In this document: in pieces, positions 1 to 64,000 of the stretch
Position numbering within the stretch: position 1 is the first letter of the stretch
How the letters are laid out: the number at the start of each line of letters is the position of its first letter
NCBI GenBank assembly: GCA_039714075.1
Contig: JBDLKA010000005.1
Span: 24,788 to 88,787, forward strand
Direction of reading: 5' to 3'
Source of the DNA: Candidatus Krumholzibacteriota bacterium
GTDB taxonomy: Bacteria > Krumholzibacteriota > Krumholzibacteriia > LZORAL124-64-63
Length of the DNA stretch: 64,000 nt
Position numbers and translations under genes: made by a program
The notes under the pieces: generated by a model
The model's database searches: none
Told to the model about the DNA's origin: nothing
What the model saw: the letters and a program-made list of their open reading frames with translations, nothing else

Positions 1-45
1 GCAGGAAATCCTGCGCCGCGCCGGCCGCAAATAGTTGCGGGCGCC

Positions 46-1002
46 ATGGATCCCAACCACACCATTGATCTGAGCATCATCATCGTCAACTGGAACACGC
101 GGGACATGCTGCGTGATTGTCTGGCCTCGCTGCCGGCGGCCACCGAAGGCCTGGCGACCGAGATCCTGGTGGTGGACAACGCCTCGGGCGACGAATCCGC
201 CGCCATGGTCGCTCAGGAATTCCCAGGGGCCATGCTTATCGAATCAGGTGGAAATCTGGGCTTCAGTCGGGGGAATAATCTGGCGCTGGAACGGGCCCAG
301 GGTGACGGAATCCTGCTGCTGAACCCCGACACCATCTGTCCCCCCGCCTCGCTGGTTCGCCTGTTCCGGTTCATGAACGGCCACCAGAACGTGGGCGCTG
401 TCGGGCCCCGATTGGTCGACGGCGAAAGCCGCCCCACCATTTCCGGAGGGTACTTTCCCCGGACGCGTTACCATTGGTTGGGCGTTTTGGATCCGTGGCG
501 CCTGTGGTTGAGGGGTTCTCTTTCCCAGCGAATCGTATTCATTCCGGAGCGTCAGGAGGCCTCCCGTCCCGTGGAGTACATAATGGGCGCCTGTTTTCTC
601 ATGCCCCGGCATGCCCTGGAAAAGGTCGGCCCGCTGGATGACCGGTTTTTCATGTATTTCGAGGAGACCGACTGGTGCTACCGGGCCCGGCAGGCCGGGT
701 TGGAAGTCTGGTATTGTGCGGAAACGGAGATCACCCATCTCGAGGGGAAGGCCGCCGAAATGGTCAGCCGGTTCAGCATCCTGCAATTCCAGAAAAGCTA
801 CCGGTTGTTCGTCGCCAAACATTACGGCAATGCGGCGGTCTGGGGTTTCCGGTTGGCCCAGTTCGCGGAATACGGTTTGAAATCCCTGCTGCGGCGCCTG
901 GCCCCTGGGAACCGTCTCCGCAACCGGGCCCTGGCTGAAAATTTCGCCCTCCGTGCCCGCCTCCAACTCAAGTCCCGCATCGAGGTCACCCCCCCTTCCT
1001 AG
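46..1002 (+). CDS. Glycosyltransferase family 2 (WbbL/rhamnosyltransferase-like)
   Basis: N-terminal SIIIVNWNT, VVDNAS(G)D, LLNPD (DxD-like), GACFL and FMYFEETDWC motifs typical of the GT2 WbbL-like group. Confidence 0.85.
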   Translation: MDPNHTIDLSIIIVNWNTRDMLRDCLASLPAATEGLATEILVVDNASGDESAAMVAQEFPGAMLIESGGNLGFSRGNNLALERAQGDGILLLNPDTICPPASLVRLFRFMNGHQNVGAVGPRLVDGESRPTISGGYFPRTRYHWLGVLDPWRLWLRGSLSQRIVFIPERQEASRPVEYIMGACFLMPRHALEKVGPLDDRFFMYFEETDWCYRARQAGLEVWYCAETEITHLEGKAAEMVSRFSILQFQKSYRLFVAKHYGNAAVWGFRLAQFAEYGLKSLLRRLAPGNRLRNRALAENFALRARLQLKSRIEVTPPS

Positions 1003-1028
1003 GGGGAGAGGGCGCGGAGCGGCGAGCC

Positions 1029-1126
1029 CCGGCAGGCGCTGCCTGTAAGCAAAGGGCCGGGATAATCCGCAGGGGCGAAGCCCTGAGGACATTCCCGGCC
1101 CTTTGCTTACAGGCAGCGCCTACCGG
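1029..1126. repeat. Long inverted repeat, REP/REPIN-like hairpin between convergent genes
   Basis: 1034-1062 is the exact reverse complement of 1093-1121 (29 bp), extendable to 34 bp with one mismatch; inner hairpin capped by GCGAAGC; no U-tract. Confidence 0.8.
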
Positions 1127-2670
1127 CGCCCCCCACCCCTCGCCTTCTTCTCGAACTCGGCAATCAGATCCACCCCTGAACCCAGGGAGATGATCCGGAA
1201 CTCCTCCACGTGGAGAGAGGCGTCGTCCAGCACGTTCAACTCCAGGTCGAAGGTCCGGCACAGCTCCCGGAACTGTTCCGGACGTGCTTCCAGAAGGTAC
1301 AGCGCCAACACGGGATTGGCCTGGATCTGCAGGCGCTTCTCGTGGGTGACGATGGCGATCCGGTGCACCAACCGCTCGATGCGGTTGCTCATGGTCTCCA
1401 TCGACAAGACCTTGCCCGTGCCCGAGCAGTAGGGGCAGTCGTCCGACAGCTGGGACAGCAGGGAAGGCCGCACGCGCTGACGGCTCATCTCCACCAGCCC
1501 CAGGCCGCTGACCTGGAAGACCTTGTGGCGGGCGCGGTCGCGCTTCAGGTGGTGCCGCAGCTCGTTGAACACCCGCTTCTTGTTGCCTTCGTTCTCCATG
1601 TCGATGAAGTCGATGACGATGATGCCGCCGAAATCCCGCAGTCGCAGCTGCCGGGCGACCTCGCGGGCGGCCAGCATGTTGGTCTGCAGGATGGTCTCTT
1701 CCTGGTTGCGCCGGCCGGTGAAGCGGCCGGTGTTCACGTCGATGGACACCAGGGCCTCGGTGGGCTCGATGATCAGGTAGCCGCCCTTCTTCATCCAGAC
1801 GCGCTTGTCCAGGGTGCGCTTGATTTCGGCCTCGATCTCGAACTGGTCGAAAATGGGCAGGTCGCCCTTGTAGTACTCGATCCGGTTCTTCAGCTCGGGG
1901 GCGAAATTCTTCACGTAGGTGCTCAGGCGGTTGTAGTCGTCCTTGTCGTCGATGAGCAGGCGTGCCGTGTCTTCCTTGAAGATGTCGCGAATCAGGGCCA
2001 CGACCAGACCCACGTCCTCGTGCACCAGGGCGGGAGCTTCCACTTCCTTGCCGTTGGACTTGATCTTGTTCAATAGATCACTGAGGTAGTTCACATCCGA
2101 TTTGAGGGCGTCCTCGGTAACTGCGGTGGCAGCGGTGCGGATTATGAAGGCGCCTTCGTCCGAGCGGTGTTTCTGCAGCAGCTGCTTGAGGCGGACCCTT
2201 TCGCGGCGGTCGTCGATCTTGCGGGATACCCCGATATGGCGCCCCTTGGGCATCATGACCAGGTAGCGTCCGGGCAGGCTGATGTCCGCGGTCAGCCGCG
2301 GACCCTTGGTGCTGATGGGCTCCTTGGTGACCTGGACGAGGATTTCGTCCCCCACCTTGAGCACCGTCCCGATGTCGGGAATCTGACGGTGGCGGCGGCG
2401 GCCGCCACGGCCACCGGAGCTGCTTTCTTCCTCTTCACTGTCGTCGTGATCAAGATCCGAAGCGTGCAGGAACCCCGCCCGCTCCATGCCGATTTCGATG
2501 AAGGCGGCCTGCAGGCCGGGTTTGACCGAGGAAACCTTGCCCTTGTAGATGTTGCCGACGATCCGTTTGGAGTCGGCCCCCTCGACGATCAATTCCACCA
2601 GTTCGCCGTCTTCGAGCATGGCGATGCGGATCTCGTGAGGAGACGAGTTGATGACCATTTCTTTTTTCAT
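1120..2670 (-). CDS. rng: Ribonuclease E/G family (RNase G-like, no degradosome tail)
   Basis: GNIYKGKV, AAFIEIG...GFLH S1 domain, QVTKEPISTKGPRLT, IDVNTG, GGIIVIDFIDM, CPYCSGTG Zn-link; about 516 aa; start placed at ATG 2670. Confidence 0.92.
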   Translation of the reverse strand: MKKEMVINSSPHEIRIAMLEDGELVELIVEGADSKRIVGNIYKGKVSSVKPGLQAAFIEIGMERAGFLHASDLDHDDSEEEESSSGGRGGRRRHRQIPDIGTVLKVGDEILVQVTKEPISTKGPRLTADISLPGRYLVMMPKGRHIGVSRKIDDRRERVRLKQLLQKHRSDEGAFIIRTAATAVTEDALKSDVNYLSDLLNKIKSNGKEVEAPALVHEDVGLVVALIRDIFKEDTARLLIDDKDDYNRLSTYVKNFAPELKNRIEYYKGDLPIFDQFEIEAEIKRTLDKRVWMKKGGYLIIEPTEALVSIDVNTGRFTGRRNQEETILQTNMLAAREVARQLRLRDFGGIIVIDFIDMENEGNKKRVFNELRHHLKRDRARHKVFQVSGLGLVEMSRQRVRPSLLSQLSDDCPYCSGTGKVLSMETMSNRIERLVHRIAIVTHEKRLQIQANPVLALYLLEARPEQFRELCRTFDLELNVLDDASLHVEEFRIISLGSGVDLIAEFEKKARGGGRR

Positions 2671-2697
2671 AGACAACCAACCGTTGCCGCCCGGGGA

Positions 2698-5511
2698 TCA
2701 GCCGATCATGTGCCGACCCATCCAGTAGCGCAGGCTGGATTCACCTACTTCCTCGATGGGCGACAACCAGCGTCCATCGGCGTGACGACCGAAGTATCCC
2801 GTGCGGGTGATGGCGCAATGGCCCGGTTCGGGCAGCGCTTCGGCCAGCAGGGCGGTCAAAAAATCGTGAACGGGCAGGGAAGCCCCGGTCTTGCTGCGCA
2901 AAAGTGAAACGCGCAGGACGGGGCCTTCACCGGCCTCGATTGAGTTGAGCGGCCCGAGTTCGCAGGTAGCGACCAGCTTGCGGGCATCGAGTTCTATGTC
3001 CCCCTTGGGACGCTTTCGCACGTGCAGCCATTTGTCACTGGCCAGGAAAGCGTCGACTGCGGCGGCGACCGTCCGGTAGGCGGGGCCGCCCTCTTCGCTG
3101 CCGGGCAATGCAACCCGGTAGTCCATGCGGGTGACGATCTGGTCGATGGACCGGGGGGTCTGTCCGCCGACCACGGCATCCCTCAAAATCTTCAATCCCG
3201 GCGGCAGGGTCCGGTTCACTTCCTCGATCCAACCGGGCACCTGGCGTTCCAGGGCAATGTCGAGACATTCACGCAAGCCAACAACACCCACCGGAAGGGG
3301 GGGGCCGAACTTGAGCAATGGATGTGGATGATAGCCCTTGCTGTAGGCCGCAGGCAAGCCCGAACGTCGCAGGGCCAGATGGAGTTGCCGCTGGAAGTCC
3401 AGGTGACCCAGGAAAACCATATCCCCGGATTTCTCGAATTCAATGCGATACCAGCACTTGGCCGCGGCCTGCTGGCGCCAGATCTGCCATTTGCGCTCTT
3501 CCTGGCCGGGTTTCGCGTCATCGGCGTTGCGTAGATCGAATTCCGGCCCCTGAGGGGTTTCTGGATCCCCGGCCGCAGGCGTGGGCGAAGCCGGGGCGAT
3601 CCGTTCCTGGGTTCCCTGGCGGCCCTTGGTGGGGATCGCGGGGCCCCGGCGGGGTTCGGCACCCTGCAGGGCCTCCAGTTTGGCAAAAATGTGGACCATG
3701 TCGCCGTCGCAGGAACTGCAATCGTAACAGGCGCCTTCCAGCCGGCAGTCCGGCAAAATGCGCGCCCTGGTGGCCCGGCGCCAGTCCCGTTGCAGGAAGG
3801 CCTTGTCCACCCCAGCATCCACCGTATCCCAGGGCAGTGGTACCTCAGGATCCCGGGGTGCCAGATACCCCTCCAGGTCCACGCCCGCCTCTTCCAGGGC
3901 CTGGTCCCACAGCTCGATGCGAAAATGTTCGGTCCAGCCGTCGAAACGGGCGCCCAGTTCCCAGGCCCGCTGGACCACCGGGGTCAAGCCCTCGTCGCCC
4001 AGCCCCAAAAGTCCCTCCAGAAAAGAAGTGTGCGGTTCCCTCAGGCTGACCTTCACCTTCAGGCGGCGCAGCGGCCGGGCCAGGTAATTGTTGCGCCGAT
4101 CGATTTCCGCGCGGGAAATCTGGCCGGCCCACTGGAACGGGGTGTGAACCTTGGGCGCGAACGGCGAAACCGAAACGTGAATCTGGGAACCGCCGCGTGG
4201 CGCCAGGGCGACGATCTTACCCACCAGGGCCACCAGTTCATCGAGGTCCTCGTTGGTCTCGGTCGGCAGCCCGATCATGAAGTACAGCTTGACGCCCTTG
4301 ACCCCCGACTCGAAGGCCTGCCGCGCCGTGGTGACGATATCGTCCTCGGTGATGTTCTTGTTGATCACGTCCCGCAGGCGCTGGCTGCCGGCCTCCGGAG
4401 CGAACGTGAAGCTGCCGGGCCTTTCCTGGCTGATGCGGCTGTAAAGGCCCTCGTCCACCGAATCGACTCTCAGGCTGGGCAGGGCCAGATTGGTCCGCTG
4501 GCCTTGGAAATGATTCTGGATGCCCACCACCGTCTCCCCCAGGCCGCTGTAGTCGGAGGTCGACAGGCTGAGCAGTGAAACCTCGGCGTAACCCGCGTCG
4601 GCGACGCCCTCGGCGGCGGCCTGCACCAGGGCGGCGGCGTCTCTTTCCCGCACCGGGCGGGTGATCATCCCCGCCTGGCAGAAGCGGCAGCCCCGCACGC
4701 AACCGCGCATGACCTCCAGGGCCAGCCGGTCGTGCACCGGTTCCATGACCGGCACCAGCTGGGCGGGTGGCGGAAAGGTATTGAGATCCTTGAGGACCCG
4801 CGCCCGTACGGGCCGGGTCACCCCGGGCCACCAGGCGCCATCGATCTCCCGAAGCCTGGCCAGGGTCTCGGCGCGCGACGCACCCGCGGCCTTCATTTCC
4901 GTCACGACGGCGGCGGCGTCCAGCACGCCTTCCTCGCCATCACCCAGCAGGATCAGATCCAGGAAGGGGCTGACCACGGCGGGATTCAGCGTGCACGATC
5001 CGCCGGCAATGAAAAGGGGATCGTCTTCGCCGCGGTCGTCCGCGCGCAGCGGCGAACCCACCAGATCGATCATCGTCAACATGTTGGTATAGGCCAATTC
5101 GTAGCCCAGGGAAAAACCGACGATATCGAAAAGACCTGCCGGCCGGCGAGACTCCAGACCGAACAGGGGCAGCCCTTCGGCCCGCATCATCTGTTCCATG
5201 TCCGGCCAGGGGGTGTAGGCCAGGTCGCAAAAAGTATGGGGTTTGTCCTGCAGGAGGCTGTAGAGGATGCGCAGGCCCTGATGGGACATGCCCACTTCGT
5301 AGGCGTCGGGAAAGGTCAGCAGGATATTGGCGCCCGCGGGGTCGAAACCGTGGCGGTCGGCGCCGAGTTCTCCACCGATATATCGGGCCGGGGACGAGAC
5401 CAGGGGCAGTACCCTGCGTGTCAGCGTCCGGCCAAGAAAATCCGGGTCATCAAAGCGCGGATCCGGCCTCCATCTATCCGAAGCGCCGGACCCCTTTTCG
5501 AATGCAAACAA
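2698..5511 (-). CDS. B12-binding radical SAM protein (TIGR03960-like) fused to a C-terminal TIGR03936/DUF2344-like domain
   Basis: FPDAYEVGMSHQG, CVRGCRFC (CxxxCxxC), FAPEAGSQRLR, YFMIGLPTET; C-terminal FLGHLD...YSKGYHPHPLLKFGPPLPVG; TTG start uncertain. Confidence 0.85.
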   Translation of the reverse strand: MFAFEKGSGASDRWRPDPRFDDPDFLGRTLTRRVLPLVSSPARYIGGELGADRHGFDPAGANILLTFPDAYEVGMSHQGLRILYSLLQDKPHTFCDLAYTPWPDMEQMMRAEGLPLFGLESRRPAGLFDIVGFSLGYELAYTNMLTMIDLVGSPLRADDRGEDDPLFIAGGSCTLNPAVVSPFLDLILLGDGEEGVLDAAAVVTEMKAAGASRAETLARLREIDGAWWPGVTRPVRARVLKDLNTFPPPAQLVPVMEPVHDRLALEVMRGCVRGCRFCQAGMITRPVRERDAAALVQAAAEGVADAGYAEVSLLSLSTSDYSGLGETVVGIQNHFQGQRTNLALPSLRVDSVDEGLYSRISQERPGSFTFAPEAGSQRLRDVINKNITEDDIVTTARQAFESGVKGVKLYFMIGLPTETNEDLDELVALVGKIVALAPRGGSQIHVSVSPFAPKVHTPFQWAGQISRAEIDRRNNYLARPLRRLKVKVSLREPHTSFLEGLLGLGDEGLTPVVQRAWELGARFDGWTEHFRIELWDQALEEAGVDLEGYLAPRDPEVPLPWDTVDAGVDKAFLQRDWRRATRARILPDCRLEGACYDCSSCDGDMVHIFAKLEALQGAEPRRGPAIPTKGRQGTQERIAPASPTPAAGDPETPQGPEFDLRNADDAKPGQEERKWQIWRQQAAAKCWYRIEFEKSGDMVFLGHLDFQRQLHLALRRSGLPAAYSKGYHPHPLLKFGPPLPVGVVGLRECLDIALERQVPGWIEEVNRTLPPGLKILRDAVVGGQTPRSIDQIVTRMDYRVALPGSEEGGPAYRTVAAAVDAFLASDKWLHVRKRPKGDIELDARKLVATCELGPLNSIEAGEGPVLRVSLLRSKTGASLPVHDFLTALLAEALPEPGHCAITRTGYFGRHADGRWLSPIEEVGESSLRYWMGRHMIG

Positions 5512-5524
5512 TTTTTCCTCGATT

Positions 5525-7003
5525 TCAGGAGTCGCCCTGTTCCGGTTCAGCGACCGGCGGCAACGGTTTTACGGGAATTTCCACTCCGGCGGCATGGTTG
5601 TCGAACACATCCTTGCCGGTTCCTTCATCGAAGGACACGGGGTAGTTGCCGGTGAAGCACGCCTCGCAGTACCGTCCCCCGTCTCCGGCGGCTTCCAAAA
5701 GCCCGGGCAGGGAAAGGTAGGCGAGGGAATCGACCCGCAAATAGGTGGCGATTTCGTCCACGGTATGGCTCGAGGCGATCAACTCGTTTCTGACCGGGGT
5801 GTCGATCCCGTAGTAACAGGGATTGGTCACCGGCGGCGAGGCGATGCGCAGGTGAACCTCTTTGGCCCCGGCGCCGCGGATCAGTTTCACCAGCTTGCGC
5901 ATGGTCGTGCCGCGCACGATGGAATCATCCACCACTACGACTCTCCTGCCGTCGAGAATCTCGGCCACGGGGTTGAATTTAATGCGAACCGACATGTCCC
6001 GCACCTTCTGGGCGGGGGAAATAAAGGTCCGTCCGACGTAATGGTTGCGGATGAGGGCCAGCTCGAAGGGCAGACCGGTGGCGCGGGCGTACCCCAGGGC
6101 CGCGGTGTTGCTGGAATCGGGCACCGCGCAGACCAGGTCCGCGACCGCGGGCGCCTCCCGGCCCAGGATTTCCCCGCTGCGGCGCCGGGCGGCCTCGACG
6201 TTGCGGCCGAACACCGTGCTGTCGGGCCGGGAAAAATAGACATGCTCGAAGACGCAGCGCTTTTCCTCGGCTTCGATGGGCAGCTTGCGGCTGACCAGTT
6301 CCCCTTGCCCCATCACCACCATTTCCCCCGGTTCGATGTCCCTCAGGTAGGTCGCGCCGATGATGTCGAAGGCGCAGCTTTCGCTGGCTACCACATAGCT
6401 GTCGCGATAGCGGCCCAGGCACAGGGGACGGAAGCCGTTGGGGTCACGGACGGCGATCAGCTTTTCGCGGGTCAGGACCACCAGGCTGTAGGCCCCTTTC
6501 ACTTCGGGGAGGATTTCCAGCAGGGCGTCCTCGCAGGCTTCGGCGCGGTGCCGCGCCAGCAGATGCTGAATGACCTCGGTGTCGCTGGTGGTGGCGAAGA
6601 TGGAGCCGTCGAGTTCCATGCGCCGCCGCAGCAGGTGGGCGTTGACCAGGTTTCCGTTGTGGGCCAGGCTCACCGTTCCCCGGTGCGAAGCCACCTGCAG
6701 GGGCTGCGCGTTCAGGATGTTGGAAGAGCCCGAAGTGCTGTAACGGACGTGTCCGATGGCATAATTGCCGGTCAACGAGCGGGTGGCCTCTTCGTCGAAA
6801 ACGTCGGCCACCAGGCCCATTTTCTTGTGGGTGCTCAGGCGGTGCCCGTCGGCCACGGTGATTCCTGCGCTTTCCTGGCCGCGATGCTGAAGGGCGTGCA
6901 GAGCCAGGCTGGCCAGTTCGGCGGCGCCTTCGACGGCCGCGATGCCCACCACGCCACACTCTTCATTCCAGTGCCGACGGCGGTTTCCGTATGTCGAACT
7001 CAT
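5525..7003 (-). CDS. purF: Amidophosphoribosyltransferase
   Basis: EECGVVG (propeptide then Cys1), LQHRGQESAGI, HVRYST, HNGNL, VVVDDSIVRGTT PRPP motif, Fe-S cysteines (CVFE, PCYYGID, CEAC). Confidence 0.97.
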   Translation of the reverse strand: MSSTYGNRRRHWNEECGVVGIAAVEGAAELASLALHALQHRGQESAGITVADGHRLSTHKKMGLVADVFDEEATRSLTGNYAIGHVRYSTSGSSNILNAQPLQVASHRGTVSLAHNGNLVNAHLLRRRMELDGSIFATTSDTEVIQHLLARHRAEACEDALLEILPEVKGAYSLVVLTREKLIAVRDPNGFRPLCLGRYRDSYVVASESCAFDIIGATYLRDIEPGEMVVMGQGELVSRKLPIEAEEKRCVFEHVYFSRPDSTVFGRNVEAARRRSGEILGREAPAVADLVCAVPDSSNTAALGYARATGLPFELALIRNHYVGRTFISPAQKVRDMSVRIKFNPVAEILDGRRVVVVDDSIVRGTTMRKLVKLIRGAGAKEVHLRIASPPVTNPCYYGIDTPVRNELIASSHTVDEIATYLRVDSLAYLSLPGLLEAAGDGGRYCEACFTGNYPVSFDEGTGKDVFDNHAAGVEIPVKPLPPVAEPEQGDS

Positions 7004-7043
7004 TAAGACTCCCGGGGTCGTGGTCCTGCTTCAAAAAGGTCGG

Positions 7044-7664
7044 TCAACGGGAAGCCGCCAGCCAGGCTTCCATGTGGGGGTTGATAAGCAGCCCCTCCTT
7101 GCGGCCGCTGGCCACGGCCAGCATTCGGCCCGCCTCCAGGGCGGTATCCGCCTCGCCCCTGATCAAAAGACGCCATAATACCCCGGATAGTACCGGGCCC
7201 TCCTGGCCCAGGGGGAAGGAAACCACATCCACCGGAGTGATCCCCGGCGCCGATTCCCCACCCAGCAGCAGATCATAGAGCCGGCCCTGTTCCATGGTCT
7301 CGGTTTCCAGATCCGTTCCCACGGCGGAGCCGGGCCACTGCGGGTCGAGGGTGTTGCCGGCCGGCGTCCGGTCCAGCCAGGACGCTTCGGCGCCGTCCAG
7401 GGTAAAATGTCCGTAATGGTGTTTGTTCGGGTTGAAGTACCGGCCCACGTCCAGCAGCCGGGCAATGGAAACCCCGGATTCCCCACCCCAGAAGGAGTGC
7501 ATTTCACACCGAAACAAACCCTCCAGGAGATGCCCGCCCTCCAGGCGGTCCTTCATGACCAGCAGGGCGGTGGCCGCATGCAGATCCACGCCCTTGTGGC
7601 TGGTCAGCAGCGTGGTCTGACCGGCGGTCGTGGCATCGGTCCGGGATGTCGACGGGCTATTCAT
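7044..7664 (-). CDS. Putative divergent PurS-like FGAM synthase accessory subunit (possibly tandem)
   Basis: Lies between purL and purF; GAAAGGA RBS; two NP motifs (YFNPNKH, LLINPHME), the second resembling the PurS C-terminal LLANPVIE. Confidence 0.5.
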   Translation of the reverse strand: MNSPSTSRTDATTAGQTTLLTSHKGVDLHAATALLVMKDRLEGGHLLEGLFRCEMHSFWGGESGVSIARLLDVGRYFNPNKHHYGHFTLDGAEASWLDRTPAGNTLDPQWPGSAVGTDLETETMEQGRLYDLLLGGESAPGITPVDVVSFPLGQEGPVLSGVLWRLLIRGEADTALEAGRMLAVASGRKEGLLINPHMEAWLAASR

Positions 7665-7695
7665 GGCGTCCTTTCAAAAACCGGATCAATTGGGG

Positions 7696-10600
7696 TCAAC
7701 ACAACTCGACCAACCGGCGCATCAGGAAACTGCCGGGACCCGCGGATTCCAGAAGATTGAAATCCCCCGCGGCGGCCTGGCGCAACCGGCCCCAGGCATG
7801 GGGCAGATCTTCGGGCACGTGGCGCAATTGTGCGGCGCGCTCCGGGTGCGGCATCATGGCCAGCACGTTGCCGGCGGCATTGGTCAATCCCGCCACATGA
7901 AGCAGGGACCCGTTGGGATTCCCGGCCGCGGCGTCCGTCCGTCCGCCCAGTCCGGTGTAGCGCAGGGCCACCAGACCGTCGCTTTCCAGCCGGGAGAAGA
8001 ACCCCGGATCCTCGTGGGTGAATCGCCCCTCGGCATGGGCGATGGGCAGGGGGAAGGTGCCGTCCAGCCCTTCGACAAAGGGAGTGCGGGCCCCGGGCAC
8101 GGCCTCCAGCCCGACCCAGCGGGAATGATAACCCCGGCGGCCCGGATACCGGTTCGCGGCCAGGGCCACTTCCACCGCGCCGGGTTCGATGCCCGGCACC
8201 AGGCCGGCTTCCACCAGGACCTGGCAACCGTTGCAGATTCCCAGAATGGGTTTGCCCGCCGCCTCGGCGGACAGCAGGACACGCAACAACGGATCCTTGG
8301 CGGCCACGGCCCCGGCGCGGACACGATCCTGGTAGGAGAACCCGCCCGGAATCAGGAAACCGTCGAAAACGCGCAACTCGTCCGGAGAGCGGGTCCAACG
8401 GAATATTTCCGCTTCCGCCCCGGATGCTTTCAGGATGCGGCGGGACTCCTCTTCGCAATTGACCCCCGGCAACTGGACCACCGCCACCCGCGGCTTGGCC
8501 TGCAGATTGACGGCCGCCGCGCAGGAAGCCGGATCCTGGTGGCCGGCTTCATCACCGTTGTCGGCGGGGTCGGGAACGGCGTTTTCCGCCTTGGACCCGC
8601 CCAACAACCGGGGCAAACCGGTTTGCCAGGCCTTGGTCATGTCCGTGACACTCAGGCGGAATAGACTTTCACCTGCGGCTGTGGCGACTTCGATCCCGGG
8701 TTCGGCCGTCACTTCTCCCAACCGCCACCAGTCGGTCCCGGCGGTGTCCAGGATGTCGACGGCCTGCTCCAGGTCGTCGGCCGCCAGGGTCACCAGGAAT
8801 CCTCCCGCTTCGCTGAACAGGAATTCCCGCACCGAGAGATGAGCCTGACCTTCGGGAATCCTGATGTCGGCGCCGTGGCACGACCCGGCTTCCTGGCCCA
8901 TGGCCATCTCGCTGAGGCAAACCGCCAGGCCGCCGTCGCTGATGTCGTGGGCGGCGGAGACAACCCCCGCGCGCACCAGTTCGATGACGCCCCGGATTTC
9001 ACAGCGGGCGGCATCGAAATCCAAGGCGGGAACGGCCGGCCGGCCGGCCTGGAACCCCGCGTCCAGATACAGGGAACCCTGCATCTCCGGCAGCCGGGAA
9101 CCGACCATCAGGATAATGTCGCCGGCGTCCTTGAAACGCTGGCTGCGGCAGTGGGTGTAGTCGTCGATCAGGGCCACGACCGCAACAATGGGCGAGGGCG
9201 CCACCGAACGCCCGGTGCTGCTCTGGTTGTAGAAACTCACATTGCCCGAAATGACCGGAAGCGGAGCCCCGGGCTTGGCGTAGCATCCCACCTGGCGGCA
9301 GGCGTCCCCCACTCCTTTGACGGCCTCGGTGAACTGGCCGAACGACGCCGGGATTTCCGGGTTGCCGAAATTGAGACAATCCGTGATCGCGGCCGGTTCC
9401 CCTCCGACACAGGCCACGTTGCGGCAGGCTTCGAGCACGGCCGCGGCACCGGCGGTCCAGGGATCGGCCAGTCCCAGCAGGGGGTTGCCGTCGGCGCTGA
9501 GGGCGACGGCCTTGCGGCTGCCCTCCACCGGGGCGATGACGCCGGCATCCGCCTCGCCGGGCCGGAGAATGGTTGCGGCCTGGACCTCAGGATCATAGTG
9601 CCGGTAGATGTATTCCCGGCTGGCCACGTTGGGATGGCTCATCAGGGCCAGCCACTCGTCGGCAATCCGGTCACCCGGAGCCTCGGGCAGACGTTCGTCC
9701 GCGGCCACGTCCGGCCGGGCGGGCAGTTCGACCTCCCGGTCGTAGCGAATGCCTTCGGTGATGGTTTCGATGGGCGCCTGGCACAGGATCTTGTCCCCCC
9801 ACCGCAGGATGTACTGGCGGTCGACGGTCACCTTGCCGATACGACGGGCGCTCGCCCCCTCGTACAGGGACGGCAGGGCGAAGTCCTCGTTGTAGATCTT
9901 CAGAACTGCCTCGGTCAGGCGGGCGGGCACGGCCAGGCCGTACCTTTCCTGGGTCTCGCTGCAGGCGCAGACCCGGGCCGGCAGATCCGCGATCTGATGC
10001 ACCAGCTGCACGTCCACATCGCAGCCGAACCCTCCGGCGTCGGCAAGTTCGCTGGTCACGCAGCTCACACCGCCGGCGCCCAGGTCCTTGAATCCGATGG
10101 TCACTTTTTCCCGGCGGGCCATGGCCAGGACCTCGCGGTTGGCCACCGAAAGGATGCGTTTCAAAAACGGATCGGGTGTCTGGACCGAGCCCTTGTTCTC
10201 GGTGGCGGCCTCGGCATCAAGGGTGGCCGAGGCGAAAGCCGCCCCGCCCATGCCGCTCCAGTCGGTGGGCTTGCCGACCAGGATCAGGTCGTAGGGTTCC
10301 TTGGCGGCTTCCTTCGGCACGGCGCTGTGGGTAATGTGATCCTGCTCCACGAGGCCCACGGCCACCACGTTCACCAGGCAGTTCTCGTTGAACGAGTGAT
10401 GGAAGTAGACGTCCCCGCCCAGGTTGGGCACCCCGATGGCGTTCCCGTATTGCCAGATGCCGTCCACCACCTGGCGGGCGATGTCCACCCGGTGGGCGGC
10501 CTCGTCGTCGCTGTCGGATTCCCGGTCCGGCCAGCCGAACCGCAGGGGATCCAGCGTGGCGATGACTTCGCCCCCCATGCAGTACACATCCCGCACGATG

Positions 10601-10995
10601 CCGCCGATCCCGGTGGCCGCGCCCTCGACGGGCATGACCTGGCTGGGATGGTTGTGGCTTTCGTGGGCGAAGATGATTCCGTAACGCTTGCCGTCGATCT
10701 CCCCGAAGTCCACGATGCCCGCATCCTCCACCGGGCCGACGACCACGTTCTCCCCCGAGGTGGGCAGATGGGCCTTCAGATGAGGGCGACTGCTTTTATA
10801 GGAGCAGTGTTCGCTCCACATGGTGTCGAACAGGGTCATCTCGGTCAGGGTGGGATCCCGGCCCAGGAGTTCGGCCACCTTCCGCGCCTCGCTCGGCGCC
10901 AGGGTCAGGCCGTGTTCCTTCAGATAGGTGGCCAGGGAAAGATCGTCATAACCACCCACGTCGATGGGTGAAAAGCTCTCGTCACAAAAAGCCAT
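7696..10995 (-). CDS. purL: Phosphoribosylformylglycinamidine synthase, small-type PurL fused to C-terminal PurQ glutaminase
   Basis: WSEHCSYKSS, ESHNHPS, GAATGIGGIVRD, HDISDGG; after an acidic linker PGVNCEEE, GGFSYQD, GICNGCQ (Cys), MPHPER (His-Glu). Confidence 0.95.
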   Translation of the reverse strand: MAFCDESFSPIDVGGYDDLSLATYLKEHGLTLAPSEARKVAELLGRDPTLTEMTLFDTMWSEHCSYKSSRPHLKAHLPTSGENVVVGPVEDAGIVDFGEIDGKRYGIIFAHESHNHPSQVMPVEGAATGIGGIVRDVYCMGGEVIATLDPLRFGWPDRESDSDDEAAHRVDIARQVVDGIWQYGNAIGVPNLGGDVYFHHSFNENCLVNVVAVGLVEQDHITHSAVPKEAAKEPYDLILVGKPTDWSGMGGAAFASATLDAEAATENKGSVQTPDPFLKRILSVANREVLAMARREKVTIGFKDLGAGGVSCVTSELADAGGFGCDVDVQLVHQIADLPARVCACSETQERYGLAVPARLTEAVLKIYNEDFALPSLYEGASARRIGKVTVDRQYILRWGDKILCQAPIETITEGIRYDREVELPARPDVAADERLPEAPGDRIADEWLALMSHPNVASREYIYRHYDPEVQAATILRPGEADAGVIAPVEGSRKAVALSADGNPLLGLADPWTAGAAAVLEACRNVACVGGEPAAITDCLNFGNPEIPASFGQFTEAVKGVGDACRQVGCYAKPGAPLPVISGNVSFYNQSSTGRSVAPSPIVAVVALIDDYTHCRSQRFKDAGDIILMVGSRLPEMQGSLYLDAGFQAGRPAVPALDFDAARCEIRGVIELVRAGVVSAAHDISDGGLAVCLSEMAMGQEAGSCHGADIRIPEGQAHLSVREFLFSEAGGFLVTLAADDLEQAVDILDTAGTDWWRLGEVTAEPGIEVATAAGESLFRLSVTDMTKAWQTGLPRLLGGSKAENAVPDPADNGDEAGHQDPASCAAAVNLQAKPRVAVVQLPGVNCEEESRRILKASGAEAEIFRWTRSPDELRVFDGFLIPGGFSYQDRVRAGAVAAKDPLLRVLLSAEAAGKPILGICNGCQVLVEAGLVPGIEPGAVEVALAANRYPGRRGYHSRWVGLEAVPGARTPFVEGLDGTFPLPIAHAEGRFTHEDPGFFSRLESDGLVALRYTGLGGRTDAAAGNPNGSLLHVAGLTNAAGNVLAMMPHPERAAQLRHVPEDLPHAWGRLRQAAAGDFNLLESAGPGSFLMRRLVELC

Positions 10996-11109
10996 GATTC
11001 TCCAGCGGGAAAGCGCGTGTCAACTGCGTCAACAGGGCCTTGAAGGGGCCAATTTAACAGGTGACGCCCGGAGGGGAAAGCAGGAATAAGCTTAAAGGAG
11101 GGATGGGGG

Positions 11110-11144
11110 AAAAAAATCCGCCCCGGTTCGAGAACCGGGGCGGA
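11110..11144 (-). terminator. Intrinsic terminator of the cytochrome c3 gene
   Basis: 12-bp stem TCCGCCCCGGTT/AACCGGGGCGGA followed by T7 on the minus strand. Confidence 0.85.
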
Positions 11145-11169
11145 AAAAGCGCTTTCAATAAGATGAGAC

Positions 11170-11595
11170 TTATTTGGCAGGCTTGGGATGGCAGCCGGCG
11201 CACTTCTTGGGTGCGGGACTGTCGGCGTGCTCTTTGAGGTATTCCTTGTGACAGCCGACGCAGTTAAGGTGGTAAGGATTCTTCTTGGAGCTTTTTTCCT
11301 TGCAGCTGGGAGTTTCAGCCTCTTCGGGCTCCAGGTGGCAGGAGGAGCAGGTGGCTACTTCCATTTCGCCCACGTTTTCAGCCGTCAAGCCTTCGGTGGT
11401 GTGATGGCAGTCCACACAGGTGGCAAACTCGAAGTGGGCCTTGTGGGGAAACTCGACGGCGGCTTTGGTGTCGGCACAGGCGTCAATGGTGATGTTCTCG
11501 GGGAGCGCGGTGGCCTCGGGTGCTTCTTCAGCGAAGGCGACAAGGGCGGCCAGGGCCGTCAACACGATGATGGTCATCAGAAAGAGCTTCCGCAT
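11170..11595 (-). CDS. Tetraheme cytochrome c3 (class III)
   Basis: Signal peptide, FPHKAH, four CxxCH (CVDCHH, CSSCH, CVGCH, CAGCH); AGGAGG RBS before ATG 11595. Confidence 0.88.
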   Translation of the reverse strand: MRKLFLMTIIVLTALAALVAFAEEAPEATALPENITIDACADTKAAVEFPHKAHFEFATCVDCHHTTEGLTAENVGEMEVATCSSCHLEPEEAETPSCKEKSSKKNPYHLNCVGCHKEYLKEHADSPAPKKCAGCHPKPAK

Positions 11596-11662
11596 CTGGG
11601 ATCCTCCTAGCGGGTTCACAAAATAGAGCACCGACCGGTCCGGCCGGTATTGTTACCTGTGA

Positions 11663-11692
11663 AAATTATTACGCCCCCCCCCACCAAGTCAA
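11663..11692 (-). promoter_or_regulatory. Putative sigma70 promoter of the cytochrome c3 gene with a G9 tract in the spacer
   Basis: Minus strand TTGACT-N18-TAATTT; the spacer contains 9 consecutive G (C11674-11682 on +). Confidence 0.55.
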
Positions 11693-11729
11693 ACCAATAG
11701 TCACAAAATCGTCATGAAAATGAAACTCG

Positions 11730-13034
<1,305 letters not shown>

Positions 13035-13111
13035 GGGAATCCTTCCTGGCCGTTCCTGACCTAAAGAAATTAACGGAACCGGCGGGCCTTACCGCCGACC
13101 CGGACCACCAC

Positions 13112-13141
13112 AAGCTAATCTGCGGTCAGGCGCATGGTCAA
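13112..13141 (-). promoter_or_regulatory. Possible sigma70 promoter of purB
   Basis: Minus strand TTGACC-N18-TAGCTT, about 80 nt upstream of the ATG. Confidence 0.35.
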
Positions 13142-13291
13142 GCCCCGGCCGGACGGCCGCCCGATTTCGCCGGTTTCGGACCCCTTATTGTTTTTGACCT
13201 GCGCCGAATGCTGTGTGGGGCTATCTTGGAGGCCGACCGGGCTGTCCCGGTCCAGGCATGCATCCCTTATCAATCGCAAGGAACACCGCCG

Positions 13292-14185
13292 ATGGTCGAC
13301 CGCAAGAAACTGGATCGCCAAGGACTGCTGCACCTGTTGGTCGTCTATGTGGTGTGGGGCAGCACCTACCTGGCCATCCGCGTCGCCGTGCGGGAAGGCG
13401 CCGGTTTCCCGCCTTTCATGATGGCCTTCATGAGGGTCCTTGTCGGCGCGGCCATACTGCTGACCTGGGCCCGGTTGAAAAAGGAACGAATCCTCCTGAC
13501 CCGCCAGGAATTCCCCCTGTTCCTGGGCAGTGGCATTCTCCTGTGGGTCGGCGGCAACGGTCTGGTGACCTGGGCGGAGATGCGGGCCTCATCGGGGCTG
13601 GCGGCCCTGCTGGTGGCCGCCATGCCCATCTGGGCCGAGTTGATCACCACGGTGATCGACCGGCGTCCGCCCACTCCCAAAATGACCGGCTCGATCCTGT
13701 TGGGGTTCACGGGGGTGGCCGTTTTGTCCTGGCCCGTGCTGCGGTCCGGCACCCGGGCCGACGTGTTGGGCGTGGTGGCCCTTCTGCTGGCCCCCCTGTT
13801 CTGGGCCATCGGCTCCATCTGGTTCCAGCGGCGCAAACCGGACCTGTCGGTACGGGCGATTTCCGGCTGGCAGATGCTCTGCGGGGGGCTGGGTTTCCTG
13901 GTCGTCATTCTGGTCCGCGGGGAAGGGCTTCCCCACCCCACCACCGAGGCCTGGCTGGCCTGGGGCTACCTGGTCGTCTTCGGGTCGGTGTTCGCCTTTA
14001 CCAGCTACATGGCCACCCTGCGCCTGCTGCCCTACCAGATCGTGATGACCTACGCCTACGTCAACCCCGTGATCGCCGTTTTCCTGGGTTGGCTGATCAT
14101 TTCCGAAGAGGTGACCGCCTGGACCCTGGGCGGCGCCGCCCTGGTCGTGGCGGGCGTGGCGGGCATCTTCAACAACCGGTCCTGA
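13292..14185 (+). CDS. EamA/DMT family transporter (YedA-like)
   Basis: About 10 hydrophobic helices, VVWGSTYLAI and TYAYVNPVIAVFLG; AAGGA RBS before ATG 13292. Confidence 0.88.
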   Translation: MVDRKKLDRQGLLHLLVVYVVWGSTYLAIRVAVREGAGFPPFMMAFMRVLVGAAILLTWARLKKERILLTRQEFPLFLGSGILLWVGGNGLVTWAEMRASSGLAALLVAAMPIWAELITTVIDRRPPTPKMTGSILLGFTGVAVLSWPVLRSGTRADVLGVVALLLAPLFWAIGSIWFQRRKPDLSVRAISGWQMLCGGLGFLVVILVRGEGLPHPTTEAWLAWGYLVVFGSVFAFTSYMATLRLLPYQIVMTYAYVNPVIAVFLGWLIISEEVTAWTLGGAALVVAGVAGIFNNRS

Positions 14186-15373
14186 CTACGGTTTGCCCCC
14201 GGGCAGGGGAATGGCCAGGGCTCCGGATTTCTGATCGCGGCGCGTCGAGTCCGGCCATTTGACGGTCACCTGGTCGCCGGGAACCGGTGCCGGGCCGCCC
14301 CGCCTGTTTTCCAGAAGGACCAACCCGCGCTCCGAACAGCCGTACCGTCCCCGTTTGCCGTTCGGCAGATCGAATCCCTCCGAAACGACCCGGACCACGC
14401 TGCAGCCCTTGCCCGGGGTGCGGGCCGGACGAATACGCACCGGCGGGTTCTCACCCCGGGTCAGAAACAGGAAAGACAGACTTGCGCGATCCCTGGGCAG
14501 TTTGGCCTTGTGGCTGAGCCGGGACAACCAGGCAGGCGTATCACCGGCGGGAAACGTGAAATGGCACCAGGGCGTGTTGCGCCGGCCGGGCATGGGACAA
14601 TCTTCGCCGTGCGGGCAGGGTGCGGGAATCCGCCAGCCCCGCTCCAGCGCGGTCTGGCGAATGCGTGACAGCGACCGGCCGGAGTCACGCACGCCGGATT
14701 CGACCAGCAGGATCGCGCCGTCACGGGCCACCTGTCCCTCCCACCTTTCCAGCAGGCGGGTCTCGGCCGAAGCGAGGTCACCGCCCGCACCGCGGGCGCC
14801 GCGTCCACCGCGGGAACCGTGATCCATTTCGCTGATGAAGTTGGCCATAACCAGCAGGTCCGCGGGCCTGAATTTCTTCCGGCCGGCGGGCTGGTTGTCG
14901 GTCCTGACCTTCCAGGGTGTCCGCCCCGCCAGGGATCCGAAAAGTTTCCGGCCGACCTTCAGCGCGGGTTCGGAACGATCGACCGCCAGATAGTCCAGTT
15001 CCTGCTCCCGCATACCCGGCCGCGACAACCACAGGGCGTGCAGGAAGGTCAAGGGCCCCGCCCCCAGGTCGACGATGTGCGAACCCGGCTTGACGGCCAG
15101 GTCCATACCCGCCAGCAGGCGGCCCTGACGATAGATGTTCCAGGGCAGATTGTAGTGCAGATAAGCCGCCAGGAATTCGGGCCGGGTCATGTAGTCGCGG
15201 GGCAGGTTTTCCCGGTCGACGGTCAGGTAGTCCGACAGGCGGCGGATGCCGGCCGGAAGGGTGGCGCGGTGTTTGGTCTTCAGGGGGAAGGCATCCGCCA
15301 GGGCGTGGGGCAACCCGGCCAGTCCATCGAGGAGTTCGGCTGAAGGCAGGGGAAAAAGGCCCGTATCCTTCAT
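14186..15373 (-). CDS. Rsm22/METTL17-like SAM-dependent methyltransferase
   Basis: AAYLHYNLP, VDLGAGP SAM motif, ANFISE, APCPHGEDCP...WCHF; true start ATG 15373 overlaps the hldD stop (ATGA). Confidence 0.7.
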   Translation of the reverse strand: MKDTGLFPLPSAELLDGLAGLPHALADAFPLKTKHRATLPAGIRRLSDYLTVDRENLPRDYMTRPEFLAAYLHYNLPWNIYRQGRLLAGMDLAVKPGSHIVDLGAGPLTFLHALWLSRPGMREQELDYLAVDRSEPALKVGRKLFGSLAGRTPWKVRTDNQPAGRKKFRPADLLVMANFISEMDHGSRGGRGARGAGGDLASAETRLLERWEGQVARDGAILLVESGVRDSGRSLSRIRQTALERGWRIPAPCPHGEDCPMPGRRNTPWCHFTFPAGDTPAWLSRLSHKAKLPRDRASLSFLFLTRGENPPVRIRPARTPGKGCSVVRVVSEGFDLPNGKRGRYGCSERGLVLLENRRGGPAPVPGDQVTVKWPDSTRRDQKSGALAIPLPGGKP

Positions 15374-16356
15374 GGAATCCGCGGACTCTCCAGGTGCCGG
15401 CCGGGCGCCAGGTGGTTCTGCACGTAATCGGCGACCGCGTCCTCGAGCACCGTCTGGGGCCGGTCGTACCCCGCGGCCGCAAGCTTGGCCATCCGGGCCT
15501 CGGTGTGGTACTGGTACTTGCCCTTGAGATGTCCGGGCATGGGGATGTACTCGATGGCGGGCTGGCGGTCCAGCGCCTTGAAGATGGCGCCAATCAGCCG
15601 GTTCCAGTCCTTGGCCTCGCCGCTGCCCACGTTGAAGATGCCGTTGGCCTGCGGGTTGTCCGCGAACCAGACCGTCATGTCCACGGCATCCTTCACGTAG
15701 ACGAAATCCCGCTGCTGGCCGCCGTCGGGGTACTGCGGCCGGTCCGATTGGAAAAGTTTCACCTGACCGGTGGCGGTGATCTGTTCGAATCCCTTGCAGA
15801 CCATGGACCGCATGTCGCCCTTGTGCCACTCGTTGGGGCCGAAAACGTTGAAGTACTTCAGGCAGACGATGCGTTCGAGCAATCCCTCGGACCGCGCCCA
15901 CATATCGAAGTCCTGCTTGGACTTGGCGTACAGGTTGAGGGGCTTCAATTCATCGAGCCGGGACTCGTCATCATCATAGCCCTGGTCCCCGTCGCCGTAG
16001 GTCGCGGCGCTGCTGGCGTTGATGAACCGCACGCCCGACTCCAGGCACAGAAGACAAAGCTTGCGTGTGTAGCCGAAGTTGTTCTCGTCGAGATAGGCCG
16101 CATCGGTTTCAGTGGTGCTGCTGCAGGCGCCCATGTGATAGAGGGTCTCCAGACCGTCGGCATTATCCGGATCGACCAGCCAGGCCAGGAACGCGTCCTT
16201 GGTCATGTACCGGTCGTAACGCAGCGGTTCCAGGTTGGCGTTGCCCGCATCAGTGGCGTGGACGTCGACCACGATGATGTCCTGCCGACCGGCCTGGTTC
16301 AGCTTCCACACGATGTTGCTGCCGATGAACCCGGCGGCGCCCGTCACTGCAATCAC
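15370..16356 (-). CDS. hldD: ADP-L-glycero-D-manno-heptose 6-epimerase
   Basis: TGAAGFIGSN, HMGACSSTTE, SSAATYG, PLNLYAKSK, YFNVFGPNEWHKGDMRS. Confidence 0.95.
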   Translation of the reverse strand: MIAVTGAAGFIGSNIVWKLNQAGRQDIIVVDVHATDAGNANLEPLRYDRYMTKDAFLAWLVDPDNADGLETLYHMGACSSTTETDAAYLDENNFGYTRKLCLLCLESGVRFINASSAATYGDGDQGYDDDESRLDELKPLNLYAKSKQDFDMWARSEGLLERIVCLKYFNVFGPNEWHKGDMRSMVCKGFEQITATGQVKLFQSDRPQYPDGGQQRDFVYVKDAVDMTVWFADNPQANGIFNVGSGEAKDWNRLIGAIFKALDRQPAIEYIPMPGHLKGKYQYHTEARMAKLAAAGYDRPQTVLEDAVADYVQNHLAPGRHLESPRIP

Positions 16357-16389
16357 GGCAAACTCCCGTTTCCGAAGTATTCCTGAAGT

Positions 16390-17475
16390 CTAGAAGAACT
16401 TCTTGGCCAACCCCAGCGCCCCCTGCTTCCAGGGCACCCGGTGGGTCACGCCGTCACTCTCGGCGAACTCGTCCTGATGGGCCAGATACCACTCGAAGTT
16501 ACGGATCAGGGCATCCTTGTTCGAGTACTGCGGCGCGTAGCCCAGAATCCGCTTCGCCTTGTCGATGGAGACGAACGAGTCCTTGCTCGCGGTCTCGTAC
16601 ACCCATTTATACAACGGCGACATGCCCAGTTTGTCGAGCAGGCGCAGGGCCCAGATCACCGGTTCGGCGGGGAACCCCTTGACCTTCCCGCCGTGGCCCG
16701 CGTAATCCAGGACCGCCTGCCAGTCCTCTTTCATGGTCGTGTACTCGCCGGCGCCGATGTTGAACGTGTCGTTCACGATGCCGTCGTCCAGCGTGCTGCA
16801 CAGCCAGATGGCCTGGCACAGGTCGCCGATGTCCAGCAGCTGGTACCGGTTGTCGCCCCGCCCGATCATGGGGAAGCCGCGGCCGTCCTGGGCCCAGTCG
16901 TACAGCAGGGCGAACACGCCCAGGCGCTCGGGACCGATGAAGCTCTTGGGCCGGATGATCGGCACGATCATGCCCTGCTCCTGGAACTCGTGGCAGACTG
17001 TTTCCGCCTCGACCTTGGCGTGCCCGTAGGGGCCGACGCCGTCCAACTGGTCGTCCTCCAGCAGGGGGTGATGGTCGGGAATGCCGTAGACCGCGGTGGA
17101 GGAAATATGGACGAACCGCCCCACTCCGTGCTCCTGCGCGGTTTTCAAAAGCAGCCGCGTGCCGTCGATGCCGGTGGTCACGATGTCATCGTGCGGATAC
17201 AGCGGCAGGGCCATGGCGCAGTGGATCACCAGGTCCACGCCCTCCATCGCCTTGGTCACCGCTTCAGGGTCGCGGATATCGCCCTTGACGATCTCGATGC
17301 GGTCCTGGCAGTCGGCATAGGTGAAATCGGCGAAATCCAGGGACCGGACGTTCACACCCTTGTCCAGCAGGAACCGGATGAGATTGATTCCCGTAAAGCC
17401 CGATCCACCGGTCACCAGGACCCGGCGCCAGGCCGCCGGCTGATCGTTCACGCTGTTTCCTTCTTGAGCTGTCAC
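16390..17475 (-). CDS. NAD-dependent epimerase/dehydratase (extended SDR)
   Basis: LVTGGSGFTG, HISSTAVYG, YGHAK (YxxxK); start may be GTG 17451. Confidence 0.85.
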   Translation of the reverse strand: MTAQEGNSVNDQPAAWRRVLVTGGSGFTGINLIRFLLDKGVNVRSLDFADFTYADCQDRIEIVKGDIRDPEAVTKAMEGVDLVIHCAMALPLYPHDDIVTTGIDGTRLLLKTAQEHGVGRFVHISSTAVYGIPDHHPLLEDDQLDGVGPYGHAKVEAETVCHEFQEQGMIVPIIRPKSFIGPERLGVFALLYDWAQDGRGFPMIGRGDNRYQLLDIGDLCQAIWLCSTLDDGIVNDTFNIGAGEYTTMKEDWQAVLDYAGHGGKVKGFPAEPVIWALRLLDKLGMSPLYKWVYETASKDSFVSIDKAKRILGYAPQYSNKDALIRNFEWYLAHQDEFAESDGVTHRVPWKQGALGLAKKFF

Positions 17476-17503
17476 TTCACGTCTCCTGTGTAACTTGCTG
17501 TTT

Positions 17504-18763
17504 TTACTCGTTTTCCGAATCTTTCAACAAACCGGAAGTTTCTTCTTCCAGGAGGATCTCCCCTTCCCACAACTCGCCGCTCCGTTCGGCGCGAAACTGC
17601 AGCCGATCGCCTACGTTGGCGTCATAGACCACCCGGTACAGGGTATCCAGGTTTTCCAGGGGAATGCCCTCGATCTCCCTGAAGATGTCGCCGGGCCGCA
17701 GCCCCGCCTTCCAGACCGGGGAGCCCTGCTGCACGGCCATGACCACCGCCCCCACCGGGTTGGTGAGCCTCATGTATTCCATGATGCCCGGGGAAAGTCT
17801 CTGCAGCGAAAATCCCAGGTTGACCTGCCGGTAATGACCGTATTTCCGGATTTCCGCGACGACCCTCATGACGCGGGACACCGGCAGGGCGAAACCGATC
17901 CCCACACTGCCGCCGGAATCCGAAAAGATGAAGGTGTTGATGCCGACCACTTCACCCCGGGTATTGACCAGCGGCCCGCCGCTGTTGCCGGGATTGATGG
18001 CCGCGTCCGTCTGAATCATGCCGAGGTAGGCCCGCTCACCCTTGGTCTGGCGGATGTCCCGATTCAGGGCACTGATCACGCCCACGGTTACGGTCGGCTG
18101 GGTGTCGGCCAGGAGGTAGCCGTAGGGCGACCCGATGGCGATGACCCATTCCCCGATCTGCAGGGTCTCCTCGGCGGCAAGGCGTGCCACCGGCAGGTCC
18201 TTGGCCTGGATGCGCAGGACGGCCAGGTCGTAACGGTCGACTTCGTCAAGTTTGACGGCCTGGTACTGCCGGCCGTCCGACAGGGTCACGATGATCTGCA
18301 CCGCACCGGCCACCACGTGCTGGTTGGTGACGATCAGGCCGTCCTCCGAAACGATCAGACCCGACCCCATATTCTGAACGTTGCGAAAGTAGTTTCGCTT
18401 GGGAATGATGCCCATCCGTTCCAGCATGGCCATCGAGGGATCCCGGACCGATTGCTGTTGCACCACGTTGATGCTGACCACCGCCGGGGCCACCTGGCGC
18501 GTGGCCCGGACAATGGCGTTTCCCCGTTCATGCGAAAGATCCTCGAGAACGCTTCCCGGATCCCCGTTCGGGGATCCGACCGAATCAGCGTAAGTATCGC
18601 CGCTGACCGTCGCGGTCACCCCGTGGCCGTCCCGGCCGTTCGGATCGTCATCGGCACCGCGCAGGAAGGGGGAATCGGACCTGGTGGCGAGCAGAATCCC
18701 GCCCAAAGCCACTCCGGCAAGCAGTCCCAGTAAAACCCCGGTCCATGCGTTGCGGCCGCTCAT
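17504..18763 (-). CDS. HtrA/DegP-family serine protease with one PDZ domain and N-terminal membrane anchor
   Basis: VTNQHVV (His), DLAVL (Asp), QTDAAINPGNSGGPL (Ser), AGLRPGD PDZ. Confidence 0.92.
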   Translation of the reverse strand: MSGRNAWTGVLLGLLAGVALGGILLATRSDSPFLRGADDDPNGRDGHGVTATVSGDTYADSVGSPNGDPGSVLEDLSHERGNAIVRATRQVAPAVVSINVVQQQSVRDPSMAMLERMGIIPKRNYFRNVQNMGSGLIVSEDGLIVTNQHVVAGAVQIIVTLSDGRQYQAVKLDEVDRYDLAVLRIQAKDLPVARLAAEETLQIGEWVIAIGSPYGYLLADTQPTVTVGVISALNRDIRQTKGERAYLGMIQTDAAINPGNSGGPLVNTRGEVVGINTFIFSDSGGSVGIGFALPVSRVMRVVAEIRKYGHYRQVNLGFSLQRLSPGIMEYMRLTNPVGAVVMAVQQGSPVWKAGLRPGDIFREIEGIPLENLDTLYRVVYDANVGDRLQFRAERSGELWEGEILLEEETSGLLKDSENE

Positions 18764-19416
18764 TACTTGCCGCCCTGCAACTTGTCCCAGTCGGCCATGA
18801 ATCCGGCCAGGCCCTTGTCGGTCAGCGGATGGGCCACCAGTTTCCTGATCACCTCGGGCGGGATGGTGGCGATGTCGGCGCCCAGCAGGGCCGAATCCAC
18901 CACGTGCAGGGGGTGGCGGACCGAGGCAACGATCACTTCGGTTTCATACCCGTAGTTCTCGTAGATGTCCACGACATCGCTGATCAGTTGCATGCCGTCC
19001 TCGCTGACATCGTCCAGGCGGCCGACGAAAGGCGACACGTAGGCCGCGCCGGCCTTGGCCACCAGCAGGGCCTGGCTCGTGGAAAACACCAGGGTGGCGT
19101 TGACCGGGATGCCCTCGGCGGCCAGGGCCGCGGTCGCTTTCAGACCTTCGTAGGTGGTGGGCACCTTGACCACGATATGTTCGCTGAGGGCCGCCAACCG
19201 CTTGCCCTCTTCGATCATGCCGGCCGCGTCGAGGGCGGTCACTTCGCCGCTGACGGGACCCTGGACCACTTCGCAGATCTCTTTCAACACGCTGTCGGTA
19301 TCGGTGTTGCCTTCCCGGGCCATGAGGCTCGGGTTGGTGGTCACCCCGTCACACATGCCCATGGCCTTGATTTCCTTGATGGCCTCGAGGTTGGCCGTGT
19401 CGATGAAGAATTTCAT
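18763..19416 (-). CDS. tal: Transaldolase (short TalC/FSA family)
   Basis: MKFFIDTAN, GVTTNPSL, VVKVP; has Glu (SGEV) and Phe (SPFVGR), the transaldolase rather than FSA residues. Confidence 0.9.
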   Translation of the reverse strand: MKFFIDTANLEAIKEIKAMGMCDGVTTNPSLMAREGNTDTDSVLKEICEVVQGPVSGEVTALDAAGMIEEGKRLAALSEHIVVKVPTTYEGLKATAALAAEGIPVNATLVFSTSQALLVAKAGAAYVSPFVGRLDDVSEDGMQLISDVVDIYENYGYETEVIVASVRHPLHVVDSALLGADIATIPPEVIRKLVAHPLTDKGLAGFMADWDKLQGGK

Positions 19417-20213
19417 GGGGTCTCTCCTTGGGGAGGTGTGACTTGTTCAATGTAACCGGGGTCCATCAACCGTTCCGGATAAACAACTTCTTCGAGAAAA
19501 AGACCCCGGGCGGGCGCCATGCGGCCCGACGCGCTGCGGCTGCGGGCGGCCAGAATCCGGGGAATATCGTCGGCTTCCCGTTCGCCTCTTCCGATTTCCG
19601 CCAAGGCCCCCATCATGTTGCGGACCATGTGGTGCAGGAACCGGTTGGCCCGGACGTGAAAGATAGCCGAATCATCCCCCCAATCAAAGGCGCAAAGGCC
19701 GACATCGCAGAGGTTGTGGTCCTCCTTGAGCGATTTGGCCTTGCAGAAGCTGCTGAAATCGTGGGATCCGACAAAGGCCGCGGCCGCCCGGTCCATGGCT
19801 GCCCGGTCCAGGGGCCGGAAGATGTACCAGCAGTGCGGGCGAAAGATATCCCGCACCTGGATGAGATTGTAACTGTAGCGCCTGGCGATGGCCGAGTGGC
19901 GGGCGTTGAAGGAAGGCGAGACGCGGCGGATGCCCTGGATGTCGATGTCGTCGGGCATCATGCGGGGAAGGGCCCCGATCACCCGGTCGACCTCGGCTGC
20001 GGTTTCCACCGTCAGGTGCGCGACCTGGCCCCGGGCATGAACGCCCGCGTCGGTCCGGCCCGCGGCCACGGGAATGGCGTCCCGGCCGAGCAGCCGGGTC
20101 AATTCATGACGCATGTCGCCCTGGACCGAGCGGGCATCCGGCTGGATCTGCCAGCCATGGAAGGCCGTGCCCACATAGGCCAGGTCGATGCGCAACCTGA
20201 AAACCTCGTTCAC
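19413..20213 (-). CDS. truA: tRNA pseudouridine(38-40) synthase
   Basis: LAYVGTAFHGWQIQP, AGRTDAGVHA (catalytic Asp), HDFSSF, NRFLHHMVR; GTG start overlaps the upstream stop. Confidence 0.95.
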   Translation of the reverse strand: MNEVFRLRIDLAYVGTAFHGWQIQPDARSVQGDMRHELTRLLGRDAIPVAAGRTDAGVHARGQVAHLTVETAAEVDRVIGALPRMMPDDIDIQGIRRVSPSFNARHSAIARRYSYNLIQVRDIFRPHCWYIFRPLDRAAMDRAAAAFVGSHDFSSFCKAKSLKEDHNLCDVGLCAFDWGDDSAIFHVRANRFLHHMVRNMMGALAEIGRGEREADDIPRILAARSRSASGRMAPARGLFLEEVVYPERLMDPGYIEQVTPPQGETP

Positions 20214-21016
20214 CGGACGACCTCCAGACCGCCATGGCTCAAATACCAGACCAGGGCCGCTGTCCAGATCCCCAGCAGCGCCAGCTGCGGAAAGGGCACC
20301 CCGCCGGAAATCCGGGTGTCGGGCCGGCGGTGGCGCAGGGACAGGGTCAGGGCTTCGGCCCTGCGGGCCAGGTTCTCCAGCAGGGGAACCACCACCCGCG
20401 CGCGGGCCACGGATCTGCCGGCCCATCGTGTCAACCGGGACCGGACCGACAGGTTCCGACCGCCACCGGCGACGGAACGGCGCATGGTGACCACGGCTTC
20501 GATCCGGCGTCCCTCACCCAGCACGACCGGAGCGGTGCCCATGGCCACGGCCAGCATCAACCCCAGGTCGTCGGTGGGCAGGCCTGCCCGGCGGGCCGGA
20601 CGCAGCCACCAGCCCACACCCAGAACCAGATCATCCAGCGGGGTCACGCGCAGATAAAGACCCAGACAGCCGACCGAACAGGCGACGCGCAGCAAAGCTT
20701 TGCCGGCGGCCAGCGCGCCGGCGGTCGAGGGGTGCCCCAAAGGTGCGGCCCACGTCGTGGTGAAGGTGTGCACGATGATCACCAACACGGCCACCGGAGC
20801 CCATGGTCTGAGGGCGGCCAGCTGCCCCCGCGGTCCCATTCCCGTCCAGGCAAGGGCCACCGTGAGGACCAGGGCCATGACCGCCAGGCCTGCCGGCGCG
20901 GCCGCCATGCAGGTCACCAGGGCCAGGACCGCCCCCGACAACCGGACGGCGGGATGGAGTCCGCTCAGCGGCGTGGTTTTCAATCCCGAGGGGGCGAATG
21001 AGGCTCCGTTGATCAC
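20210..21016 (-). CDS. Energy-coupling factor transporter transmembrane component T (EcfT/CbiQ-like)
   Basis: LHPAVRL N-terminus, several TM helices, C-terminal VVPLL...RRAEALTLSLRHR coupling-helix-like motif. Confidence 0.7.
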   Translation of the reverse strand: MINGASFAPSGLKTTPLSGLHPAVRLSGAVLALVTCMAAAPAGLAVMALVLTVALAWTGMGPRGQLAALRPWAPVAVLVIIVHTFTTTWAAPLGHPSTAGALAAGKALLRVACSVGCLGLYLRVTPLDDLVLGVGWWLRPARRAGLPTDDLGLMLAVAMGTAPVVLGEGRRIEAVVTMRRSVAGGGRNLSVRSRLTRWAGRSVARARVVVPLLENLARRAEALTLSLRHRRPDTRISGGVPFPQLALLGIWTAALVWYLSHGGLEVVR

Positions 21017-22014
21017 AGCGCGGAATCTCCGGCCAAAAGACCGGCGATCTGGACGGCGTTCCAGGCGGCGCCCTTGAGCAGGTTGTCGGCGACCACCCAC
21101 AGCAGAAGGGCGTGGGGATTGTCCGGATCCTTGCGCAGACGGCCGACATGGACCGTGGTTGAACCGGCGATTTCCAGCGGGGTAAGAAAACCGTGGGGAT
21201 CGGGATCCACCTCGACGCCGGGCCATTCGGCCAGGGCGGCGGCCGCCGCCTTCAGGTCCACCGGCTTGTCACACACGAGCCGCACCGCGGCGCTGTGACC
21301 GGTTTCCACGGGAACCCGGGTGGCGGTGCAGCTCACCGCCAGGTCGGCCGAACGGTCCAGGATCTTGCGCAATTCCCGGACGACCTTGGCTTCCTCTTCG
21401 AAGGACCCGTCGTCCAGCGCGGGGCCGATGGCGGGGATGGCGTTGCGGAAAACAGGACGACCGAATGGGCCGTCCGTGTTCGCCGCGTGGCCCTGCTCCT
21501 GGTTTTCCATTTCGGCAACGGCGGCCTGCCCGGCGCCGGAAACCGCCTGCAGGGTGGTGATGTGGGCTTCGGTGACGCCGAAAACACGATCCAGGGGAGC
21601 CACGGCCATGGCTATCTGGATGGTGGAGCAATTGGGATTGGCGATGATGCCGCCGCTGCCAGCGGAACCCACAACCAGCTGACCGTTGATTTCAGGGACC
21701 ACCAAAGGGACACCAGCGGTCATTCTGAAGGCGGAGGAATTGTCCACGACCCAGGCCCCCGCCGCGGCGGCCACCGGACCCCAGGTCCTGCTGGCCTGAC
21801 CACCGGCGCTGAACAGCGCGACGTCCACACCCTCGAATCCGTCAGTCGTTACTTCCCGGCATTCCAGGGAGCGGCCGGCAAATTCCAAACTCGTTCCCGC
21901 GCCCCGGGAAGAAGACAGCAATACGGGATCACCCGTGACCCATGGGCGGTCCTCGATCAGCTTCAGCATCGTTCGGCCCACAAGACCGGTGGCGCCCAGA
22001 ACCGCGACTTTCAT
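21013..22014 (-). CDS. asd: Aspartate-semialdehyde dehydrogenase
   Basis: VAVLGATGLVG, VVDNSSAFRM, PLVVPEIN, IANPNCSTIQ, ADNLLKGAAWNAVQIA. Confidence 0.95.
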   Translation of the reverse strand: MKVAVLGATGLVGRTMLKLIEDRPWVTGDPVLLSSSRGAGTSLEFAGRSLECREVTTDGFEGVDVALFSAGGQASRTWGPVAAAAGAWVVDNSSAFRMTAGVPLVVPEINGQLVVGSAGSGGIIANPNCSTIQIAMAVAPLDRVFGVTEAHITTLQAVSGAGQAAVAEMENQEQGHAANTDGPFGRPVFRNAIPAIGPALDDGSFEEEAKVVRELRKILDRSADLAVSCTATRVPVETGHSAAVRLVCDKPVDLKAAAAALAEWPGVEVDPDPHGFLTPLEIAGSTTVHVGRLRKDPDNPHALLLWVVADNLLKGAAWNAVQIAGLLAGDSAL

Positions 22015-22166
22015 GGAATCTCTTCTTCCTGATTGGATAACCGTATTTGCGGGTCATGGTAACACCCCCGTTACGGGGGGTCAAAAGCGGTGATTGGCCC
22101 ATCGGCAAAGCAATGTTAATCTCATCCACGTGAATCATTCTGGAACATCAGAAACGGGGACGTGAA

Positions 22167-24389
22167 ATGAGCCGAAAATTCAAAACATCAACGGGAGTCC
22201 ACCTGTTATTCCCCGTGGCCCTGGTATTCCTCGGCCTGGTCGTCATCCTGGCCGGCTGCCTCCCCGAACCCGACGATCGCCAGGACAAGCTGGCCGTCGT
22301 CGCCCGCTGGCAGGATCAGCGCCTGGCCCCCCTGGACTCGCTGGTCACCATGCTCACCGACGAGGATGCCCATGTCCGCCTGGCTTCCGTCAGGGCATCC
22401 GGCCTCATCGGGCGCGATGATGTCCTGCCCCAGATGGTCGCCGCGCTTGACGACCCCAGCGTCACCGTCCGCGCCGAGGCCGTCTGGAGTCTCGGCCTGC
22501 TGGGCAGTGACGATGCCCTTCCCGCCATGGAAAATGCGGCCAAGGACCCCCGGCCGGTCATCCGCCAGGCTGCCCTGGCCGCCCTGGCCCATGTCCCCAA
22601 CGACGGGCAGGCCCTGCTGGCGGCCGCCGTCCAGGGCGAGGCGGCCGAAGTCGCCCTGGCCTGGGATGGATTGCGCAACATGGCCGACCGTACGGACACC
22701 GAAAGCCTGGTGGCCGTCATCCGGGCGGCCCTGGCCCGGCCCGAAGCCGATGTCCGCTGGCGGGTCCTGCGGTGCGGGGAACTGGTCCCCGATCCGGCGC
22801 TGGCCGAACTGGCCGCACCCTTCGCCTCGGCCGACGAGACCCAGGTCCGGGTTCACGCCTACCGCTGCCTGGCGCGGCACGAGTCCCCGGTTTCTCTGAA
22901 CGCCGTTCTGGAAGGATTCGAGAGCCACGAGGGATTTCGCGACAGGGACAACGCGCGCGTGACGATTGCCGGCTGCCGGGCCCTCGGGCGTTTGGGCGGC
23001 CTGGCCCTGGCCCCTGAAGGCGCCGCCGATCCCGGAAAAATCGCCGCGGTCCTGATCACCGCCGCGGGCAGCGGCGACCCCCATGTCGCCGAGACGGCCC
23101 TGGCGGCCATGGCCCGAATGGTTGCCGCCGCTCCCCTGCCCCCGGAAGCCGCCGACCAGGAAAGCCTGCTGCCTGTGTGGCGTATTCGCATGGCCCGCTC
23201 CGCGCGCTCCCATCTGGACCGCCCCCATACCGGCGTCCGGGCCGCGGCATTGGCCGCCGCCGCCGCGGTGCGCGGAACCGGTTCCGCGGACGACCTGACC
23301 CGTTCCCTGGCGACCGATGAATCGCCCCTCGTTCTGGCGGCGGGCCTGCGCGCGGTCAGCCGCCATCATCCCGATCCCGCCGCGCTGCTGGTCCATTTCG
23401 CGGAGATCGATTTCCCCACCGACTTCGGGGAATTCGCGCGCCCGGTGCTGCACAATGCCAGGGTGCGCGAAGCGGCCTATGAAGGTCTGGCCCACCTGCT
23501 GAAGGAAAGACCGGAACTGGTGCCGGATTCCTCGTCCGGCGCCCGCCTGGAAAGCCATCTTTATGCGGGTTTGGACGACAAGGATTTCGTGGTTGCCGCC
23601 AGCACGGCGGACCTGGTCGGCGACTTCCCCTGCTGCGGGTCCCTGAGCGCCCTGATCAGACTCTGGGATCGTGCGGCCGGGCCCGACCGGTTCGAATTGA
23701 GAAGGGGTGTTTTGGCGGGCCTGACCAAGATGCTGGATACCGAAAAAGGCACCTGGCAGGGCCCCGACAGTTTGAGAACGCAGGCGGCGGCGCTGCTGCG
23801 GCGGTCGTTCGATTCCACCGATATCCGCCTCCGCCTGGAAGGCCGCCTGGCGGCCCTGGCGAGCGGCATCCTGCCTGACAATCTCATCCCCACCGAAGCC
23901 AGTCTCAAGGCCACCCTGCCCGCCGTGGCGAGGAACCCCGGCCAACCCCCGGTGGCCGTCCCGTTCGACGCGCCCCGGGTGAGATGCGTCACGCCCCGGG
24001 GTGAGTTCGTCATCGAACTGGATGGCCGGATCGCGCCCAACACCTGCGCCGTTTTCCTCGATCTGATCAAAAAGGGATACTACGACGACCTGACCTTCCA
24101 CCGGGTCGTTCCCGATTTCGTGGCCCAGGGCGGGGATCCCCGCGGCGACGGGTGGGGCGGTCCGGGCTACACGATCCGCAGCGAGTGGAGCCGCGCCCGT
24201 TACGAAAGAGCCGCCGTGGGTATCGCCCACGACGGCAAGGACACCGGCGGCAGCCAGTTTTTCGTCACCCTGTCCGAACAGCCGCACCTGAACGGCCGCT
24301 ACACCATTTTCGGCGCGGTGACCAAGGGCATGGAAGTCGTCGACGCGCTCGAGGTGGACGACCACTTCCGCTTCGAGATCCTGCCCTGA
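22167..24389 (+). CDS. HEAT-repeat lipoprotein with C-terminal cyclophilin-type peptidyl-prolyl isomerase
   Basis: Lipobox LAGC; Ala/Leu-rich HEAT-like repeats; FHRVVPDFVAQGGDP, GSQFFVT, PHLNGRYTIFG. Confidence 0.88.
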   Translation: MSRKFKTSTGVHLLFPVALVFLGLVVILAGCLPEPDDRQDKLAVVARWQDQRLAPLDSLVTMLTDEDAHVRLASVRASGLIGRDDVLPQMVAALDDPSVTVRAEAVWSLGLLGSDDALPAMENAAKDPRPVIRQAALAALAHVPNDGQALLAAAVQGEAAEVALAWDGLRNMADRTDTESLVAVIRAALARPEADVRWRVLRCGELVPDPALAELAAPFASADETQVRVHAYRCLARHESPVSLNAVLEGFESHEGFRDRDNARVTIAGCRALGRLGGLALAPEGAADPGKIAAVLITAAGSGDPHVAETALAAMARMVAAAPLPPEAADQESLLPVWRIRMARSARSHLDRPHTGVRAAALAAAAAVRGTGSADDLTRSLATDESPLVLAAGLRAVSRHHPDPAALLVHFAEIDFPTDFGEFARPVLHNARVREAAYEGLAHLLKERPELVPDSSSGARLESHLYAGLDDKDFVVAASTADLVGDFPCCGSLSALIRLWDRAAGPDRFELRRGVLAGLTKMLDTEKGTWQGPDSLRTQAAALLRRSFDSTDIRLRLEGRLAALASGILPDNLIPTEASLKATLPAVARNPGQPPVAVPFDAPRVRCVTPRGEFVIELDGRIAPNTCAVFLDLIKKGYYDDLTFHRVVPDFVAQGGDPRGDGWGGPGYTIRSEWSRARYERAAVGIAHDGKDTGGSQFFVTLSEQPHLNGRYTIFGAVTKGMEVVDALEVDDHFRFEILP

Positions 24390-25646
24390 TCAGCTCCGCA
24401 GGACCTTGATCAGCGTCGCCCAGGTGGGTGACGCCCCGTACATCAGGATACCCATGCGGAACAGCTTGCCCGCCATGCGGGCGGCCAGCCAGATCGAACC
24501 CGCCATCAGGACCCAGGACAGGCCTATCTGCCACAGCGGCGGGGTTTCCACGCACACCCGCATGAACATGAGCACCGGCGAAAAAAGCGGGACCAGGCTG
24601 AGCACGACCGACACCGTCGAATCGGGAGACCGCAGCACCATGCTGAGCATCACCATGGGCAGAACCAGCCCCATCAGCAGCGGCGTATGGAACTGCTGGC
24701 TGTCCTGGACGGTGTTGCACATGGCGCCGATGCCCGCGTACAAGGTGGCGTAAAGAAAAAACCCGAGCAGGAAAAAGGCGATGAAGTTGACCAGGATCAC
24801 CGGCGTCAGGAAGGCCGTGTCGAGACTGATGTCGCCGACCGACACGCCTTGCTGGCTGAGGATCAGCAACGTGCCCGACCAGATGGCGAACTGGGTCAGC
24901 CCGGCCAGGCCGATGCCCATGACCTTGCCCAGCATCAGGTCCCCCGGCGAAATGCTGGCCAGCAGGACCTCCACCATGCGGCTGCTCTTTTCCTCGATCA
25001 CGGCGGTCAGGGTGTGGCTGCCGTACATGATCACCATCATGTAGATGATCATGATCAGGACGATGGCCATGATGAAGCTCACGTCCTCGTCCTGCTCCTG
25101 CTCCCCGCCTTCGGCGGTCAGGGCGATGTTCGACCAGACCGTCCGCGCGGCCAGATAGGAGAACAGGGTGTCCGGCACCTGGGCCGCGGCGAACCGGTGC
25201 TCGCGCAGGACCCGGTTCAGGGCCGGGCGCAGGACCTCGTCCCGCATGACCAGGGCGCTGACGGATTTGTTGTAGAAGGTGGCCATCCCGGAATCGAGAA
25301 AGTCCGGCGAGACCACGATCCCGCTGTGGATCGACGCGTCCAGGATGGACTCCTTCATGAGGGCCAGGGCCTCGTCGGTCGAGCCGGCGGGCGATTCGAT
25401 CAGTTGCAGATTCACGTTGTCGTCGCCGCGGTCGGCCAGCACCTCGGTCAGCTGATCGAAGTACAGGCCCGAAGGATCGATCACGCCGACGGTGCGGGTG
25501 TCCTCGACACCCTTCTCCGCCAGCAGGACCGGCATCACGATGAACATCGACATCAGGGCCGGTCCGATCAGGGTGCCGATGAGGAAACTCTTGGAGCGAA
25601 CCCTTTCCAGGTATTCCTTGCGGATGACTGTCAGGATCTTCTTCAC
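24390..25646 (-). CDS. ABC-2 type transporter permease (NatB/YhaP-like)
   Basis: KEYLERVR N-terminus, large periplasmic loop, VIEEKSSRMVEVLLAS, GKVMG, six TM segments. Confidence 0.88.
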   Translation of the reverse strand: MKKILTVIRKEYLERVRSKSFLIGTLIGPALMSMFIVMPVLLAEKGVEDTRTVGVIDPSGLYFDQLTEVLADRGDDNVNLQLIESPAGSTDEALALMKESILDASIHSGIVVSPDFLDSGMATFYNKSVSALVMRDEVLRPALNRVLREHRFAAAQVPDTLFSYLAARTVWSNIALTAEGGEQEQDEDVSFIMAIVLIMIIYMMVIMYGSHTLTAVIEEKSSRMVEVLLASISPGDLMLGKVMGIGLAGLTQFAIWSGTLLILSQQGVSVGDISLDTAFLTPVILVNFIAFFLLGFFLYATLYAGIGAMCNTVQDSQQFHTPLLMGLVLPMVMLSMVLRSPDSTVSVVLSLVPLFSPVLMFMRVCVETPPLWQIGLSWVLMAGSIWLAARMAGKLFRMGILMYGASPTWATLIKVLRS

Positions 25647-26593
25647 GACGGCACCCCCCTGCGGTGGCGGGCCACGGCTTCGAGAAAGATCTCGCTCAGG
25701 GAAGGCCGGTTCGCCGAAAACAGGGTCAACGGCCCGAACACCATCAGGTCCGGCAAAAGTTCACGCGGGTTGACCCCCTCGGCGAGTGTCAACCGCCAGC
25801 TGCTGTCGGATTTTTCCCGGTGCAGGACACCGGGCAGGTCGGCCGGCGGCTCGGGATTTCCCTCCCAGGCCACCCGCACCGACTGGAGGGGAAAATCGGC
25901 CCGCACCTTCTCGAGCGGCCCGTCGAGAATGATCTCCCCCCCTTCGATCAGACAGATGGCGTCGCAGATCTTCTCGGCCTCGGCCAACATGTGGGTCGAA
26001 AAAATGATGGTGGTGCCCTTGGCTTTTTCCTCCAGGATCATGTCCCGCAGCAACTCGATGTTCAGGGGATCCAGCCCGCTGAAAACCTCGTCGAGTATGA
26101 CCATTTCCGGTTCCGAAATGAAGGTGGCCGCGAACTGGATTTTCTGCTGCATGCCCTTGCTGAGCGAATCGACTTTGCGGTCCCGCCATTCGGCCAGCCC
26201 CAGGCGGGTCAGCCACCGGTCGGACCTCTGTTTCGCCTCGGCACGGGGAACCCCCTTCAACTCCGCCAGGTAGGTCAGCTGGTCCAGGCATTTCATTTTC
26301 CGGTAGAGACCCCTTTCTTCCGGCAGATAGCCGATGCTGTCCCTGGTGGCCCCGGTCAGGGGACGGCCGGCCAGGCGAATGCTGCCGCCGTCGGCCATGA
26401 TGATTTTCATGATGATGCGGATGGTGGTCGTCTTGCCCGCTCCGTTGGGTCCCAGGAAGCCGTAGATGCTGCCCCGGGGAATCTCCAGGTTCACGTCCCT
26501 GGCGGCCCGGACGCTCCCGTAGGATTTGGAAACGGATTCAAGGGTGAGGATCGTTTCCCCCACCGGCGGAAGATCAAGGGTCGGTCGCGTCAT
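25643..26593 (-). CDS. ABC transporter ATP-binding protein
   Basis: GPNGAGKTT Walker A, LSKGMQQK signature, ILDEVFSGLDP Walker B, STH; start placed at ATG 26593. Confidence 0.92.
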   Translation of the reverse strand: MTRPTLDLPPVGETILTLESVSKSYGSVRAARDVNLEIPRGSIYGFLGPNGAGKTTTIRIIMKIIMADGGSIRLAGRPLTGATRDSIGYLPEERGLYRKMKCLDQLTYLAELKGVPRAEAKQRSDRWLTRLGLAEWRDRKVDSLSKGMQQKIQFAATFISEPEMVILDEVFSGLDPLNIELLRDMILEEKAKGTTIIFSTHMLAEAEKICDAICLIEGGEIILDGPLEKVRADFPLQSVRVAWEGNPEPPADLPGVLHREKSDSSWRLTLAEGVNPRELLPDLMVFGPLTLFSANRPSLSEIFLEAVARHRRGVPS

Positions 26594-26737
26594 GCGCTCT
26601 CCTGTCTGGTAACCGAATTTTTCGCTCCTTGAATTATCACCCTGCGGACGGATGCTGGCAACCGCCGATGGCAGGGAAAATCCCCTCCGGCCCGACTCTC
26701 CGCAGTCTGGTCCTGATGAAATTCTGGACTCCAATTA

Positions 26738-26754
26738 ATCACATAAGTATCACA
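26738..26754. promoter_or_regulatory. 11-bp-period direct repeat ATCACA-N5-ATCACA
   Basis: Exact hexamer repeat one helical turn apart in the AT-rich divergent intergenic region next to an OmpR-family gene. Confidence 0.35.
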
Positions 26755-26906
26755 AATTTATGGCGATTTCGGGACAATTCTCCCCCGGGGACAGGGGCCT
26801 GAACTGAAACCAGTTATTCAACAAAAGGGTTTACCTCTCCTTGCCAACGCTGTATCATTCTATTATATGATTAGTTACCTGCCCATTGGAGGGATGAAAT
26901 AATCTA

Positions 26907-27659
26907 ATGCAAGGACCGGGAAATATGGGCCCCACCACGGGAGCCATTCGGAGAATCCTCGTCATCGAAGACGAGCGTGAACTCATCGATCTGCTGACAC
27001 TCCATCTGACGGCAGAGGGCTACAAGGTGGATGCCGCGGCCGACGGCGAGGCCGGCCTGCGCGCCTTTCAGGCCGGGCAATACGGAATGGTCCTGCTGGA
27101 CTGGATGCTGCCCTCCATGAGCGGCATCGACGTTCTGCGCGAGATCCGCTCCATGGACACCCGCACCCCCGTGGTGATGCTCACCGGGCGGGTCCAGGAA
27201 TCCGACAAGGTCCTCGGTCTGGAACTCGGCTGCGACGACTACCTGGCCAAGCCCTTCAGCATCCGGGAACTGACCGCCCGGATCAAGGCCCTGTACCGGC
27301 GCATCGAAAGGGCCGAGGAACTGGGCCGGATCACCTCCGGCGACCGCATCCTTGATCTGGGCCCCCTGAAAATCGATCACGGGAAACGCAGGGTTCAGGT
27401 CAACGGGGAACCGGTGCAGCTGACCGTCAAGGAATACGACCTTTTGCACACCCTGGCGGCGCGGCCGGGACACACGTTCAGCCGCCGCCAATTGCTGGAT
27501 CTTGTCTGGGAAGAGGAAACCGAGGTTTTCGAACACACGGTCAACAGCCACGTGAACCGCCTGCGCAGCAAGATCGAGGACAATCCCAACCGGCCGCGCC
27601 TGATCCTCACCGTCTGGGGCATCGGCTACCGTTTCACCGAGGAATTCTCGAGAATCTGA
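26907..27659 (+). CDS. OmpR/PhoB-family response regulator (no adjacent kinase)
   Basis: ILVIEDE, LLDWMLP (phospho-Asp), GCDDYLAKPF, winged helix VNSHVNRLRSKIE...TVWGIGYRF. Confidence 0.93.
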   Translation: MQGPGNMGPTTGAIRRILVIEDERELIDLLTLHLTAEGYKVDAAADGEAGLRAFQAGQYGMVLLDWMLPSMSGIDVLREIRSMDTRTPVVMLTGRVQESDKVLGLELGCDDYLAKPFSIRELTARIKALYRRIERAEELGRITSGDRILDLGPLKIDHGKRRVQVNGEPVQLTVKEYDLLHTLAARPGHTFSRRQLLDLVWEEETEVFEHTVNSHVNRLRSKIEDNPNRPRLILTVWGIGYRFTEEFSRI

Positions 27660-27675
27660 CCCACGTGCGCCGGGA

Positions 27676-29448
27676 TCAGGTCCGGCGCAGTTCCCGGGCC
27701 ACCACCACACCCCCGACCACCGCCAGGACAAACAGGGGCGCCGCCGCGGACGGCTCTCCCAGGACCAGTTTGCCCAGGCCGAACAGGAAACCGTAGACAC
27801 CGGCGCTGCCGGCGGCCCACACGCCGAGGCGCGACCAGCGAAAGCCGTCGCACCGGACTTCTGGATTCGCCCGGGCCACCGGGCCCCACCATCCGCCCGG
27901 ACGGACCTGGCGATAGAAGGAAGCCAGCCGGTCCTCGTCCACCGGCCGGGTCAGGAAGGTCGTCACCAGCCAGACGGCGATGGAAACCGGCACGAGGATC
28001 AACGCCTTGTGGTGGGTCTGCAGGGCCATCTCGCCCAACCTGACGGGCGTGGCGAACAGGGCGTATTCGCGGCCGGTCTGGACCGCGGCGACCACTTCGA
28101 AACCCACGGCGAGAAAAACCGATGTGGCCAGGGCGGCAATTTCGCTCCAGGCGCTGATACGCCACCAGAACCAGCGTAGAACCAGCACCGGCCCGATACC
28201 CGCCCCCATGGCCCAGACGAACAGCCAGGCGCGGCCGATGCTGGTCAACCAGAAGGCCACCAGCACGGCAAAGACCATCATCAGGAACACGCACAGTTTG
28301 GCCGCCAGGACCGATTCCTTTTCCGAGGCGTCCGGCCGCACGAACCGCCGGTAGATGTCGTTGACCAGGTAGCTGGCCCCCCAGTTCAAATGGGTGTCGA
28401 TGGTCGACATGAACGCCGCGAAAAACGACACCAGCAGCAGGCCCAGCAGGCCCGGGCCCAGGACCTCGAGCATCACCAGCGGGTAGGCCGCCTCTTCGCC
28501 ATGGCCCTCCGGCATGACCGGGAACAGGACCAGGGAAACCAGGCCGGTCACGATCCAGGGCCAGTAGCGGACCGCGTTGTTGGCCACCACGAACCACAGG
28601 GTTGCGCCCCGCGCGTGCCGTTCGTCCTTGGCGGCGGCCATGCGCTGGATCAGGTAGCCGCCGCCGTCGGCGTTGTGGCTGGCCCACCACATCAGGGTCA
28701 CGAAGACCAGGAACTTGAAGAAATCCGCTTCGAGGCCCATCCCCCCGCCGGGGATGAAGGCCAGGGTGTTGTCGCTGAACAGGGGGGATTCGGTGAGCCT
28801 GGCCTTCAACTGGGCCATGCCTCCCACATGGCGCGTCGCCATCACCGCCACCGAGATGGACCCCACCATGGCCAGCCCGAACTGGATGACATCGGTGACC
28901 ACGACGCCCCAGAATCCGGCCAGCAGGGCGTAGCTGAGGGCCAGCGCGCCCCCGCCGATGACCGCCACCATCGGGTCGATTCCCAGCACCGCCTCGGCCA
29001 CCGTGCCCATGCCCTTCAGCACCCACCCGAGGACGATGAAGTTGTAGAGGAGGGCGAAATATCCCGCCTTGAACCCCCGCAGGAAGGCCGCCGGCCGGCC
29101 GGAGTATCTCTTTTCGATCAGTTCGTTGTCGGTCAGGACCTCGGCCCGCCGCCAGAACCGTGAGAACAGGAACACGGCCAGCATCTGGCTCATGACGTAG
29201 TGCCAGCCGAACCAGTTGTACCAGATGCCGTGATCGCGAATGAAACCCGTTACCGCCAGCGGCGTATCGGCGGCGAAAGTGGTGGCCACCATGCTCGTCC
29301 CCAGAACCCACCAGGGCAGGGAGCGTCCCGACAGGAAGTACTGTTCGGTGGACGAGGAGGCCCGCTTGCGGAAGGCCAGCCCCAGGGCCAGGGTCAGGGC
29401 CACGTAGACGGCGATGACGATCCAGTCGAGGGCGTGCAGGTGGGTCAT
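27676..29448 (-). CDS. Sodium:solute symporter (SSS) family protein
   Basis: LDWIVI, YFLSGRSLPWW, TSMVATTFAADTP, QRMAAAKDE, AAFMSTIDT; start placed at ATG 29448. Confidence 0.9.
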   Translation of the reverse strand: MTHLHALDWIVIAVYVALTLALGLAFRKRASSSTEQYFLSGRSLPWWVLGTSMVATTFAADTPLAVTGFIRDHGIWYNWFGWHYVMSQMLAVFLFSRFWRRAEVLTDNELIEKRYSGRPAAFLRGFKAGYFALLYNFIVLGWVLKGMGTVAEAVLGIDPMVAVIGGGALALSYALLAGFWGVVVTDVIQFGLAMVGSISVAVMATRHVGGMAQLKARLTESPLFSDNTLAFIPGGGMGLEADFFKFLVFVTLMWWASHNADGGGYLIQRMAAAKDERHARGATLWFVVANNAVRYWPWIVTGLVSLVLFPVMPEGHGEEAAYPLVMLEVLGPGLLGLLLVSFFAAFMSTIDTHLNWGASYLVNDIYRRFVRPDASEKESVLAAKLCVFLMMVFAVLVAFWLTSIGRAWLFVWAMGAGIGPVLVLRWFWWRISAWSEIAALATSVFLAVGFEVVAAVQTGREYALFATPVRLGEMALQTHHKALILVPVSIAVWLVTTFLTRPVDEDRLASFYRQVRPGGWWGPVARANPEVRCDGFRWSRLGVWAAGSAGVYGFLFGLGKLVLGEPSAAAPLFVLAVVGGVVVARELRRT

Positions 29449-29707
29449 GGAATGGTTCTTCCCGACTAAGATTTCCTTGGTTGCCGATACATCCTGTCCC
29501 CGGGAGCCTAGCATGACGCCCGATTCGTTGGGAAGTCCGGGTTCACCCACCTCTTTTCCCCGATTACGCCCGGTGAGAAGACCTTGACTATGCGCCCGGA
29601 CATTACAACGTTATCATTCCTGGAAATCACTTGTTCAACGCACCGGCACTGTGCCGCGAGCGGGCCTTTTCGGTCTTCAACCCATTCTTCAAAGACGAGG
29701 AATTGAC

Positions 29708-31936
<2,229 letters not shown>

Positions 31937-31956
31937 GGAATTGGTGAACATCCCTG

Positions 31957-31988
31957 GGGCGTCCCCCGTCGGGGGGCGCCCTTTTTTT
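31957..31988 (+). terminator. Intrinsic terminator of icd
   Basis: GGGCGTCCCCC/GGGGGGCGCCC stem followed by T7. Confidence 0.85.
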
Positions 31989-32012
31989 CCGCCGGCGGAT
32001 AAAGGTGGCGAT

Positions 32013-32065
32013 TTATAAAATTATTACATTATCTTTTCATCACCTTTACAGATTACAGCTAAATT
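32013..32065 (+). promoter_or_regulatory. Four-copy 11-bp direct-repeat array (Pho-box/OmpR-like) with a possible -10 element
   Basis: TTATA 32013, TTACA 32024, TTTCA 32035, TTACA 32046 (exact 11-bp period); TAAATT at 32060. Confidence 0.55.
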
Positions 32066-32142
32066 CCCCCTTGTTTCGAGTCTGTTGGATTCCGGGAGTA
32101 ATCCCGGAACCGTCAAATGCCATCAAAAAAGGAGTCGCCACC

Positions 32143-33396
32143 TTGAGAAACAGGATTTTTTCATTCCTCGCCGGAGGACTGCTGCTGCTGTCCGCGGGTT
32201 TCGTGACCGACAGCCGGGCCGAAGATGACGACAAGAGCTTCAAACTGGGCGGCAGCCTCCGCGGACGCTACGAGTGGATGAAATTCCGCAACGACGCCAC
32301 CGGTTCGGGAGACATCAAGGACACGCGGGGCCGTTTCATCTACCGGTTCCGCCTGGACGGCAAGGCAAAACTCAATCCCAAGGCCGGCGCCTACTTCCGG
32401 CTGGTGACCGGCAACGACAGCCGCAGCGGCAACACGACTCTCGGCAGCAACGTCGATTTCGCCCCCGACGTCCTCAGCATCCGCCACGCGGCCCTGGTCT
32501 ACACTCCCTTGGCCAACGACAAGGGGAAATGGAATTTGGACTTCGGCCGGGTCAAGAACCCCTTCATGTGGAAGGGCGGCGGCAAGGACAAGATGATGTG
32601 GGACAGCGACATCGCCTTCTCCGGGGTGAGCTCGGTCTACGGCCGCAAGATGGGCGACAACCTCAAGTTCTTCGCCAACACCGGCTACTACGTGATCGAC
32701 GAAAACAAATCCGGTGACCACGACCCCTTCCTGGCACCCCTGCAGGCGGGTCTCCGGTTCACCGGTGACAACCTCAAGGCCGGCGTCCGGGGCACGTTCT
32801 ACTACATGGGTGAACTGGATGATGAATTCGTCAAGCGGGGGGCCTATGCCAAACCTCGTGAAGACATGACCGACCCTGCGAGTGAGCCCATCGACACGGC
32901 GACCTCCTCCGGCGGCAACATCGAGGACGGCCTGACCGGCGATCCAAACGGAGGCATCATCCGCGTCGTGGAAGCCCAGGCGTACGTCGGGCTCGAACTG
33001 GGTTCGTTCCCGGTGACCGCGTTCGGCGGCTACTCCAACAACACCAGCGCCACCGCCTCGGTGATGTTCGACGGCGTCGGCGCGAACGGGACGGCCTACA
33101 ACCTGGGTCTTGAGGCCGGCAGCAAGAAGAAGATCCTGGCCGGCGTGGCGGGGTATCATATCGAAGCCAACGCCTTCCCTTCCCAGTTCATCGACAGCGA
33201 CATCCTGGACGGTTACACCAACCGCGAGGGTGTGCTGGTCTACCTGGCCCGCAAGGTCATGAAGAACACCGAGTTCAATCTGCAGTTCTTCGTCTCGGAC
33301 GCCATCGAATCGTTCGAGGACCACGAAGACCTGGACCTGTCGGTCGCGAATTCGAAAAGGACGCGCCTGCAGGTCGACATGATCTACAAGTTCTAA
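32143..33396 (+). CDS. Putative outer-membrane porin
   Basis: AAGGAG RBS plus TTG start, signal peptide, alternating beta-strand pattern (LRGRYE, YRFRLDG), C-terminal aromatic OMP signature QVDMIYKF. Confidence 0.75.
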   Translation: MRNRIFSFLAGGLLLLSAGFVTDSRAEDDDKSFKLGGSLRGRYEWMKFRNDATGSGDIKDTRGRFIYRFRLDGKAKLNPKAGAYFRLVTGNDSRSGNTTLGSNVDFAPDVLSIRHAALVYTPLANDKGKWNLDFGRVKNPFMWKGGGKDKMMWDSDIAFSGVSSVYGRKMGDNLKFFANTGYYVIDENKSGDHDPFLAPLQAGLRFTGDNLKAGVRGTFYYMGELDDEFVKRGAYAKPREDMTDPASEPIDTATSSGGNIEDGLTGDPNGGIIRVVEAQAYVGLELGSFPVTAFGGYSNNTSATASVMFDGVGANGTAYNLGLEAGSKKKILAGVAGYHIEANAFPSQFIDSDILDGYTNREGVLVYLARKVMKNTEFNLQFFVSDAIESFEDHEDLDLSVANSKRTRLQVDMIYKF

Positions 33397-33413
33397 CCCC
33401 TCGATCGAATCCG

Positions 33414-33449
33414 AAAAAGCCGGCCGCGGTATGGTACCGCGGCCGGCTT
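33414..33449. terminator. Probable bidirectional terminator between the porin and cytochrome genes
   Basis: 15-bp perfect stem AAGCCGGCCGCGGTA/TACCGCGGCCGGCTT, 3-nt loop, A5 on the left flank. Confidence 0.8.
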
Positions 33450-33478
33450 ACTTTCATCCCCCTACCGGAATTATCGGA

Positions 33479-36133
33479 TCAGCGGATCAACGTCATCTTG
33501 TGCCGCAGGTCACCGCTGTTGGATTTCAGCACATAGTGATAGACGCCCGAAGCCACGCCGCGGCCCCCGTTGTCCTTCCCGTCCCAGCGCACCTGGTTGT
33601 CGCCTTCCGGAGCCATGCCGTCGACCAGGGTCCGCACCAGGCGGCCGCGCTCGTCGTAGATCCGCAGCGAGACCTTCTGCGCGGACGGCAGGCTGAAGTC
33701 GATCCAGGTCTGCGGGTTGAACGGATTGGGATAATTCTGCGCCAGGGTCGTGATGCGCGGCACCACCGGGTCCGGAGCCCCTGTCAGATCCAGGATGGCC
33801 GACTGCTGGGCCACGGCGATCGGGGTGCTTTTCCCGTTGTTGTTCCAGGCGTCGTAGACTTCCTGGCCCAGGGTGTTGGTATGGTTGTTGTCGCGCAGGA
33901 ACTCAACGTATTCCTTCGAGGTGGTCTGGTAGTAGTAGGCGACATCCACCCGCCGCGCCTCGTTCGGCAGCAGGTACACGGTGTCGTCCCAGTACTGACC
34001 GTCGGCATAGGAATAATCCACCGGAGGTGACTGCGCCGTCACGAAGGCGGCGTTGGTGAAGCCGCGCGGCGGAATACGGTTGTCCGAATAGACGGTGTCG
34101 CTCAGGGGAAAGTAGAACGACGGACCGGCGGGCATGCCGATGATGGCCGACAGCCTGGTCGAGATGCCCGGCTTGATCTCGTAGATCTTGGCGTCGGCGT
34201 CATGGCTGAGCACTCCCGTCGCGTCGTCGTAGTTGCCGCTTTCATACACCAGGGCGTCCCCGGCGTCATAGGCCTTGACGTTCAGCCACATGCGCCGCCC
34301 CTCGGGATAACCGGACGGCAGTTTGTGACCGGTCTCGTTGGTCAATCGGACAGTGACTGCGGGCTGGCCTTCCACCGGCGTGACGGTCAGGTCCATGGTC
34401 GCGGACAGGGTGAGCATGGCGATGGCCCGCTGCTTGGCCGCCTGAAGGATGGTGGTGTCCAGCTCCGGGTAGAATATTGGCAGGATATCCGGCAGGAAGG
34501 TGTTGCCGCCGGTCAGATCGTGCAGGCCGAGATCGTTGCGCGTCGGGGAGCCCGGCTCGCTGCAGCCCACGCCCGTGACATCCCGCATGTGGCAGTCCTG
34601 GCAGCTGGACACGATGCCGTCGGGCTTGTCGCCGGCGAACTGGGGCGCATAGACGCCCGTAGTCGCATACTCGCTGGCCTCCCACTCGCTGAAGGTCCGC
34701 TCGACGGGGACCATGTTGCGACGGTCGCCGTCGGGATGCGGCGTGTCGAGCGCCTGCACCTCGTACTTGCCGGGCGCGTCGCCAGCCACGAATGCCGGGT
34801 TGCTCACGTCGTGACACGTTCCGCACATCCTGGAAGAGGTCAGGAATTCGGTGTCCAGGAACTGGTGGCTGGCCTGGGCGTCTGCGTACGGCCCGCGCAT
34901 GATCGGGTCGGGATCGGTGACGAATTGGCCGTTGGCGGGCTCCAGGGCAGGGTTGTCCAGTTCGGCGATGATTTCGGCATCCCGCTCGGGACTCACGCCC
35001 TCCACGTAGACCGGATCGACCATGCGGTGGCAAAAATCGCACTGGATTCCGTGCAGGTCCTTCTCGGTCAACATTCCACCTGAAGTATCGAAAGAACGAC
35101 CTTCCTGCCAGCCCCCGGGCGTGTGGCAGCGCAGGCAAAGATCGCCCACCGCGGGCACGACCTCTTCCGCCACGGCCACGGTGGCCATGAACAAGGGGTC
35201 ACGCTGGGCCTGGCCCATCATGCTGCCCTGCCAGTTGTGCCAATGCTCCACAGCCGGATCGTATTCACCGTGGCAGGTGATGCATGACGTCGACGGATCG
35301 GCCAGGGGGCTGCCCTCGAAGGGATTGGTGCCGCCCAGGTCGAAGTCCCGCAGGGTCGTGGGCACGATTCCGGTGGTCACCGGCTCGATGGTGAAGGAGG
35401 CCGGACTGTCGTCATGGGCTTCGTTGCCCGCGTTGTCGTAGGCCTCGACGCGCAGGACGCTGTTGGCGCTCGGTAAGTTGGGGAAGAACATGTCGAAGGT
35501 CCCGGTGTTGGGCAGGCCCCGGGCCATCATCTTGAAGTTCGACCCGCCGTCATCACTCAGGTAGAGCTCGATCTGGGCGATGCCGCCCGCGTCGGAGGCG
35601 GTCCAGGAGACAGTCTGATAGGTAGCCGCGGGAATCAGTTCCCCACCCACGGGCCAGGAGATGGAAACGGTCGGCGGCGTGCTGTCGGTGGGTCCGGACG
35701 GCGTCAGGTAATCCGTCAAATCCGCCGGTGTGACGTTTAGGACGCCGCCCACATTATCGGCCTTCAGGCCGGGAAAGGTCGGTGTGTTGGACCAGTTGAT
35801 GACGTCGGTGATCTCCACCAGGTTGCTGAACCCGTCATTGTCGGTGTCCTCGTTTTCAATGTCGATGATGGCGTCGGCGGTACTCATGCCGGCGGCCAGA
35901 CGTACCTCGAGGGCCAGACCGTAGGGATTGCGGGCATCGCTGCCGTCGAAGTCGAAATGGCAGACGCCGCAGTGACCCGCGTTGCTGGGGACATCGTCCA
36001 GCACGGTGCCCTCGGCCCCTGGATAGCGGTCGAAGAATGCCCGGCGGAAGGGATTGCGGGCGGAACTCAGGGTGGGAAGGAGCAAGGCGATAAGGACCAG
36101 AAGCAAAACGAGCCGAAACTGGCGAGACAACAT
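33479..36133 (-). CDS. Secreted hexaheme c-type cytochrome with Ig-like domain and C-terminal FlgD-Ig/T9SS-type sorting domain
   Basis: Signal peptide; CGVCH, CITCH, CLRCH, CDFCH, CGTCH, CQDCH; DTDNDG Ca loop; terminal QNYPNPFNP...IYDERGRLVRTL...WDGKD...ASGVY...KMTLIR. Confidence 0.88.
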   Translation of the reverse strand: MLSRQFRLVLLLVLIALLLPTLSSARNPFRRAFFDRYPGAEGTVLDDVPSNAGHCGVCHFDFDGSDARNPYGLALEVRLAAGMSTADAIIDIENEDTDNDGFSNLVEITDVINWSNTPTFPGLKADNVGGVLNVTPADLTDYLTPSGPTDSTPPTVSISWPVGGELIPAATYQTVSWTASDAGGIAQIELYLSDDGGSNFKMMARGLPNTGTFDMFFPNLPSANSVLRVEAYDNAGNEAHDDSPASFTIEPVTTGIVPTTLRDFDLGGTNPFEGSPLADPSTSCITCHGEYDPAVEHWHNWQGSMMGQAQRDPLFMATVAVAEEVVPAVGDLCLRCHTPGGWQEGRSFDTSGGMLTEKDLHGIQCDFCHRMVDPVYVEGVSPERDAEIIAELDNPALEPANGQFVTDPDPIMRGPYADAQASHQFLDTEFLTSSRMCGTCHDVSNPAFVAGDAPGKYEVQALDTPHPDGDRRNMVPVERTFSEWEASEYATTGVYAPQFAGDKPDGIVSSCQDCHMRDVTGVGCSEPGSPTRNDLGLHDLTGGNTFLPDILPIFYPELDTTILQAAKQRAIAMLTLSATMDLTVTPVEGQPAVTVRLTNETGHKLPSGYPEGRRMWLNVKAYDAGDALVYESGNYDDATGVLSHDADAKIYEIKPGISTRLSAIIGMPAGPSFYFPLSDTVYSDNRIPPRGFTNAAFVTAQSPPVDYSYADGQYWDDTVYLLPNEARRVDVAYYYQTTSKEYVEFLRDNNHTNTLGQEVYDAWNNNGKSTPIAVAQQSAILDLTGAPDPVVPRITTLAQNYPNPFNPQTWIDFSLPSAQKVSLRIYDERGRLVRTLVDGMAPEGDNQVRWDGKDNGGRGVASGVYHYVLKSNSGDLRHKMTLIR

Positions 36134-36289
36134 GGCGGATCTCCCCTGATCATGGTGGTGGATTCTTCGGACCAAGAATCGGAATGAACCGCAAACTCAG
36201 TATCGAAATTTTGAAAACATTATGACGGAATCAGTACTGATTAGCAACCCTAAAAAGCATGTATTTTTGATGAAAACTGATTTTAAGAA

Positions 36290-38299
36290 TCATCTAAACT
36301 TATCCAGGACATCCACATCAACCCACCAGATATCCGTACTCCCATTGGTGTTATCTTTGTGTAGCTTTAGAAAATTTTCACGTTTAATTTTATCTTTTGT
36401 GTTGTTTTCTGTCTTATTGGTGCTGAAAAATAAATACTTCCCATCAGGTGAGAGAGAACCCGATGCGGCGCGCAAACCGGGCCCGTTGAACGGGTCGCCC
36501 GGATTGACCGCGGGGCCCCAACTCCCCTTCTCTTCCCGGAAACTGATCCAGTAATCGCTGTTCCCCAGATTCTCGGGGTGCCCGTTCACACAGAAAAGGA
36601 GCCAACTTTCGTCGGGGGCCACGGTCCCGTTGTAATTGGCCTGGCCCACGTTGACGGTGGCCGGCAGCCGCCGGGGCTCCCCAAAACCATTTCCCAACGG
36701 CTCGGCCGCCCAGAGGGCCGCCTGTCCCTGGTCGTCCTCACGCGTGAAATAAAGTGTCCCGTCGGCGGCAAGGCTGGGAAAATATTCCGCGGCGGAGGTG
36801 GTGATCGGCGCCGCGAGGGCCTCGGGTTCCTCCCAGACCCCATTGACCAGGCGGCTGCTGAAGATGTTCTGGTTGGCCCACCCCTGCCCCTGCTCCTGAC
36901 CCGGAGCGGCGCGGTTGGACAGGAAAAGCACCCGCTGCCCGTCAGCCGCAAGGGTCGGCTCGAAACAGAAGAACTCCCCGTCGCGGTGGAAGGGCACCGG
37001 AGCCGGTTCTGTCCAGCGCCCCCCAGTCAGCCGGGTTTCCATGATCGTGACCAGGCCCTGCCCCATGAAACCGTACCAGATGGTTCCACCGTCGCCGCTG
37101 ACGAGCAGGTCCCGCTCGTTCATGCCGGTGCTGACGATGCCGGGCGCAAAAACGACGGGTTCGAGACCAGGCGGCTCCTGGCCCAGATATGGGCCCGCCA
37201 ACTCCGGAAAGGGGACCGGCTCCGGACGCGGGCCGGAAACCGCGGCTGGTGCGGGAACATCGACGGCGGCCGGCAGATCATCCAGAAAATCCGCCCGGAC
37301 AAGGTTGATGTTGGGATTGCCCCCACCGGCGATCAGGTGGGCAGTCTGGAGATCGCCCCACGCCGCGGGCCAGGCAGGCTCGGGAATGTGCCGGCGCGCG
37401 GACATGAACATGAAGGTCCCGCCGTCGGGAGTCAGGTAGGGAGACCAACTCTGCGGCGATCCGTCGTTGATGACCGGCCCCAGGTTGACGGGTTCGTTCC
37501 AGGTGTCGTCTTCGTTGCGGCGAACCAGGAAATAGTCCACCTGGCCGTGACTGCCGGGCATGCCCGCCGCCGGTACGATCAGAAGGGTCTCGTCGGGGGA
37601 GATCGTGGCGTTGAAACGGTTCACCCCGCAGTTGACCTGGTCGGGGAGTAGCTCGGGCACCTGAAAACCGTCTCCGTCCGGACGGGCGCGAAAGATCCGG
37701 TGGATCCTTCCCGTCGAATCGGCCCGGGTGAAATAGAGGGTCCCGTCCCGGGTGACGGCGGGAAAAAACTCCGCCTGGTCCGTATTGACCGGACCGTCCA
37801 GGTTCCGGGGCTCGCTCCAGCGGTCCCCCTGGCGGTCCATGACCCAGATATCGGCCTCCCCCTTTTCCTCGCCGGCTTCCGGCCGGGTGGACATGAAGAA
37901 GAACCGCTGCCCGTCCGGCGAGATGAACGGTTCCAGGTCCAGCCAATCCGGCGACCCGGAGAAAGGGGCGGTTTCCGGCTCGGTCCAGGCCCCGTCCGCG
38001 AATTGGGTGACCAGGATGACGGCGTAGCGATAACCCGGGGCGGCCATGCAGAAGTACAACTGCCGACCGTCCGGGGTCATGGTCACGTCGCGGGTGTTGA
38101 CGCCGGTATTGACCATCCCCGGCGCGAGCAGCGCGGGAACGGCTGTGGGGACGGTTCCCCCGGGGAGCCCCGGCGATGATTCAGAAACGGTGTGGCCGGA
38201 GGCTTCCGGCGAATCCGCTGCCGGTGAAAGAGCGACCCAACCGAACACCGCCGCGATCAGGAGGGGAATGACCCGAAACATCCGGTGCCGGAAAGCCAT
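36290..38299 (-). CDS. Secreted protein with two tandem PD40/TolB-like beta-propeller modules
   Basis: Signal peptide; repeated P..SPDG..L.F.S motifs; two homologous halves (APGMVNTGVNTRD / APGIVSTGMNERD). Confidence 0.8.
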   Translation of the reverse strand: MAFRHRMFRVIPLLIAAVFGWVALSPAADSPEASGHTVSESSPGLPGGTVPTAVPALLAPGMVNTGVNTRDVTMTPDGRQLYFCMAAPGYRYAVILVTQFADGAWTEPETAPFSGSPDWLDLEPFISPDGQRFFFMSTRPEAGEEKGEADIWVMDRQGDRWSEPRNLDGPVNTDQAEFFPAVTRDGTLYFTRADSTGRIHRIFRARPDGDGFQVPELLPDQVNCGVNRFNATISPDETLLIVPAAGMPGSHGQVDYFLVRRNEDDTWNEPVNLGPVINDGSPQSWSPYLTPDGGTFMFMSARRHIPEPAWPAAWGDLQTAHLIAGGGNPNINLVRADFLDDLPAAVDVPAPAAVSGPRPEPVPFPELAGPYLGQEPPGLEPVVFAPGIVSTGMNERDLLVSGDGGTIWYGFMGQGLVTIMETRLTGGRWTEPAPVPFHRDGEFFCFEPTLAADGQRVLFLSNRAAPGQEQGQGWANQNIFSSRLVNGVWEEPEALAAPITTSAAEYFPSLAADGTLYFTREDDQGQAALWAAEPLGNGFGEPRRLPATVNVGQANYNGTVAPDESWLLFCVNGHPENLGNSDYWISFREEKGSWGPAVNPGDPFNGPGLRAASGSLSPDGKYLFFSTNKTENNTKDKIKRENFLKLHKDNTNGSTDIWWVDVDVLDKFR

Positions 38300-38321
38300 C
38301 GTTCAACTCCTTGCGGGGTGG

Positions 38322-40412
38322 TCAGTCACCGGTTTCCGAAAGCACCCCGGCCAGGGCCTGGCGCATCACCTTCAGGCTGTAGGGTTTGGCGACAAAGCCC
38401 GCGATGTCGAAACCGCTGGTCTTTTCGGCGACCTCGTCTGAATCATAACCGCTTGACAGAAGCACCGGGATATCGGACCGGATGGCCCGCATCCGGCGAT
38501 AGGCGGACATGCCGTCCATGCCGGCCATGGTGAAGTCAAGCAGGACCGCGTGGATGTCCCGGTGGCGCTCACTGAAAATGCGCACCGCTTCGAACCCGTC
38601 CGGGGCCGAAAGGATTTTGCAACCCAAGCGGCGCAGGAAGCTCTCCCCCACCGCCCGGACGGACGGGTCATCGTCCACGACCAGGATGAGCTTGCCCTTC
38701 AGGTCGACACCCGCCACCTCGGGGCTGCGACGGCGGCGTCTGCGGGGCGCGGTCGTTTCCGTCTCGTGGACGGGCAGCAGAAAGGAAATGGTGGTCCCGC
38801 CCACGGGTCCTGTTTCCATGGTGAACCCGCCCTGGTGACCCTTGATGATTCCCAGGGCGGCGGACATCCCCAGACCCCGGCCCTGGAACTTGGTGGTGAA
38901 GAACGGGTCGAACATCCGGCCCGCGGTTTCATCATCCATCCCGCACCCGGAGTCCCGGATCTCGCACCACACATACCGGCCCGGCTGCAACCCTTCCCCG
39001 GCCACGACCTCTTTCACGTCGACGGCCGTCAGTTCCCTGACGCCGGTCCGCACCATGATCTCGCCACCGTCGTCGCCCATGGCCTCGGCCGCGTTGCCCA
39101 CCAGGTTCATCAGGACCTGCCTGATCTGCGGTTCATCGATCAGGACCGGCGGCAGATCTTCCGCGAGCTCGAAATGCAGATGCGACCTTTTGGAAACCGA
39201 GACCTGCAGCAGTCTCCGGATATCGAGGATGAGCCGGCTGATATTCACCGGGCGGCCGGAAATCCGCCCCTTCCCGGCGTAGGCCTGCATCTGCCGGCAC
39301 AGGTCCGCGGCGCGGCCCGCGGCCTCCAGGACCGCGTCCAGGTTGTTGCGGTTGGTCGAACCCTCCGGCAGATCGCTCTGCACTATTTCCGCGTTGCCCA
39401 TGATGGTCACCAGCAGGTTGTTGAAATCGTGGGCGATGCCGCCGGCCAGCACCCCCAGGCTTTCCAGTTTCTGTGCGTCCCGCAGGCGGGCTTCGAGTTC
39501 CCGCTGCTCCAGGTCGACCCGTTTGCGTTCGGACACGTCCCGCGCAACCAGCAGGACCTGAGGTTCCTCGCCCGCCCTCGAGCCTGGAATCAGGGTCGAG
39601 CTGACCTCCATCGGAACCAGTCGGTCGCCACCGTCCTGGAAAACCGTCTCGTAGAGGAAGACCCCCCCGTTGACCGAGGCGCGCTGCTTCTTGCGCTCGA
39701 GGATTTCCTCCTTGAGTTCGAGCGGGGTCAAATCCACCACGTTGCTGCCGATGAATTCATCTTCAGTGTATCCGGTCAATTCCAGCCCCGCCCGGTTCAC
39801 GAAAGTCACGATGCCCGCCAGGTCATGGCAGATGATGACGTCATGAGCGGTCTCGACCAGCAGCCGGTAGCGTTCCTCCGAGCCGGCAAGATCCTGCTGG
39901 GCCTGTTTCAACGCGGTGATGTCGATGGTCGCCAGGACGAGAAGGTCATCGGGTTGGTCCGGGCTCGGCAACCAGAACTGGTTCATGGTGAAGTAGTGGC
40001 GGTCGTCCAGCGCGCGGTACTGGCATTCACCTTCGTAATACGAGTCGCCGCGTTCGATGGCCTTCAAGACCTCCTTGACGCCCGGCAGCGACTCGGGCAG
40101 CAGCCTGTCAAGGATACTGAGCATTTCCCCGCGACTCGAGGCGGCGTTCAGGGTGATGGCCGCCACATTCACATCCACCACCCGGACCATGGCCAGGGCC
40201 TGGGTGATGAATTCGGGATGGACATCGAGCCAGGCGCCGAAATCCTCAACGCCGCCGGCCTTCACTTCGTCGATGGCGTGCCGCATCAGGGAAATGTCTT
40301 CCACGAACATGGGCACCATGGCCGTCCGGAAGACATTTTCCCAGTCGGACCGGTCCAGGTCCACCGGCGGGAATGATCGTGGCGACCGGTCAGGATTTGG
40401 TAAGGGACTCAT
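38322..40412 (-). CDS. PAS-domain hybrid sensor histidine kinase/response regulator (CckA-like)
   Basis: PAS domains, LAGGIAHDFNNLL H-box, QVLMNLVGNA N-box, DPFFTTKFQGRGLG, receiver VLLDFTM; cytoplasmic, no TM. Confidence 0.9.
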   Translation of the reverse strand: MSPLPNPDRSPRSFPPVDLDRSDWENVFRTAMVPMFVEDISLMRHAIDEVKAGGVEDFGAWLDVHPEFITQALAMVRVVDVNVAAITLNAASSRGEMLSILDRLLPESLPGVKEVLKAIERGDSYYEGECQYRALDDRHYFTMNQFWLPSPDQPDDLLVLATIDITALKQAQQDLAGSEERYRLLVETAHDVIICHDLAGIVTFVNRAGLELTGYTEDEFIGSNVVDLTPLELKEEILERKKQRASVNGGVFLYETVFQDGGDRLVPMEVSSTLIPGSRAGEEPQVLLVARDVSERKRVDLEQRELEARLRDAQKLESLGVLAGGIAHDFNNLLVTIMGNAEIVQSDLPEGSTNRNNLDAVLEAAGRAADLCRQMQAYAGKGRISGRPVNISRLILDIRRLLQVSVSKRSHLHFELAEDLPPVLIDEPQIRQVLMNLVGNAAEAMGDDGGEIMVRTGVRELTAVDVKEVVAGEGLQPGRYVWCEIRDSGCGMDDETAGRMFDPFFTTKFQGRGLGMSAALGIIKGHQGGFTMETGPVGGTTISFLLPVHETETTAPRRRRRRSPEVAGVDLKGKLILVVDDDPSVRAVGESFLRRLGCKILSAPDGFEAVRIFSERHRDIHAVLLDFTMAGMDGMSAYRRMRAIRSDIPVLLSSGYDSDEVAEKTSGFDIAGFVAKPYSLKVMRQALAGVLSETGD

Positions 40413-41295
40413 TGATTCGTCGCGCCTCCATGGCACCTTTCCAGCGGCGATGGACCCAGAACCATTGTTCCGGACGTTTGCGGATGAACCGTTCCACCGC
40501 CTCCGAAATCCGACCCGTAAAATCCCTGATGTCCTCTTCCCTGTCCGTCAGCCCCTCCGGTTCGAGAGGGTCTGCGATATGCAGGGTATGGTTGCCGTCG
40601 TCATTCCTGAGTATGGCAAGCGGGACAACAGGGCACCCCGTACGTATCGAAATCTTCGCTGCTCCCGGCCAGGTCGAGGCCCGGCTGCCCAGAAAGTCAG
40701 TCGCAAAACCCGTCTTGCCGGCATCCTGGTCCATCAACAGGGTGACCAGTCCCCCGGAACGCAGATGCGCGAGAACCGCCCGGCCGGATCGTTCCACCGG
40801 CACCGTCCTGATCCCGAACCTGAGGCGCTGCTCCTGAAGAAACCGGTCGAAGGGAGCATTCCTCTGGGTCTTGACGACGTCCAACAGTGGAAACCGTTGC
40901 GCGAGAACCCTGCCGCCCAGTTCAAAATTCCCGATGTGCCCGGTGGCGGCGATGACGCCCCGGCCCCGGGCCATGACTCGATCCAGCCCGGCCCAACCGG
41001 GTTCGACGGTCACGGTGTTCATCAGCACATCCGGATCGGCGCACAGGACTTCCGCCGCCGTGGCGCCGAGATGATCGTACACCCGCCCAACCAGCTCTGC
41101 AAGTTCCACGGCGGACAATTCAGGAAAAGCGGTTTGCAATTGTTGTTCAGCCACCTTGCGCCTGACACCGAGAACCGTTCCTGCCACCCGGCCCGCCTGG
41201 CGCAGCAATCCGCGGGACCAAGGGTACGGCAGGGGTTTCAGCCCGGCAAGTCCCAGACGGAAAAGGGAATATTCGATCTGGCTTTTTAAATCCAT
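40390..41295 (-). CDS. Lipid A lauroyl/late acyltransferase (LpxL/HtrB family)
   Basis: TGHIGNFE (H-x4-E), LLMDQ, FLG..A.T.PGAA, PEQWFWVHRRWK. Confidence 0.88.
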   Translation of the reverse strand: MDLKSQIEYSLFRLGLAGLKPLPYPWSRGLLRQAGRVAGTVLGVRRKVAEQQLQTAFPELSAVELAELVGRVYDHLGATAAEVLCADPDVLMNTVTVEPGWAGLDRVMARGRGVIAATGHIGNFELGGRVLAQRFPLLDVVKTQRNAPFDRFLQEQRLRFGIRTVPVERSGRAVLAHLRSGGLVTLLMDQDAGKTGFATDFLGSRASTWPGAAKISIRTGCPVVPLAILRNDDGNHTLHIADPLEPEGLTDREEDIRDFTGRISEAVERFIRKRPEQWFWVHRRWKGAMEARRINESLTKS

Positions 41296-41749
41296 GCAGT
41301 GAGAATAGGGGACATGGCGGTTCAATTCCAGTTCAGCCCAAACCTGAACCCTCCCGGAGGGTTTGAATGAATTAAAATATCCAAAATTCTGTTATTTTTT
41401 TGATAGCCTGAGCATCCCGGCTTTTTACGATTGGAAAGAACCTGTTTCGGCTACCTGGCCACGTTTTTGGAAGATGTTTTTTGGTGAAACAAGACAAAGT
41501 TGTCCTTAAATCTTTTTTTTAACAGGCAATACCATGGGGTTCAGCAGAACGACTTAAAACACAGTATTTTACCATGATTTTACCGGCGGCGTCCGGTAAC
41601 GAAGGTTGGATCTGATTATTCTGCAAATTCACCAGATTGGCTGTTGTCGCAGCCCCATCAAATCCTTTGATCGGACCGGCCCGATGATTCACCCTACCTC
41701 CATAGTCCCATTCCAGTTTCGGTCCATTTCCAGGACAAGGAGCCCGACG

Positions 41750-43078
41750 ATGAAACGAATCCTGATCGCCACCTGTGCCGTGGCCTTCCTCCTGACCGGC
41801 GCCGCCCTGGCCGCCGAAGAAACAGTGGCCGGCAAGTGCATGACCTGCCACAAGGAAAAGTCACTCGGTCTTTACAACCAGTGGTACAAAAGCGAACACG
41901 CCAAGCACAACGTGACCTGCCTGGACTGTCACAAGGCCGCCGAGGGGGACAGCGACAGCTACATGCATGAGGGCGCCCTGATCGCGACCCTGGTCACTCC
42001 CAAGGATTGCGGCAAGTGCCACGAGAAGGAGGCCCAGCAGGTCAACGACAGCTACCACGCGCACGCCGGAGAGATCCTCGATTCCAAGGACGCCTATCTG
42101 GCCCACGCCGCGGGCGGCGCGCCGGCTGCGATCGCCGGCTGCGAAAGCTGCCACGGCAGCAAGGTCAAGATCGATCCGGACAGCCCCAACAAGCTGGACC
42201 GCTTGAGCTGGCCCAACAGCGGCATCGGCCGGATCAACCCCGACGGCAGCAAGGGCGCCTGCACGGCCTGCCATACCCGGCACGCCTTCAGCGTCAAGCA
42301 GGCCCGCCAGCCCGAAGCCTGCTCCAAGTGCCACCTGGGCCCGGACCATCCGCAGAAGGAAGTCTACGAGGAGTCCAAGCACGGCAACGCCTACTACACC
42401 CACAAGGACGAGATGAACCTCGATTCCGACCGCTGGGTCGTGGGCGTGGACTATTATGAAGCCCCCACCTGTGCCACCTGCCACATGTCGGCCACGCCCA
42501 AGCAGCCCATCACACATGACGTCGGGCAGCGCATCAGCTGGACCCTGCGTCCGCCGGTGTCGGTGACCAAGGAAGACTGGGAAACCAAGCGGGCCAACAT
42601 GAAGGATGTCTGCATCAACTGCCACGGAGCCGCTTTCGTGGACGGCCATTACGCCCAGTTCGACGGCATCGTCAACCTTTACAACGAGAAGTACGCCAAG
42701 CCGGGCCTGGCCTTGTACAAGAAGGCCAAGGAACTCAAGCTGGGCGAAGGGGTCGCCAACTTCTCCAACAAGTACGAGTGGATCTGGTGGGAGATCTGGC
42801 ACCACGAAGGCCGCCGCGCGCGCCACGGCGCCGCCATGATGGGCCCCGACTATACCTGGTGGCACGGCATCTACGAGGTCGCGCAGCACTTCTACTTCAA
42901 GTACATCCCCGAGTTGCGGAAATTCCACAACCCGGAGCTGGACAAGATGATCGACGAAGTGATGGCCGACCCCTACCACAACTGGCTGAACCGTCCGACC
43001 GCCGACATCAAGGCCGACATCAAGTCGGGCAAGATGGAGGAAATGTACAAGGACATGTACCAGGTCGGAACCAAGTAA
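41750..43078 (+). CDS. Octaheme c-type cytochrome, hydroxylamine oxidoreductase (HAO) family, reductive type
   Basis: AAGGAG RBS, signal peptide, eight CxxCH, CHLGPDHPQ, HHEGRRARHGAAMMGPDYTWWHG. Confidence 0.88.
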   Translation: MKRILIATCAVAFLLTGAALAAEETVAGKCMTCHKEKSLGLYNQWYKSEHAKHNVTCLDCHKAAEGDSDSYMHEGALIATLVTPKDCGKCHEKEAQQVNDSYHAHAGEILDSKDAYLAHAAGGAPAAIAGCESCHGSKVKIDPDSPNKLDRLSWPNSGIGRINPDGSKGACTACHTRHAFSVKQARQPEACSKCHLGPDHPQKEVYEESKHGNAYYTHKDEMNLDSDRWVVGVDYYEAPTCATCHMSATPKQPITHDVGQRISWTLRPPVSVTKEDWETKRANMKDVCINCHGAAFVDGHYAQFDGIVNLYNEKYAKPGLALYKKAKELKLGEGVANFSNKYEWIWWEIWHHEGRRARHGAAMMGPDYTWWHGIYEVAQHFYFKYIPELRKFHNPELDKMIDEVMADPYHNWLNRPTADIKADIKSGKMEEMYKDMYQVGTK

Positions 43079-43090
43079 AGGGGCGCAGCG

Positions 43091-44638
43091 ATGAAGCGAT
43101 TCCAGCTCTTCATCCGCGGCATCATGACGAACTGGACCGGAACGGCGGGGGTCGCCCTGGCGACCTCCTCCTTCATCCTGTTCCTGTTCTTCGAGTTGCT
43201 GCAGATCGCGGGAATCCTGAACAATTCCTACGTGGGCCTCATCAGCTACATGGCCCTGCCGGCCCTGTTCATACTCGGCCTGGTCCTGATTCCGCTCGGC
43301 TGGTGGCAGTTCCGCCGGGCGACAGGACGCACGACCTCGGAGTTGCTCACTCAGAGATTCCCCGACGACATGACGAAAGCCAAAAGGCTCGGATCGTCCC
43401 TCATGGGCACGATTTCCCTGCTGACGGTGATCAACATCCTGTTTCTCGGCGTCGGCGGAGCCCGCATGCTCCATTTCATGGATACGCCGAAGTTCTGCGG
43501 AACGGCCTGCCATTCGGTCATGGAACCGGAATGGGTGGCCTACCAGAATTCCCCCCACGCCCACGTGCGCTGCATCGACTGCCATGTCGGCGAGGGCGCC
43601 GGCGCGCTGGTGAATGCCAAACTGAACGGCATGTGGCAGGTCATTTCGGCCTCCTTGGACCTGTACGACCGGCCCATTCCAACGCCGGTTCACCAGCTGC
43701 GTCCGGCGCGGGAAACCTGTGAGAAATGCCACTGGCCCGACAAGTTCTACGGCGACCGGATCAAATCCTTCCAGACCTTCGGCTTCGACCGGGAGTCCGC
43801 CGCCAGGCACACCACGCTGGCGCTGAAGGTCGGGTCGGGCGCCGGAGACGCGCACGGCACCATCCACTGGCACATCGCCGAGGCCAACGAGGTCCGGTAC
43901 CAGACCGCGGACGACCAACGCCGGTCGATGGAGTGGGTGGAGATCAAGCGGGGTGACGAATTCCACCGTTACACCAACCGGAACAACGGCGTCCACGGGG
44001 GTGGGGATACCCACTCCCCCGAGGTCCGTTCCATGGACTGTGTCGATTGCCACAACCGGGCGACCCACATCTATGAGGATCCCGAACAGGCCGTCGACGC
44101 GGCCCTGGCCGCCGGACGGATCAGCCGGGACCTTCCCTTCGCCAAGAAGGTGGGACTGGGTGCGCTGCTGGGACGGTACGGCGTTACCAAGGACGACGGC
44201 CTCAAGGGCATCGACAACGAGGTGCGCGGATACTACTTCCGCCAGGAGCACGACGGGCCGGTCAACATGCAGGACGTGGACCTGATGGTCGCAGCACTGC
44301 AGGACATCTACGCCCGCAACATCTTCCCGGGCATGAAGGTGGAGTGGAACACCTATCCCTCCCATCTCGGGCACGAGAACGACGGCGGGTGTTTCCGCTG
44401 CCACAACCAGGACATGGTCGACGAGACGGGCGCAGCCATTCCCTACGACTGCACGCTGTGCCATTCGATCCTGGCCATGGACAGCCCGACGGAGTTCCAG
44501 TTCCTGCTGCCGGCGGACGTGAAGGATCCGGACCGCAAGATGCACGAGTATCTGCGGCGGGAGTTCCTGGGCATTCCCCAGGGCGTCTTCCCGGAGCCGG
44601 ACTCCACGGAAACCCGGGAGGTGTCGCTGGTAGAGTGA
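43091..44638 (+). CDS. Membrane-anchored NapC/NirT-family multiheme cytochrome c (extended, 6 heme motifs)
   Basis: Three N-terminal TM helices, FCGTACH, CIDCH, CEKCH, CVDCH, CFRCH, CTLCH. Confidence 0.82.
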
Positions 44639-44655
44639 CGCACCGGGCAAGCGAA

Positions 44656-44691
44656 TGCGGGGCGGTCCAGGTGGCCGCCCCGTATTTTTTT
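44656..44691 (+). terminator. Intrinsic terminator of the HAO/NapC operon
   Basis: TGCGGGGCGGTC/GGCCGCCCCGTA stem followed by T7. Confidence 0.8.
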
Positions 44692-44780
44692 GCGAACCGC
44701 CTTCGACCCCGGAGGGAAATACCCTTACCATGGCCCTGATTACCCGGGCCCGGATCGCGACCTTGCACATGGAGAAGACC

Positions 44781-45467
44781 ATGAACAATCCCGACCATCT
44801 TCCCTTCGACGGTTTGCCTGAACTCACCGAACAGGAAATGCTCACCCGCGCCCGGGCCTTCCACGACCTGGTGGTCGGCCGCAGAACGATACGGGATTAT
44901 TCCGACCGCCCGGTCCCCCGCGAAATCATCGAGGCCTGCGTGACGGCGGCGGGCCAGGCGCCCAGCGGGGCCAACATGCAGCCCTGGCATTTCGAGATCG
45001 TGGGCGACCCGGAGATCAAGCGGAAAATCAGGGAGGCGGCCGAAGAAGAAGAACGCAGCTTCTACGACGGACGCGCCAGCGAGGAATGGCTGGAAGCCCT
45101 GGCGCCCCTGGGCACCGACGCCGCCAAACCCTTCCTGGAGACGGCACCCTGGCTGATCGTCATCTTCGAACAACGTTACGGGGTTGGTCCCGACGGAGAA
45201 AAGATTCGCTACTACTACACCAAGGAATCGGTGGGTCTGGCGACGGGTTTTTTGATTGCCGCCCTCCACAACGCAGGACTCGCCTCCCTGACCCACACCC
45301 CCAGCCCCATGGGATTCCTGAACAGGATCCTGGAACGGCCGGGCAGCGAAAAACCGTTCCTGCTGCTGGTTACAGGTTTTCCGTCTCCGGATGCGACGGT
45401 GCCCGACATCACCCGCAAAAAGCCGGCTGAATACATCAGGTTCCGGAGCGAAAGCGACCAGGATTGA
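44781..45467 (+). CDS. Nitroreductase-family flavoprotein, iodotyrosine deiodinase (IYD)-like
   Basis: [29 protein letters not shown]...[21 protein letters not shown]; GGAG RBS. Confidence 0.8.
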
Positions 45468-45643
45468 ACCCGCCCGGTACGCGGGTTGAATCCCGCCGCC
45501 CTTTGGGGTATCATGAATGGGTAAATGAACCGTATCACCCCTGATCGATTCATGCAGGCTTCAGGTGGGACGGCATCCGGTTATCGGTTCGCCGTCCCCC
45601 AAGCCGGATATGGTCCTGCCGCTTTTAACCAGGGGGATCAATA

Positions 45644-46294
45644 ATGAATACTTGTCACCAGGCCCGATTCCCAGCCGTGATCCTGTTTTCCCTGTGCGCC
45701 CTTGCCGCTCTAATCGCATCCCCCGCCCCGGCCGGCATCGGCGGTCCCCACGGGGAATACTCCATGGCCTACCAGGGCCCCGAAACCCTGACCCTTTTCG
45801 TGGTGCCCGACGGCAGCGGCGACACCTTCGACCAGGCCTTCCTGCCGGTCGGCGGGCGGGTGGACGCCACCATCACCTTGATACTCAGGGACGCAGGAGA
45901 GCAACCGATCGCCAATTTCCCCCGGGAAGACATGTGGCTTGAGTCAGAAGACGGAGGGCTGACACCCTGCCCAATGGGAAATATCGCGGACGCCAACACC
46001 GACGCCAACGGAATGACCTACTGGCAAAACCCCATGTATGCGGGCGGAAACAGCCAGGCCCTGACCGTGGTCATGGTCAGTGGCATGCTGATTGAATATA
46101 CCGTTGGCGTACCCCTGAGCTACAACAGTCCCGACATCAACGCGGACCGGGTCGTGAACCTGACGGACGTGCAGATGTTCACCCTGGATTTTTTCACGGG
46201 ATATGATTTCCGCTCGGATTTCTACCGGGACGGAGTCGTCAATCTCAGTGACCTGCCCGCGCTGGCTTACGCCATCGGGGCGGCCTGTCCCTGA
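45644..46294 (+). CDS. Secreted hypothetical protein with C-terminal dockerin-like double Ca-binding repeat
   Basis: Hydrophobic leader; DINADRVVNLTD and DFYRDGVVNLSD repeats. Confidence 0.6.
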   Translation: MNTCHQARFPAVILFSLCALAALIASPAPAGIGGPHGEYSMAYQGPETLTLFVVPDGSGDTFDQAFLPVGGRVDATITLILRDAGEQPIANFPREDMWLESEDGGLTPCPMGNIADANTDANGMTYWQNPMYAGGNSQALTVVMVSGMLIEYTVGVPLSYNSPDINADRVVNLTDVQMFTLDFFTGYDFRSDFYRDGVVNLSDLPALAYAIGAACP

Positions 46295-46303
46295 CCCCGG
46301 CCG

Positions 46304-49024
46304 CTAACCCGCCTGGGCGGCGATGATGCCATCCGCCGCCTGAAGGGCCTTGTCCAGCCCCTCGGTATCAGGCATACCCGCCTGGGCCATGTTGGGCCGG
46401 CCGCCTCCACGCCCGCCGCCGGCGGCCGCGATCTCCTTGACCAGATTGCCAGCGTGCAGGCGATTGGCCTCCACCAGGTCGGCCGTCACGGTGACAAGAA
46501 GGGTGGCTTTCCCCGCGATTTCCGTGGCCAGGACGACCACGCCCTCGGTCGCCATCTTGTCGCGGACATGGTCTCCCAGTTTCATCAGGGCATCCTTGTC
46601 CTCGGCCGATACCAGGGCCGTCACCACTTTCAGACCCGCGACTTCGCGGGGCGCCCCGAGAGCGTCGTCCAGTGAGGCCCGCGCGGAGTCCTGCTGGATC
46701 CGGGCCAGTTCGCGTCGCAGTTCGTCCCTTTCGCGGATCAGGCCGGCCGTTTGTTGGTCCAAAGGACCGCCGTCCGGCCGCAGCTGGGCGCCGATTTCCC
46801 GCAGTTGGTCCCGTTCCCGGTTGGCACCGGCAAGGGCCGCCCGGCCCGTCACGGCTTCGATACGCCGGACACCCGCGGCCACGCTGCCCTCGCTGGCGAT
46901 GCGGAACAGGCCAACGTCCCCGGTCCGGTGGCAATGGGTCCCCCCGCAAAGTTCGATGGAATAGACGGGACCCTCGTCCTCGGGCTGGTCGTCCGCAACC
47001 CGGAACCCCTGGTGGATCTCGATCACACGGACCTTGTCCCCGTACTTTTCGCCGAACAGGGCCATGGCGCCCCGCTCGCGCGCTTCGTCGAGCGGCACGT
47101 CCTCGTGGCGCATGACCGCCCGATTGGCCAGGATCGCCTCGCCCACCTCATCTTCGATCCTGCGCAGTTCCTCCGCGGTGACCGCCTGGTCGTGCCGGAA
47201 GTCGAACCGCAATCGATCCGCCGCCACCACGCTGCCGGCCTGCTCCACATGGTCTCCCAGGACATGGCGCAGGGCGGCGTGCAGAAGATGGGTGGCGGTA
47301 TGGTTGCGCATGACGCCCAGACGGTGGTCGGCATCCACCTTCAGTCCGACCTTGCCGCCCTCGCGGAAGATCTCCAGCAATTCCTCCGCCGCGGCGCCGA
47401 CCACGGCCACGGAGCCTTCTTCGGAAACCGTCGCGCCGCTCACGTCCAGGCGCGTGCCGGATCCCGTTTCCAGATACCCGATGTCGCCGACCTGCCCCCC
47501 CGCCTCGGCGTAGAAAGGCGTGCGGTCGAAGAGAACGTGCGCCAGCGGCTGGTCCTGATCGTCCCTCCCGGCGGCCCTGACGGCCACCACTTCGGCATCG
47601 GCAGCCAGCCCGTCGTAACCCGTGAAAGCGACCTTGTACCCGGCCAGGTCCCGTGAGGCGTCGAGCGGCTGCCAGGGAGAGATCCCCTCCCGGTAACGGT
47701 TTTCCTTCCGGCTTTGGGCCTTTTGGATATCCATGCAGGCCTTGAAGCCTTCGCGATCCACGGTGAAGCCGTCCTCTTCGGCGACGATTGCCGTCAGATC
47801 CACGGGAAAGCCGAAGGTGTCGTGAAGCTTGAAGGCCTCTTCACCGGACAGAACGGTGCGGCCCGCCGTTCCCATCCGGGCCTTGAATTCTCCGTAGACC
47901 TGCAAGCCCGCGGTGAGGGTGCGGCCGAATCGCTCTTCTTCCTTGCGGATGACATCGAGGACCCGGTCCCGGCGCTCGCCCAGTTCGGGATAGGCTTCGG
48001 CCATTTCATCCATGGCCAGGGCCGCCACCTTGTAAAGGAACGGTTCTTCGACGCCCAGCAGGTGTCCGTGGCGGGCGGCGCGGCGCAGGATGCGGCGCAC
48101 GACGTACCCGCGGCCCTCGTTGGAAGGGACCGCGCCGTCGGTGATGGTGAAGGCCACGGCGCGGGCATGGTCGGCGATGACCTGCATGCTGATCCGGTCC
48201 TCGCCCGCGGCTTTGCGCCCCGAGATTTCGGCCATCTTTTCGATGAGCGGGGTGAAAAGATCGGTGTCGTAGTTGCTCTTCTTGCCCTGGATCACCGCGA
48301 CCAGACGCTCGAAGCCCAGACCCGTGTCGACGCTTTTCATGGGCAAGGGGTTGAGCTTGCCGTCCTGGTCCCGGTCGAACTCCATGAAGACGTGGTTCCA
48401 GAGTTCCAGCCAGCGGTCGCAGTCGCAGACACCCACGGCACACCCGTCGGGATGGTCACATTTCATTTCGGGACCCTGGTCGAAGTGGATCTCGGTGCAG
48501 GGACCGCAGGGACCGGTGTCGGCCATGGACCAGAAGTTCTCCTCGTCCCCCTTCTCCAGATCGCCCAACCGGACGATGCGATCGGCGGGCACACCCACCT
48601 CGTTTTCCCAGATGCCGAAGGATTCGTCGTCGTCCTTGTAGACCGAAACCCAGAGTTTCTCCTTCTCCAGACCCATGTCGACGGTCAGGAATTCCCAACC
48701 CCAGTGGATCGACTCTTTCTTGTAATAGTCGCCAAATGACCAGTTTCCGAGCATTTCGAAGAAGGTGTGGTGGCGAGCGTCCTTGCCCACCTCTTCCAAA
48801 TCGTTATGTTTGCCCGAAACCCGCATGCATTTCTGGACGGAGGCGGCCCGGACGTAGTCCCGGTGCTCCAGCCCCAGGAAAACGCCCTTGAACTGGTTCA
48901 TGCCCGCGTTGGTGAACAGCAGGGTGGGGTCGTCCCGGGGAACGAGCGTGGACGAAGGCACGACCTGGTGCGCATGCCGGGCGAAAAATTCCAGGAAACT
49001 CGAGCGGATTTCTTTGGCTTTCAA
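46304..49024 (-). CDS. alaS: Alanine--tRNA ligase
   Basis: DPTLLFTNAGMNQFK, HHTFFEMLGNWSFGDY, DTGLGFER, HTATHLLH, ELCGGTH, GGRGGGRP. Confidence 0.98.
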   Translation of the reverse strand: MKAKEIRSSFLEFFARHAHQVVPSSTLVPRDDPTLLFTNAGMNQFKGVFLGLEHRDYVRAASVQKCMRVSGKHNDLEEVGKDARHHTFFEMLGNWSFGDYYKKESIHWGWEFLTVDMGLEKEKLWVSVYKDDDESFGIWENEVGVPADRIVRLGDLEKGDEENFWSMADTGPCGPCTEIHFDQGPEMKCDHPDGCAVGVCDCDRWLELWNHVFMEFDRDQDGKLNPLPMKSVDTGLGFERLVAVIQGKKSNYDTDLFTPLIEKMAEISGRKAAGEDRISMQVIADHARAVAFTITDGAVPSNEGRGYVVRRILRRAARHGHLLGVEEPFLYKVAALAMDEMAEAYPELGERRDRVLDVIRKEEERFGRTLTAGLQVYGEFKARMGTAGRTVLSGEEAFKLHDTFGFPVDLTAIVAEEDGFTVDREGFKACMDIQKAQSRKENRYREGISPWQPLDASRDLAGYKVAFTGYDGLAADAEVVAVRAAGRDDQDQPLAHVLFDRTPFYAEAGGQVGDIGYLETGSGTRLDVSGATVSEEGSVAVVGAAAEELLEIFREGGKVGLKVDADHRLGVMRNHTATHLLHAALRHVLGDHVEQAGSVVAADRLRFDFRHDQAVTAEELRRIEDEVGEAILANRAVMRHEDVPLDEARERGAMALFGEKYGDKVRVIEIHQGFRVADDQPEDEGPVYSIELCGGTHCHRTGDVGLFRIASEGSVAAGVRRIEAVTGRAALAGANRERDQLREIGAQLRPDGGPLDQQTAGLIRERDELRRELARIQQDSARASLDDALGAPREVAGLKVVTALVSAEDKDALMKLGDHVRDKMATEGVVVLATEIAGKATLLVTVTADLVEANRLHAGNLVKEIAAAGGGRGGGRPNMAQAGMPDTEGLDKALQAADGIIAAQAG

Positions 49025-49135
49025 AATTCTGCTCCCGTCCGGTACGCCGGATTTTTTGATTCAACTAGCCGTCAAACTGCCGAAACATAAACATGGTATT
49101 GGGTTACCACTGAGCGGGGAATCGACCCTCCCCGA

Positions 49136-49164
49136 AGTTTAAGCGGACCGACGGGTAAGGTCAA
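49136..49164 (-). promoter_or_regulatory. Putative sigma70 promoter of alaS
   Basis: Minus strand TTGACC-N17-TAAACT, about 110 nt upstream of the start. Confidence 0.6.
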
Positions 49165-49238
49165 CCTGCGCCCGAATTGCCTCGGAATTGGGCCAGGTGG
49201 CCCGCAGGCTGCGATCAACCAGTTAGCGAACGGTTGCA

Positions 49239-49604
49239 ATGAGGAATTTCCTGCATTTCCTGTTTTCCATCCTGCTGTGGATCCTCTTCGGCTACTACTG
49301 GTATGTGGTGGTCGAAAGGCAGATCAACCGGGAGCACCTCCAGCCCCTGGGCATCCTGGTCGGCATCACCGCCCTGAGCCTGGCCGTCACCCTGTGGTGG
49401 ATCGCCCACAACAAACGCATCGCCGCCAAGGGGAAACGCAAGACCCTGATGCCCGCGCCGGCCGAACCATTTGAATTCGACAACCTGAACCGCCCTATCG
49501 TCGCTCCGGACATGGCCCTGCTCCAAACCGCGGCCCGTGTGGCCATCAACGTGGACGACGAGGGCAACAAGGTCTACACCGTCGGCGGGGAAGGGGATTC
49601 CTGA
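49239..49604 (+). CDS. Small two-TM membrane protein, PgaD-like
   Basis: Two TM helices then WIAHN plus a basic stretch, as in PgaD; stop overlaps the pgaC start (TGATG). Confidence 0.5.
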   Translation: MRNFLHFLFSILLWILFGYYWYVVVERQINREHLQPLGILVGITALSLAVTLWWIAHNKRIAAKGKRKTLMPAPAEPFEFDNLNRPIVAPDMALLQTAARVAINVDDEGNKVYTVGGEGDS

Positions 49605-50872
49605 TGGATTTCTATTCCCTGCTGGTGCGTTTCGAGAACTCGTCCTTCTACCTGGCCATGCTGATCTATTTCGCCTGGTACCCCCTGGCCACCAGCGTGA
49701 TGTGGATCTTCACCTCCATCCTGTTTTTCCGGCAGAAGGAGGTGGGCGAGACCGATTTCTACCAGACCGGCGCCGAGGCGGGCGATCAGCCCATGGTCTC
49801 GTTCGTCATCCCCGCGTTCAACGAGGAAAAGAACATCGCCGCCACCTTGACCGGCGTACTCGCGGTCGAATATCCCGATTTCGAAGTCGTGGTCATCGAT
49901 GACGCCTCCACCGACGGCACCCTGGACGAAATTCAGTCTTTCCTGGCCGACCCCCGCATCCGTCTGGTCCAAAAAATGGTCAACGAAGGCAAGGCCATGG
50001 CCCTGAACGACGCCATCCCCCTGACCAGGGGCGAACTGCTTTTCGTCATGGACGCCGACGCCATCCCCATCCCGGATGTCTTGAAATACCTGGTGCCCCA
50101 TTTCCGCTACCCGCGCTGCGCCGCGGTGACCGGCAACCCCCGGGTGGTCAACCGGGACAGCTTCCTGTCCAAGCTGCAGTCGATCGAATTCGCCTCGATC
50201 ATTTCCCTGATGCGGCGGGCCCAACGGATCTGGGGTCGAATCATGACCATGAGCGGGGTGGTCGGCATCTTCCGGCGCACCGCCCTGTTCGACGTGGGCC
50301 TCTACAGTCCGGAAATGGCCACCGAGGACATCGACCTGACCTGGCGCCTGCAGATGCGCCACTGGGATGTCCGCTACGAATCCCGCGCGGTGATGTGGAT
50401 GCGCGTCCCCCAGTCGCTGAAAGGCCTGTGGTGGCAGCGGCGGCGCTGGTCCCTGGGCCTGAGCCAGGTTTTGACCCGGCACGGTCGGAACCTCCTGGAC
50501 TGGAAACAACGCCGCTTCTGGCCGGTCCTGATCGAGGCCAACCTGTCGGTGGTCTGGGCCTACATCTACGTGCTGCTGACCATCATCTGGCTGGTCAGCT
50601 ATTCCATGGGCTACCCGCCCCGCGGGGCTTCGCCCATTCCCAACTTCTGGGGCATGGTGATCGCCACCATGTGCCTGATCCAGTTGATGACCGGGGTCAT
50701 CCTGGACAACTCCTATGACCGGGCCCTCAGGAAATACTTCATCGTCGCGGTCTTCTACCCCCTGGTCTACTGGATCCTGATGGCCGTCATCACCGTGACC
50801 ACGGCCCCCGTGGGCCTGAACGTCAACCGCCAGAAGCGCAAGTACACGCTCTGGAAACCCGTCCGGGAGTGA
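49604..50872 (+). CDS. pgaC: Poly-beta-1,6-N-acetylglucosamine synthase-like GT2 (PgaC/IcaA)
   Basis: IDDASTD, NEGKAMALN, MDADA, AAVTGNPR, TEDIDLTWRLQ, QRRRW; flanking TM helices. Confidence 0.85.
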   Translation: MDFYSLLVRFENSSFYLAMLIYFAWYPLATSVMWIFTSILFFRQKEVGETDFYQTGAEAGDQPMVSFVIPAFNEEKNIAATLTGVLAVEYPDFEVVVIDDASTDGTLDEIQSFLADPRIRLVQKMVNEGKAMALNDAIPLTRGELLFVMDADAIPIPDVLKYLVPHFRYPRCAAVTGNPRVVNRDSFLSKLQSIEFASIISLMRRAQRIWGRIMTMSGVVGIFRRTALFDVGLYSPEMATEDIDLTWRLQMRHWDVRYESRAVMWMRVPQSLKGLWWQRRRWSLGLSQVLTRHGRNLLDWKQRRFWPVLIEANLSVVWAYIYVLLTIIWLVSYSMGYPPRGASPIPNFWGMVIATMCLIQLMTGVILDNSYDRALRKYFIVAVFYPLVYWILMAVITVTTAPVGLNVNRQKRKYTLWKPVRE

Positions 50873-52371
50873 CCATGACCCGCCAACGGCACAACTTGAC
50901 GGTCCTGCTCCTTTTGACGCTGGCCGCGGCATCGAGCGGGCCGGTCCGCCTGTACGCCGCCGAAGCCGCGCCGCCGGACACCGCCGCGGTGGAGAAGGTC
51001 ATCAACCCCGAACTGGCCCGGGCCAAGGTCGCCGAGGCCCGGGAGGCCGCAAGCCGCGACCGCCATCACGACGCGGTGGGCGACTACCTGGAAGCCCTGT
51101 CCCACGATGCGACCCTGGTGCCGACCGTGGCCCAGGAACTGGCCTACCAGGAGCTCTGGCGGGAGGACGCGGAGAAATCCATCTTCTATTTCCGCAGGTA
51201 CCTGGCCCGCCATCCCGACCAATCCAACCGTGACGTGCGCAAGGGCCTGGCCCTGGCCTACAGTTGGAGCGGGCGTCAGACCGAAGCCATCGCGCTGTAC
51301 CGGGAACTCGTCCGGGAGGACCCCACCGACGGGAGCGCGCGGATCGGCCTGGGCCGCAGCTTGATCTGGGACAACCGGTTGCACGAGGGTTTCACGGTCG
51401 TCCGTAAGGTGGAGGACGAATTCCCCGCCGCAACCGGACCCGGGAGGGAAAGCTCGGACTTCCTGCTGACGGTGCTGGACGACTACACACCGCACCTGGA
51501 ATTGAAGGCCGACGCCAGCTGGGACTCCGACGACCTGGACATCTACCGGTGGACCGCCACGGGAACCTTCACCGTCTTCGGCAACAAGCTGCTGCAGGCC
51601 ATCCCGGTCTGGGAATTGTTCCAGCAGCCCGGCCAGGCGGACATCACCAATCTGAAACCCGGGGCCGGATTCATCACGCCCCTGGCCCACAACTGGACCC
51701 TGCACGCCTACGGCTGGCTGGACCGCTACCGCTCCGGCGAGCCCCTGTTCGGCGGAACCGAAAAGTTGAAATGGGACAGGTTCGGCGGCGATTTCTGGTT
51801 CACCTGGATCGCCCGGCCCAAACTCAGGCTCGATTTCGGCGGCACCTCCAAACCGGTGGAGACCTTCGTGGCGCTGAACAACAAGGTGGGCTTCAGGCAG
51901 GGCAATCTTTCGGCCGACTGGCGCTTCGCCCGGCATTTTTCCCTGGGAGCCGCGGGCCAGTTGGCCGACTACAGCGACGGCAATGAAAAGCTCAAGGGCA
52001 GCCTGCGCCTGGACTGGCGAAAGGAAGGCCGCTGGGACCTGACCGTGGGACCCGTCCTGACCTACATGGATTTTTCCCTCCCCTACCCCGGCGGTTACTG
52101 GGCACCCGACTGGGTCAGGAACGGCAGCATCGAGGCCACCTTGAAGACCCGGACCGACCGCCTGACCTTCAAGCTCAACGGCAGCCTCGGCCGGGAAAAG
52201 GAAACGGGTTCCGCGGCCCAGACGGTAGGCGGAGCTTCCGGACGGATCGGCTGGCGTTTCAGCCCCGGCTGGCTGGCCGCGCTCGAGGGCGGTTATTCCA
52301 AGTCGTCATTCGCCACCGCCAGCGGCTACAGCCGGACCTTCGCCAGCCTGTCGGTACGGGCCCTATTCTGA
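50869..52371 (+). CDS. TPR plus outer-membrane beta-barrel protein, PgaA-like exporter
   Basis: Signal peptide, TPR-like helices (LALAYSWSGR), beta-strand C-terminal half ending in Phe (LSVRALF). Confidence 0.6.
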   Translation: MTMTRQRHNLTVLLLLTLAAASSGPVRLYAAEAAPPDTAAVEKVINPELARAKVAEAREAASRDRHHDAVGDYLEALSHDATLVPTVAQELAYQELWREDAEKSIFYFRRYLARHPDQSNRDVRKGLALAYSWSGRQTEAIALYRELVREDPTDGSARIGLGRSLIWDNRLHEGFTVVRKVEDEFPAATGPGRESSDFLLTVLDDYTPHLELKADASWDSDDLDIYRWTATGTFTVFGNKLLQAIPVWELFQQPGQADITNLKPGAGFITPLAHNWTLHAYGWLDRYRSGEPLFGGTEKLKWDRFGGDFWFTWIARPKLRLDFGGTSKPVETFVALNNKVGFRQGNLSADWRFARHFSLGAAGQLADYSDGNEKLKGSLRLDWRKEGRWDLTVGPVLTYMDFSLPYPGGYWAPDWVRNGSIEATLKTRTDRLTFKLNGSLGREKETGSAAQTVGGASGRIGWRFSPGWLAALEGGYSKSSFATASGYSRTFASLSVRALF

Positions 52372-52383
52372 CGTGGGATCAAG

Positions 52384-53433
52384 ATGATGCGCAAATCTCC
52401 GGTCGGCACAACCATCTTCCTTTTTCTTCTGCTGACGGCGGCCATATCCGGGTTTTCCGGCTGCGGCGGCGGTTCCGACAATGCGGAGGGCAGGAAACCC
52501 GCGGGCTACTTCCTGGACTCCCCGACCCTGGCCACCGGCGGATTTCCCATGATCGAAGACGGGGTGCCGGTTTTCTGTTACCACTATTTCCGGTCGGGTT
52601 TCGATGCGGGTTACCTGATGAAGGTCCTGGGCTCGGTCATATTGGGCATGCCCGCCCTGGGCCCCCGGGAATTCTGGACCACGCCCGTCGGCGAGTTTGA
52701 AAAACACCTGCGGTTTTTCCGGGATACCGGGACGGTGGTCATGACCCTCGACGAGGTGGCCGATCTGGTCGCCAGCGGCAGGGACCTGCCACCGCGGGCG
52801 GCCATCCTGACCATCGACGACGCCGATCGCAGCGTTTACGAACTGGCTTTTCCGCTCCTCAAAAAATACGGCATGAAGGCCCACCTCTTCGTCCCCACCG
52901 CCCAGGTGGGAAAATCCTGGAGCGAGCTCGACCTGTGCACCTGGGAACAGCTTGCCGAAATGGAAGCATCCGGCCACGTGCTGCTCGGATCCCACACCCG
53001 CGATCTTCATTTCAAGGTGGAAGTGGACGGTGACTTGGAACCGGTTTTCTTCAATCCCGGGCAGGTGCCCCGGGAGGCCAGGCTCCGGAATTTGACCGAC
53101 CTGTCCCGGCGGGCCGGATCCCGGGCCCCGGACGTCATCCCCGTCGATCTGGCGGAGCTGCTTTCCGGACCCTACGCGGCGGTGGCGGCCGACCTGGTGG
53201 CCAGCAGGGTCGATCTCCGGACCGGGGCCGACGCCGGGGCGGCCTGGCTGGCCTGGCCCTACGGCTTTGCCAGCGATGAACTTGACAGCCTCGGTCGGGC
53301 GGCGGGTTTCCGGGGGACGGTCTCCCTCTATCCCGAGGCCTTTACCGTGCGCGACACCTCATTGCAGGTCGGACGGTTCGCCCTGACGGCCAAAACCACC
53401 GTCGGCCATATCGCCAACCTCTATCCGCGCTAA
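52384..53433 (+). CDS. Polysaccharide deacetylase lipoprotein (PgaB/IcaB-like, CE4 domain only)
   Basis: Lipobox FSGC, YHYF, LTIDDAD, GSHTRDLH, AWPYG. Confidence 0.8.
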   Translation: MMRKSPVGTTIFLFLLLTAAISGFSGCGGGSDNAEGRKPAGYFLDSPTLATGGFPMIEDGVPVFCYHYFRSGFDAGYLMKVLGSVILGMPALGPREFWTTPVGEFEKHLRFFRDTGTVVMTLDEVADLVASGRDLPPRAAILTIDDADRSVYELAFPLLKKYGMKAHLFVPTAQVGKSWSELDLCTWEQLAEMEASGHVLLGSHTRDLHFKVEVDGDLEPVFFNPGQVPREARLRNLTDLSRRAGSRAPDVIPVDLAELLSGPYAAVAADLVASRVDLRTGADAGAAWLAWPYGFASDELDSLGRAAGFRGTVSLYPEAFTVRDTSLQVGRFALTAKTTVGHIANLYPR

Positions 53434-53445
53434 GTAGGGGAAGGA

Positions 53446-53847
53446 TCAGGAATCCGCCGGCAGGGCCTGGACCCAGACCCGGCGGCGGCGGGGCCCATCG
53501 AAATCACAGAACCAGATCTTCTGCCAGGTGCCCAGTTGCAGCTTCCCCTGCGAGACGATCACCGTCACCGAACTGCCGAACATGCTGGCCTTGATGTGGG
53601 CGGCCGCGTTTCCTTCGGCGTGGTGGTAGCCGTCCCGCCAGGGAACGATGCGGTCGAGCGCCCCGCTCATGTCCCGCACCACGTCCGGATCGGCGCCTTC
53701 GTTGATGGTCACCGCCGCGGTCGTGTGGGGGTTGAAGACGACGATGGCGCCTTCCTGCAACCCGAGGTCCGCGACCTGGTCCTGGACTGCGGAGGTCAGG
53801 TCCAGAAAATCGGTCCGGGCCCCGGTCTGCAGATTGAATTCCCGCAT
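53446..53847 (-). CDS. yjbQ: YjbQ/UPF0047 family protein
   Basis: PHTTAAVTINE.ADPDV..D, HAEGNAAAHIKAS, LGTWQ...DFDGPRRR. Confidence 0.9.
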   Translation of the reverse strand: MREFNLQTGARTDFLDLTSAVQDQVADLGLQEGAIVVFNPHTTAAVTINEGADPDVVRDMSGALDRIVPWRDGYHHAEGNAAAHIKASMFGSSVTVIVSQGKLQLGTWQKIWFCDFDGPRRRRVWVQALPADS

Positions 53848-53869
53848 GGCGGCTCCTTGTCTCCGGTGA

Positions 53870-55240
53870 TCAGAAATCGAAGTACATGGTGAACTCGTAG
53901 GGATGGGGCCGCTGGTTGATGGCGTTGATTTCATCCCGCTTGATTTCGAGCCAGCGCCGGATCAGGGACTCGGGAAAAACCCCGTCCTTCACCAGGAACT
54001 GGTGATCCTTCTCCAGCGCGTCGAGCGCGTCGGCCAGGGAACGGGGCAGGAAATCCTCGTTGTGCAGGGCGTCACCGGGGGAATCCTGGGGAGTGTAACC
54101 GGCCTTGATGGGATCGATCCGGTTGATGATGCCGTCGAGACCCGCCATCAGGATGGCCGCGCAACAGATGTAGGGGTTGGCCGTCAGGTCGGGCGGCCGG
54201 TATTCGACGCGCCGCATCTCGGGTTCCGACACGTAGCTGGGGATGCGGATCGCTGCCCCCCGATTGCTGCGGCCGAAGGTGCGCACGGTGGGCGCCTCGA
54301 AACCGGGGACCAGCCGTTTGAAGCTGTTGGTGCTGGGGTTGGTGAAGGCGCACAGCGCATCGGCGTGCTTGAGGATTCCGCCGATGTAGAACAGGGCTTC
54401 CTCGGAAAGATTGGCATACCCATCTTCTTTGTTGAAAATGTTTTGCCCGTCCTTCATGAGAAACTGGTGCAGGTGCCAGCCGCTGCCCGCATTGTCCATC
54501 AGGGGCTTGGGCATGAAGGTCACCTTCAGCCCGTGGTGCTCGGCGAGATTGAACAGGATGTACTTGGTCAGCACCGCATGGTCGCCGGTGGTGGACAGGC
54601 CGGCGAACCAACCTTCGATCTCCTGCTGACCCTGGGCGCCCCCCTCGTGGTGGTGGTAGCGGACCGGGATGCCGAAGTCCGCCATCACGGCGCAGACCTC
54701 GTCGCGGAAATCATCGTACCGGTCGAAGGGATTGCAGGCGTGGTAGGCGTTCTGGTAGAAGGTCTCGCCGCTGCGCACGCCGAAGGAACTGTCGTTCGCT
54801 TCGGTCAGGAATTCCGCTTCCTCGAAGATATGGAATTCGTATTCGGGAGCCCACCGGGATTCGTCGGCCACACCCGAATCGCGCATGGCCTGCTCCGCCC
54901 GGCGAGCGATGTAGCGTCCGTCCTGGGGAAAGGGACTGCGCTGGTCGTCGGTCAACCGGGCTTCGGCGAACATGGTCAGCGTCGGCCGTTTGCGGAAAGG
55001 GTCCACCGCCGCGGTGCCCAGATCCGGCACCAGGACCATGTCGCTGTTTTCCACTTTCAGGAACCCGTAGCTGGAACCGTCGAAGCCGATGCCCTCCTTG
55101 CAGGATTGCTCGGTGAACCGGTCGAAGGGGAAAGAGATGTGATGAAGGCGGCCGGCCAGATCGAGCATCTTCAAATCGATGAATTGGATTCCCGACTGCT
55201 CGGCTTCCCGGCGAACTTCGGCAAACTTGCTGGTGTTCAT
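53870..55240 (-). CDS. glnA: Glutamine synthetase type I
   Basis: FDGSSYG, PEYEF, HHHEGG..GQQEI, FMPKP...AGSGWHLHQ, NSFKRLVPGFEAP, EYRPPD..ANPY; GAGGTGG RBS before ATG 55240. Confidence 0.95.
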   Translation of the reverse strand: MNTSKFAEVRREAEQSGIQFIDLKMLDLAGRLHHISFPFDRFTEQSCKEGIGFDGSSYGFLKVENSDMVLVPDLGTAAVDPFRKRPTLTMFAEARLTDDQRSPFPQDGRYIARRAEQAMRDSGVADESRWAPEYEFHIFEEAEFLTEANDSSFGVRSGETFYQNAYHACNPFDRYDDFRDEVCAVMADFGIPVRYHHHEGGAQGQQEIEGWFAGLSTTGDHAVLTKYILFNLAEHHGLKVTFMPKPLMDNAGSGWHLHQFLMKDGQNIFNKEDGYANLSEEALFYIGGILKHADALCAFTNPSTNSFKRLVPGFEAPTVRTFGRSNRGAAIRIPSYVSEPEMRRVEYRPPDLTANPYICCAAILMAGLDGIINRIDPIKAGYTPQDSPGDALHNEDFLPRSLADALDALEKDHQFLVKDGVFPESLIRRWLEIKRDEINAINQRPHPYEFTMYFDF

Positions 55241-55405
55241 GATCCACCTCGTGTGTGGTGACAATGGCCTTGGACCGGTCCGCGGTCCGGTTCCGTCAAA
55301 TATATATCGCGATGCCCTCCTCTTCCACACTGTCCTTGCCGCTGTCCGGGCGGGGACATATTTTCGAACCCTGAATGGTCGGATCTGTCGCCGAAAGGAC
55401 CCGCA

Positions 55406-56869
55406 TTGCCAATTAAAGCATTGCCAAGCAAAAAGGTGCGCATCCGCTTCGAAGGCACCACCCTGGAGTGCCGCGCCGACACCACCGTGGCCGCCGCCCT
55501 GTGGGAAAACGGCGTCCGCCATCTCTCCCACTCCCCCAAATACGGCCGCCCCCGCGGCCTGACCTGTGCCCGGGGCCACTGCACCGCCTGCCTGATGCGG
55601 GTCGACCGGATCCCCAATGTCCGCACCTGCGAGCTTCCCGTGCGCGAGGGCATGGAGGTCGCCCGGCAGGACGCGGGCGCTTTCTATGCCGCGCCCATGC
55701 AAAAGATCCTGGCCGCCGGCAGCCGTTTCTTCCCGGTCGGATTCTACTACAAGTGGTTCACCAGACCGCCATTCCTGAGCCGCACCTTTCTGGACGGCAT
55801 CCGGCCCATGACCGGGGTCGGACGGCTGCCCGGCAAAGACACCGCTGTCCTGGCCTTGCCGTCGGAGTCTCACCCGTCTGAAGCAGACGAGGCCACCCCT
55901 TCGGACCTCGGCAGGTTCGACACCGTCGTGGTCGGCGCCGGGCCCGCGGGCCTGCGGGCCGCCGCCACGGCCGAGGGAAAAGTCCTGGTCCTGGACGATC
56001 ACGATCTTCCGGGCGGACAGCGCCAGGGCGCGCTGCGGCTGCTGGCCGACCGGCCCGACGGAAATCTGGCTCGCTTCCCGGTCCTGAAATCCTCCCTGGA
56101 GAGGATCGACAAAGCGCGGGAAGAGCTGGCCGCCAGGGATGACCTGACCTTCCTGGCCAGGACCCGGGCCATCGCCGGATACAACCCCGACAGCCTCGTC
56201 CTGCGGCGGGACGACCAGCTGATGTCGGTACGTTTCGACCACCTGGTCTGGGCCGCCGGCGCCCTGGACACCCTGGGACTTTTTGCCGGGAACGACACAC
56301 CCGGCGTTCTCGGCCCCCGCGCCCTGTACCGGCTGCTGGTCCGCGACGGCCTCCAGATCGCCGGCCGCCAGGCCCTGGTCATCGGCGACGGCCCTGATTT
56401 CTGGCTCGTTGCGGCGTTGCTTGACGCCGCGGGCGCCCGGCTGTCCCTGGTACTGGCCGGCACCGGCGGCTCCGACGAAATTTCAGCGGCCGTGGATCTC
56501 AAATGGCCCCTCAACACGGGATTGGAATTGGAGGAAATCGCCGCCCGCGGGGACGGCGGCCTGAAGGCGTCTTTTGTCCCCGGTTCGGCGGAAAACCGGA
56601 CGGCCGGAGCCCGCCTGGCGATGGAAGCGGACCTGGCGGTCATCTGTGGCCGCGGCAAACCCGCCTACGACATCCCCTACCAGCTGGGGGCCGATCTCGC
56701 CCTGCAGCCCGGCCTGGGGGGATTCACCCTGCGCTCTGCCGGCGAACCGGATTCCGGCGCCGTGACCACCGTCCTGTCCCACGGCTCCCGCCTGACGGTT
56801 GTCGGTGAAGCCTGTGGCCAATTGCCAGGCCGGCACCATCGTTCCGCCGGCGAGGTGACACTGCCATGA
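55406..56869 (+). CDS. 2Fe-2S/FAD oxidoreductase, sarcosine oxidase/proline dehydrogenase alpha-like
   Basis: RGLTCARGHCTAC...NVRTC (Fer2_4), VVGAGPAG FAD motif, NDTPGV. Confidence 0.75.
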   Translation: MPIKALPSKKVRIRFEGTTLECRADTTVAAALWENGVRHLSHSPKYGRPRGLTCARGHCTACLMRVDRIPNVRTCELPVREGMEVARQDAGAFYAAPMQKILAAGSRFFPVGFYYKWFTRPPFLSRTFLDGIRPMTGVGRLPGKDTAVLALPSESHPSEADEATPSDLGRFDTVVVGAGPAGLRAAATAEGKVLVLDDHDLPGGQRQGALRLLADRPDGNLARFPVLKSSLERIDKAREELAARDDLTFLARTRAIAGYNPDSLVLRRDDQLMSVRFDHLVWAAGALDTLGLFAGNDTPGVLGPRALYRLLVRDGLQIAGRQALVIGDGPDFWLVAALLDAAGARLSLVLAGTGGSDEISAAVDLKWPLNTGLELEEIAARGDGGLKASFVPGSAENRTAGARLAMEADLAVICGRGKPAYDIPYQLGADLALQPGLGGFTLRSAGEPDSGAVTTVLSHGSRLTVVGEACGQLPGRHHRSAGEVTLP

Positions 56870-57171
56870 GCAAATCCAAGGTGTTTCTCTGCCGTTGCGA
56901 AGACGTCACCCTGCATGAGTTCAAGGAAGCCTACGCGGAAGGTTTTACCGAGTTGGAATCCCTGAAGCGGTACACCGGGGTCGGCACCGGTTTCTGCCAG
57001 GGCAAAGGCTGCCTGAGTGAAGCCGCCGAACAACTCGCCACCCTGCGCGACATCGAGCCGGCCGAGGTTCGCCTGACCAACATCCGGCCGCCGGCCGAAC
57101 CGTTGACCTTTGCCCAGATCGCGGCCCTCGATGTCCCGCAGCCGGCCGACGAACCCGGGAGGGACACATGA
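56866..57171 (+). CDS. BFD-like (2Fe-2S)-binding small subunit
   Basis: LCRCEDVT, KRYTGVGTGFCQGKGC, RPP. Confidence 0.8.
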   Translation: MSKSKVFLCRCEDVTLHEFKEAYAEGFTELESLKRYTGVGTGFCQGKGCLSEAAEQLATLRDIEPAEVRLTNIRPPAEPLTFAQIAALDVPQPADEPGRDT

Positions 57172-58352
57172 TCCCCCTGTCCAGCGGGCCGTTGCCCGCC
57201 ACCGCGGACGCGGTCATCATCGGCGGCGGCATCAACGGGTTGACCACCGCCCGGGAGCTGGTGCGAGAAGGCCTGAAGAACATCGTGGTCCTGGAAAAGA
57301 ACTACATCGGCAGCGGTTCGACCGGCCGGTGCGGCGGCGGCATCAGGCAGCAGTGGACCACCGAGGAGAACATCCGCCTGGCGCAGGAAAGCGTCGCCAT
57401 GTACGAAAACATGTCGGCGGAACTGGGCTACCAGGTTTTCTTCCGGCAGGGCGGCTACCTGATGATCACCGAAAGCGAGAACGACCTTCCCGCCCTGCGC
57501 GACGCGGTGGCCCTGCAGAACCGCTGCGACGTGCCCACGGAATTCCTGCAGCCCGAGGAATGCCTCGAACTCGTTCCGGATCTGGACATTTCCCGCCTCA
57601 AGGGCGCCACCTTCTGCCCCAAGGACGGCACTGCCTATCCCTTCGCCGTGGTCTGGGGTTACGCCCGGGCCTGCCACCGCGCCGGCGTGAAGATCTTCAT
57701 CCGCTCCCGGGTGACCGGCATCACCGCCGACGGCGGTCGCATCCGCACCGTGCACACCGACCGGGGGGACATCGCCACCGAACGGGTGATCAACTGCGCC
57801 GGCCCCTGGGCCCGCTCGCTGGCCGCCATGGTCGGCGTGCAGCTGCCCAACAAGCAGGAACGCCACGAGATCATGGTCAGCGAATCGCTCAAGCCGTTCC
57901 TGGACCCCATGGTGATCTCCATCACCAACGGCATCTATTTCAGCCAGAGCATGCGGGGGGAAATCGTGGGCGGTATCGGCGATCCCGCCGAACCGGGCCT
58001 GGAAAGTCCCGAGCTCTTCGACACCCGCAGCCAATTGCGCTTCGCGGTGAGGTTCGCCCAGGCCCTGCTGCGCTACTATCCCCGCGCCGGACAGGTCAAA
58101 ATGATGCGGCAGTGGGCGGGCATGTACGACGTCACGCCGGATCACCGCCCCATCCTGGGCGGTGTGCCGGGGTTGGACGGTTATTTCCATATCTGCGGCT
58201 TCAGCGGACACGGGTTCATGCTGGGACCGGTGACCGGGCGCCGGATGGCCCGCTTCATCACCAGCGGACGGCCCGATGACATCATCACCAGTCTTTCCCT
58301 GGACAGGTTCGAAAAAGGCGACCTCAAACCGGACGCCTTCGTGGTGGGTTGA
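57168..58352 (+). CDS. FAD-dependent amino-acid oxidase (DAO family; sarcosine oxidase/proline dehydrogenase beta-like)
   Basis: IIGGGING, STGRCGGGIRQQW, RQWAGMYDVTPD, GFSGHGFMLGP. Confidence 0.85.
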   Translation: MIPLSSGPLPATADAVIIGGGINGLTTARELVREGLKNIVVLEKNYIGSGSTGRCGGGIRQQWTTEENIRLAQESVAMYENMSAELGYQVFFRQGGYLMITESENDLPALRDAVALQNRCDVPTEFLQPEECLELVPDLDISRLKGATFCPKDGTAYPFAVVWGYARACHRAGVKIFIRSRVTGITADGGRIRTVHTDRGDIATERVINCAGPWARSLAAMVGVQLPNKQERHEIMVSESLKPFLDPMVISITNGIYFSQSMRGEIVGGIGDPAEPGLESPELFDTRSQLRFAVRFAQALLRYYPRAGQVKMMRQWAGMYDVTPDHRPILGGVPGLDGYFHICGFSGHGFMLGPVTGRRMARFITSGRPDDIITSLSLDRFEKGDLKPDAFVVG

Positions 58353-58358
58353 GGAAAC

Positions 58359-59270
58359 TCAGACCAGATCGCCGAGGGCCTTCTCCAGTTCCGCGAACTC
58401 GAATTTGAAGCCGGCCGCCTTCAGGACGTTCGGAACCACCCGCTGGCTGTCCAGCAGGATGCCCGCCATTTCCCCCAGCGCCAATTTCAGGATGAACCCG
58501 GGTACGGGCATGAAGGCGGGCTTGCCGACGGCCCTTCCCAGGGCCCCGGCAAATTCCTTCTGGCGGGGAGGATCCGGGACGGCGGCATTCACCGGCCCGG
58601 CGAGGTCCTTTTGATCCAGGGCAAAGATGAGGAGCCGGGCCAGATCCCGGATGTGGATCCAGGGAAAATACTGGTTTCCCAGGCCCAGCGGACCGCCCAT
58701 CCCCAGGCGAAAAGCGGGCAGCATCCGGGGCAGGGCTCCGCCCTCGGCGGCAAGGACGACACCCACCCGGATCAGGGCCACCCGGACATTTTCCCGGTCG
58801 GCCTTCATGGCGGTGTGCTCCCATTCCAAGGCCAGGCGGGACAGGAAGCCCGCCCCCGGTTCACTATTTTCGCCCAGGGCGGAATCACCCCGGTCGCCGT
58901 AATACCCCACCGCCGAGGCACTCACGAAAACCATGGGCTGGTCGCAGGCAGCCAGGGCCGCCACCACATTCCCCGTGGTCGACAGCCTGGAGCGCCGGAT
59001 GCGCTGTTTCCTGGACCGGGTCCACAAGCCGTCGGCCACCGGAAACCCGGCGAGATTGATGACGCCGTCACAGGTTCCCAGCCGGTCCTGCCAGTCTCCC
59101 GGCATGGTGGGATCACCACCCAGGATCTCGGCTCCCGGCGGCAGGACGGTCCTGGCCCGCGCCGGGTCACGGGTCAGGCACAGGACCTCATCCCCCCTGT
59201 CCAGCAGCAAGGGAATAACGGCCCGGCCAACCAGACCGGTTCCCCCGGTGACAAATACTCTCATCCCCAC
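58359..59270 (-). CDS. TIGR01777-family NAD-dependent epimerase/oxidoreductase (YfcH-like)
   Basis: VTGGTGLVG, INLAG, SASAVGYYG, GGPLG.GNQYFPWIHI.D, QRVVP..L. Confidence 0.9.
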   Translation of the reverse strand: MGMRVFVTGGTGLVGRAVIPLLLDRGDEVLCLTRDPARARTVLPPGAEILGGDPTMPGDWQDRLGTCDGVINLAGFPVADGLWTRSRKQRIRRSRLSTTGNVVAALAACDQPMVFVSASAVGYYGDRGDSALGENSEPGAGFLSRLALEWEHTAMKADRENVRVALIRVGVVLAAEGGALPRMLPAFRLGMGGPLGLGNQYFPWIHIRDLARLLIFALDQKDLAGPVNAAVPDPPRQKEFAGALGRAVGKPAFMPVPGFILKLALGEMAGILLDSQRVVPNVLKAAGFKFEFAELEKALGDLV

Positions 59271-59434
59271 CCCTTTGCTTACTCCTGGCCCGGATTCACA
59301 TTGGACGGACGTCCCCCCGGAAACAGGACATTACTCCAGTTGCCGCGGGGTGTCCAGCCACCCGGTTTGCCTGTGGCGGCATTTGTCCTATTTTGGGCAA
59401 ACCAACGAGGGAATCAAACCGGCGGGGAGCTGTC

Positions 59435-60244
59435 ATGGAATACCAGAATTTCGATTGTGAGATCGCGGACGGTTGCGCCACCGTTCGCATGATCGGGCCA
59501 GGCGCTCCGGACATGGGCGATCTGTGTGACGAATTCGTGGACCTGATGCTCCGGCTCCAGGAGGACCGCGCCGTGCGGATGATCCTGTTCACCGACGGGG
59601 ATCACGCCTTTGAACTGCATCACCATCTCGACGATCTTTCCCAGGCCCACCAGAACGACCGGGGGTTCGAGGTCCTGGCCGCGGACGAGGAGATATCCCG
59701 CCGGATCGTGACCATGATCGGGGAAACAACCAAACCCGTCGTGGCGGCCACCCGCGGGGACATCCGCTACCTCGGCCTGGGTTTTTTCATGGCCGCGGAC
59801 ATCCGCCTGGCCTCGGACAAGGCCAGCTTCACCACCCAGGACATGTCCGGCGGATTGCTGCCCGGCTGGGGTCTGTTGCACATCCTGCCCCGCCTGATCG
59901 GTCCCGGGCGCAGCCTGGAATACCTGTGGTCCGGACGAACGGTCGGGGCGAAAGAGGCCTACCGGATGGGTCTGGTCGACCGCCTGATAGACGACGAGGT
60001 CTGGGAAGAGGAACTCGACCGGTTCACCGAGCGCATGCGGCGCCTGCCCCAGCCCGCGGTCCAGCTGACCAAGCTGGGCATCCAGCAGGCGGGCAACCTG
60101 GACCTGACCAGCATGCTTTCGGTGGAGTGGGAATCCCAGCAGCAGTGCTGGACCTCGCTGGAGACATCCGAAGGGTTGCGGGCCTGGCAGGAAGGACGGG
60201 ATCCCGAACTGGAAGCGGCGCCGTCCGGAGAAGACGACCAGTAA
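59435..60244 (+). CDS. Divergent enoyl-CoA hydratase/isomerase (crotonase) fold protein
   Basis: KPVVAA, ADIRLAS, GLLPGWG..LPRLIG, AKEAYRMGLV; the catalytic Glu positions are not conserved. Confidence 0.75.
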   Translation: MEYQNFDCEIADGCATVRMIGPGAPDMGDLCDEFVDLMLRLQEDRAVRMILFTDGDHAFELHHHLDDLSQAHQNDRGFEVLAADEEISRRIVTMIGETTKPVVAATRGDIRYLGLGFFMAADIRLASDKASFTTQDMSGGLLPGWGLLHILPRLIGPGRSLEYLWSGRTVGAKEAYRMGLVDRLIDDEVWEEELDRFTERMRRLPQPAVQLTKLGIQQAGNLDLTSMLSVEWESQQQCWTSLETSEGLRAWQEGRDPELEAAPSGEDDQ

Positions 60245-60287
60245 ACCTGCCTTCATACGATTGCCCTGATCGTATCGACCGCAAAAT

Positions 60288-60316
60288 AAAACGGCCGCCC
60301 GGAAGGCGGCCGTTTT
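60288..60316. terminator. Bidirectional intrinsic terminator
   Basis: AAAACGGCCGCC-CGGAA-GGCGGCCGTTTT between convergent genes. Confidence 0.85.
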
Positions 60317-60362
60317 AATTGTTGCCGCTGAATCAGCGGCCTTGGTCGGAAAAACCGTCCGT

Positions 60363-60968
60363 TTACCGGAACAGGCTCTTCACGCTGCCGAAGGAGCTTT
60401 CTTCGACACCGACGGGTCCCGTGCAGTCGCCGTTGTACGTCAACTGGGGAATCCAGGTATCATGACCCAGGGGATCACCCAGGGCCGGGTGCAGTTCCAC
60501 ACCAGTGCTACCGGAGGCCTCGAGGTAAGCCGGAGGACCCTGGATGGGGTCGATCAGGCTGAAGTAGACGCCTTCGATGAAAGCCAGGCTCGGCTGGGAC
60601 ACGTCATTGTAGAAGCTGCTCACCATGAACTGCAGTTCGGCAACGACAACTTCACTGGCAGTCGCCAGCATCGGGGCGGGATAACCGACGATGAATTCGT
60701 CGACGCGGGTCGCGGCATTCACATGGTCACCATAAACGGTTTCGCCAAGCTTCATCATGTTGGAGTAGGTGATCTTGGCTTCCCAACCCCAAACCTCGTC
60801 GTTGGTCAGCTTGGACAGGACAACGTAGGTGGTGAAAGGAGTGTCTTCGCCAATGGTACCACAGTTGGGTTCCAGGCCGATGTTGTCAAAGTAGGTGGGG
60901 TCCTGGGCGAAAGCGGATCCGCTGAGGGCGAAAGCCACCAAGGTCAAGACAAGAACCATCTTCTTCAT
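60363..60968 (-). CDS. Secreted hypothetical protein with C-terminal VxxExxSFGxVKxLFR motif
   Basis: AGGAG RBS, clear signal peptide (SAFA-Q), beta-rich body, two Cys, tail PVGVEESSFGSVKSLFR. Confidence 0.8.
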   Translation of the reverse strand: MKKMVLVLTLVAFALSGSAFAQDPTYFDNIGLEPNCGTIGEDTPFTTYVVLSKLTNDEVWGWEAKITYSNMMKLGETVYGDHVNAATRVDEFIVGYPAPMLATASEVVVAELQFMVSSFYNDVSQPSLAFIEGVYFSLIDPIQGPPAYLEASGSTGVELHPALGDPLGHDTWIPQLTYNGDCTGPVGVEESSFGSVKSLFR

Positions 60969-61396
60969 TTTGTCGCTCCTCTGGTGAGTGGAGATTAAAT
61001 TTTGGGGCTACCCATTTTGGACGTCCCCCGGCGAACGAAATCAACCTTGTCCCAAGATTATATCATAACTGAAGCTCATTTACACGAAAAAATGTGGGAT
61101 TGTTTTCCTTTTTTATCAATCAGCTTTCAAAACCGGAACGGTTCCCCATGACATTAACCCTTTATTTTTTAATGAATTACCAATAAACACCTTAATTATT
61201 AATATATCAACCCGGCCCGCATTGATATTCCGCCTCATGGTCCCCTCGTGACCGGATCCGCATTTCAGGGGAGAAATCCGGAAAAATTCCCGCGAAAAAA
61301 ACTGGCCTCAATTCGACCGCCAAATGATAGTTTTCCCTGTACCGGACAATCCCGTAGCCGGCATGGACCCGCCCGCATACCCTCGGAGGTTATTCC

Positions 61397-63472
61397 GTGA
61401 AGCCAACGGCCACCCCCCAAATCATGATGATCACCCTGATCCTGCTGGCTGCGGCCACCGTCTGCGGCGCGGCGCCGGAGCGTGACCACACCATTGTTCC
61501 GGAGGACTATTTCGACCTGATCAGCCTGGGCAACCTGGCCGTCTCCCCCGACGGGAAAACCATCGCCTATACGGAAAGCCGCTGGGGAGAAGGCAAGGAA
61601 GGCCGGCACAGCGAGCTGTGGACCGTGGGCCGGGATGGATCCGGTCCGGCGCGCCACACCTTTGACGGCTTCGGTGTTTCTTCCGTGGCCTGGTCGCCGG
61701 ACGGAAAGACCGTCTACTTCCTGGGCCGGGACAAGGCGGGTCGGGAAAATCCGCCCCACGACGGCAGCCGCCAGGTCTGGCGCCTGGTTCCCGGGGCCGG
61801 AGCCCCCGTTCCGGTGACCCGCATCAACGACGGCGTTTCCTCCTTCACCCTGTCCCCGGACGGAACGGTTCTCTATTACACCGTTGCCAAGGAAGAAGTG
61901 ACGGGCCAGTGGAAGGATCTGCGTGAAAAGTACGCGGACCTGGAATACGGCCACGGGGTGACCCGCTTCTCCGAGGTGCGCAAACTGGACCTGGGCAGCT
62001 GGCGGGACGAGGTGGTCCTGCCCGCGGACCGGGTGATCTGGGAAATGTCCCTTTCCCCCGACGGCGCCCGCCTGGGCATGATCACCACCTGTGACAACGA
62101 ATTGATCTTCAAGGAGGGCTGGTCGCGGGTGGAAATCCTCGACCTCGCCACCGGCGCCGTGACCCGGACCACGAGCCAGGAATGGCGCGCGGATCACCCC
62201 TCTCCCTACGGCTGGATCGACGATCTGGCCTGGTCCGGCGACAGCAAGGCGCTGGCCTTCGCCATTTCCTACGACGGGTACGCCACCCGCATCTGGATCA
62301 CCGAGGAAAAAGAAGGGGCCTGGGGCCTGCAGCTGGTCGATCGTCCCGAAATGGTTTCGTACAACGGTTCCCTGAAGTGGCGGGGTGCCGACCGCACCCT
62401 GTGCTACAAGGGCGAAACCATGGGGCGGATCCATGTGTACGGAACAGACAAGGTCGGCGGCGGCAGCCAGGGAAAAACCCGGGTTCTCGCCGGAGGAGAC
62501 ATCGTGGCCGGATCCTTCGACTTCAGTGAACGCGGCGGCGACCTGACCGTCGTGATGGAAACCGTTACCGACGCCAACGACATCTATACCGTCAAGGGCC
62601 CGGAGAAACTGGAACGGCTGACCCGGGTCAACCCCCAGGTCGACACCTGGAAACTTCCCCAGATCGAGCACGTCAGCTGGACCGGCGCCGACGGCGACCT
62701 TTGTCACGGCATCCTGGAACTGCCGCCGGGATACCAGGAAGGGGACGGCCCCCTGCCCACCATCATCGAGCTGCACGGCGGGCCCACCTCGTCGACCAAG
62801 TACCGCCTGCGGCTGTGGATCTACGGACGGGCCTTGATGGCGGCCAACGGTTACGCGCTGCTGAGCCCGAACTACCACGGCTCGACCGGGTACGGGGACG
62901 AATTCCTGGAAAAACTGATCGGGCGGGAGAATGAGATCGAAGTTACCGACATCACCGCCGGGACCCGCTGGCTGATCGACCAGGGCATCGCCGACCCTGC
63001 CCGGATCGGCGTAAGCGGCTGGAGCAACGGCGGGTATCTGACCAACTGCATGATAGTCGCCGAACCGGATATGTTCGCGGCCGCCAGCAGCGGGGCGGGC
63101 GTGCTGGACATGGTGATCCAGTGGGGCACCGAGGACACGCCCGGGCATGTCATCAACTTCGTGGAAGGCCTGCCCTGGGAGCAGCCCGGACATTACCAGA
63201 GCGCCTCGCCCCTGTACCATCTGGACAAGGTCAAGACCCCGACCCTGATTCATGTCGGCGGAAACGACCCCCGCGTTCCCCCGGCCCACAGCCGGGCGCT
63301 GTACCGGGCCCTGAAGCACTATCTGCACGTGCCGACGGAGCTGGTCGTCTACCCGGGCGAGCCCCACGGCCTGACCACCCATGAAAACCGCCTGGCCAAG
63401 ATGAAGTGGGATCTGGCCTGGTTCGGGAAATACCTGCTGGGCCAGGACGAGGAGTCCCCGGCCGCGGATTGA
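61397..63472 (+). CDS. S9-family (prolyl oligopeptidase/acylaminoacyl) peptidase with beta-propeller, secreted
   Basis: GGAGG RBS plus GTG, signal peptide, SPDG repeats, LHGGP, GWSNGG (Ser), GNDPRVP (Asp), GEPHG (His). Confidence 0.92.
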   Translation: MKPTATPQIMMITLILLAAATVCGAAPERDHTIVPEDYFDLISLGNLAVSPDGKTIAYTESRWGEGKEGRHSELWTVGRDGSGPARHTFDGFGVSSVAWSPDGKTVYFLGRDKAGRENPPHDGSRQVWRLVPGAGAPVPVTRINDGVSSFTLSPDGTVLYYTVAKEEVTGQWKDLREKYADLEYGHGVTRFSEVRKLDLGSWRDEVVLPADRVIWEMSLSPDGARLGMITTCDNELIFKEGWSRVEILDLATGAVTRTTSQEWRADHPSPYGWIDDLAWSGDSKALAFAISYDGYATRIWITEEKEGAWGLQLVDRPEMVSYNGSLKWRGADRTLCYKGETMGRIHVYGTDKVGGGSQGKTRVLAGGDIVAGSFDFSERGGDLTVVMETVTDANDIYTVKGPEKLERLTRVNPQVDTWKLPQIEHVSWTGADGDLCHGILELPPGYQEGDGPLPTIIELHGGPTSSTKYRLRLWIYGRALMAANGYALLSPNYHGSTGYGDEFLEKLIGRENEIEVTDITAGTRWLIDQGIADPARIGVSGWSNGGYLTNCMIVAEPDMFAAASSGAGVLDMVIQWGTEDTPGHVINFVEGLPWEQPGHYQSASPLYHLDKVKTPTLIHVGGNDPRVPPAHSRALYRALKHYLHVPTELVVYPGEPHGLTTHENRLAKMKWDLAWFGKYLLGQDEESPAAD

Positions 63473-63494
63473 TCGCGGCGGGAGTCGATATTCC

Positions 63495-63525
63495 AAGGGC
63501 CGGACGATTATTCGTCCGGCCTTTT
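63495..63525 (+). terminator. Intrinsic terminator of the S9 peptidase gene
   Basis: GGCCGGACGA/TCGTCCGGCC stem followed by T4. Confidence 0.7.
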
Positions 63526-63658
63526 GGGCGAAAAACTCTACCCAAATGCTTGTTTTTCAGGCAATAGGCCTGTTAAAAATTTATCTTGTACGGTTTCGGA
63601 CATCCCCATATTCTTGGCCTCAGTCAACAAATGTTTACTCCGATCGGGGAGGTTTTTC

Positions 63659-64000
63659 ATGCTGCGTCTCATTTTGCCCGTCGCAGGGGTCATCCTGCTG
63701 AGTCCGGGTATCGCGGCTGGCGGCGTTTCCTTCGTCGACTCTTTCGATATTCCCGGCGACGCAGATTACGTCGGTTCCGCAACCTGCCTCGATTGCCACG
63801 ATGATGTCGGTGAATTCTATATCAACTCACCCCACTCGGTTGAACGCGGGCTGGCCATCCCCGGCACCGGGATCGCCGGCTGTGAAGCATGCCACGGACC
63901 TGGCAGCCTCCATGTCGAAGAAGAGGGTGACGGTTTCATCGTCGGACCCGAGGTCCTGGCGGGCCAGGGCCAGGGCGTCAAGGTGGCCATGTGTACCCAG
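63659..64000 (+). CDS. 5' part of a multiheme c-type cytochrome, DmsE/MtrA-like (runs off the window)
   Basis: Hand translation from ATG 63659 (GGGGAGG RBS): signal peptide, YVGSATCLDCH, CEACHGPGSLH, third motif starting CTQ at the edge; absent from the ORF track. Confidence 0.75.
   Translation, partial: MLRLILPVAGVILLSPGIAAGGVSFVDSFDIPGDADYVGSATCLDCHDDVGEFYINSPHSVERGLAIPGTGIAGCEACHGPGSLHVEEEGDGFIVGPEVLAGQGQGVKVAMCTQ

Follow-up and report, generated by a model that had tools for sequence, protein, structure and literature searches.

[quoted passage not shown] Such a protein is encoded by an intact open reading frame of 884 aa on the minus strand (33479..36133) of the window, the whole 64-kb stretch of marine Candidatus Krumholzibacteriota DNA that was analysed. 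Multihaem cytochromes are known to reach the cell surface by type II secretion together with Mtr-type porin complexes, or by the porin-cytochrome and nanowire systems of Geobacter. A T9SS-type route, if true, would add another surface path, in poorly known FCB phyla common in marine sediments and soils. We give roughly even odds (a probability of about 0.5) to the reading that the protein is a secreted six-haem c-type cytochrome, exported by a T9SS-like route and most likely a redox enzyme that works on the outer membrane or outside it. In the literature searched, T9SS was nowhere linked to multihaem cytochromes, to CxxCH or to extracellular electron transfer, and the preliminary description of such a path as little described is therefore fair.

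Gene structure and domain layout

The reading frame starts at an ATG and its stop codon is at 33479-33481. A ribosome binding site, AGGGGAG, was read directly from the sequence 7 nt from the ATG (36141..36147, minus strand). A sigma-70-like promoter match, TTGCTA-17-CATAAT (36219..36247, minus strand), is a consensus match only, possibly not of the host's promoter type, and sits within the AT-rich 156-nt spacer that separates the gene from its upstream neighbour. The mechanical longest start, a TTG at 36175 located 14 codons upstream, was dropped because the N-termini of homologues favour the ATG. Three overlapping frames (33431-34030 and 34202-35083 on the plus strand, 34266-35138 on the minus strand) are high-GC artefacts; only the 884-aa frame combines a GC3 of 0.83 with homologues. 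The co-directional upstream neighbour (36290..38299, minus strand) matches Pfam PD40 (TolB-like β-propeller) and is probably context and not a functional partner of the cytochrome; of 82 related loci, only that of the closest relative, L001, retains this adjacency.

The protein contains six CxxCH motifs (C55, C284, C333, C365, C437, and C511), which account for 12 of its 13 cysteines and leave C524 as the only non-haem one. Shuffled versions of the protein contained such motifs at a mean of 0.004 and a maximum of 2 (100,000 shuffles), so the six haems of the preliminary description stand, and the layout it had outlined was recovered domain by domain, as follows (all coordinates on the minus strand). 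A Sec signal peptide was read from the sequence at residues 1-25 (36059..36133), MLSRQFRLVLLLVLIALLLPTLSSA followed by RN, with predicted cleavage at SSA/RN; it has a hydrophobic core and no lipobox Cys, and the N-terminal hydrophobic stretch is conserved among homologues. The N-terminal monohaem domain (residues 26-150; 35684..36058) holds the haem motif H54-CGVCH59 at 35957-35971 and gives a weak NCBIfam match to the GEGP dihaem protein (30.9 bits against a cut-off of 300). Its loop D96-T-D-N-D-G-F-S-N-L-V-E107 (35813-35848) fits the 12-residue EF-hand Ca loop, and D96, D98, D100, G101, and E107 are invariant or nearly so in 34 homologues. An Ig-like domain follows (residues 151-262; 35348..35683), with a Pfam Big_7 score of 26.9 bits (GA 24.1) and an AF2 β-sandwich at 155-250 (pLDDT 76-90).

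The pentahaem cap (residues 263-560; 34454..35347) carries the CxxCH motifs at 284, 333, 365, 437, and 511 and matches PDB entry 5ZE8 by both fold and profile. The AF2 model, which lacks the haems, is for that reason of low confidence in this region (pLDDT 28-60). It is followed by an Ig-like stem (residues 561-792; 33758..34453) modelled as a β-sandwich at 578-780 (pLDDT 65-91), and by the C-terminal FlgD_ig / T9SS type-A-like domain (residues 793-884; 33482..33757), assigned from HMMs and AF2.

More than 100 full-length homologues of ~885 aa, from Krumholzibacteria, Latescibacterota, and Eisenbacteria, are 56-83% identical and keep all six haem motifs and all domains. Orthologues from Planctomycetota and Verrucomicrobiota are 45-52% identical. 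Genomes that are closed or nearly so also encode an orthologue: CP070631.1, CP070763.1, CP070727.1, OY970342.1, OY970173.1, and ERZ25039527 contig_4355 (2.85 Mb).

The pentahaem core and its putative active site

Foldseek matches the core and stem best to 5ZE8, in which an Ig-like domain adjoins a pentahaem cap (E 1.7e-10, TM 0.54 on the target). The same entry gave the best non-FlgD match of a profile search against PDB sequences (E 1.4e-4); the match to MccSep (E 0.08) is weak and at motif level (E 0.08-0.3). 5ZE8 is the low-potential pentahaem cytochrome c552 (LPC) of Thermochromatium tepidum, in which, as in our protein, a pentahaem α-helical domain precedes an Ig-like β-sandwich. The two share the motifs W-x-G-S-M and (G/P)H-x-x-P-T/S-G-x-P. 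LPC is a soluble protein of 435 aa without the N-terminal monohaem and Ig modules and without the sorting tail, all of which are present here; it also has Ala in place of Tyr609 of the target family and His in place of Met306. MccSep (ExtKL, GSU2937-2936; PDB 9WT8) is a pentahaem selenoprotein polysulfide reductase of Geobacter sulfurreducens with the same cap-plus-stem plan (PMC13510729). It is periplasmic and tetrameric, without extra domains or tail, unlike the present protein.

The comparison with MccSep draws attention to two near-invariant loops of the stem: loop 1, N599-ETGHKLPSGYPEGRRMW616 (34286-34339), and loop 2, D684-NRIPPRG691 (34061-34084). The segment NETGHKLPSGYPEGRR of loop 1 aligns with the MccSep stem loop NHAGHSIPDGUPTPNR and with NLQPHAMPTGAPFRN of T. 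tepidum. Among 92 divergent representatives, N599, H603, G608, W616, D684, R686, P688, and G691 are invariant (92/92), G602, K604, and R613 are conserved at 98-99%, and R614 is also conserved. The MccSep loop reaches the distal pocket of haem 2, where it forms the active site with basic residues (PMC13510729). By analogy, GHKLPSGYPEGRR and DNRIPPRG would extend to core haem 2 on its distal side; these loops are placed there by homology, given the low confidence of AF2 in the haem cap.

Conserved distal ligands point to the same haem. The five core haems face only four conserved candidates in the 92 representatives, M306, H423, and H538 of the cap and H603 of loop 1. M306 probably gives one core haem His/Met ligation. 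Core haem 2 is left without a conserved His, Met or Cys distal ligand and therefore would be the substrate-facing haem, at which we infer catalysis by analogy with MccSep. Tyr609 aligns on Sec325, the catalytic selenocysteine of MccSep; this position is Tyr in 80%, His in 9%, and Phe in 7% of the 92 representatives, and never Cys. Together with the conserved Arg nearby, Tyr609 suggests, again by analogy, an anionic or otherwise polar substrate; polysulfide or S0, other oxyanions, and Fe, Mn or humic acceptors are candidates. Electron relay would fall to the other four core haems and the N-terminal monohaem domain. The working unit would thus consist of a cap with five haems seated on an Ig-like stem, the plan of c552 and MccSep.

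Assignment to the described multihaem families failed in each case. The protein shares with MccSep / ExtKL the five CxxCH motifs in the cap followed by an Ig-like stem. That family was defined by its authors through the conservation of either Sec or Cys at U325 of the stem loop (PMC13510729). Our protein scores 32.2 bits against a cut-off of 250 for NF040886, has Tyr609 for Sec325, and lacks a counterpart of the haem-ligating Cys239; none of the 92 representatives has a Cys in segment 476-502, the counterpart of that region. The DmsE HMM (12.3 against 192) gave no assignment, octahaem tetrathionate reductase was excluded by HMM scores and motifs, and NrfA pentahaem nitrite reductase by the lack of a CxxCK motif and of a PF02335 (Cytochrom_C552) match. 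Shewanella displays its multihaem MtrC/OmcA proteins on the cell surface, the location predicted for our protein; these lipoproteins carry ten haems arranged as a staggered cross, reach the surface by type II secretion, and are electrically connected through MtrAB. With six haems instead of ten and a TIGR03507 score of 8.6 (cut-off 209.3), membership in OmcA/MtrC was rejected, the MtrC/MtrF pentahaem domain PF22113 giving a marginal 29.7 bits (GA 30).

This near-threshold match is one of several observations that could be explained if the protein were a non-catalytic outlet for extracellular electron transfer, a surface haem wire to or from minerals, humics or partner cells. Six haems on a protein with a surface-sorting tail would suit that role, and the probable His/Met haem (M306) would broaden the potential range. 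The window encodes further respiratory cytochromes, a tetrahaem c3 and an octahaem protein paired with a NapC/NirT-like protein, and Krumholzibacteriota have been noted for many secreted multihaem proteins (PMC11495043). We nevertheless find a pure wire unlikely. The OmcA/MtrC and DmsE models fail, and the near-invariant polar loops lie at an enzyme active-site position. The conservation of the body across phyla, up to its orthologues in Planctomycetota and Verrucomicrobiota, fits an enzyme; to our knowledge, known outer-surface conduits are far less conserved.

The gene neighbourhood also argues against a conduit. Neither tblastn of 13 window neighbours against the 82 loci nor all-vs-all clustering of 3,402 flanking ORFs identified conserved partner genes; the largest flanking-ORF cluster is an ABC ATPase (7 loci), and a porin occurs only in locus L023. 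On this lack of a conserved flanking partner, an operon-encoded porin-cytochrome conduit was rejected. It also leaves the electron supply at the surface unexplained, since no outer-membrane conduit or conserved partner flanks the gene. Of the two functions offered by the preliminary description, extracellular redox catalysis is thus favoured by the conserved body and by the loops at the MccSep active-site position, and extracellular electron transfer is the weaker reading, with a core that is not MtrC/OmcA-like and no linked conduit.

The C-terminal domain and its exchange between lineages

Both HMMs that the preliminary description had named as a check on the terminal domain score above their thresholds: Pfam FlgD_ig (PF13860) with 50.4 bits (GA 27) and NCBIfam TIGR04183 with 27.0 bits (cut-off 23; residues 801-879). 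Pfam Por_Secre_tail (PF18962) remains under threshold with 21.2 bits (GA 27). Some relatives do have precomputed PF18962 matches. The domain contains YPNPFNP, GVYHY, and a terminal KMTLIR, and ends at the last residue (884) of a protein that bears an N-terminal Sec signal peptide. The AF2 model is a 6-7-strand sandwich at 796-882 (pLDDT 81-91); the T9SS type-A C-terminal domain (CTD) has been described as a compact 7-stranded Ig-like β-sandwich (PMC11285876). The nearest structures are FlgD Ig domains, a solved T9SS CTD is absent from the Foldseek top 50, and weak matches to the CTDs of PorU and PorZ were obtained. Identity with full-length FlgD was rejected, as only the Ig-like part matches and the FlgD equivalog NF005176 gives 34.8 against a cut-off of 230. 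By sequence, these comparisons support a tail of the T9SS type-A / FlgD_ig class at the C-terminal extremity of a Sec-exported haem protein. Type-A cargo of Bacteroidota (such as RgpB, PorZ, and ChiA-type proteins) likewise combines a Sec signal peptide with an Ig-like CTD of ~80-90 aa; the present protein differs in being a multihaem cytochrome, in the FlgD_ig subtype of its tail, and in a host phylum outside Bacteroidota.

Under a T9SS-like export, the cytochrome would pass the inner membrane by Sec, then fold and receive its covalently attached haems in the periplasm. A T9SS-like machine would recognise the C-terminal domain, the folded holo-protein would cross the outer membrane, and after removal of the tail it would be attached to the cell surface or released. 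T9SS has been reported or suspected in several FCB phyla outside Bacteroidota (PMC11285876); the literature searched holds no report of its components for Latescibacteria, Eisenbacteria or Krumholzibacteria. No SprA, PorV, PorU or GldKLMN is encoded in the 64-kb window, and no T9SS component was found in 1.29 Mb of related loci (82 loci), a sample that is uninformative on whole genomes. As SprA candidates, the ORFs of >1,400 aa in the related loci were rejected (TamB, a PPDK fusion, a CTD cargo protein, and one without Pfam match), and a regex search of these loci for FGE-sulfatase (GldK/PorK-like) signatures gave none.

The protein could instead be a periplasmic enzyme like MccSep; its FlgD-type Ig domain would then serve structure, oligomerisation or binding and would not signal secretion. 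MccSep itself resides in the periplasm, as do, by prediction, 97% of its homologues (PMC13510729). The sub-threshold Por_Secre_tail score, the FlgD Ig domains as closest structures, and the unverified status of T9SS genes in these phyla would also fit, and the electron-supply problem would vanish. What makes this improbable in our view is the behaviour of the tail. The CTD is always the last domain, with a PNPF / GxY / basic-hydrophobic C-terminus pattern. It is carried in 49 of the 82 loci, including every locus with an intact C-terminus labelled Krumholzibacteriia, Latescibacterota, Eisenbacteria or Gemmatimonadetes. The same CTD ends at least 35 further ORFs in the FCB-type loci, one of them a dihaem peroxidase adjoining an orthologue, and none in the loci from the PVC group (Planctomycetota, Verrucomicrobiota). 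PVC orthologues with the same six-haem body end in dockerin, GC-dockerin or other non-T9SS tails, dockerin and GC-dockerin being recognised extracytoplasmic anchors.

This exchange extends to the wider family. Of 80 core-family tails, curated HMMs assigned 32 to T9SS type A, 15 to dockerin, 9 to GC-dockerin, 3 to MYXO-CTERM, and 1 to IPTL-CTERM; of 128 representatives whose core end is complete, only ~10 lack a tail. The occurrence of MYXO-CTERM, IPTL-CTERM, and extracellular spacer domains (PKD, Fn3) in this family is a further argument against a periplasmic location. The distribution supports, at the level of sequence, a tail that behaves as a modular, lineage-specific sorting tag. With its C-terminal position, its exchange between lineages and the 35 other tailed ORFs, the sorting domain of the preliminary description has held up, and its reading of surface export is partly supported.

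T9SS may either anchor its cargo or release it. A soluble or vesicle-borne extracellular redox protein, serving detoxification or redox shuttling for instance, would accord with this and with the dockerin-tailed relatives, which imply attachment to extracellular scaffolds other than LPS, but we consider it very improbable, as shedding a six-haem protein would be costly and leave it with no evident source of electrons; anchoring and release are not separable by sequence.

A wider family of tailed pentahaem proteins

Clustering at 50% identity leaves the family with at least 2,727 representatives, and its members occur in 583 species genomes or more. A pentahaem sister branch of >7,500 members combines PKD, Fn3, cadherin-like or HYR spacers with Por_Secre_tail, dockerin or IPTL tails. 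We tentatively propose, at somewhat less than even odds, that our protein represents one branch of a very large, phylum-spanning, and unstudied family of cell-surface or extracellular pentahaem redox enzymes, whose catalytic body would be exported by the sorting system of each lineage: T9SS CTD in FCB, dockerin or GC-dockerin in Planctomycetota, MYXO-CTERM in Myxococcota, and IPTL-CTERM elsewhere. A body conserved across phyla with a tail swapped by lineage points to one specific extracellular redox reaction, which the conserved body suggests to be shared by many anaerobic or facultative heterotrophs. If the family-wide reading is true, T9SS exports folded holo-cytochromes, and sediments and soils host a widespread extracellular redox reaction that has escaped notice, its acceptors possibly being sulfur, metal or organic compounds unable to enter the cell.

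The work on MccSep left open how polysulfide made extracellularly reaches the periplasmic enzyme (PMC13510729). A surface-displayed relative of MccSep would be one natural answer to such an access problem, although the present family is without the Sec/Cys chemistry of MccSep. For representatives with Bacteroidota-like tails, cluster look-up gave a single name, Calditrichia, and a homologue search returned one partial Bacteroidota entry and several Zixibacteria entries.

Architecture and reading frame

The hexahaem cytochrome is encoded by an intact ORF on the reverse strand (33479-36133, 884 aa), at the coordinates assigned to it in the preliminary description. By its codon-position GC (0.61/0.46/0.83, in a window of 63% GC) the 884-aa frame is a real gene, and the ORFs overlapping it, with codon-position GC unlike that of a real gene, were rejected as not genuine. 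The start is the ATG at 36133, with AGGGGAG upstream and 7 nt between the two, and the N-termini of homologues are consistent with it. The spacer to the upstream PD40 gene is 156 nt long and AT-rich, with one sigma-70-like match.

All elements named in the preliminary description are present, as seen from HMM scores, six CxxCH motifs and an AlphaFold2 model. A Sec signal peptide (residues 1-25) is followed, in order, by a monohaem domain whose D96-E107 loop is of the canonical 12-residue EF-hand type, a Big_7 Ig domain (26.9 bits vs GA 24.1), a five-haem region, a β-sandwich and a terminal domain. Twelve of its 13 cysteines lie within the six CxxCH motifs (55, 284, 333, 365, 437, 511), a motif found on average 0.004 times in shuffles of the same protein. 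The two models proposed for checking the tail are both passed, namely Pfam FlgD_ig (50.4 vs 27) and NCBIfam TIGR04183 'T9SS type A sorting domain' (27.0 vs 23); Pfam Por_Secre_tail fails (21.2 vs 27). The AlphaFold2 model, with 34 homologues as input, is confident for the Ig domain, β-sandwich and tail, and poor for the haem region because it was built without haems.

Conserved core and relation to known cytochromes

The closest homologues (73-83% identical) are labelled Candidatus Krumholzibacteria. The best 120 matches, from Krumholzibacteria, Latescibacterota and Eisenbacteria, are 56-83% identical and nearly all full-length, mostly of 864-930 aa, with two of ~803 aa spanning 91% of the query. 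With the core (residues 270-790) as query, HMMER matched 2,727 of 1.84 billion cluster representatives at E ≤ 1e-3, of which 503 reach E ≤ 1e-30. Among 92 divergent representatives whose core is complete, conservation of the five CxxCH motifs is 95% or higher; N599, H603, G608, W616, D684, R686, P688 and G691 are invariant; G602, K604, R613, I687 and P689 are 98-99% conserved, followed by R614 (96%) and E611 (95%). Position 609 is Tyr in 80% and otherwise His or Phe.

The top fold match of the AlphaFold2 model, by far, is the Thermochromatium tepidum low-potential pentahaem cytochrome c552 (PDB: 5ZE8; E = 1.7e-10, TM = 0.54 on the target), in which a haem cap likewise sits on an Ig-like domain and which the family profile also recovers by sequence (1.4e-4). 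The profile reaches the Geobacter pentahaem selenoprotein MccSep/ExtKL (9WT8) more weakly, and the NCBIfam ExtKL model matches the hexahaem protein weakly. [quoted passage not shown] Its loop NHAGHSIPDGUPTPNR aligns to NETGHKLPSGYPEGRR of the hexahaem protein, and Tyr609 therefore stands in place of the selenocysteine, whereas T. tepidum c552 has Ala there. None of the 92 representatives has Cys at either MccSep catalytic position, and membership in MccSep was rejected for a family with neither Sec/Cys nor the distal Cys. Membership in MtrC/OmcA and in NrfA was also rejected, since their defining features failed.

Only four conserved distal-ligand candidates (M306, H423, H538, H603) are available for the five core haems, and the M306 position is His in both solved relatives. 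From this count, one core haem is probably His/Met ligated and one probably lacks a conserved sixth ligand. The preliminary description had proposed a role in electron transfer or extracellular redox catalysis. As a generic electron wire, the protein would fit the conservation and ligand pattern, and the 56-83% identity across phyla, less well than as an enzyme with a defined pocket. The hexahaem protein resembles a conserved enzyme belonging to the c552/MccSep fold class more than an Mtr-like conduit, and the proposal of an electron conduit is the less likely one.

Sorting tails and proposed export route

The hexahaem tail has the hallmarks of type-A C-terminal sorting domains (CTDs): PNPF close to the beginning, G-x-Y in the last strand but one, and a C-terminus that is basic and hydrophobic. 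It is predicted by AlphaFold2 as a sandwich of 6-7 strands and is of the FlgD_ig subtype, its closest solved structures being FlgD domains; within the window it is present on this protein only. Stronger evidence comes from comparison. When one genome per species was scanned, at least 583 contained a relative, and 82 loci were examined. The CTD is present in 49 of the 82, and where a locus is labelled Krumholzibacteriia, Latescibacterota, Eisenbacteria or Gemmatimonadetes, every intact orthologue ends in it. In Planctomycetota, Verrucomicrobiota and Pontiella, orthologues share this six-haem body (query residues 1-~780, 45-52% identity) and end instead in a dockerin, a GC-type dockerin or a '...RFYR...' tail. 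Organism labels of eight loci (L052, L069, L005, L010, L030, L064, L041, L079) are untrustworthy, their titles ('Bifidobacteriaceae', 'Fibrobacteraceae', 'Thermoleophilia', 'Hyphomicrobiales', perhaps 'Deferrimicrobium') suggesting that bins were mislabelled or contigs placed in the wrong bin.

In FCB-type loci a further 35 ORFs, one of them coding for a 2,782-aa protein, also end in this CTD, and in PVC loci none do. A second kind of haem protein bearing a sorting tail is a dihaem cytochrome c peroxidase (CCP_MauG; L049:12680-14152, +), directly downstream of a hexahaem orthologue and with the same FlgD_ig/Por_Secre_tail CTD. Curated HMMs run on 80 of 112 core-family tails identified 32 T9SS type A, 2 type C, 15 Dockerin_1, 9 GC-dockerin, 3 MYXO-CTERM and 1 IPTL-CTERM, fractions that are indicative only. 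Of 128 representatives whose core end is complete, only about 10 terminate directly after it.

No T9SS component was found among the window gene products scanned against Pfam, and neither the window nor 1.29 Mb of related loci showed translocon genes. The searched literature yielded nothing on T9SS in Krumholzibacteria-, Latescibacteria- or Eisenbacteria-type candidate phyla, nor on T9SS linked with multihaem cytochromes. For a destination at the surface or beyond, one would expect a body that is conserved and extracytoplasmic tags that are interchangeable and typical of each lineage, as seen. The tag swaps on same-bodied orthologues favor the export part of the preliminary description, and the preferred reading is a location beyond the periplasm, directed by a signal of T9SS type (probability about 0.6). 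For the full mechanism proposed, we consider the odds to be even.

Two further endings were noted. Eight orthologues of Verrucomicrobiota and Pontiella (L037, L052, L058, L059, L065, L067, L069, L072) share '...TSG...G.RFYR(F/I/V)...', matched by none of the sorting-domain models tried. Seven core-family representatives (P0169, P0173, P0185, P0206, P0244, P0245, P0247) carry a short C-terminal '(I/L)YLP(L/F)(I/V)x(R/K)' with no match among curated models, which may be an undescribed sorting motif and possibly, as a guess, of Chloroflexota origin.

More than 7,500 sequences at E ≤ 1e-30 form a pentahaem sister branch that lacks the N-terminal module; the names given by their sources include Bacteroidota, Zixibacteria, Eiseniibacteriota and Latescibacteria. 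Spacers inserted in this branch are PKD, Fn3, cadherin-like, HYR, TSP3 or MopE-like, and its ends Por_Secre_tail, FlgD_ig, dockerin or IPTL-CTERM. Database names of family members are generic ('T9SS type A sorting domain-containing protein', 'cytochrome c553', 'PKD domain-containing protein', 'hypothetical protein'). Three Eisenbacteria-type loci (L077, L078, L082) hold stop-to-stop frames of ~1,505-1,532 aa, starts untrimmed, with five haems and the CTD; their match begins at query residue 124-151, and they may bear a different N-terminal extension. A 1,989-aa stop-to-stop frame in L029 has six haems.

Genomic surroundings

No conserved neighbor of the hexahaem gene was found across the related loci. 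Only the closest relative keeps PD40 adjacent, and the convergent Porin_5 gene recurs in just one 82%-identical fragment. An ABC-type ATPase lies ~1.4 kb downstream of the orthologue in seven loci, a weak linkage. In a closed Latescibacterota genome (L002), genes for molybdenum-cofactor synthesis and for a Mo-oxidoreductase come after the orthologue (12871-17782 and 19689-22664).

The window, whose DNA is detected in a marine metagenome, carries housekeeping genes (monomeric isocitrate dehydrogenase, purine synthesis, AlaRS, RNase G) and a Pga-like exopolysaccharide cluster (49239-53433, +) of a small membrane protein, a family-2 glycosyltransferase, a TPR outer-membrane-type protein and a polysaccharide deacetylase. 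It also has some respiratory genes. One encodes a small, secreted class III cytochrome c3 with four haems and four CxxCH (11170-11595, −), likely a periplasmic electron carrier. An octahaem cytochrome (eight CxxCH; Pfam Multi-haem_cyto) precedes a 515-aa membrane cytochrome whose N-terminus is of NapC/NirT type and which has five CxxCH and one CxxxCH (41684-44638, +); together they resemble a periplasmic reductase module linked to quinol, and in L001 this pair remains less than 5 kb from the hexahaem gene. A 216-aa secreted protein (45644-46294, +), with no Pfam match, has homologues (36-38% identity) at L027:7950-8459 and L030:3909-4448, inside long CTD-ending ORFs (L027:6081-9254, L030:2166-5243) directly upstream of, and slightly overlapping, the hexahaem gene in Krumholzibacteriia-type loci, and is a possible accessory protein.

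Follow-up and report, generated by a model that had tools for sequence, protein, structure and literature searches.

A portable C-terminal tag on exported proteins of Krumholzibacteriota and other FCB bacteria: a candidate sorting or retention signal

The locus and its protein

The window considered here, which is the whole 64-kb stretch of DNA that was analyzed, carries on its minus strand an open reading frame (ORF) of 201 codons plus a stop codon (60363-60968, with the stop codon at 60363-60365), as given by the ORF list and its translation. A Shine-Dalgarno-like AGAGGAG can be read from the sequence 7 nt 5' of the ATG (60976-60982, minus strand), and the gene is monocistronic. Its 3' region includes two hairpins (60292-60374; hairpin scan and sequence). 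One of these, found by the scan, overlaps the stop codon (60355-60374), and the other is a GC-rich hairpin evident in the sequence (cggccgcc/ggcggccg, 60292-60312) that has A and T runs on its flanks and lies between convergent genes. The sequencing runs found to hold the window are two marine metagenome DNA runs, with no RNA runs among them.

The first 21 residues of the protein (60906-60968, minus strand) are assigned to a Sec/SPase I signal peptide on the basis of sequence and family conservation. The N-terminus, MKKMVLVLTLVAFALSGSAFA with predicted cleavage before QDP, has the appearance of a typical SPase I signal peptide, and residues A19, A21, Q22, and P24 are nearly invariant among family members. 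A match of the protein to PhrK is confined to the signal peptide. An earlier note on this DNA had described a secreted, beta-rich protein, and this description agrees with the signal peptide and with the confident nine-strand sandwich that AlphaFold2 predicts for residues 28-180 (mean pLDDT 84.9 for the model, and >90 over residues 28-160).

The mature body (residues 22-184; 60417-60905, minus strand) is a cohesin-like nine-strand beta-sandwich according to AlphaFold2 and Foldseek. About 40 cohesin chains were recovered by Foldseek at E ≤ 1e-3, the best being 5nrm_A (E 4e-6, TMt 0.67), and the target-length-normalized TM-scores of the cohesin chains are mostly 0.5-0.67 at a sequence identity of about 10%. 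The body therefore shares its strand topology with the cohesins of cellulosomal scaffoldins, but differs from them in this low identity, in the lack of a match to the Pfam Cohesin model at E ≤ 10, in having no dockerin partner identified (dockerin models gave no match to the scanned window proteins), and in belonging to a diderm FCB host. Two cysteines conserved in the family alignment, Cys36 (codon at 60861-60863, minus strand) and Cys182 (60423-60425, minus strand), probably pair as a disulfide in the body.

The protein belongs to a family of approximately 200-aa proteins that Krumholzibacteria-type genomes carry as one to three tandem copies at a fixed locus. A first profile search with the tail was dominated by this family. 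An S9 peptidase that adjoins the window gene was considered as a specific partner and rejected. Its position is conserved together with the entire block around it, and general synteny thus explains its proximity.

The chain ends as ...NGDC-TGP-VGVEESSFGSVKSLFR, and its last 17 residues (185-201, PVGVEESSFGSVKSLFR; 60366-60416, minus strand) constitute a portable C-terminal tag, as delimited by profile search, genome scan, and family conservation. The tail does end in Arg and lacks a transmembrane segment, as had been observed previously; the protein stops at R201, so no hydrophobic segment follows. A Cys-Thr-Gly-Pro linker preceding the tail had also been pointed out. This sequence is indeed present, but it is a family detail, since the invariant Cys182 belongs to the body and the portable unit comprises only the final 17 residues. 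The tag motif occurs once in the window.

Conservation and recurrence of the tag

The tag has the general form [PV]-[VT]-[PA]-[VT]-E-x-[STA]-[ST]-[WF]-G-x-[IV]-K-[ASG]-[LM]-[YF]-R-COOH. More than 80 members of the window family, with overall identity extending down to 31%, have a nearly invariant tail, and mean column identity is 0.80 over the last 10 residues versus 0.60 over the body. In a logo of tags, constraint is seen at almost all positions other than -7 and -12, a pattern more in keeping with a peptide that a binding partner surrounds completely than with generic lipid binding. At the DNA level, third-position identity among tag codons is 0.50, every Gly and Arg codon is used, and the Ser and Thr codons are diverse. 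Such free variation at synonymous sites means that selection acts on the tag as protein, and it rules out a DNA-level repeat or mobile element as the cause of the recurrence.

The position of the tag is strictly terminal. The core motif occurs 155 times in the 838 kb of loci listed, every time no more than two residues from the C-terminus, and this holds for the 16 of these 155 occurrences that lay outside the selection made by the scan pattern. An extra one or two residues follow approximately 7% of tags, and some tags of the beta-helix family are followed by up to about 10. These extensions indicate that the final Arg need not have a free carboxylate, and some of the extended copies may be decaying.

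A codon-agnostic DNA scan for the tag was carried out over 185,579 species genomes with a pattern that fixed E (-13), [ST], W, G, K, [YF], and R. Residue frequencies at the fixed positions are therefore not independent estimates, and the requirement for W means that the scan under-samples the F variant, which is the form present in the window protein. At least 120 loci and at least 140 ORFs were found, whereas about 2-11 would be expected by chance. A true stop codon directly ends all 140 of the ORFs listed, with TGG in none of them versus 25% by chance (p 3e-18).

The tag is also modular. Among 125 carrier bodies from the listed matches of the genome scan, 66 unrelated BLAST clusters can be distinguished, and by Pfam these bodies are beta-helix/PMP proteins, X25+Big_5 proteins, or PD40 propellers, or they have no match. 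Members of the window family account for only six of the 140 carriers listed, and the other 134 fall outside it. A profile search with the last 30 residues returned 236 representatives at E ≤ 1e-3, including full-length proteins with signal peptides that do not match the body HMM of the family (P0133, P0171, P0173, P0194, P0208, P0218, and P0221). An uninformative word-index search, with a mixed-family 40-aa tail alignment, yielded just nine candidates. Only one ORF in the window bears the tag, and matches in the first profile search were mostly to the ~200-aa family, observations that would suit a family-specific structural element or a chance similarity. This explanation is given next to no credence, as it is refuted by the number of unrelated body clusters, the predominance of carriers outside the family, the true stops, and the excess of loci over chance expectation. 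The prediction that the tail would end many unrelated proteins rather than those of one family has accordingly been borne out.

A signal-peptide-like N-terminus is present in 105 of 113 carriers (93%) versus 167 of 374 control ORFs (45%; p 2e-22), as judged by a crude hydrophobicity heuristic whose background, at 45%, is high. The tag is thus associated with signal peptides, in line with the earlier proposal of secreted carriers. Many are small, at approximately 200-250 aa, and are encoded in tandem arrays, such as those of four, six, and three copies at loci L026, L050, and L099, respectively. A scan of viral contigs, performed as a low-prior control, yielded four matches, of which three resemble genuine tags on host-like genes.

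Exported beta-rich proteins with an aromatic residue at position -2 of the extreme C-terminus also bring to mind the beta-signal by which BAM inserts small outer-membrane beta-barrels. This reading is considered extremely improbable. The last residue is Arg rather than an aromatic residue in 139 of 139 logo sequences, although Arg was fixed there by the scan pattern, and fold predictions contradict a barrel, giving soluble folds for the bodies (cohesin-like sandwich, beta-helix, and propeller). Moreover, the porin-like and PgaA-like outer-membrane proteins of the window end in ...IYKF and ...RALF.

Searches of the whole window protein and of 10 isolated tails against Pfam and NCBIfam gave no match to the tag, even at E ≤ 10, and a literature search that included literal motif strings found no description of it. 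The earlier remark that such tails have no known characterized machinery is consistent with both results. Given its presence at the end of at least 66 unrelated exported families, the tag looks like a portable, uncatalogued address label.

Hosts and gene neighborhoods

Every host among the loci listed is a MAG. Those that are named belong to Eisenbacteria, Krumholzibacteriota, Latescibacterota, Gemmatimonadota, and Zixibacteria or are labeled Fibrobacteraceae. The taxonomy of the tag is restricted. Krumholzibacteriota, Eisenbacteria, and Latescibacterota had been named in the earlier note and are confirmed as hosts, with Fibrobacteraceae, Gemmatimonadota, and Zixibacteria now added. Genes beside the tagged genes at the 120 loci listed include no specific recurrent family, only generic ECF sigma factors, response regulators, ABC ATPases, and TPR proteins.

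A choice between the tag and T9SS sorting domains

Among homologous bodies, some bear the tag and others a T9SS type A (FlgD-like) C-terminal domain (CTD), but none has both, which amounts to a 'choice-of-anchor' arrangement. For example, one tagged protein (locus L011, 5761-6414) is 70% identical to an adjacent paralogue that bears a CTD. The best 120 beta-helix homologues comprise 39 canonical tags, about 32 degenerate tags, 34 FlgD/T9SS type A CTDs, and two dockerin-like ends. A CTD HMM built from neighboring genes matches 47 of 620 untagged genes versus none of 122 tagged genes, and a protein matching this HMM is present at 39 of the 120 loci listed. Tag carriers have a median length of about 250-400 aa versus about 700 aa for their CTD-bearing homologues. 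This choice on homologous bodies backs the earlier suggestion that the tail may take the place of the FlgD/T9SS-type domain.

Both kinds of terminus occur in the window. An MtrC-like multihaem protein of 898 aa (33479-36175, minus strand) ends in a FlgD_ig/T9SS type A sorting domain, which occupies its last ~80 residues (about 33482-33733, minus strand) and terminates as ...RHKMTLIR (TIGR04183, 26.9 bits against a cutoff of 23; PF13860, E 2e-13). The window organism hence also uses the classical T9SS-type CTD. A PD40-propeller protein (36290-38299, minus strand) has partial similarity to PorE-family T9SS and OmpA-like proteins, with scores far below curated cutoffs (107 bits versus 600 for the PorE-like match). 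None of the T9SS core genes SprA, PorV, PorU, and GldKLMN was seen within the 64-kb window.

There are several parallels between the tag and the T9SS type A CTD (TIGR04183/PF18962; PF13860). Each is found at the very C-terminal end of Sec-exported proteins from bacteria of the FCB group, and the window protein has a Sec signal peptide, as does T9SS type A CTD cargo. Each is also modular, is borne by many unrelated passengers, and can be interchanged on homologous bodies. The FlgD_ig-like PF13860 form of the CTD is common in FCB candidate phyla. Unlike the type A CTD, which spans 70-100 residues, the tag has 17 residues, no Ig-like fold, and no model match. In cargo of the CTD type, PorU removes the signal and the protein becomes attached to anionic LPS.

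The tag might therefore be a minimal T9SS signal, read by the T9SS itself through PorV/SprA or a lineage-specific adaptor, and serving as a drastically abbreviated substitute for the Ig-like CTD of ~80 residues. The exchange on homologous bodies, the frequent adjacency of tagged and CTD-bearing proteins, the absence of co-occurrence, the bona fide CTD cargo of the window genome, and the CTD HMM matches at 39 of the 120 loci listed all favor such a role, as does the fact that every named host phylum belongs to the FCB group, which is where the T9SS occurs. The two signals even end in a comparable manner, with a basic residue, three or four mostly hydrophobic residues, and a basic residue at the C-terminus ([RK]-K-[LIM]-[VTM]-[LV]-[LV]-[RK] for the CTD and K-[ASG]-[LM]-[YF]-R for the tag), but this resemblance is loose and the spacing is off by one residue. 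The tag lacks similarity to TIGR04183, PF18962, and PF13860, and 17 residues are too few for the Ig-like fold that the T9SS is known to recognize. Furthermore, none of the 120 loci listed is labeled Bacteroidota, the main T9SS phylum. On balance, direct reading of the tag by the T9SS is unlikely, while retaining some real chance of being correct.

Predicted structure and possible binding modes

Another prospect is that the tag acts as a docking or assembly peptide, binding a surface scaffold or other tagged proteins noncovalently in the manner of dockerin-cohesin pairs or pilus donor strands. The cohesin-like family would then be both scaffold and ligand of a surface array or fiber. Its fold, its one to three tandem copies at a fixed locus, the tandem arrays of many small carriers, and the replacement of the tag by dockerin-like ends in two beta-helix homologues are in keeping with this idea. 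However, the tag is not docked on its own body in the AlphaFold2 monomer model, and the match to cohesins is at the level of fold only. The family also supplies few of the carriers listed, the others being mostly from other phyla, and tag-bearing genomes that lack the family altogether seem likely outside Krumholzibacteria. Assembly through the tag is accordingly judged improbable.

In the model of the window protein, the tail lies outside the folded body at pLDDT <50 and includes a four-residue helix (residues 197-200). For an unrelated carrier, P0241, the tag is predicted with moderate confidence as a helix over residues 394-400, with a block-mean pLDDT of ~81 (residues 391-400) and ~60 at the final two positions. 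A helical hydrophobic moment of 0.49 was obtained for the last 10 residues, less than 1 SD above the 0.36 ± 0.16 of shuffles, and this test separates helix neither from strand nor from shuffles. The amphipathic helix that had been proposed for the tail is thus weakly supported, in that a short helix is predicted while the moment fails to set it apart.

If such a helix forms, it could lie in the plane of a membrane leaflet as an anchor that needs no receptor, as in E. coli PBP5 and PBP6. The tag resembles the PBP5/PBP6 anchors in being terminal, short, probably helical, and free of a transmembrane helix on Sec-exported proteins, and a helical wheel inferred from the logo places V, L, I, Y, and W on one side with K and R flanking. 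Those anchors show no sequence conservation between unrelated proteins, whereas individual residues of the tag are conserved between unrelated proteins and between phyla, which is not normal for lipid-binding helices, and its amphipathicity is marginal. A lipid anchor would be expected to be longer and less polar than a helix of 10-13 residues in which G, K, E, and S/T are invariant, and six to eight of 114 carriers already are lipoproteins. Membrane anchoring by the tag alone is quite unlikely on these grounds.

Some features of the tag recall tripartite C-terminal signals, including LPXTG/sortase, PEP-CTERM/exosortase, GlyGly-CTERM/rhombosortase, MYXO-CTERM, and PGF-CTERM/archaeosortase. The tag likewise is short, lineage-restricted, found on many unrelated secreted proteins, and of the choice-of-anchor type. 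Tripartite signals consist of a motif, then a transmembrane helix, and then a basic cluster, and their reader is a membrane transpeptidase. In contrast, the tag lacks a hydrophobic segment, its motif being the end of the chain, and NCBIfam CTERM models do not match it.

The strict end-of-chain position is a property shared with PTS1 (SKL-COOH, bound by the TPR domain of PEX5) and with PDZ-binding C-termini (the YxF of outer-membrane proteins bound by DegS, and substrates of Prc/Ctp), and suggests a reader that grips the terminus. PTS1 and PDZ motifs are 3-5 residues long and usually have a hydrophobic end, whereas the tag has 13-17 constrained residues, ends in Arg, and tolerates extensions of one or two residues.

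A proposed role in sorting or retention

The explanation preferred here, which is regarded as somewhat better than an even bet, is that the window gene encodes a Sec-exported, cohesin-fold protein of the envelope or surface whose portable 17-residue tag is bound by a conserved envelope factor for sorting or retention, as an alternative to the T9SS CTD. The protein would first be exported by Sec and its signal peptide removed, and the tag would then hang from the folded body via a short Pro/Val-rich linker. A conserved periplasmic or outer-membrane factor would bind the tag, which is probably a helix of two to four turns, and would direct the protein to, or hold it at, the outer membrane or cell surface. 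Through these steps the tag would act in parallel with the T9SS type A CTD and as an alternative to it. We infer that the tag serves as a signal for sorting or retention, that its reader is a protein partner, and that the outer membrane or cell surface is its destination.

A broader proposal is advanced tentatively, with its chances put at rather less than even. The tag may belong to an undescribed pathway for sorting or surface attachment in non-Bacteroidota FCB lineages (Eisenbacteria, Krumholzibacteriota, Latescibacterota, Gemmatimonadota, Zixibacteria, and Fibrobacterota-like MAGs) that runs parallel to the T9SS and handles a separate cargo of mostly small exported proteins. Its putative reader might be a processing enzyme, or else a protein of the outer membrane or periplasm that binds peptides. 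In a sharper variant of the same proposal, the T9SS would accept an unfolded or helical signal of 17 residues.

Implications

Surface proteomes are predicted mainly by way of C-terminal sorting tags, and LPXTG, PEP-CTERM, and the T9SS CTD have each pointed the way to an envelope machine dedicated to them. The tag described here marks a large and diverse set of exported proteins in phyla that are known almost only from metagenomes. Tagged proteins currently are annotated as 'hypothetical', and a curated model of the tag would annotate many of them at once and would define a candidate surface or secreted proteome for these lineages. Because the same passengers switch between the tag and the T9SS CTD, it becomes testable what, other than the T9SS, decides where exported proteins of FCB bacteria end up. 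If it is the T9SS that reads the tag, then the minimal signal requirements of that system would need revision, and the requirement for a folded Ig-like CTD would be overturned.

The window gene and its protein family

The open reading frame at 60363..60968 (-) is a real gene, with an AGAGGAG ribosome-binding site, an ATG 7 nt further on, and hairpins 3' of its stop codon. Its 201-residue product starts with a classical SPase I signal peptide, MKKMVLVLTLVAFALSGSAFA, followed at the cleavage site by QDP, and its C-terminus reads NGDC-TGP-VGVEESSFGSVKSLFR, after which a hydrophobic segment is absent. An AlphaFold2 model based on an 82-sequence alignment (mean pLDDT 84.9, pTM 0.76) shows, with confidence, a nine-strand beta-sandwich spanning residues 28-180. 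The earlier note had proposed a secreted, beta-rich protein whose tail lacks a transmembrane segment, and each of these features is borne out. Pfam gave no match for the 201-residue protein, and the sole NCBIfam match of the whole protein, PhrK, lies below the cutoff and is confined to the signal peptide. When the PDB was searched with Foldseek, about 40 cohesin modules were retrieved (top match 5nrm_A, E 4e-6, TM 0.67 on the target, about 10% identity). Thus, as modelled, the body is cohesin-like in fold, with the tail lying outside it.

A protein search yielded 88 relatives of about 200 residues, the few named ones coming from Krumholzibacteria MAGs. Nearly all end C-x(2,3)-V-x-[VTN]-E-x-x-[ST]-[FW]-G-x-[VL]-K-S-L-[FY]-R, an ending that persists where overall identity is down to 31-35%, and mean column identity is 0.80 over the last ten residues vs 0.60 over the body. 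Close homologues alternate F and W at the aromatic position of this tag, which indicates that SFG, as found in the window, and the commoner SWG are variants of one module. Synteny is fixed in relatives down to 35% identity: an S9 peptidase gene precedes one to three tandem copies, and an enoyl-CoA hydratase gene follows. Seven syntenic loci (L001, L002, L123-L127) carry one, two, or three tandem paralogues; the window has one. A functional link to the S9 peptidase was rejected because the entire surrounding block is equally conserved, making the arrangement a matter of general synteny.

A portable C-terminal tag on exported proteins

The tail is not limited to this family. When a profile of the last 30 residues was run with hmmsearch against 1.84 billion representatives, 236 of them matched at E<=1e-3. 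Most were family members, and several were full-length signal-peptide proteins of 174-323 residues that carry the tail at the extreme C-terminus but are not matched by a family-body HMM. One genome from each of 185,579 species was then scanned with the codon-agnostic pattern GAR-N6-WSN-TGG-GGN-NNN-NTN-AAR-NNN-NTN-TWY-MGN-TRR, which fixes seven motif positions and for which about 2-11 chance matches are expected over 1.2e12 positions. At least 120 stretches of DNA holding at least 140 matches were found. All 140 listed matches form the in-frame end of an ORF, with TAA, TAG, or TGA as the next codon; TGG, also permitted by the pattern, occurs in none of the 140 (p = 3e-18). Among the matches listed, 125 tail-stripped bodies fall into 66 BLASTP clusters, and only 6 of 140 carriers match the window-family HMM. 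Chance similarity or a family-specific element is therefore effectively refuted. Carrier bodies with Pfam matches include right-handed beta-helix/PMP repeats, pullulanase-X25 with Big_5, and PD40 propellers, and many are unannotated.

It is solidly established that the tag is a portable 17-residue module under protein-level selection. Its consensus, taken from positions left free by the scan, is [PV]-[VT]-[PA]-[VT]-E-x-[STA]-[ST]-W-G-x-[IV]-K-[ASG]-[LM]-[YF]-R, and positions -18 to -21 show an excess of Cys, frequently as part of a small C-x(4-7)-C loop with which the body ends. All four Gly and all six Arg codons are used, Ser/Thr codons are diverse, and third-position identity is 0.50. This free synonymous variation points to selection on the protein, and a DNA repeat as the source was rejected.

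Equally firm is the strict placement of the tag at the chain end. The 838 kb of loci listed contain 155 copies of the core [WF]G.[IVLM]K.[LMIVF][YF]R; 144 are exactly C-terminal, 11 are followed by one or two further residues, and no copy is internal. Of the 155, sixteen lie outside the set picked by the scan pattern and so provide an unbiased sample. Certain proteins (P0195, P0148, P0212, P0217, and the beta-helix homologues P0315, P0323, P0326, and P0329) have tags that are degenerate (ALYW, GTFR, AMCR) or run on for 1-10 residues past the final Arg; such forms may be in decay, or a putative reader may tolerate them. One protein, P0228, bears two tags in tandem (SWGKVKNLFRDRSTGKAGVAQTSWGSVKALFR).

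That the tag sits on Sec-exported proteins of many unrelated families is also solidly shown. Of 113 tagged ORFs whose 5' end is complete, 105 have a signal-peptide-like N-terminus by a crude heuristic, compared with 167 of 374 control ORFs at these loci (p 2e-22), as the earlier note had anticipated. Carriers are mostly small (median about 250 residues), tandem arrays are frequent, and lipoboxes occur in six to eight of 114. At L050 2909..6325 (+), and also in loci L021 and L114, five or six paralogous lipoproteins lie in tandem, each about 230 residues long and ending in the tag. They have a lipobox (LGC, then GDDD) and an acidic linker, and thus combine an N-terminal lipid anchor and a C-terminal tag in one protein.

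Among the loci listed, restriction of the tag to a set of FCB-group candidate phyla is well documented. All 120 derive from MAGs of uncultured hosts: 24 are Eisenbacteria-type (including two labelled Effluviviaceae), 13 Krumholzibacteria, 11 Fibrobacteraceae or Fibrobacter, seven Gemmatimonadota, and three Latescibacteria, with one each labelled Zixibacteria, 'Elusimicrobia', and 'Verrucomicrobia'. The three host groups named in the earlier note (Krumholzibacteriota, Eisenbacteria, and Latescibacterota) are all represented. The remaining 59 loci have no taxon label, and none of the 120 is labelled Bacteroidota, Proteobacteria, or Firmicutes. A control scan of IMG/VR viral contigs gave only four matches, three of which look like genuine tags. 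One of these, L128 (IMGVR_UViG_3300014656_000174, 1094..1135 +), is a signal-peptide protein with the tag (EKTSWGNVKGLFR), encoded on a viral-classed contig of 36% GC, indicating that the tag is used in a low-GC lineage too; some IMG/VR contigs bear host-like envelope genes. No model in NCBIfam (June 2026) or Pfam matches the isolated tails, even at E<=10, and no description of the tag was found in the literature, including by searches with literal motif strings.

Relationship to the T9SS type A domain

The tag is interchangeable with, and exclusive of, the FlgD-like/T9SS type A C-terminal domain (CTD), a conclusion that is likewise solid. The 120 closest homologues of one tagged beta-helix protein include 39 with canonical tags, about 32 with degenerate tags, and 34 with a terminal FlgD/T9SS type A domain, in some cases so named by NCBI or UniRef. 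One tagged protein (L011 5761-6414) is 70% identical to an adjacent CTD-bearing paralogue, with similar pairs in L056 and L108. An HMM of FlgD-like CTDs from neighbouring genes, which finds 47 genes in 39 of the 120 loci listed, matches none of 122 tagged genes. The suggestion that the tail is an alternative to the FlgD/T9SS-type domain is thus upheld, and such a 'choice of anchor' is a classical bioinformatic signature of a sorting module. Two of the 120 beta-helix homologues end in dockerin-like repeats; these ends (GDLDGDDDVDLMDFAIFAEHWL; P0344 and P0348, homologues of L046 1617..3101) represent a third alternative C-terminal module on this passenger. TAG stop codons terminate 55% of tagged genes, 51% of FlgD/T9SS-CTD genes, and 32% of other ORFs in L003-L122 (Fisher p 5e-5).

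CTDs terminate in [RK]-K-[LIM]-[VTM]-[LV]-[LV]-[RK], the tag in K-[ASG]-[LM]-[YF]-R. This loose likeness is only a lead toward the idea that the T9SS itself reads the tag, which we consider unlikely. The window does encode a genuine T9SS type A cargo, an MtrC-like multihaem protein (33479..36175, -) whose C-terminus scores above the TIGR04183 cutoff and matches FlgD_ig. It adjoins a weakly PorE-like PD40 protein (36290..38299, -) in what looks like an extracellular electron transfer cluster (32005..46294), together with a porin-like outer-membrane protein (32005..33396, PF16930), a multihaem cytochrome (41606..43078), and a NapC/NirT-like cytochrome (43091..44638). A 216-residue signal-peptide protein (45644..46294, +) ends in DGVVNLSDLPALAYAIGAACP, reminiscent of a dockerin or EF-hand-like repeat, and has no Pfam or NCBIfam match. 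Elsewhere, a PgaA-like TPR/porin outer-membrane protein (50869..52371, ending RALF) and a PgaB-like polysaccharide deacetylase (52384..53433) suggest an export locus for a poly-beta-1,6-GlcNAc-type exopolysaccharide.

Structure and possible function of the tag

The tag is modelled with low confidence in the window protein, where residues 185-189 and 192-201 have pLDDT <50 and only a four-residue helix (197-200) appears. In P0241, an unrelated beta-helix carrier (mean pLDDT 93.7), it is modelled as a helix at 394-400; block-mean pLDDT is about 81 over 391-400 and drops to about 60 in the final two residues. With a period of four positions, conserved residues fall on three stripes (E-13/W-9/K-5/R-1; [ST]-10/[IV]-6/[YF]-2; G-8/small residue -4), a spacing that fits a helix. 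The helical hydrophobic moment is not significantly above that of shuffled sequences, so the amphipathic helix put forward in the earlier note is plausible rather than established.

A PBP5-like in-plane membrane anchor is improbable, since nearly every tag position is constrained, unlike what non-specific lipid binding entails; this favours a peptide enclosed by a protein partner. A docking or assembly role, in which the cohesin-like body might take part, is very improbable, and a BAM beta-signal is extremely improbable. A candidate reader was sought among the neighbours of tagged genes at the listed loci, where ECF sigma factors, response regulators, ABC ATPases, and TPR proteins recur, all of them generic families. 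These neighbours are not counted against a sorting role, as genes for the T9SS and for exosortases often lie apart from those of their cargo. The most likely function, which we favour with modest confidence, is that of a sorting or retention tag: Sec would export the carrier, and a conserved envelope factor would then read the tag to bring about sorting or retention.
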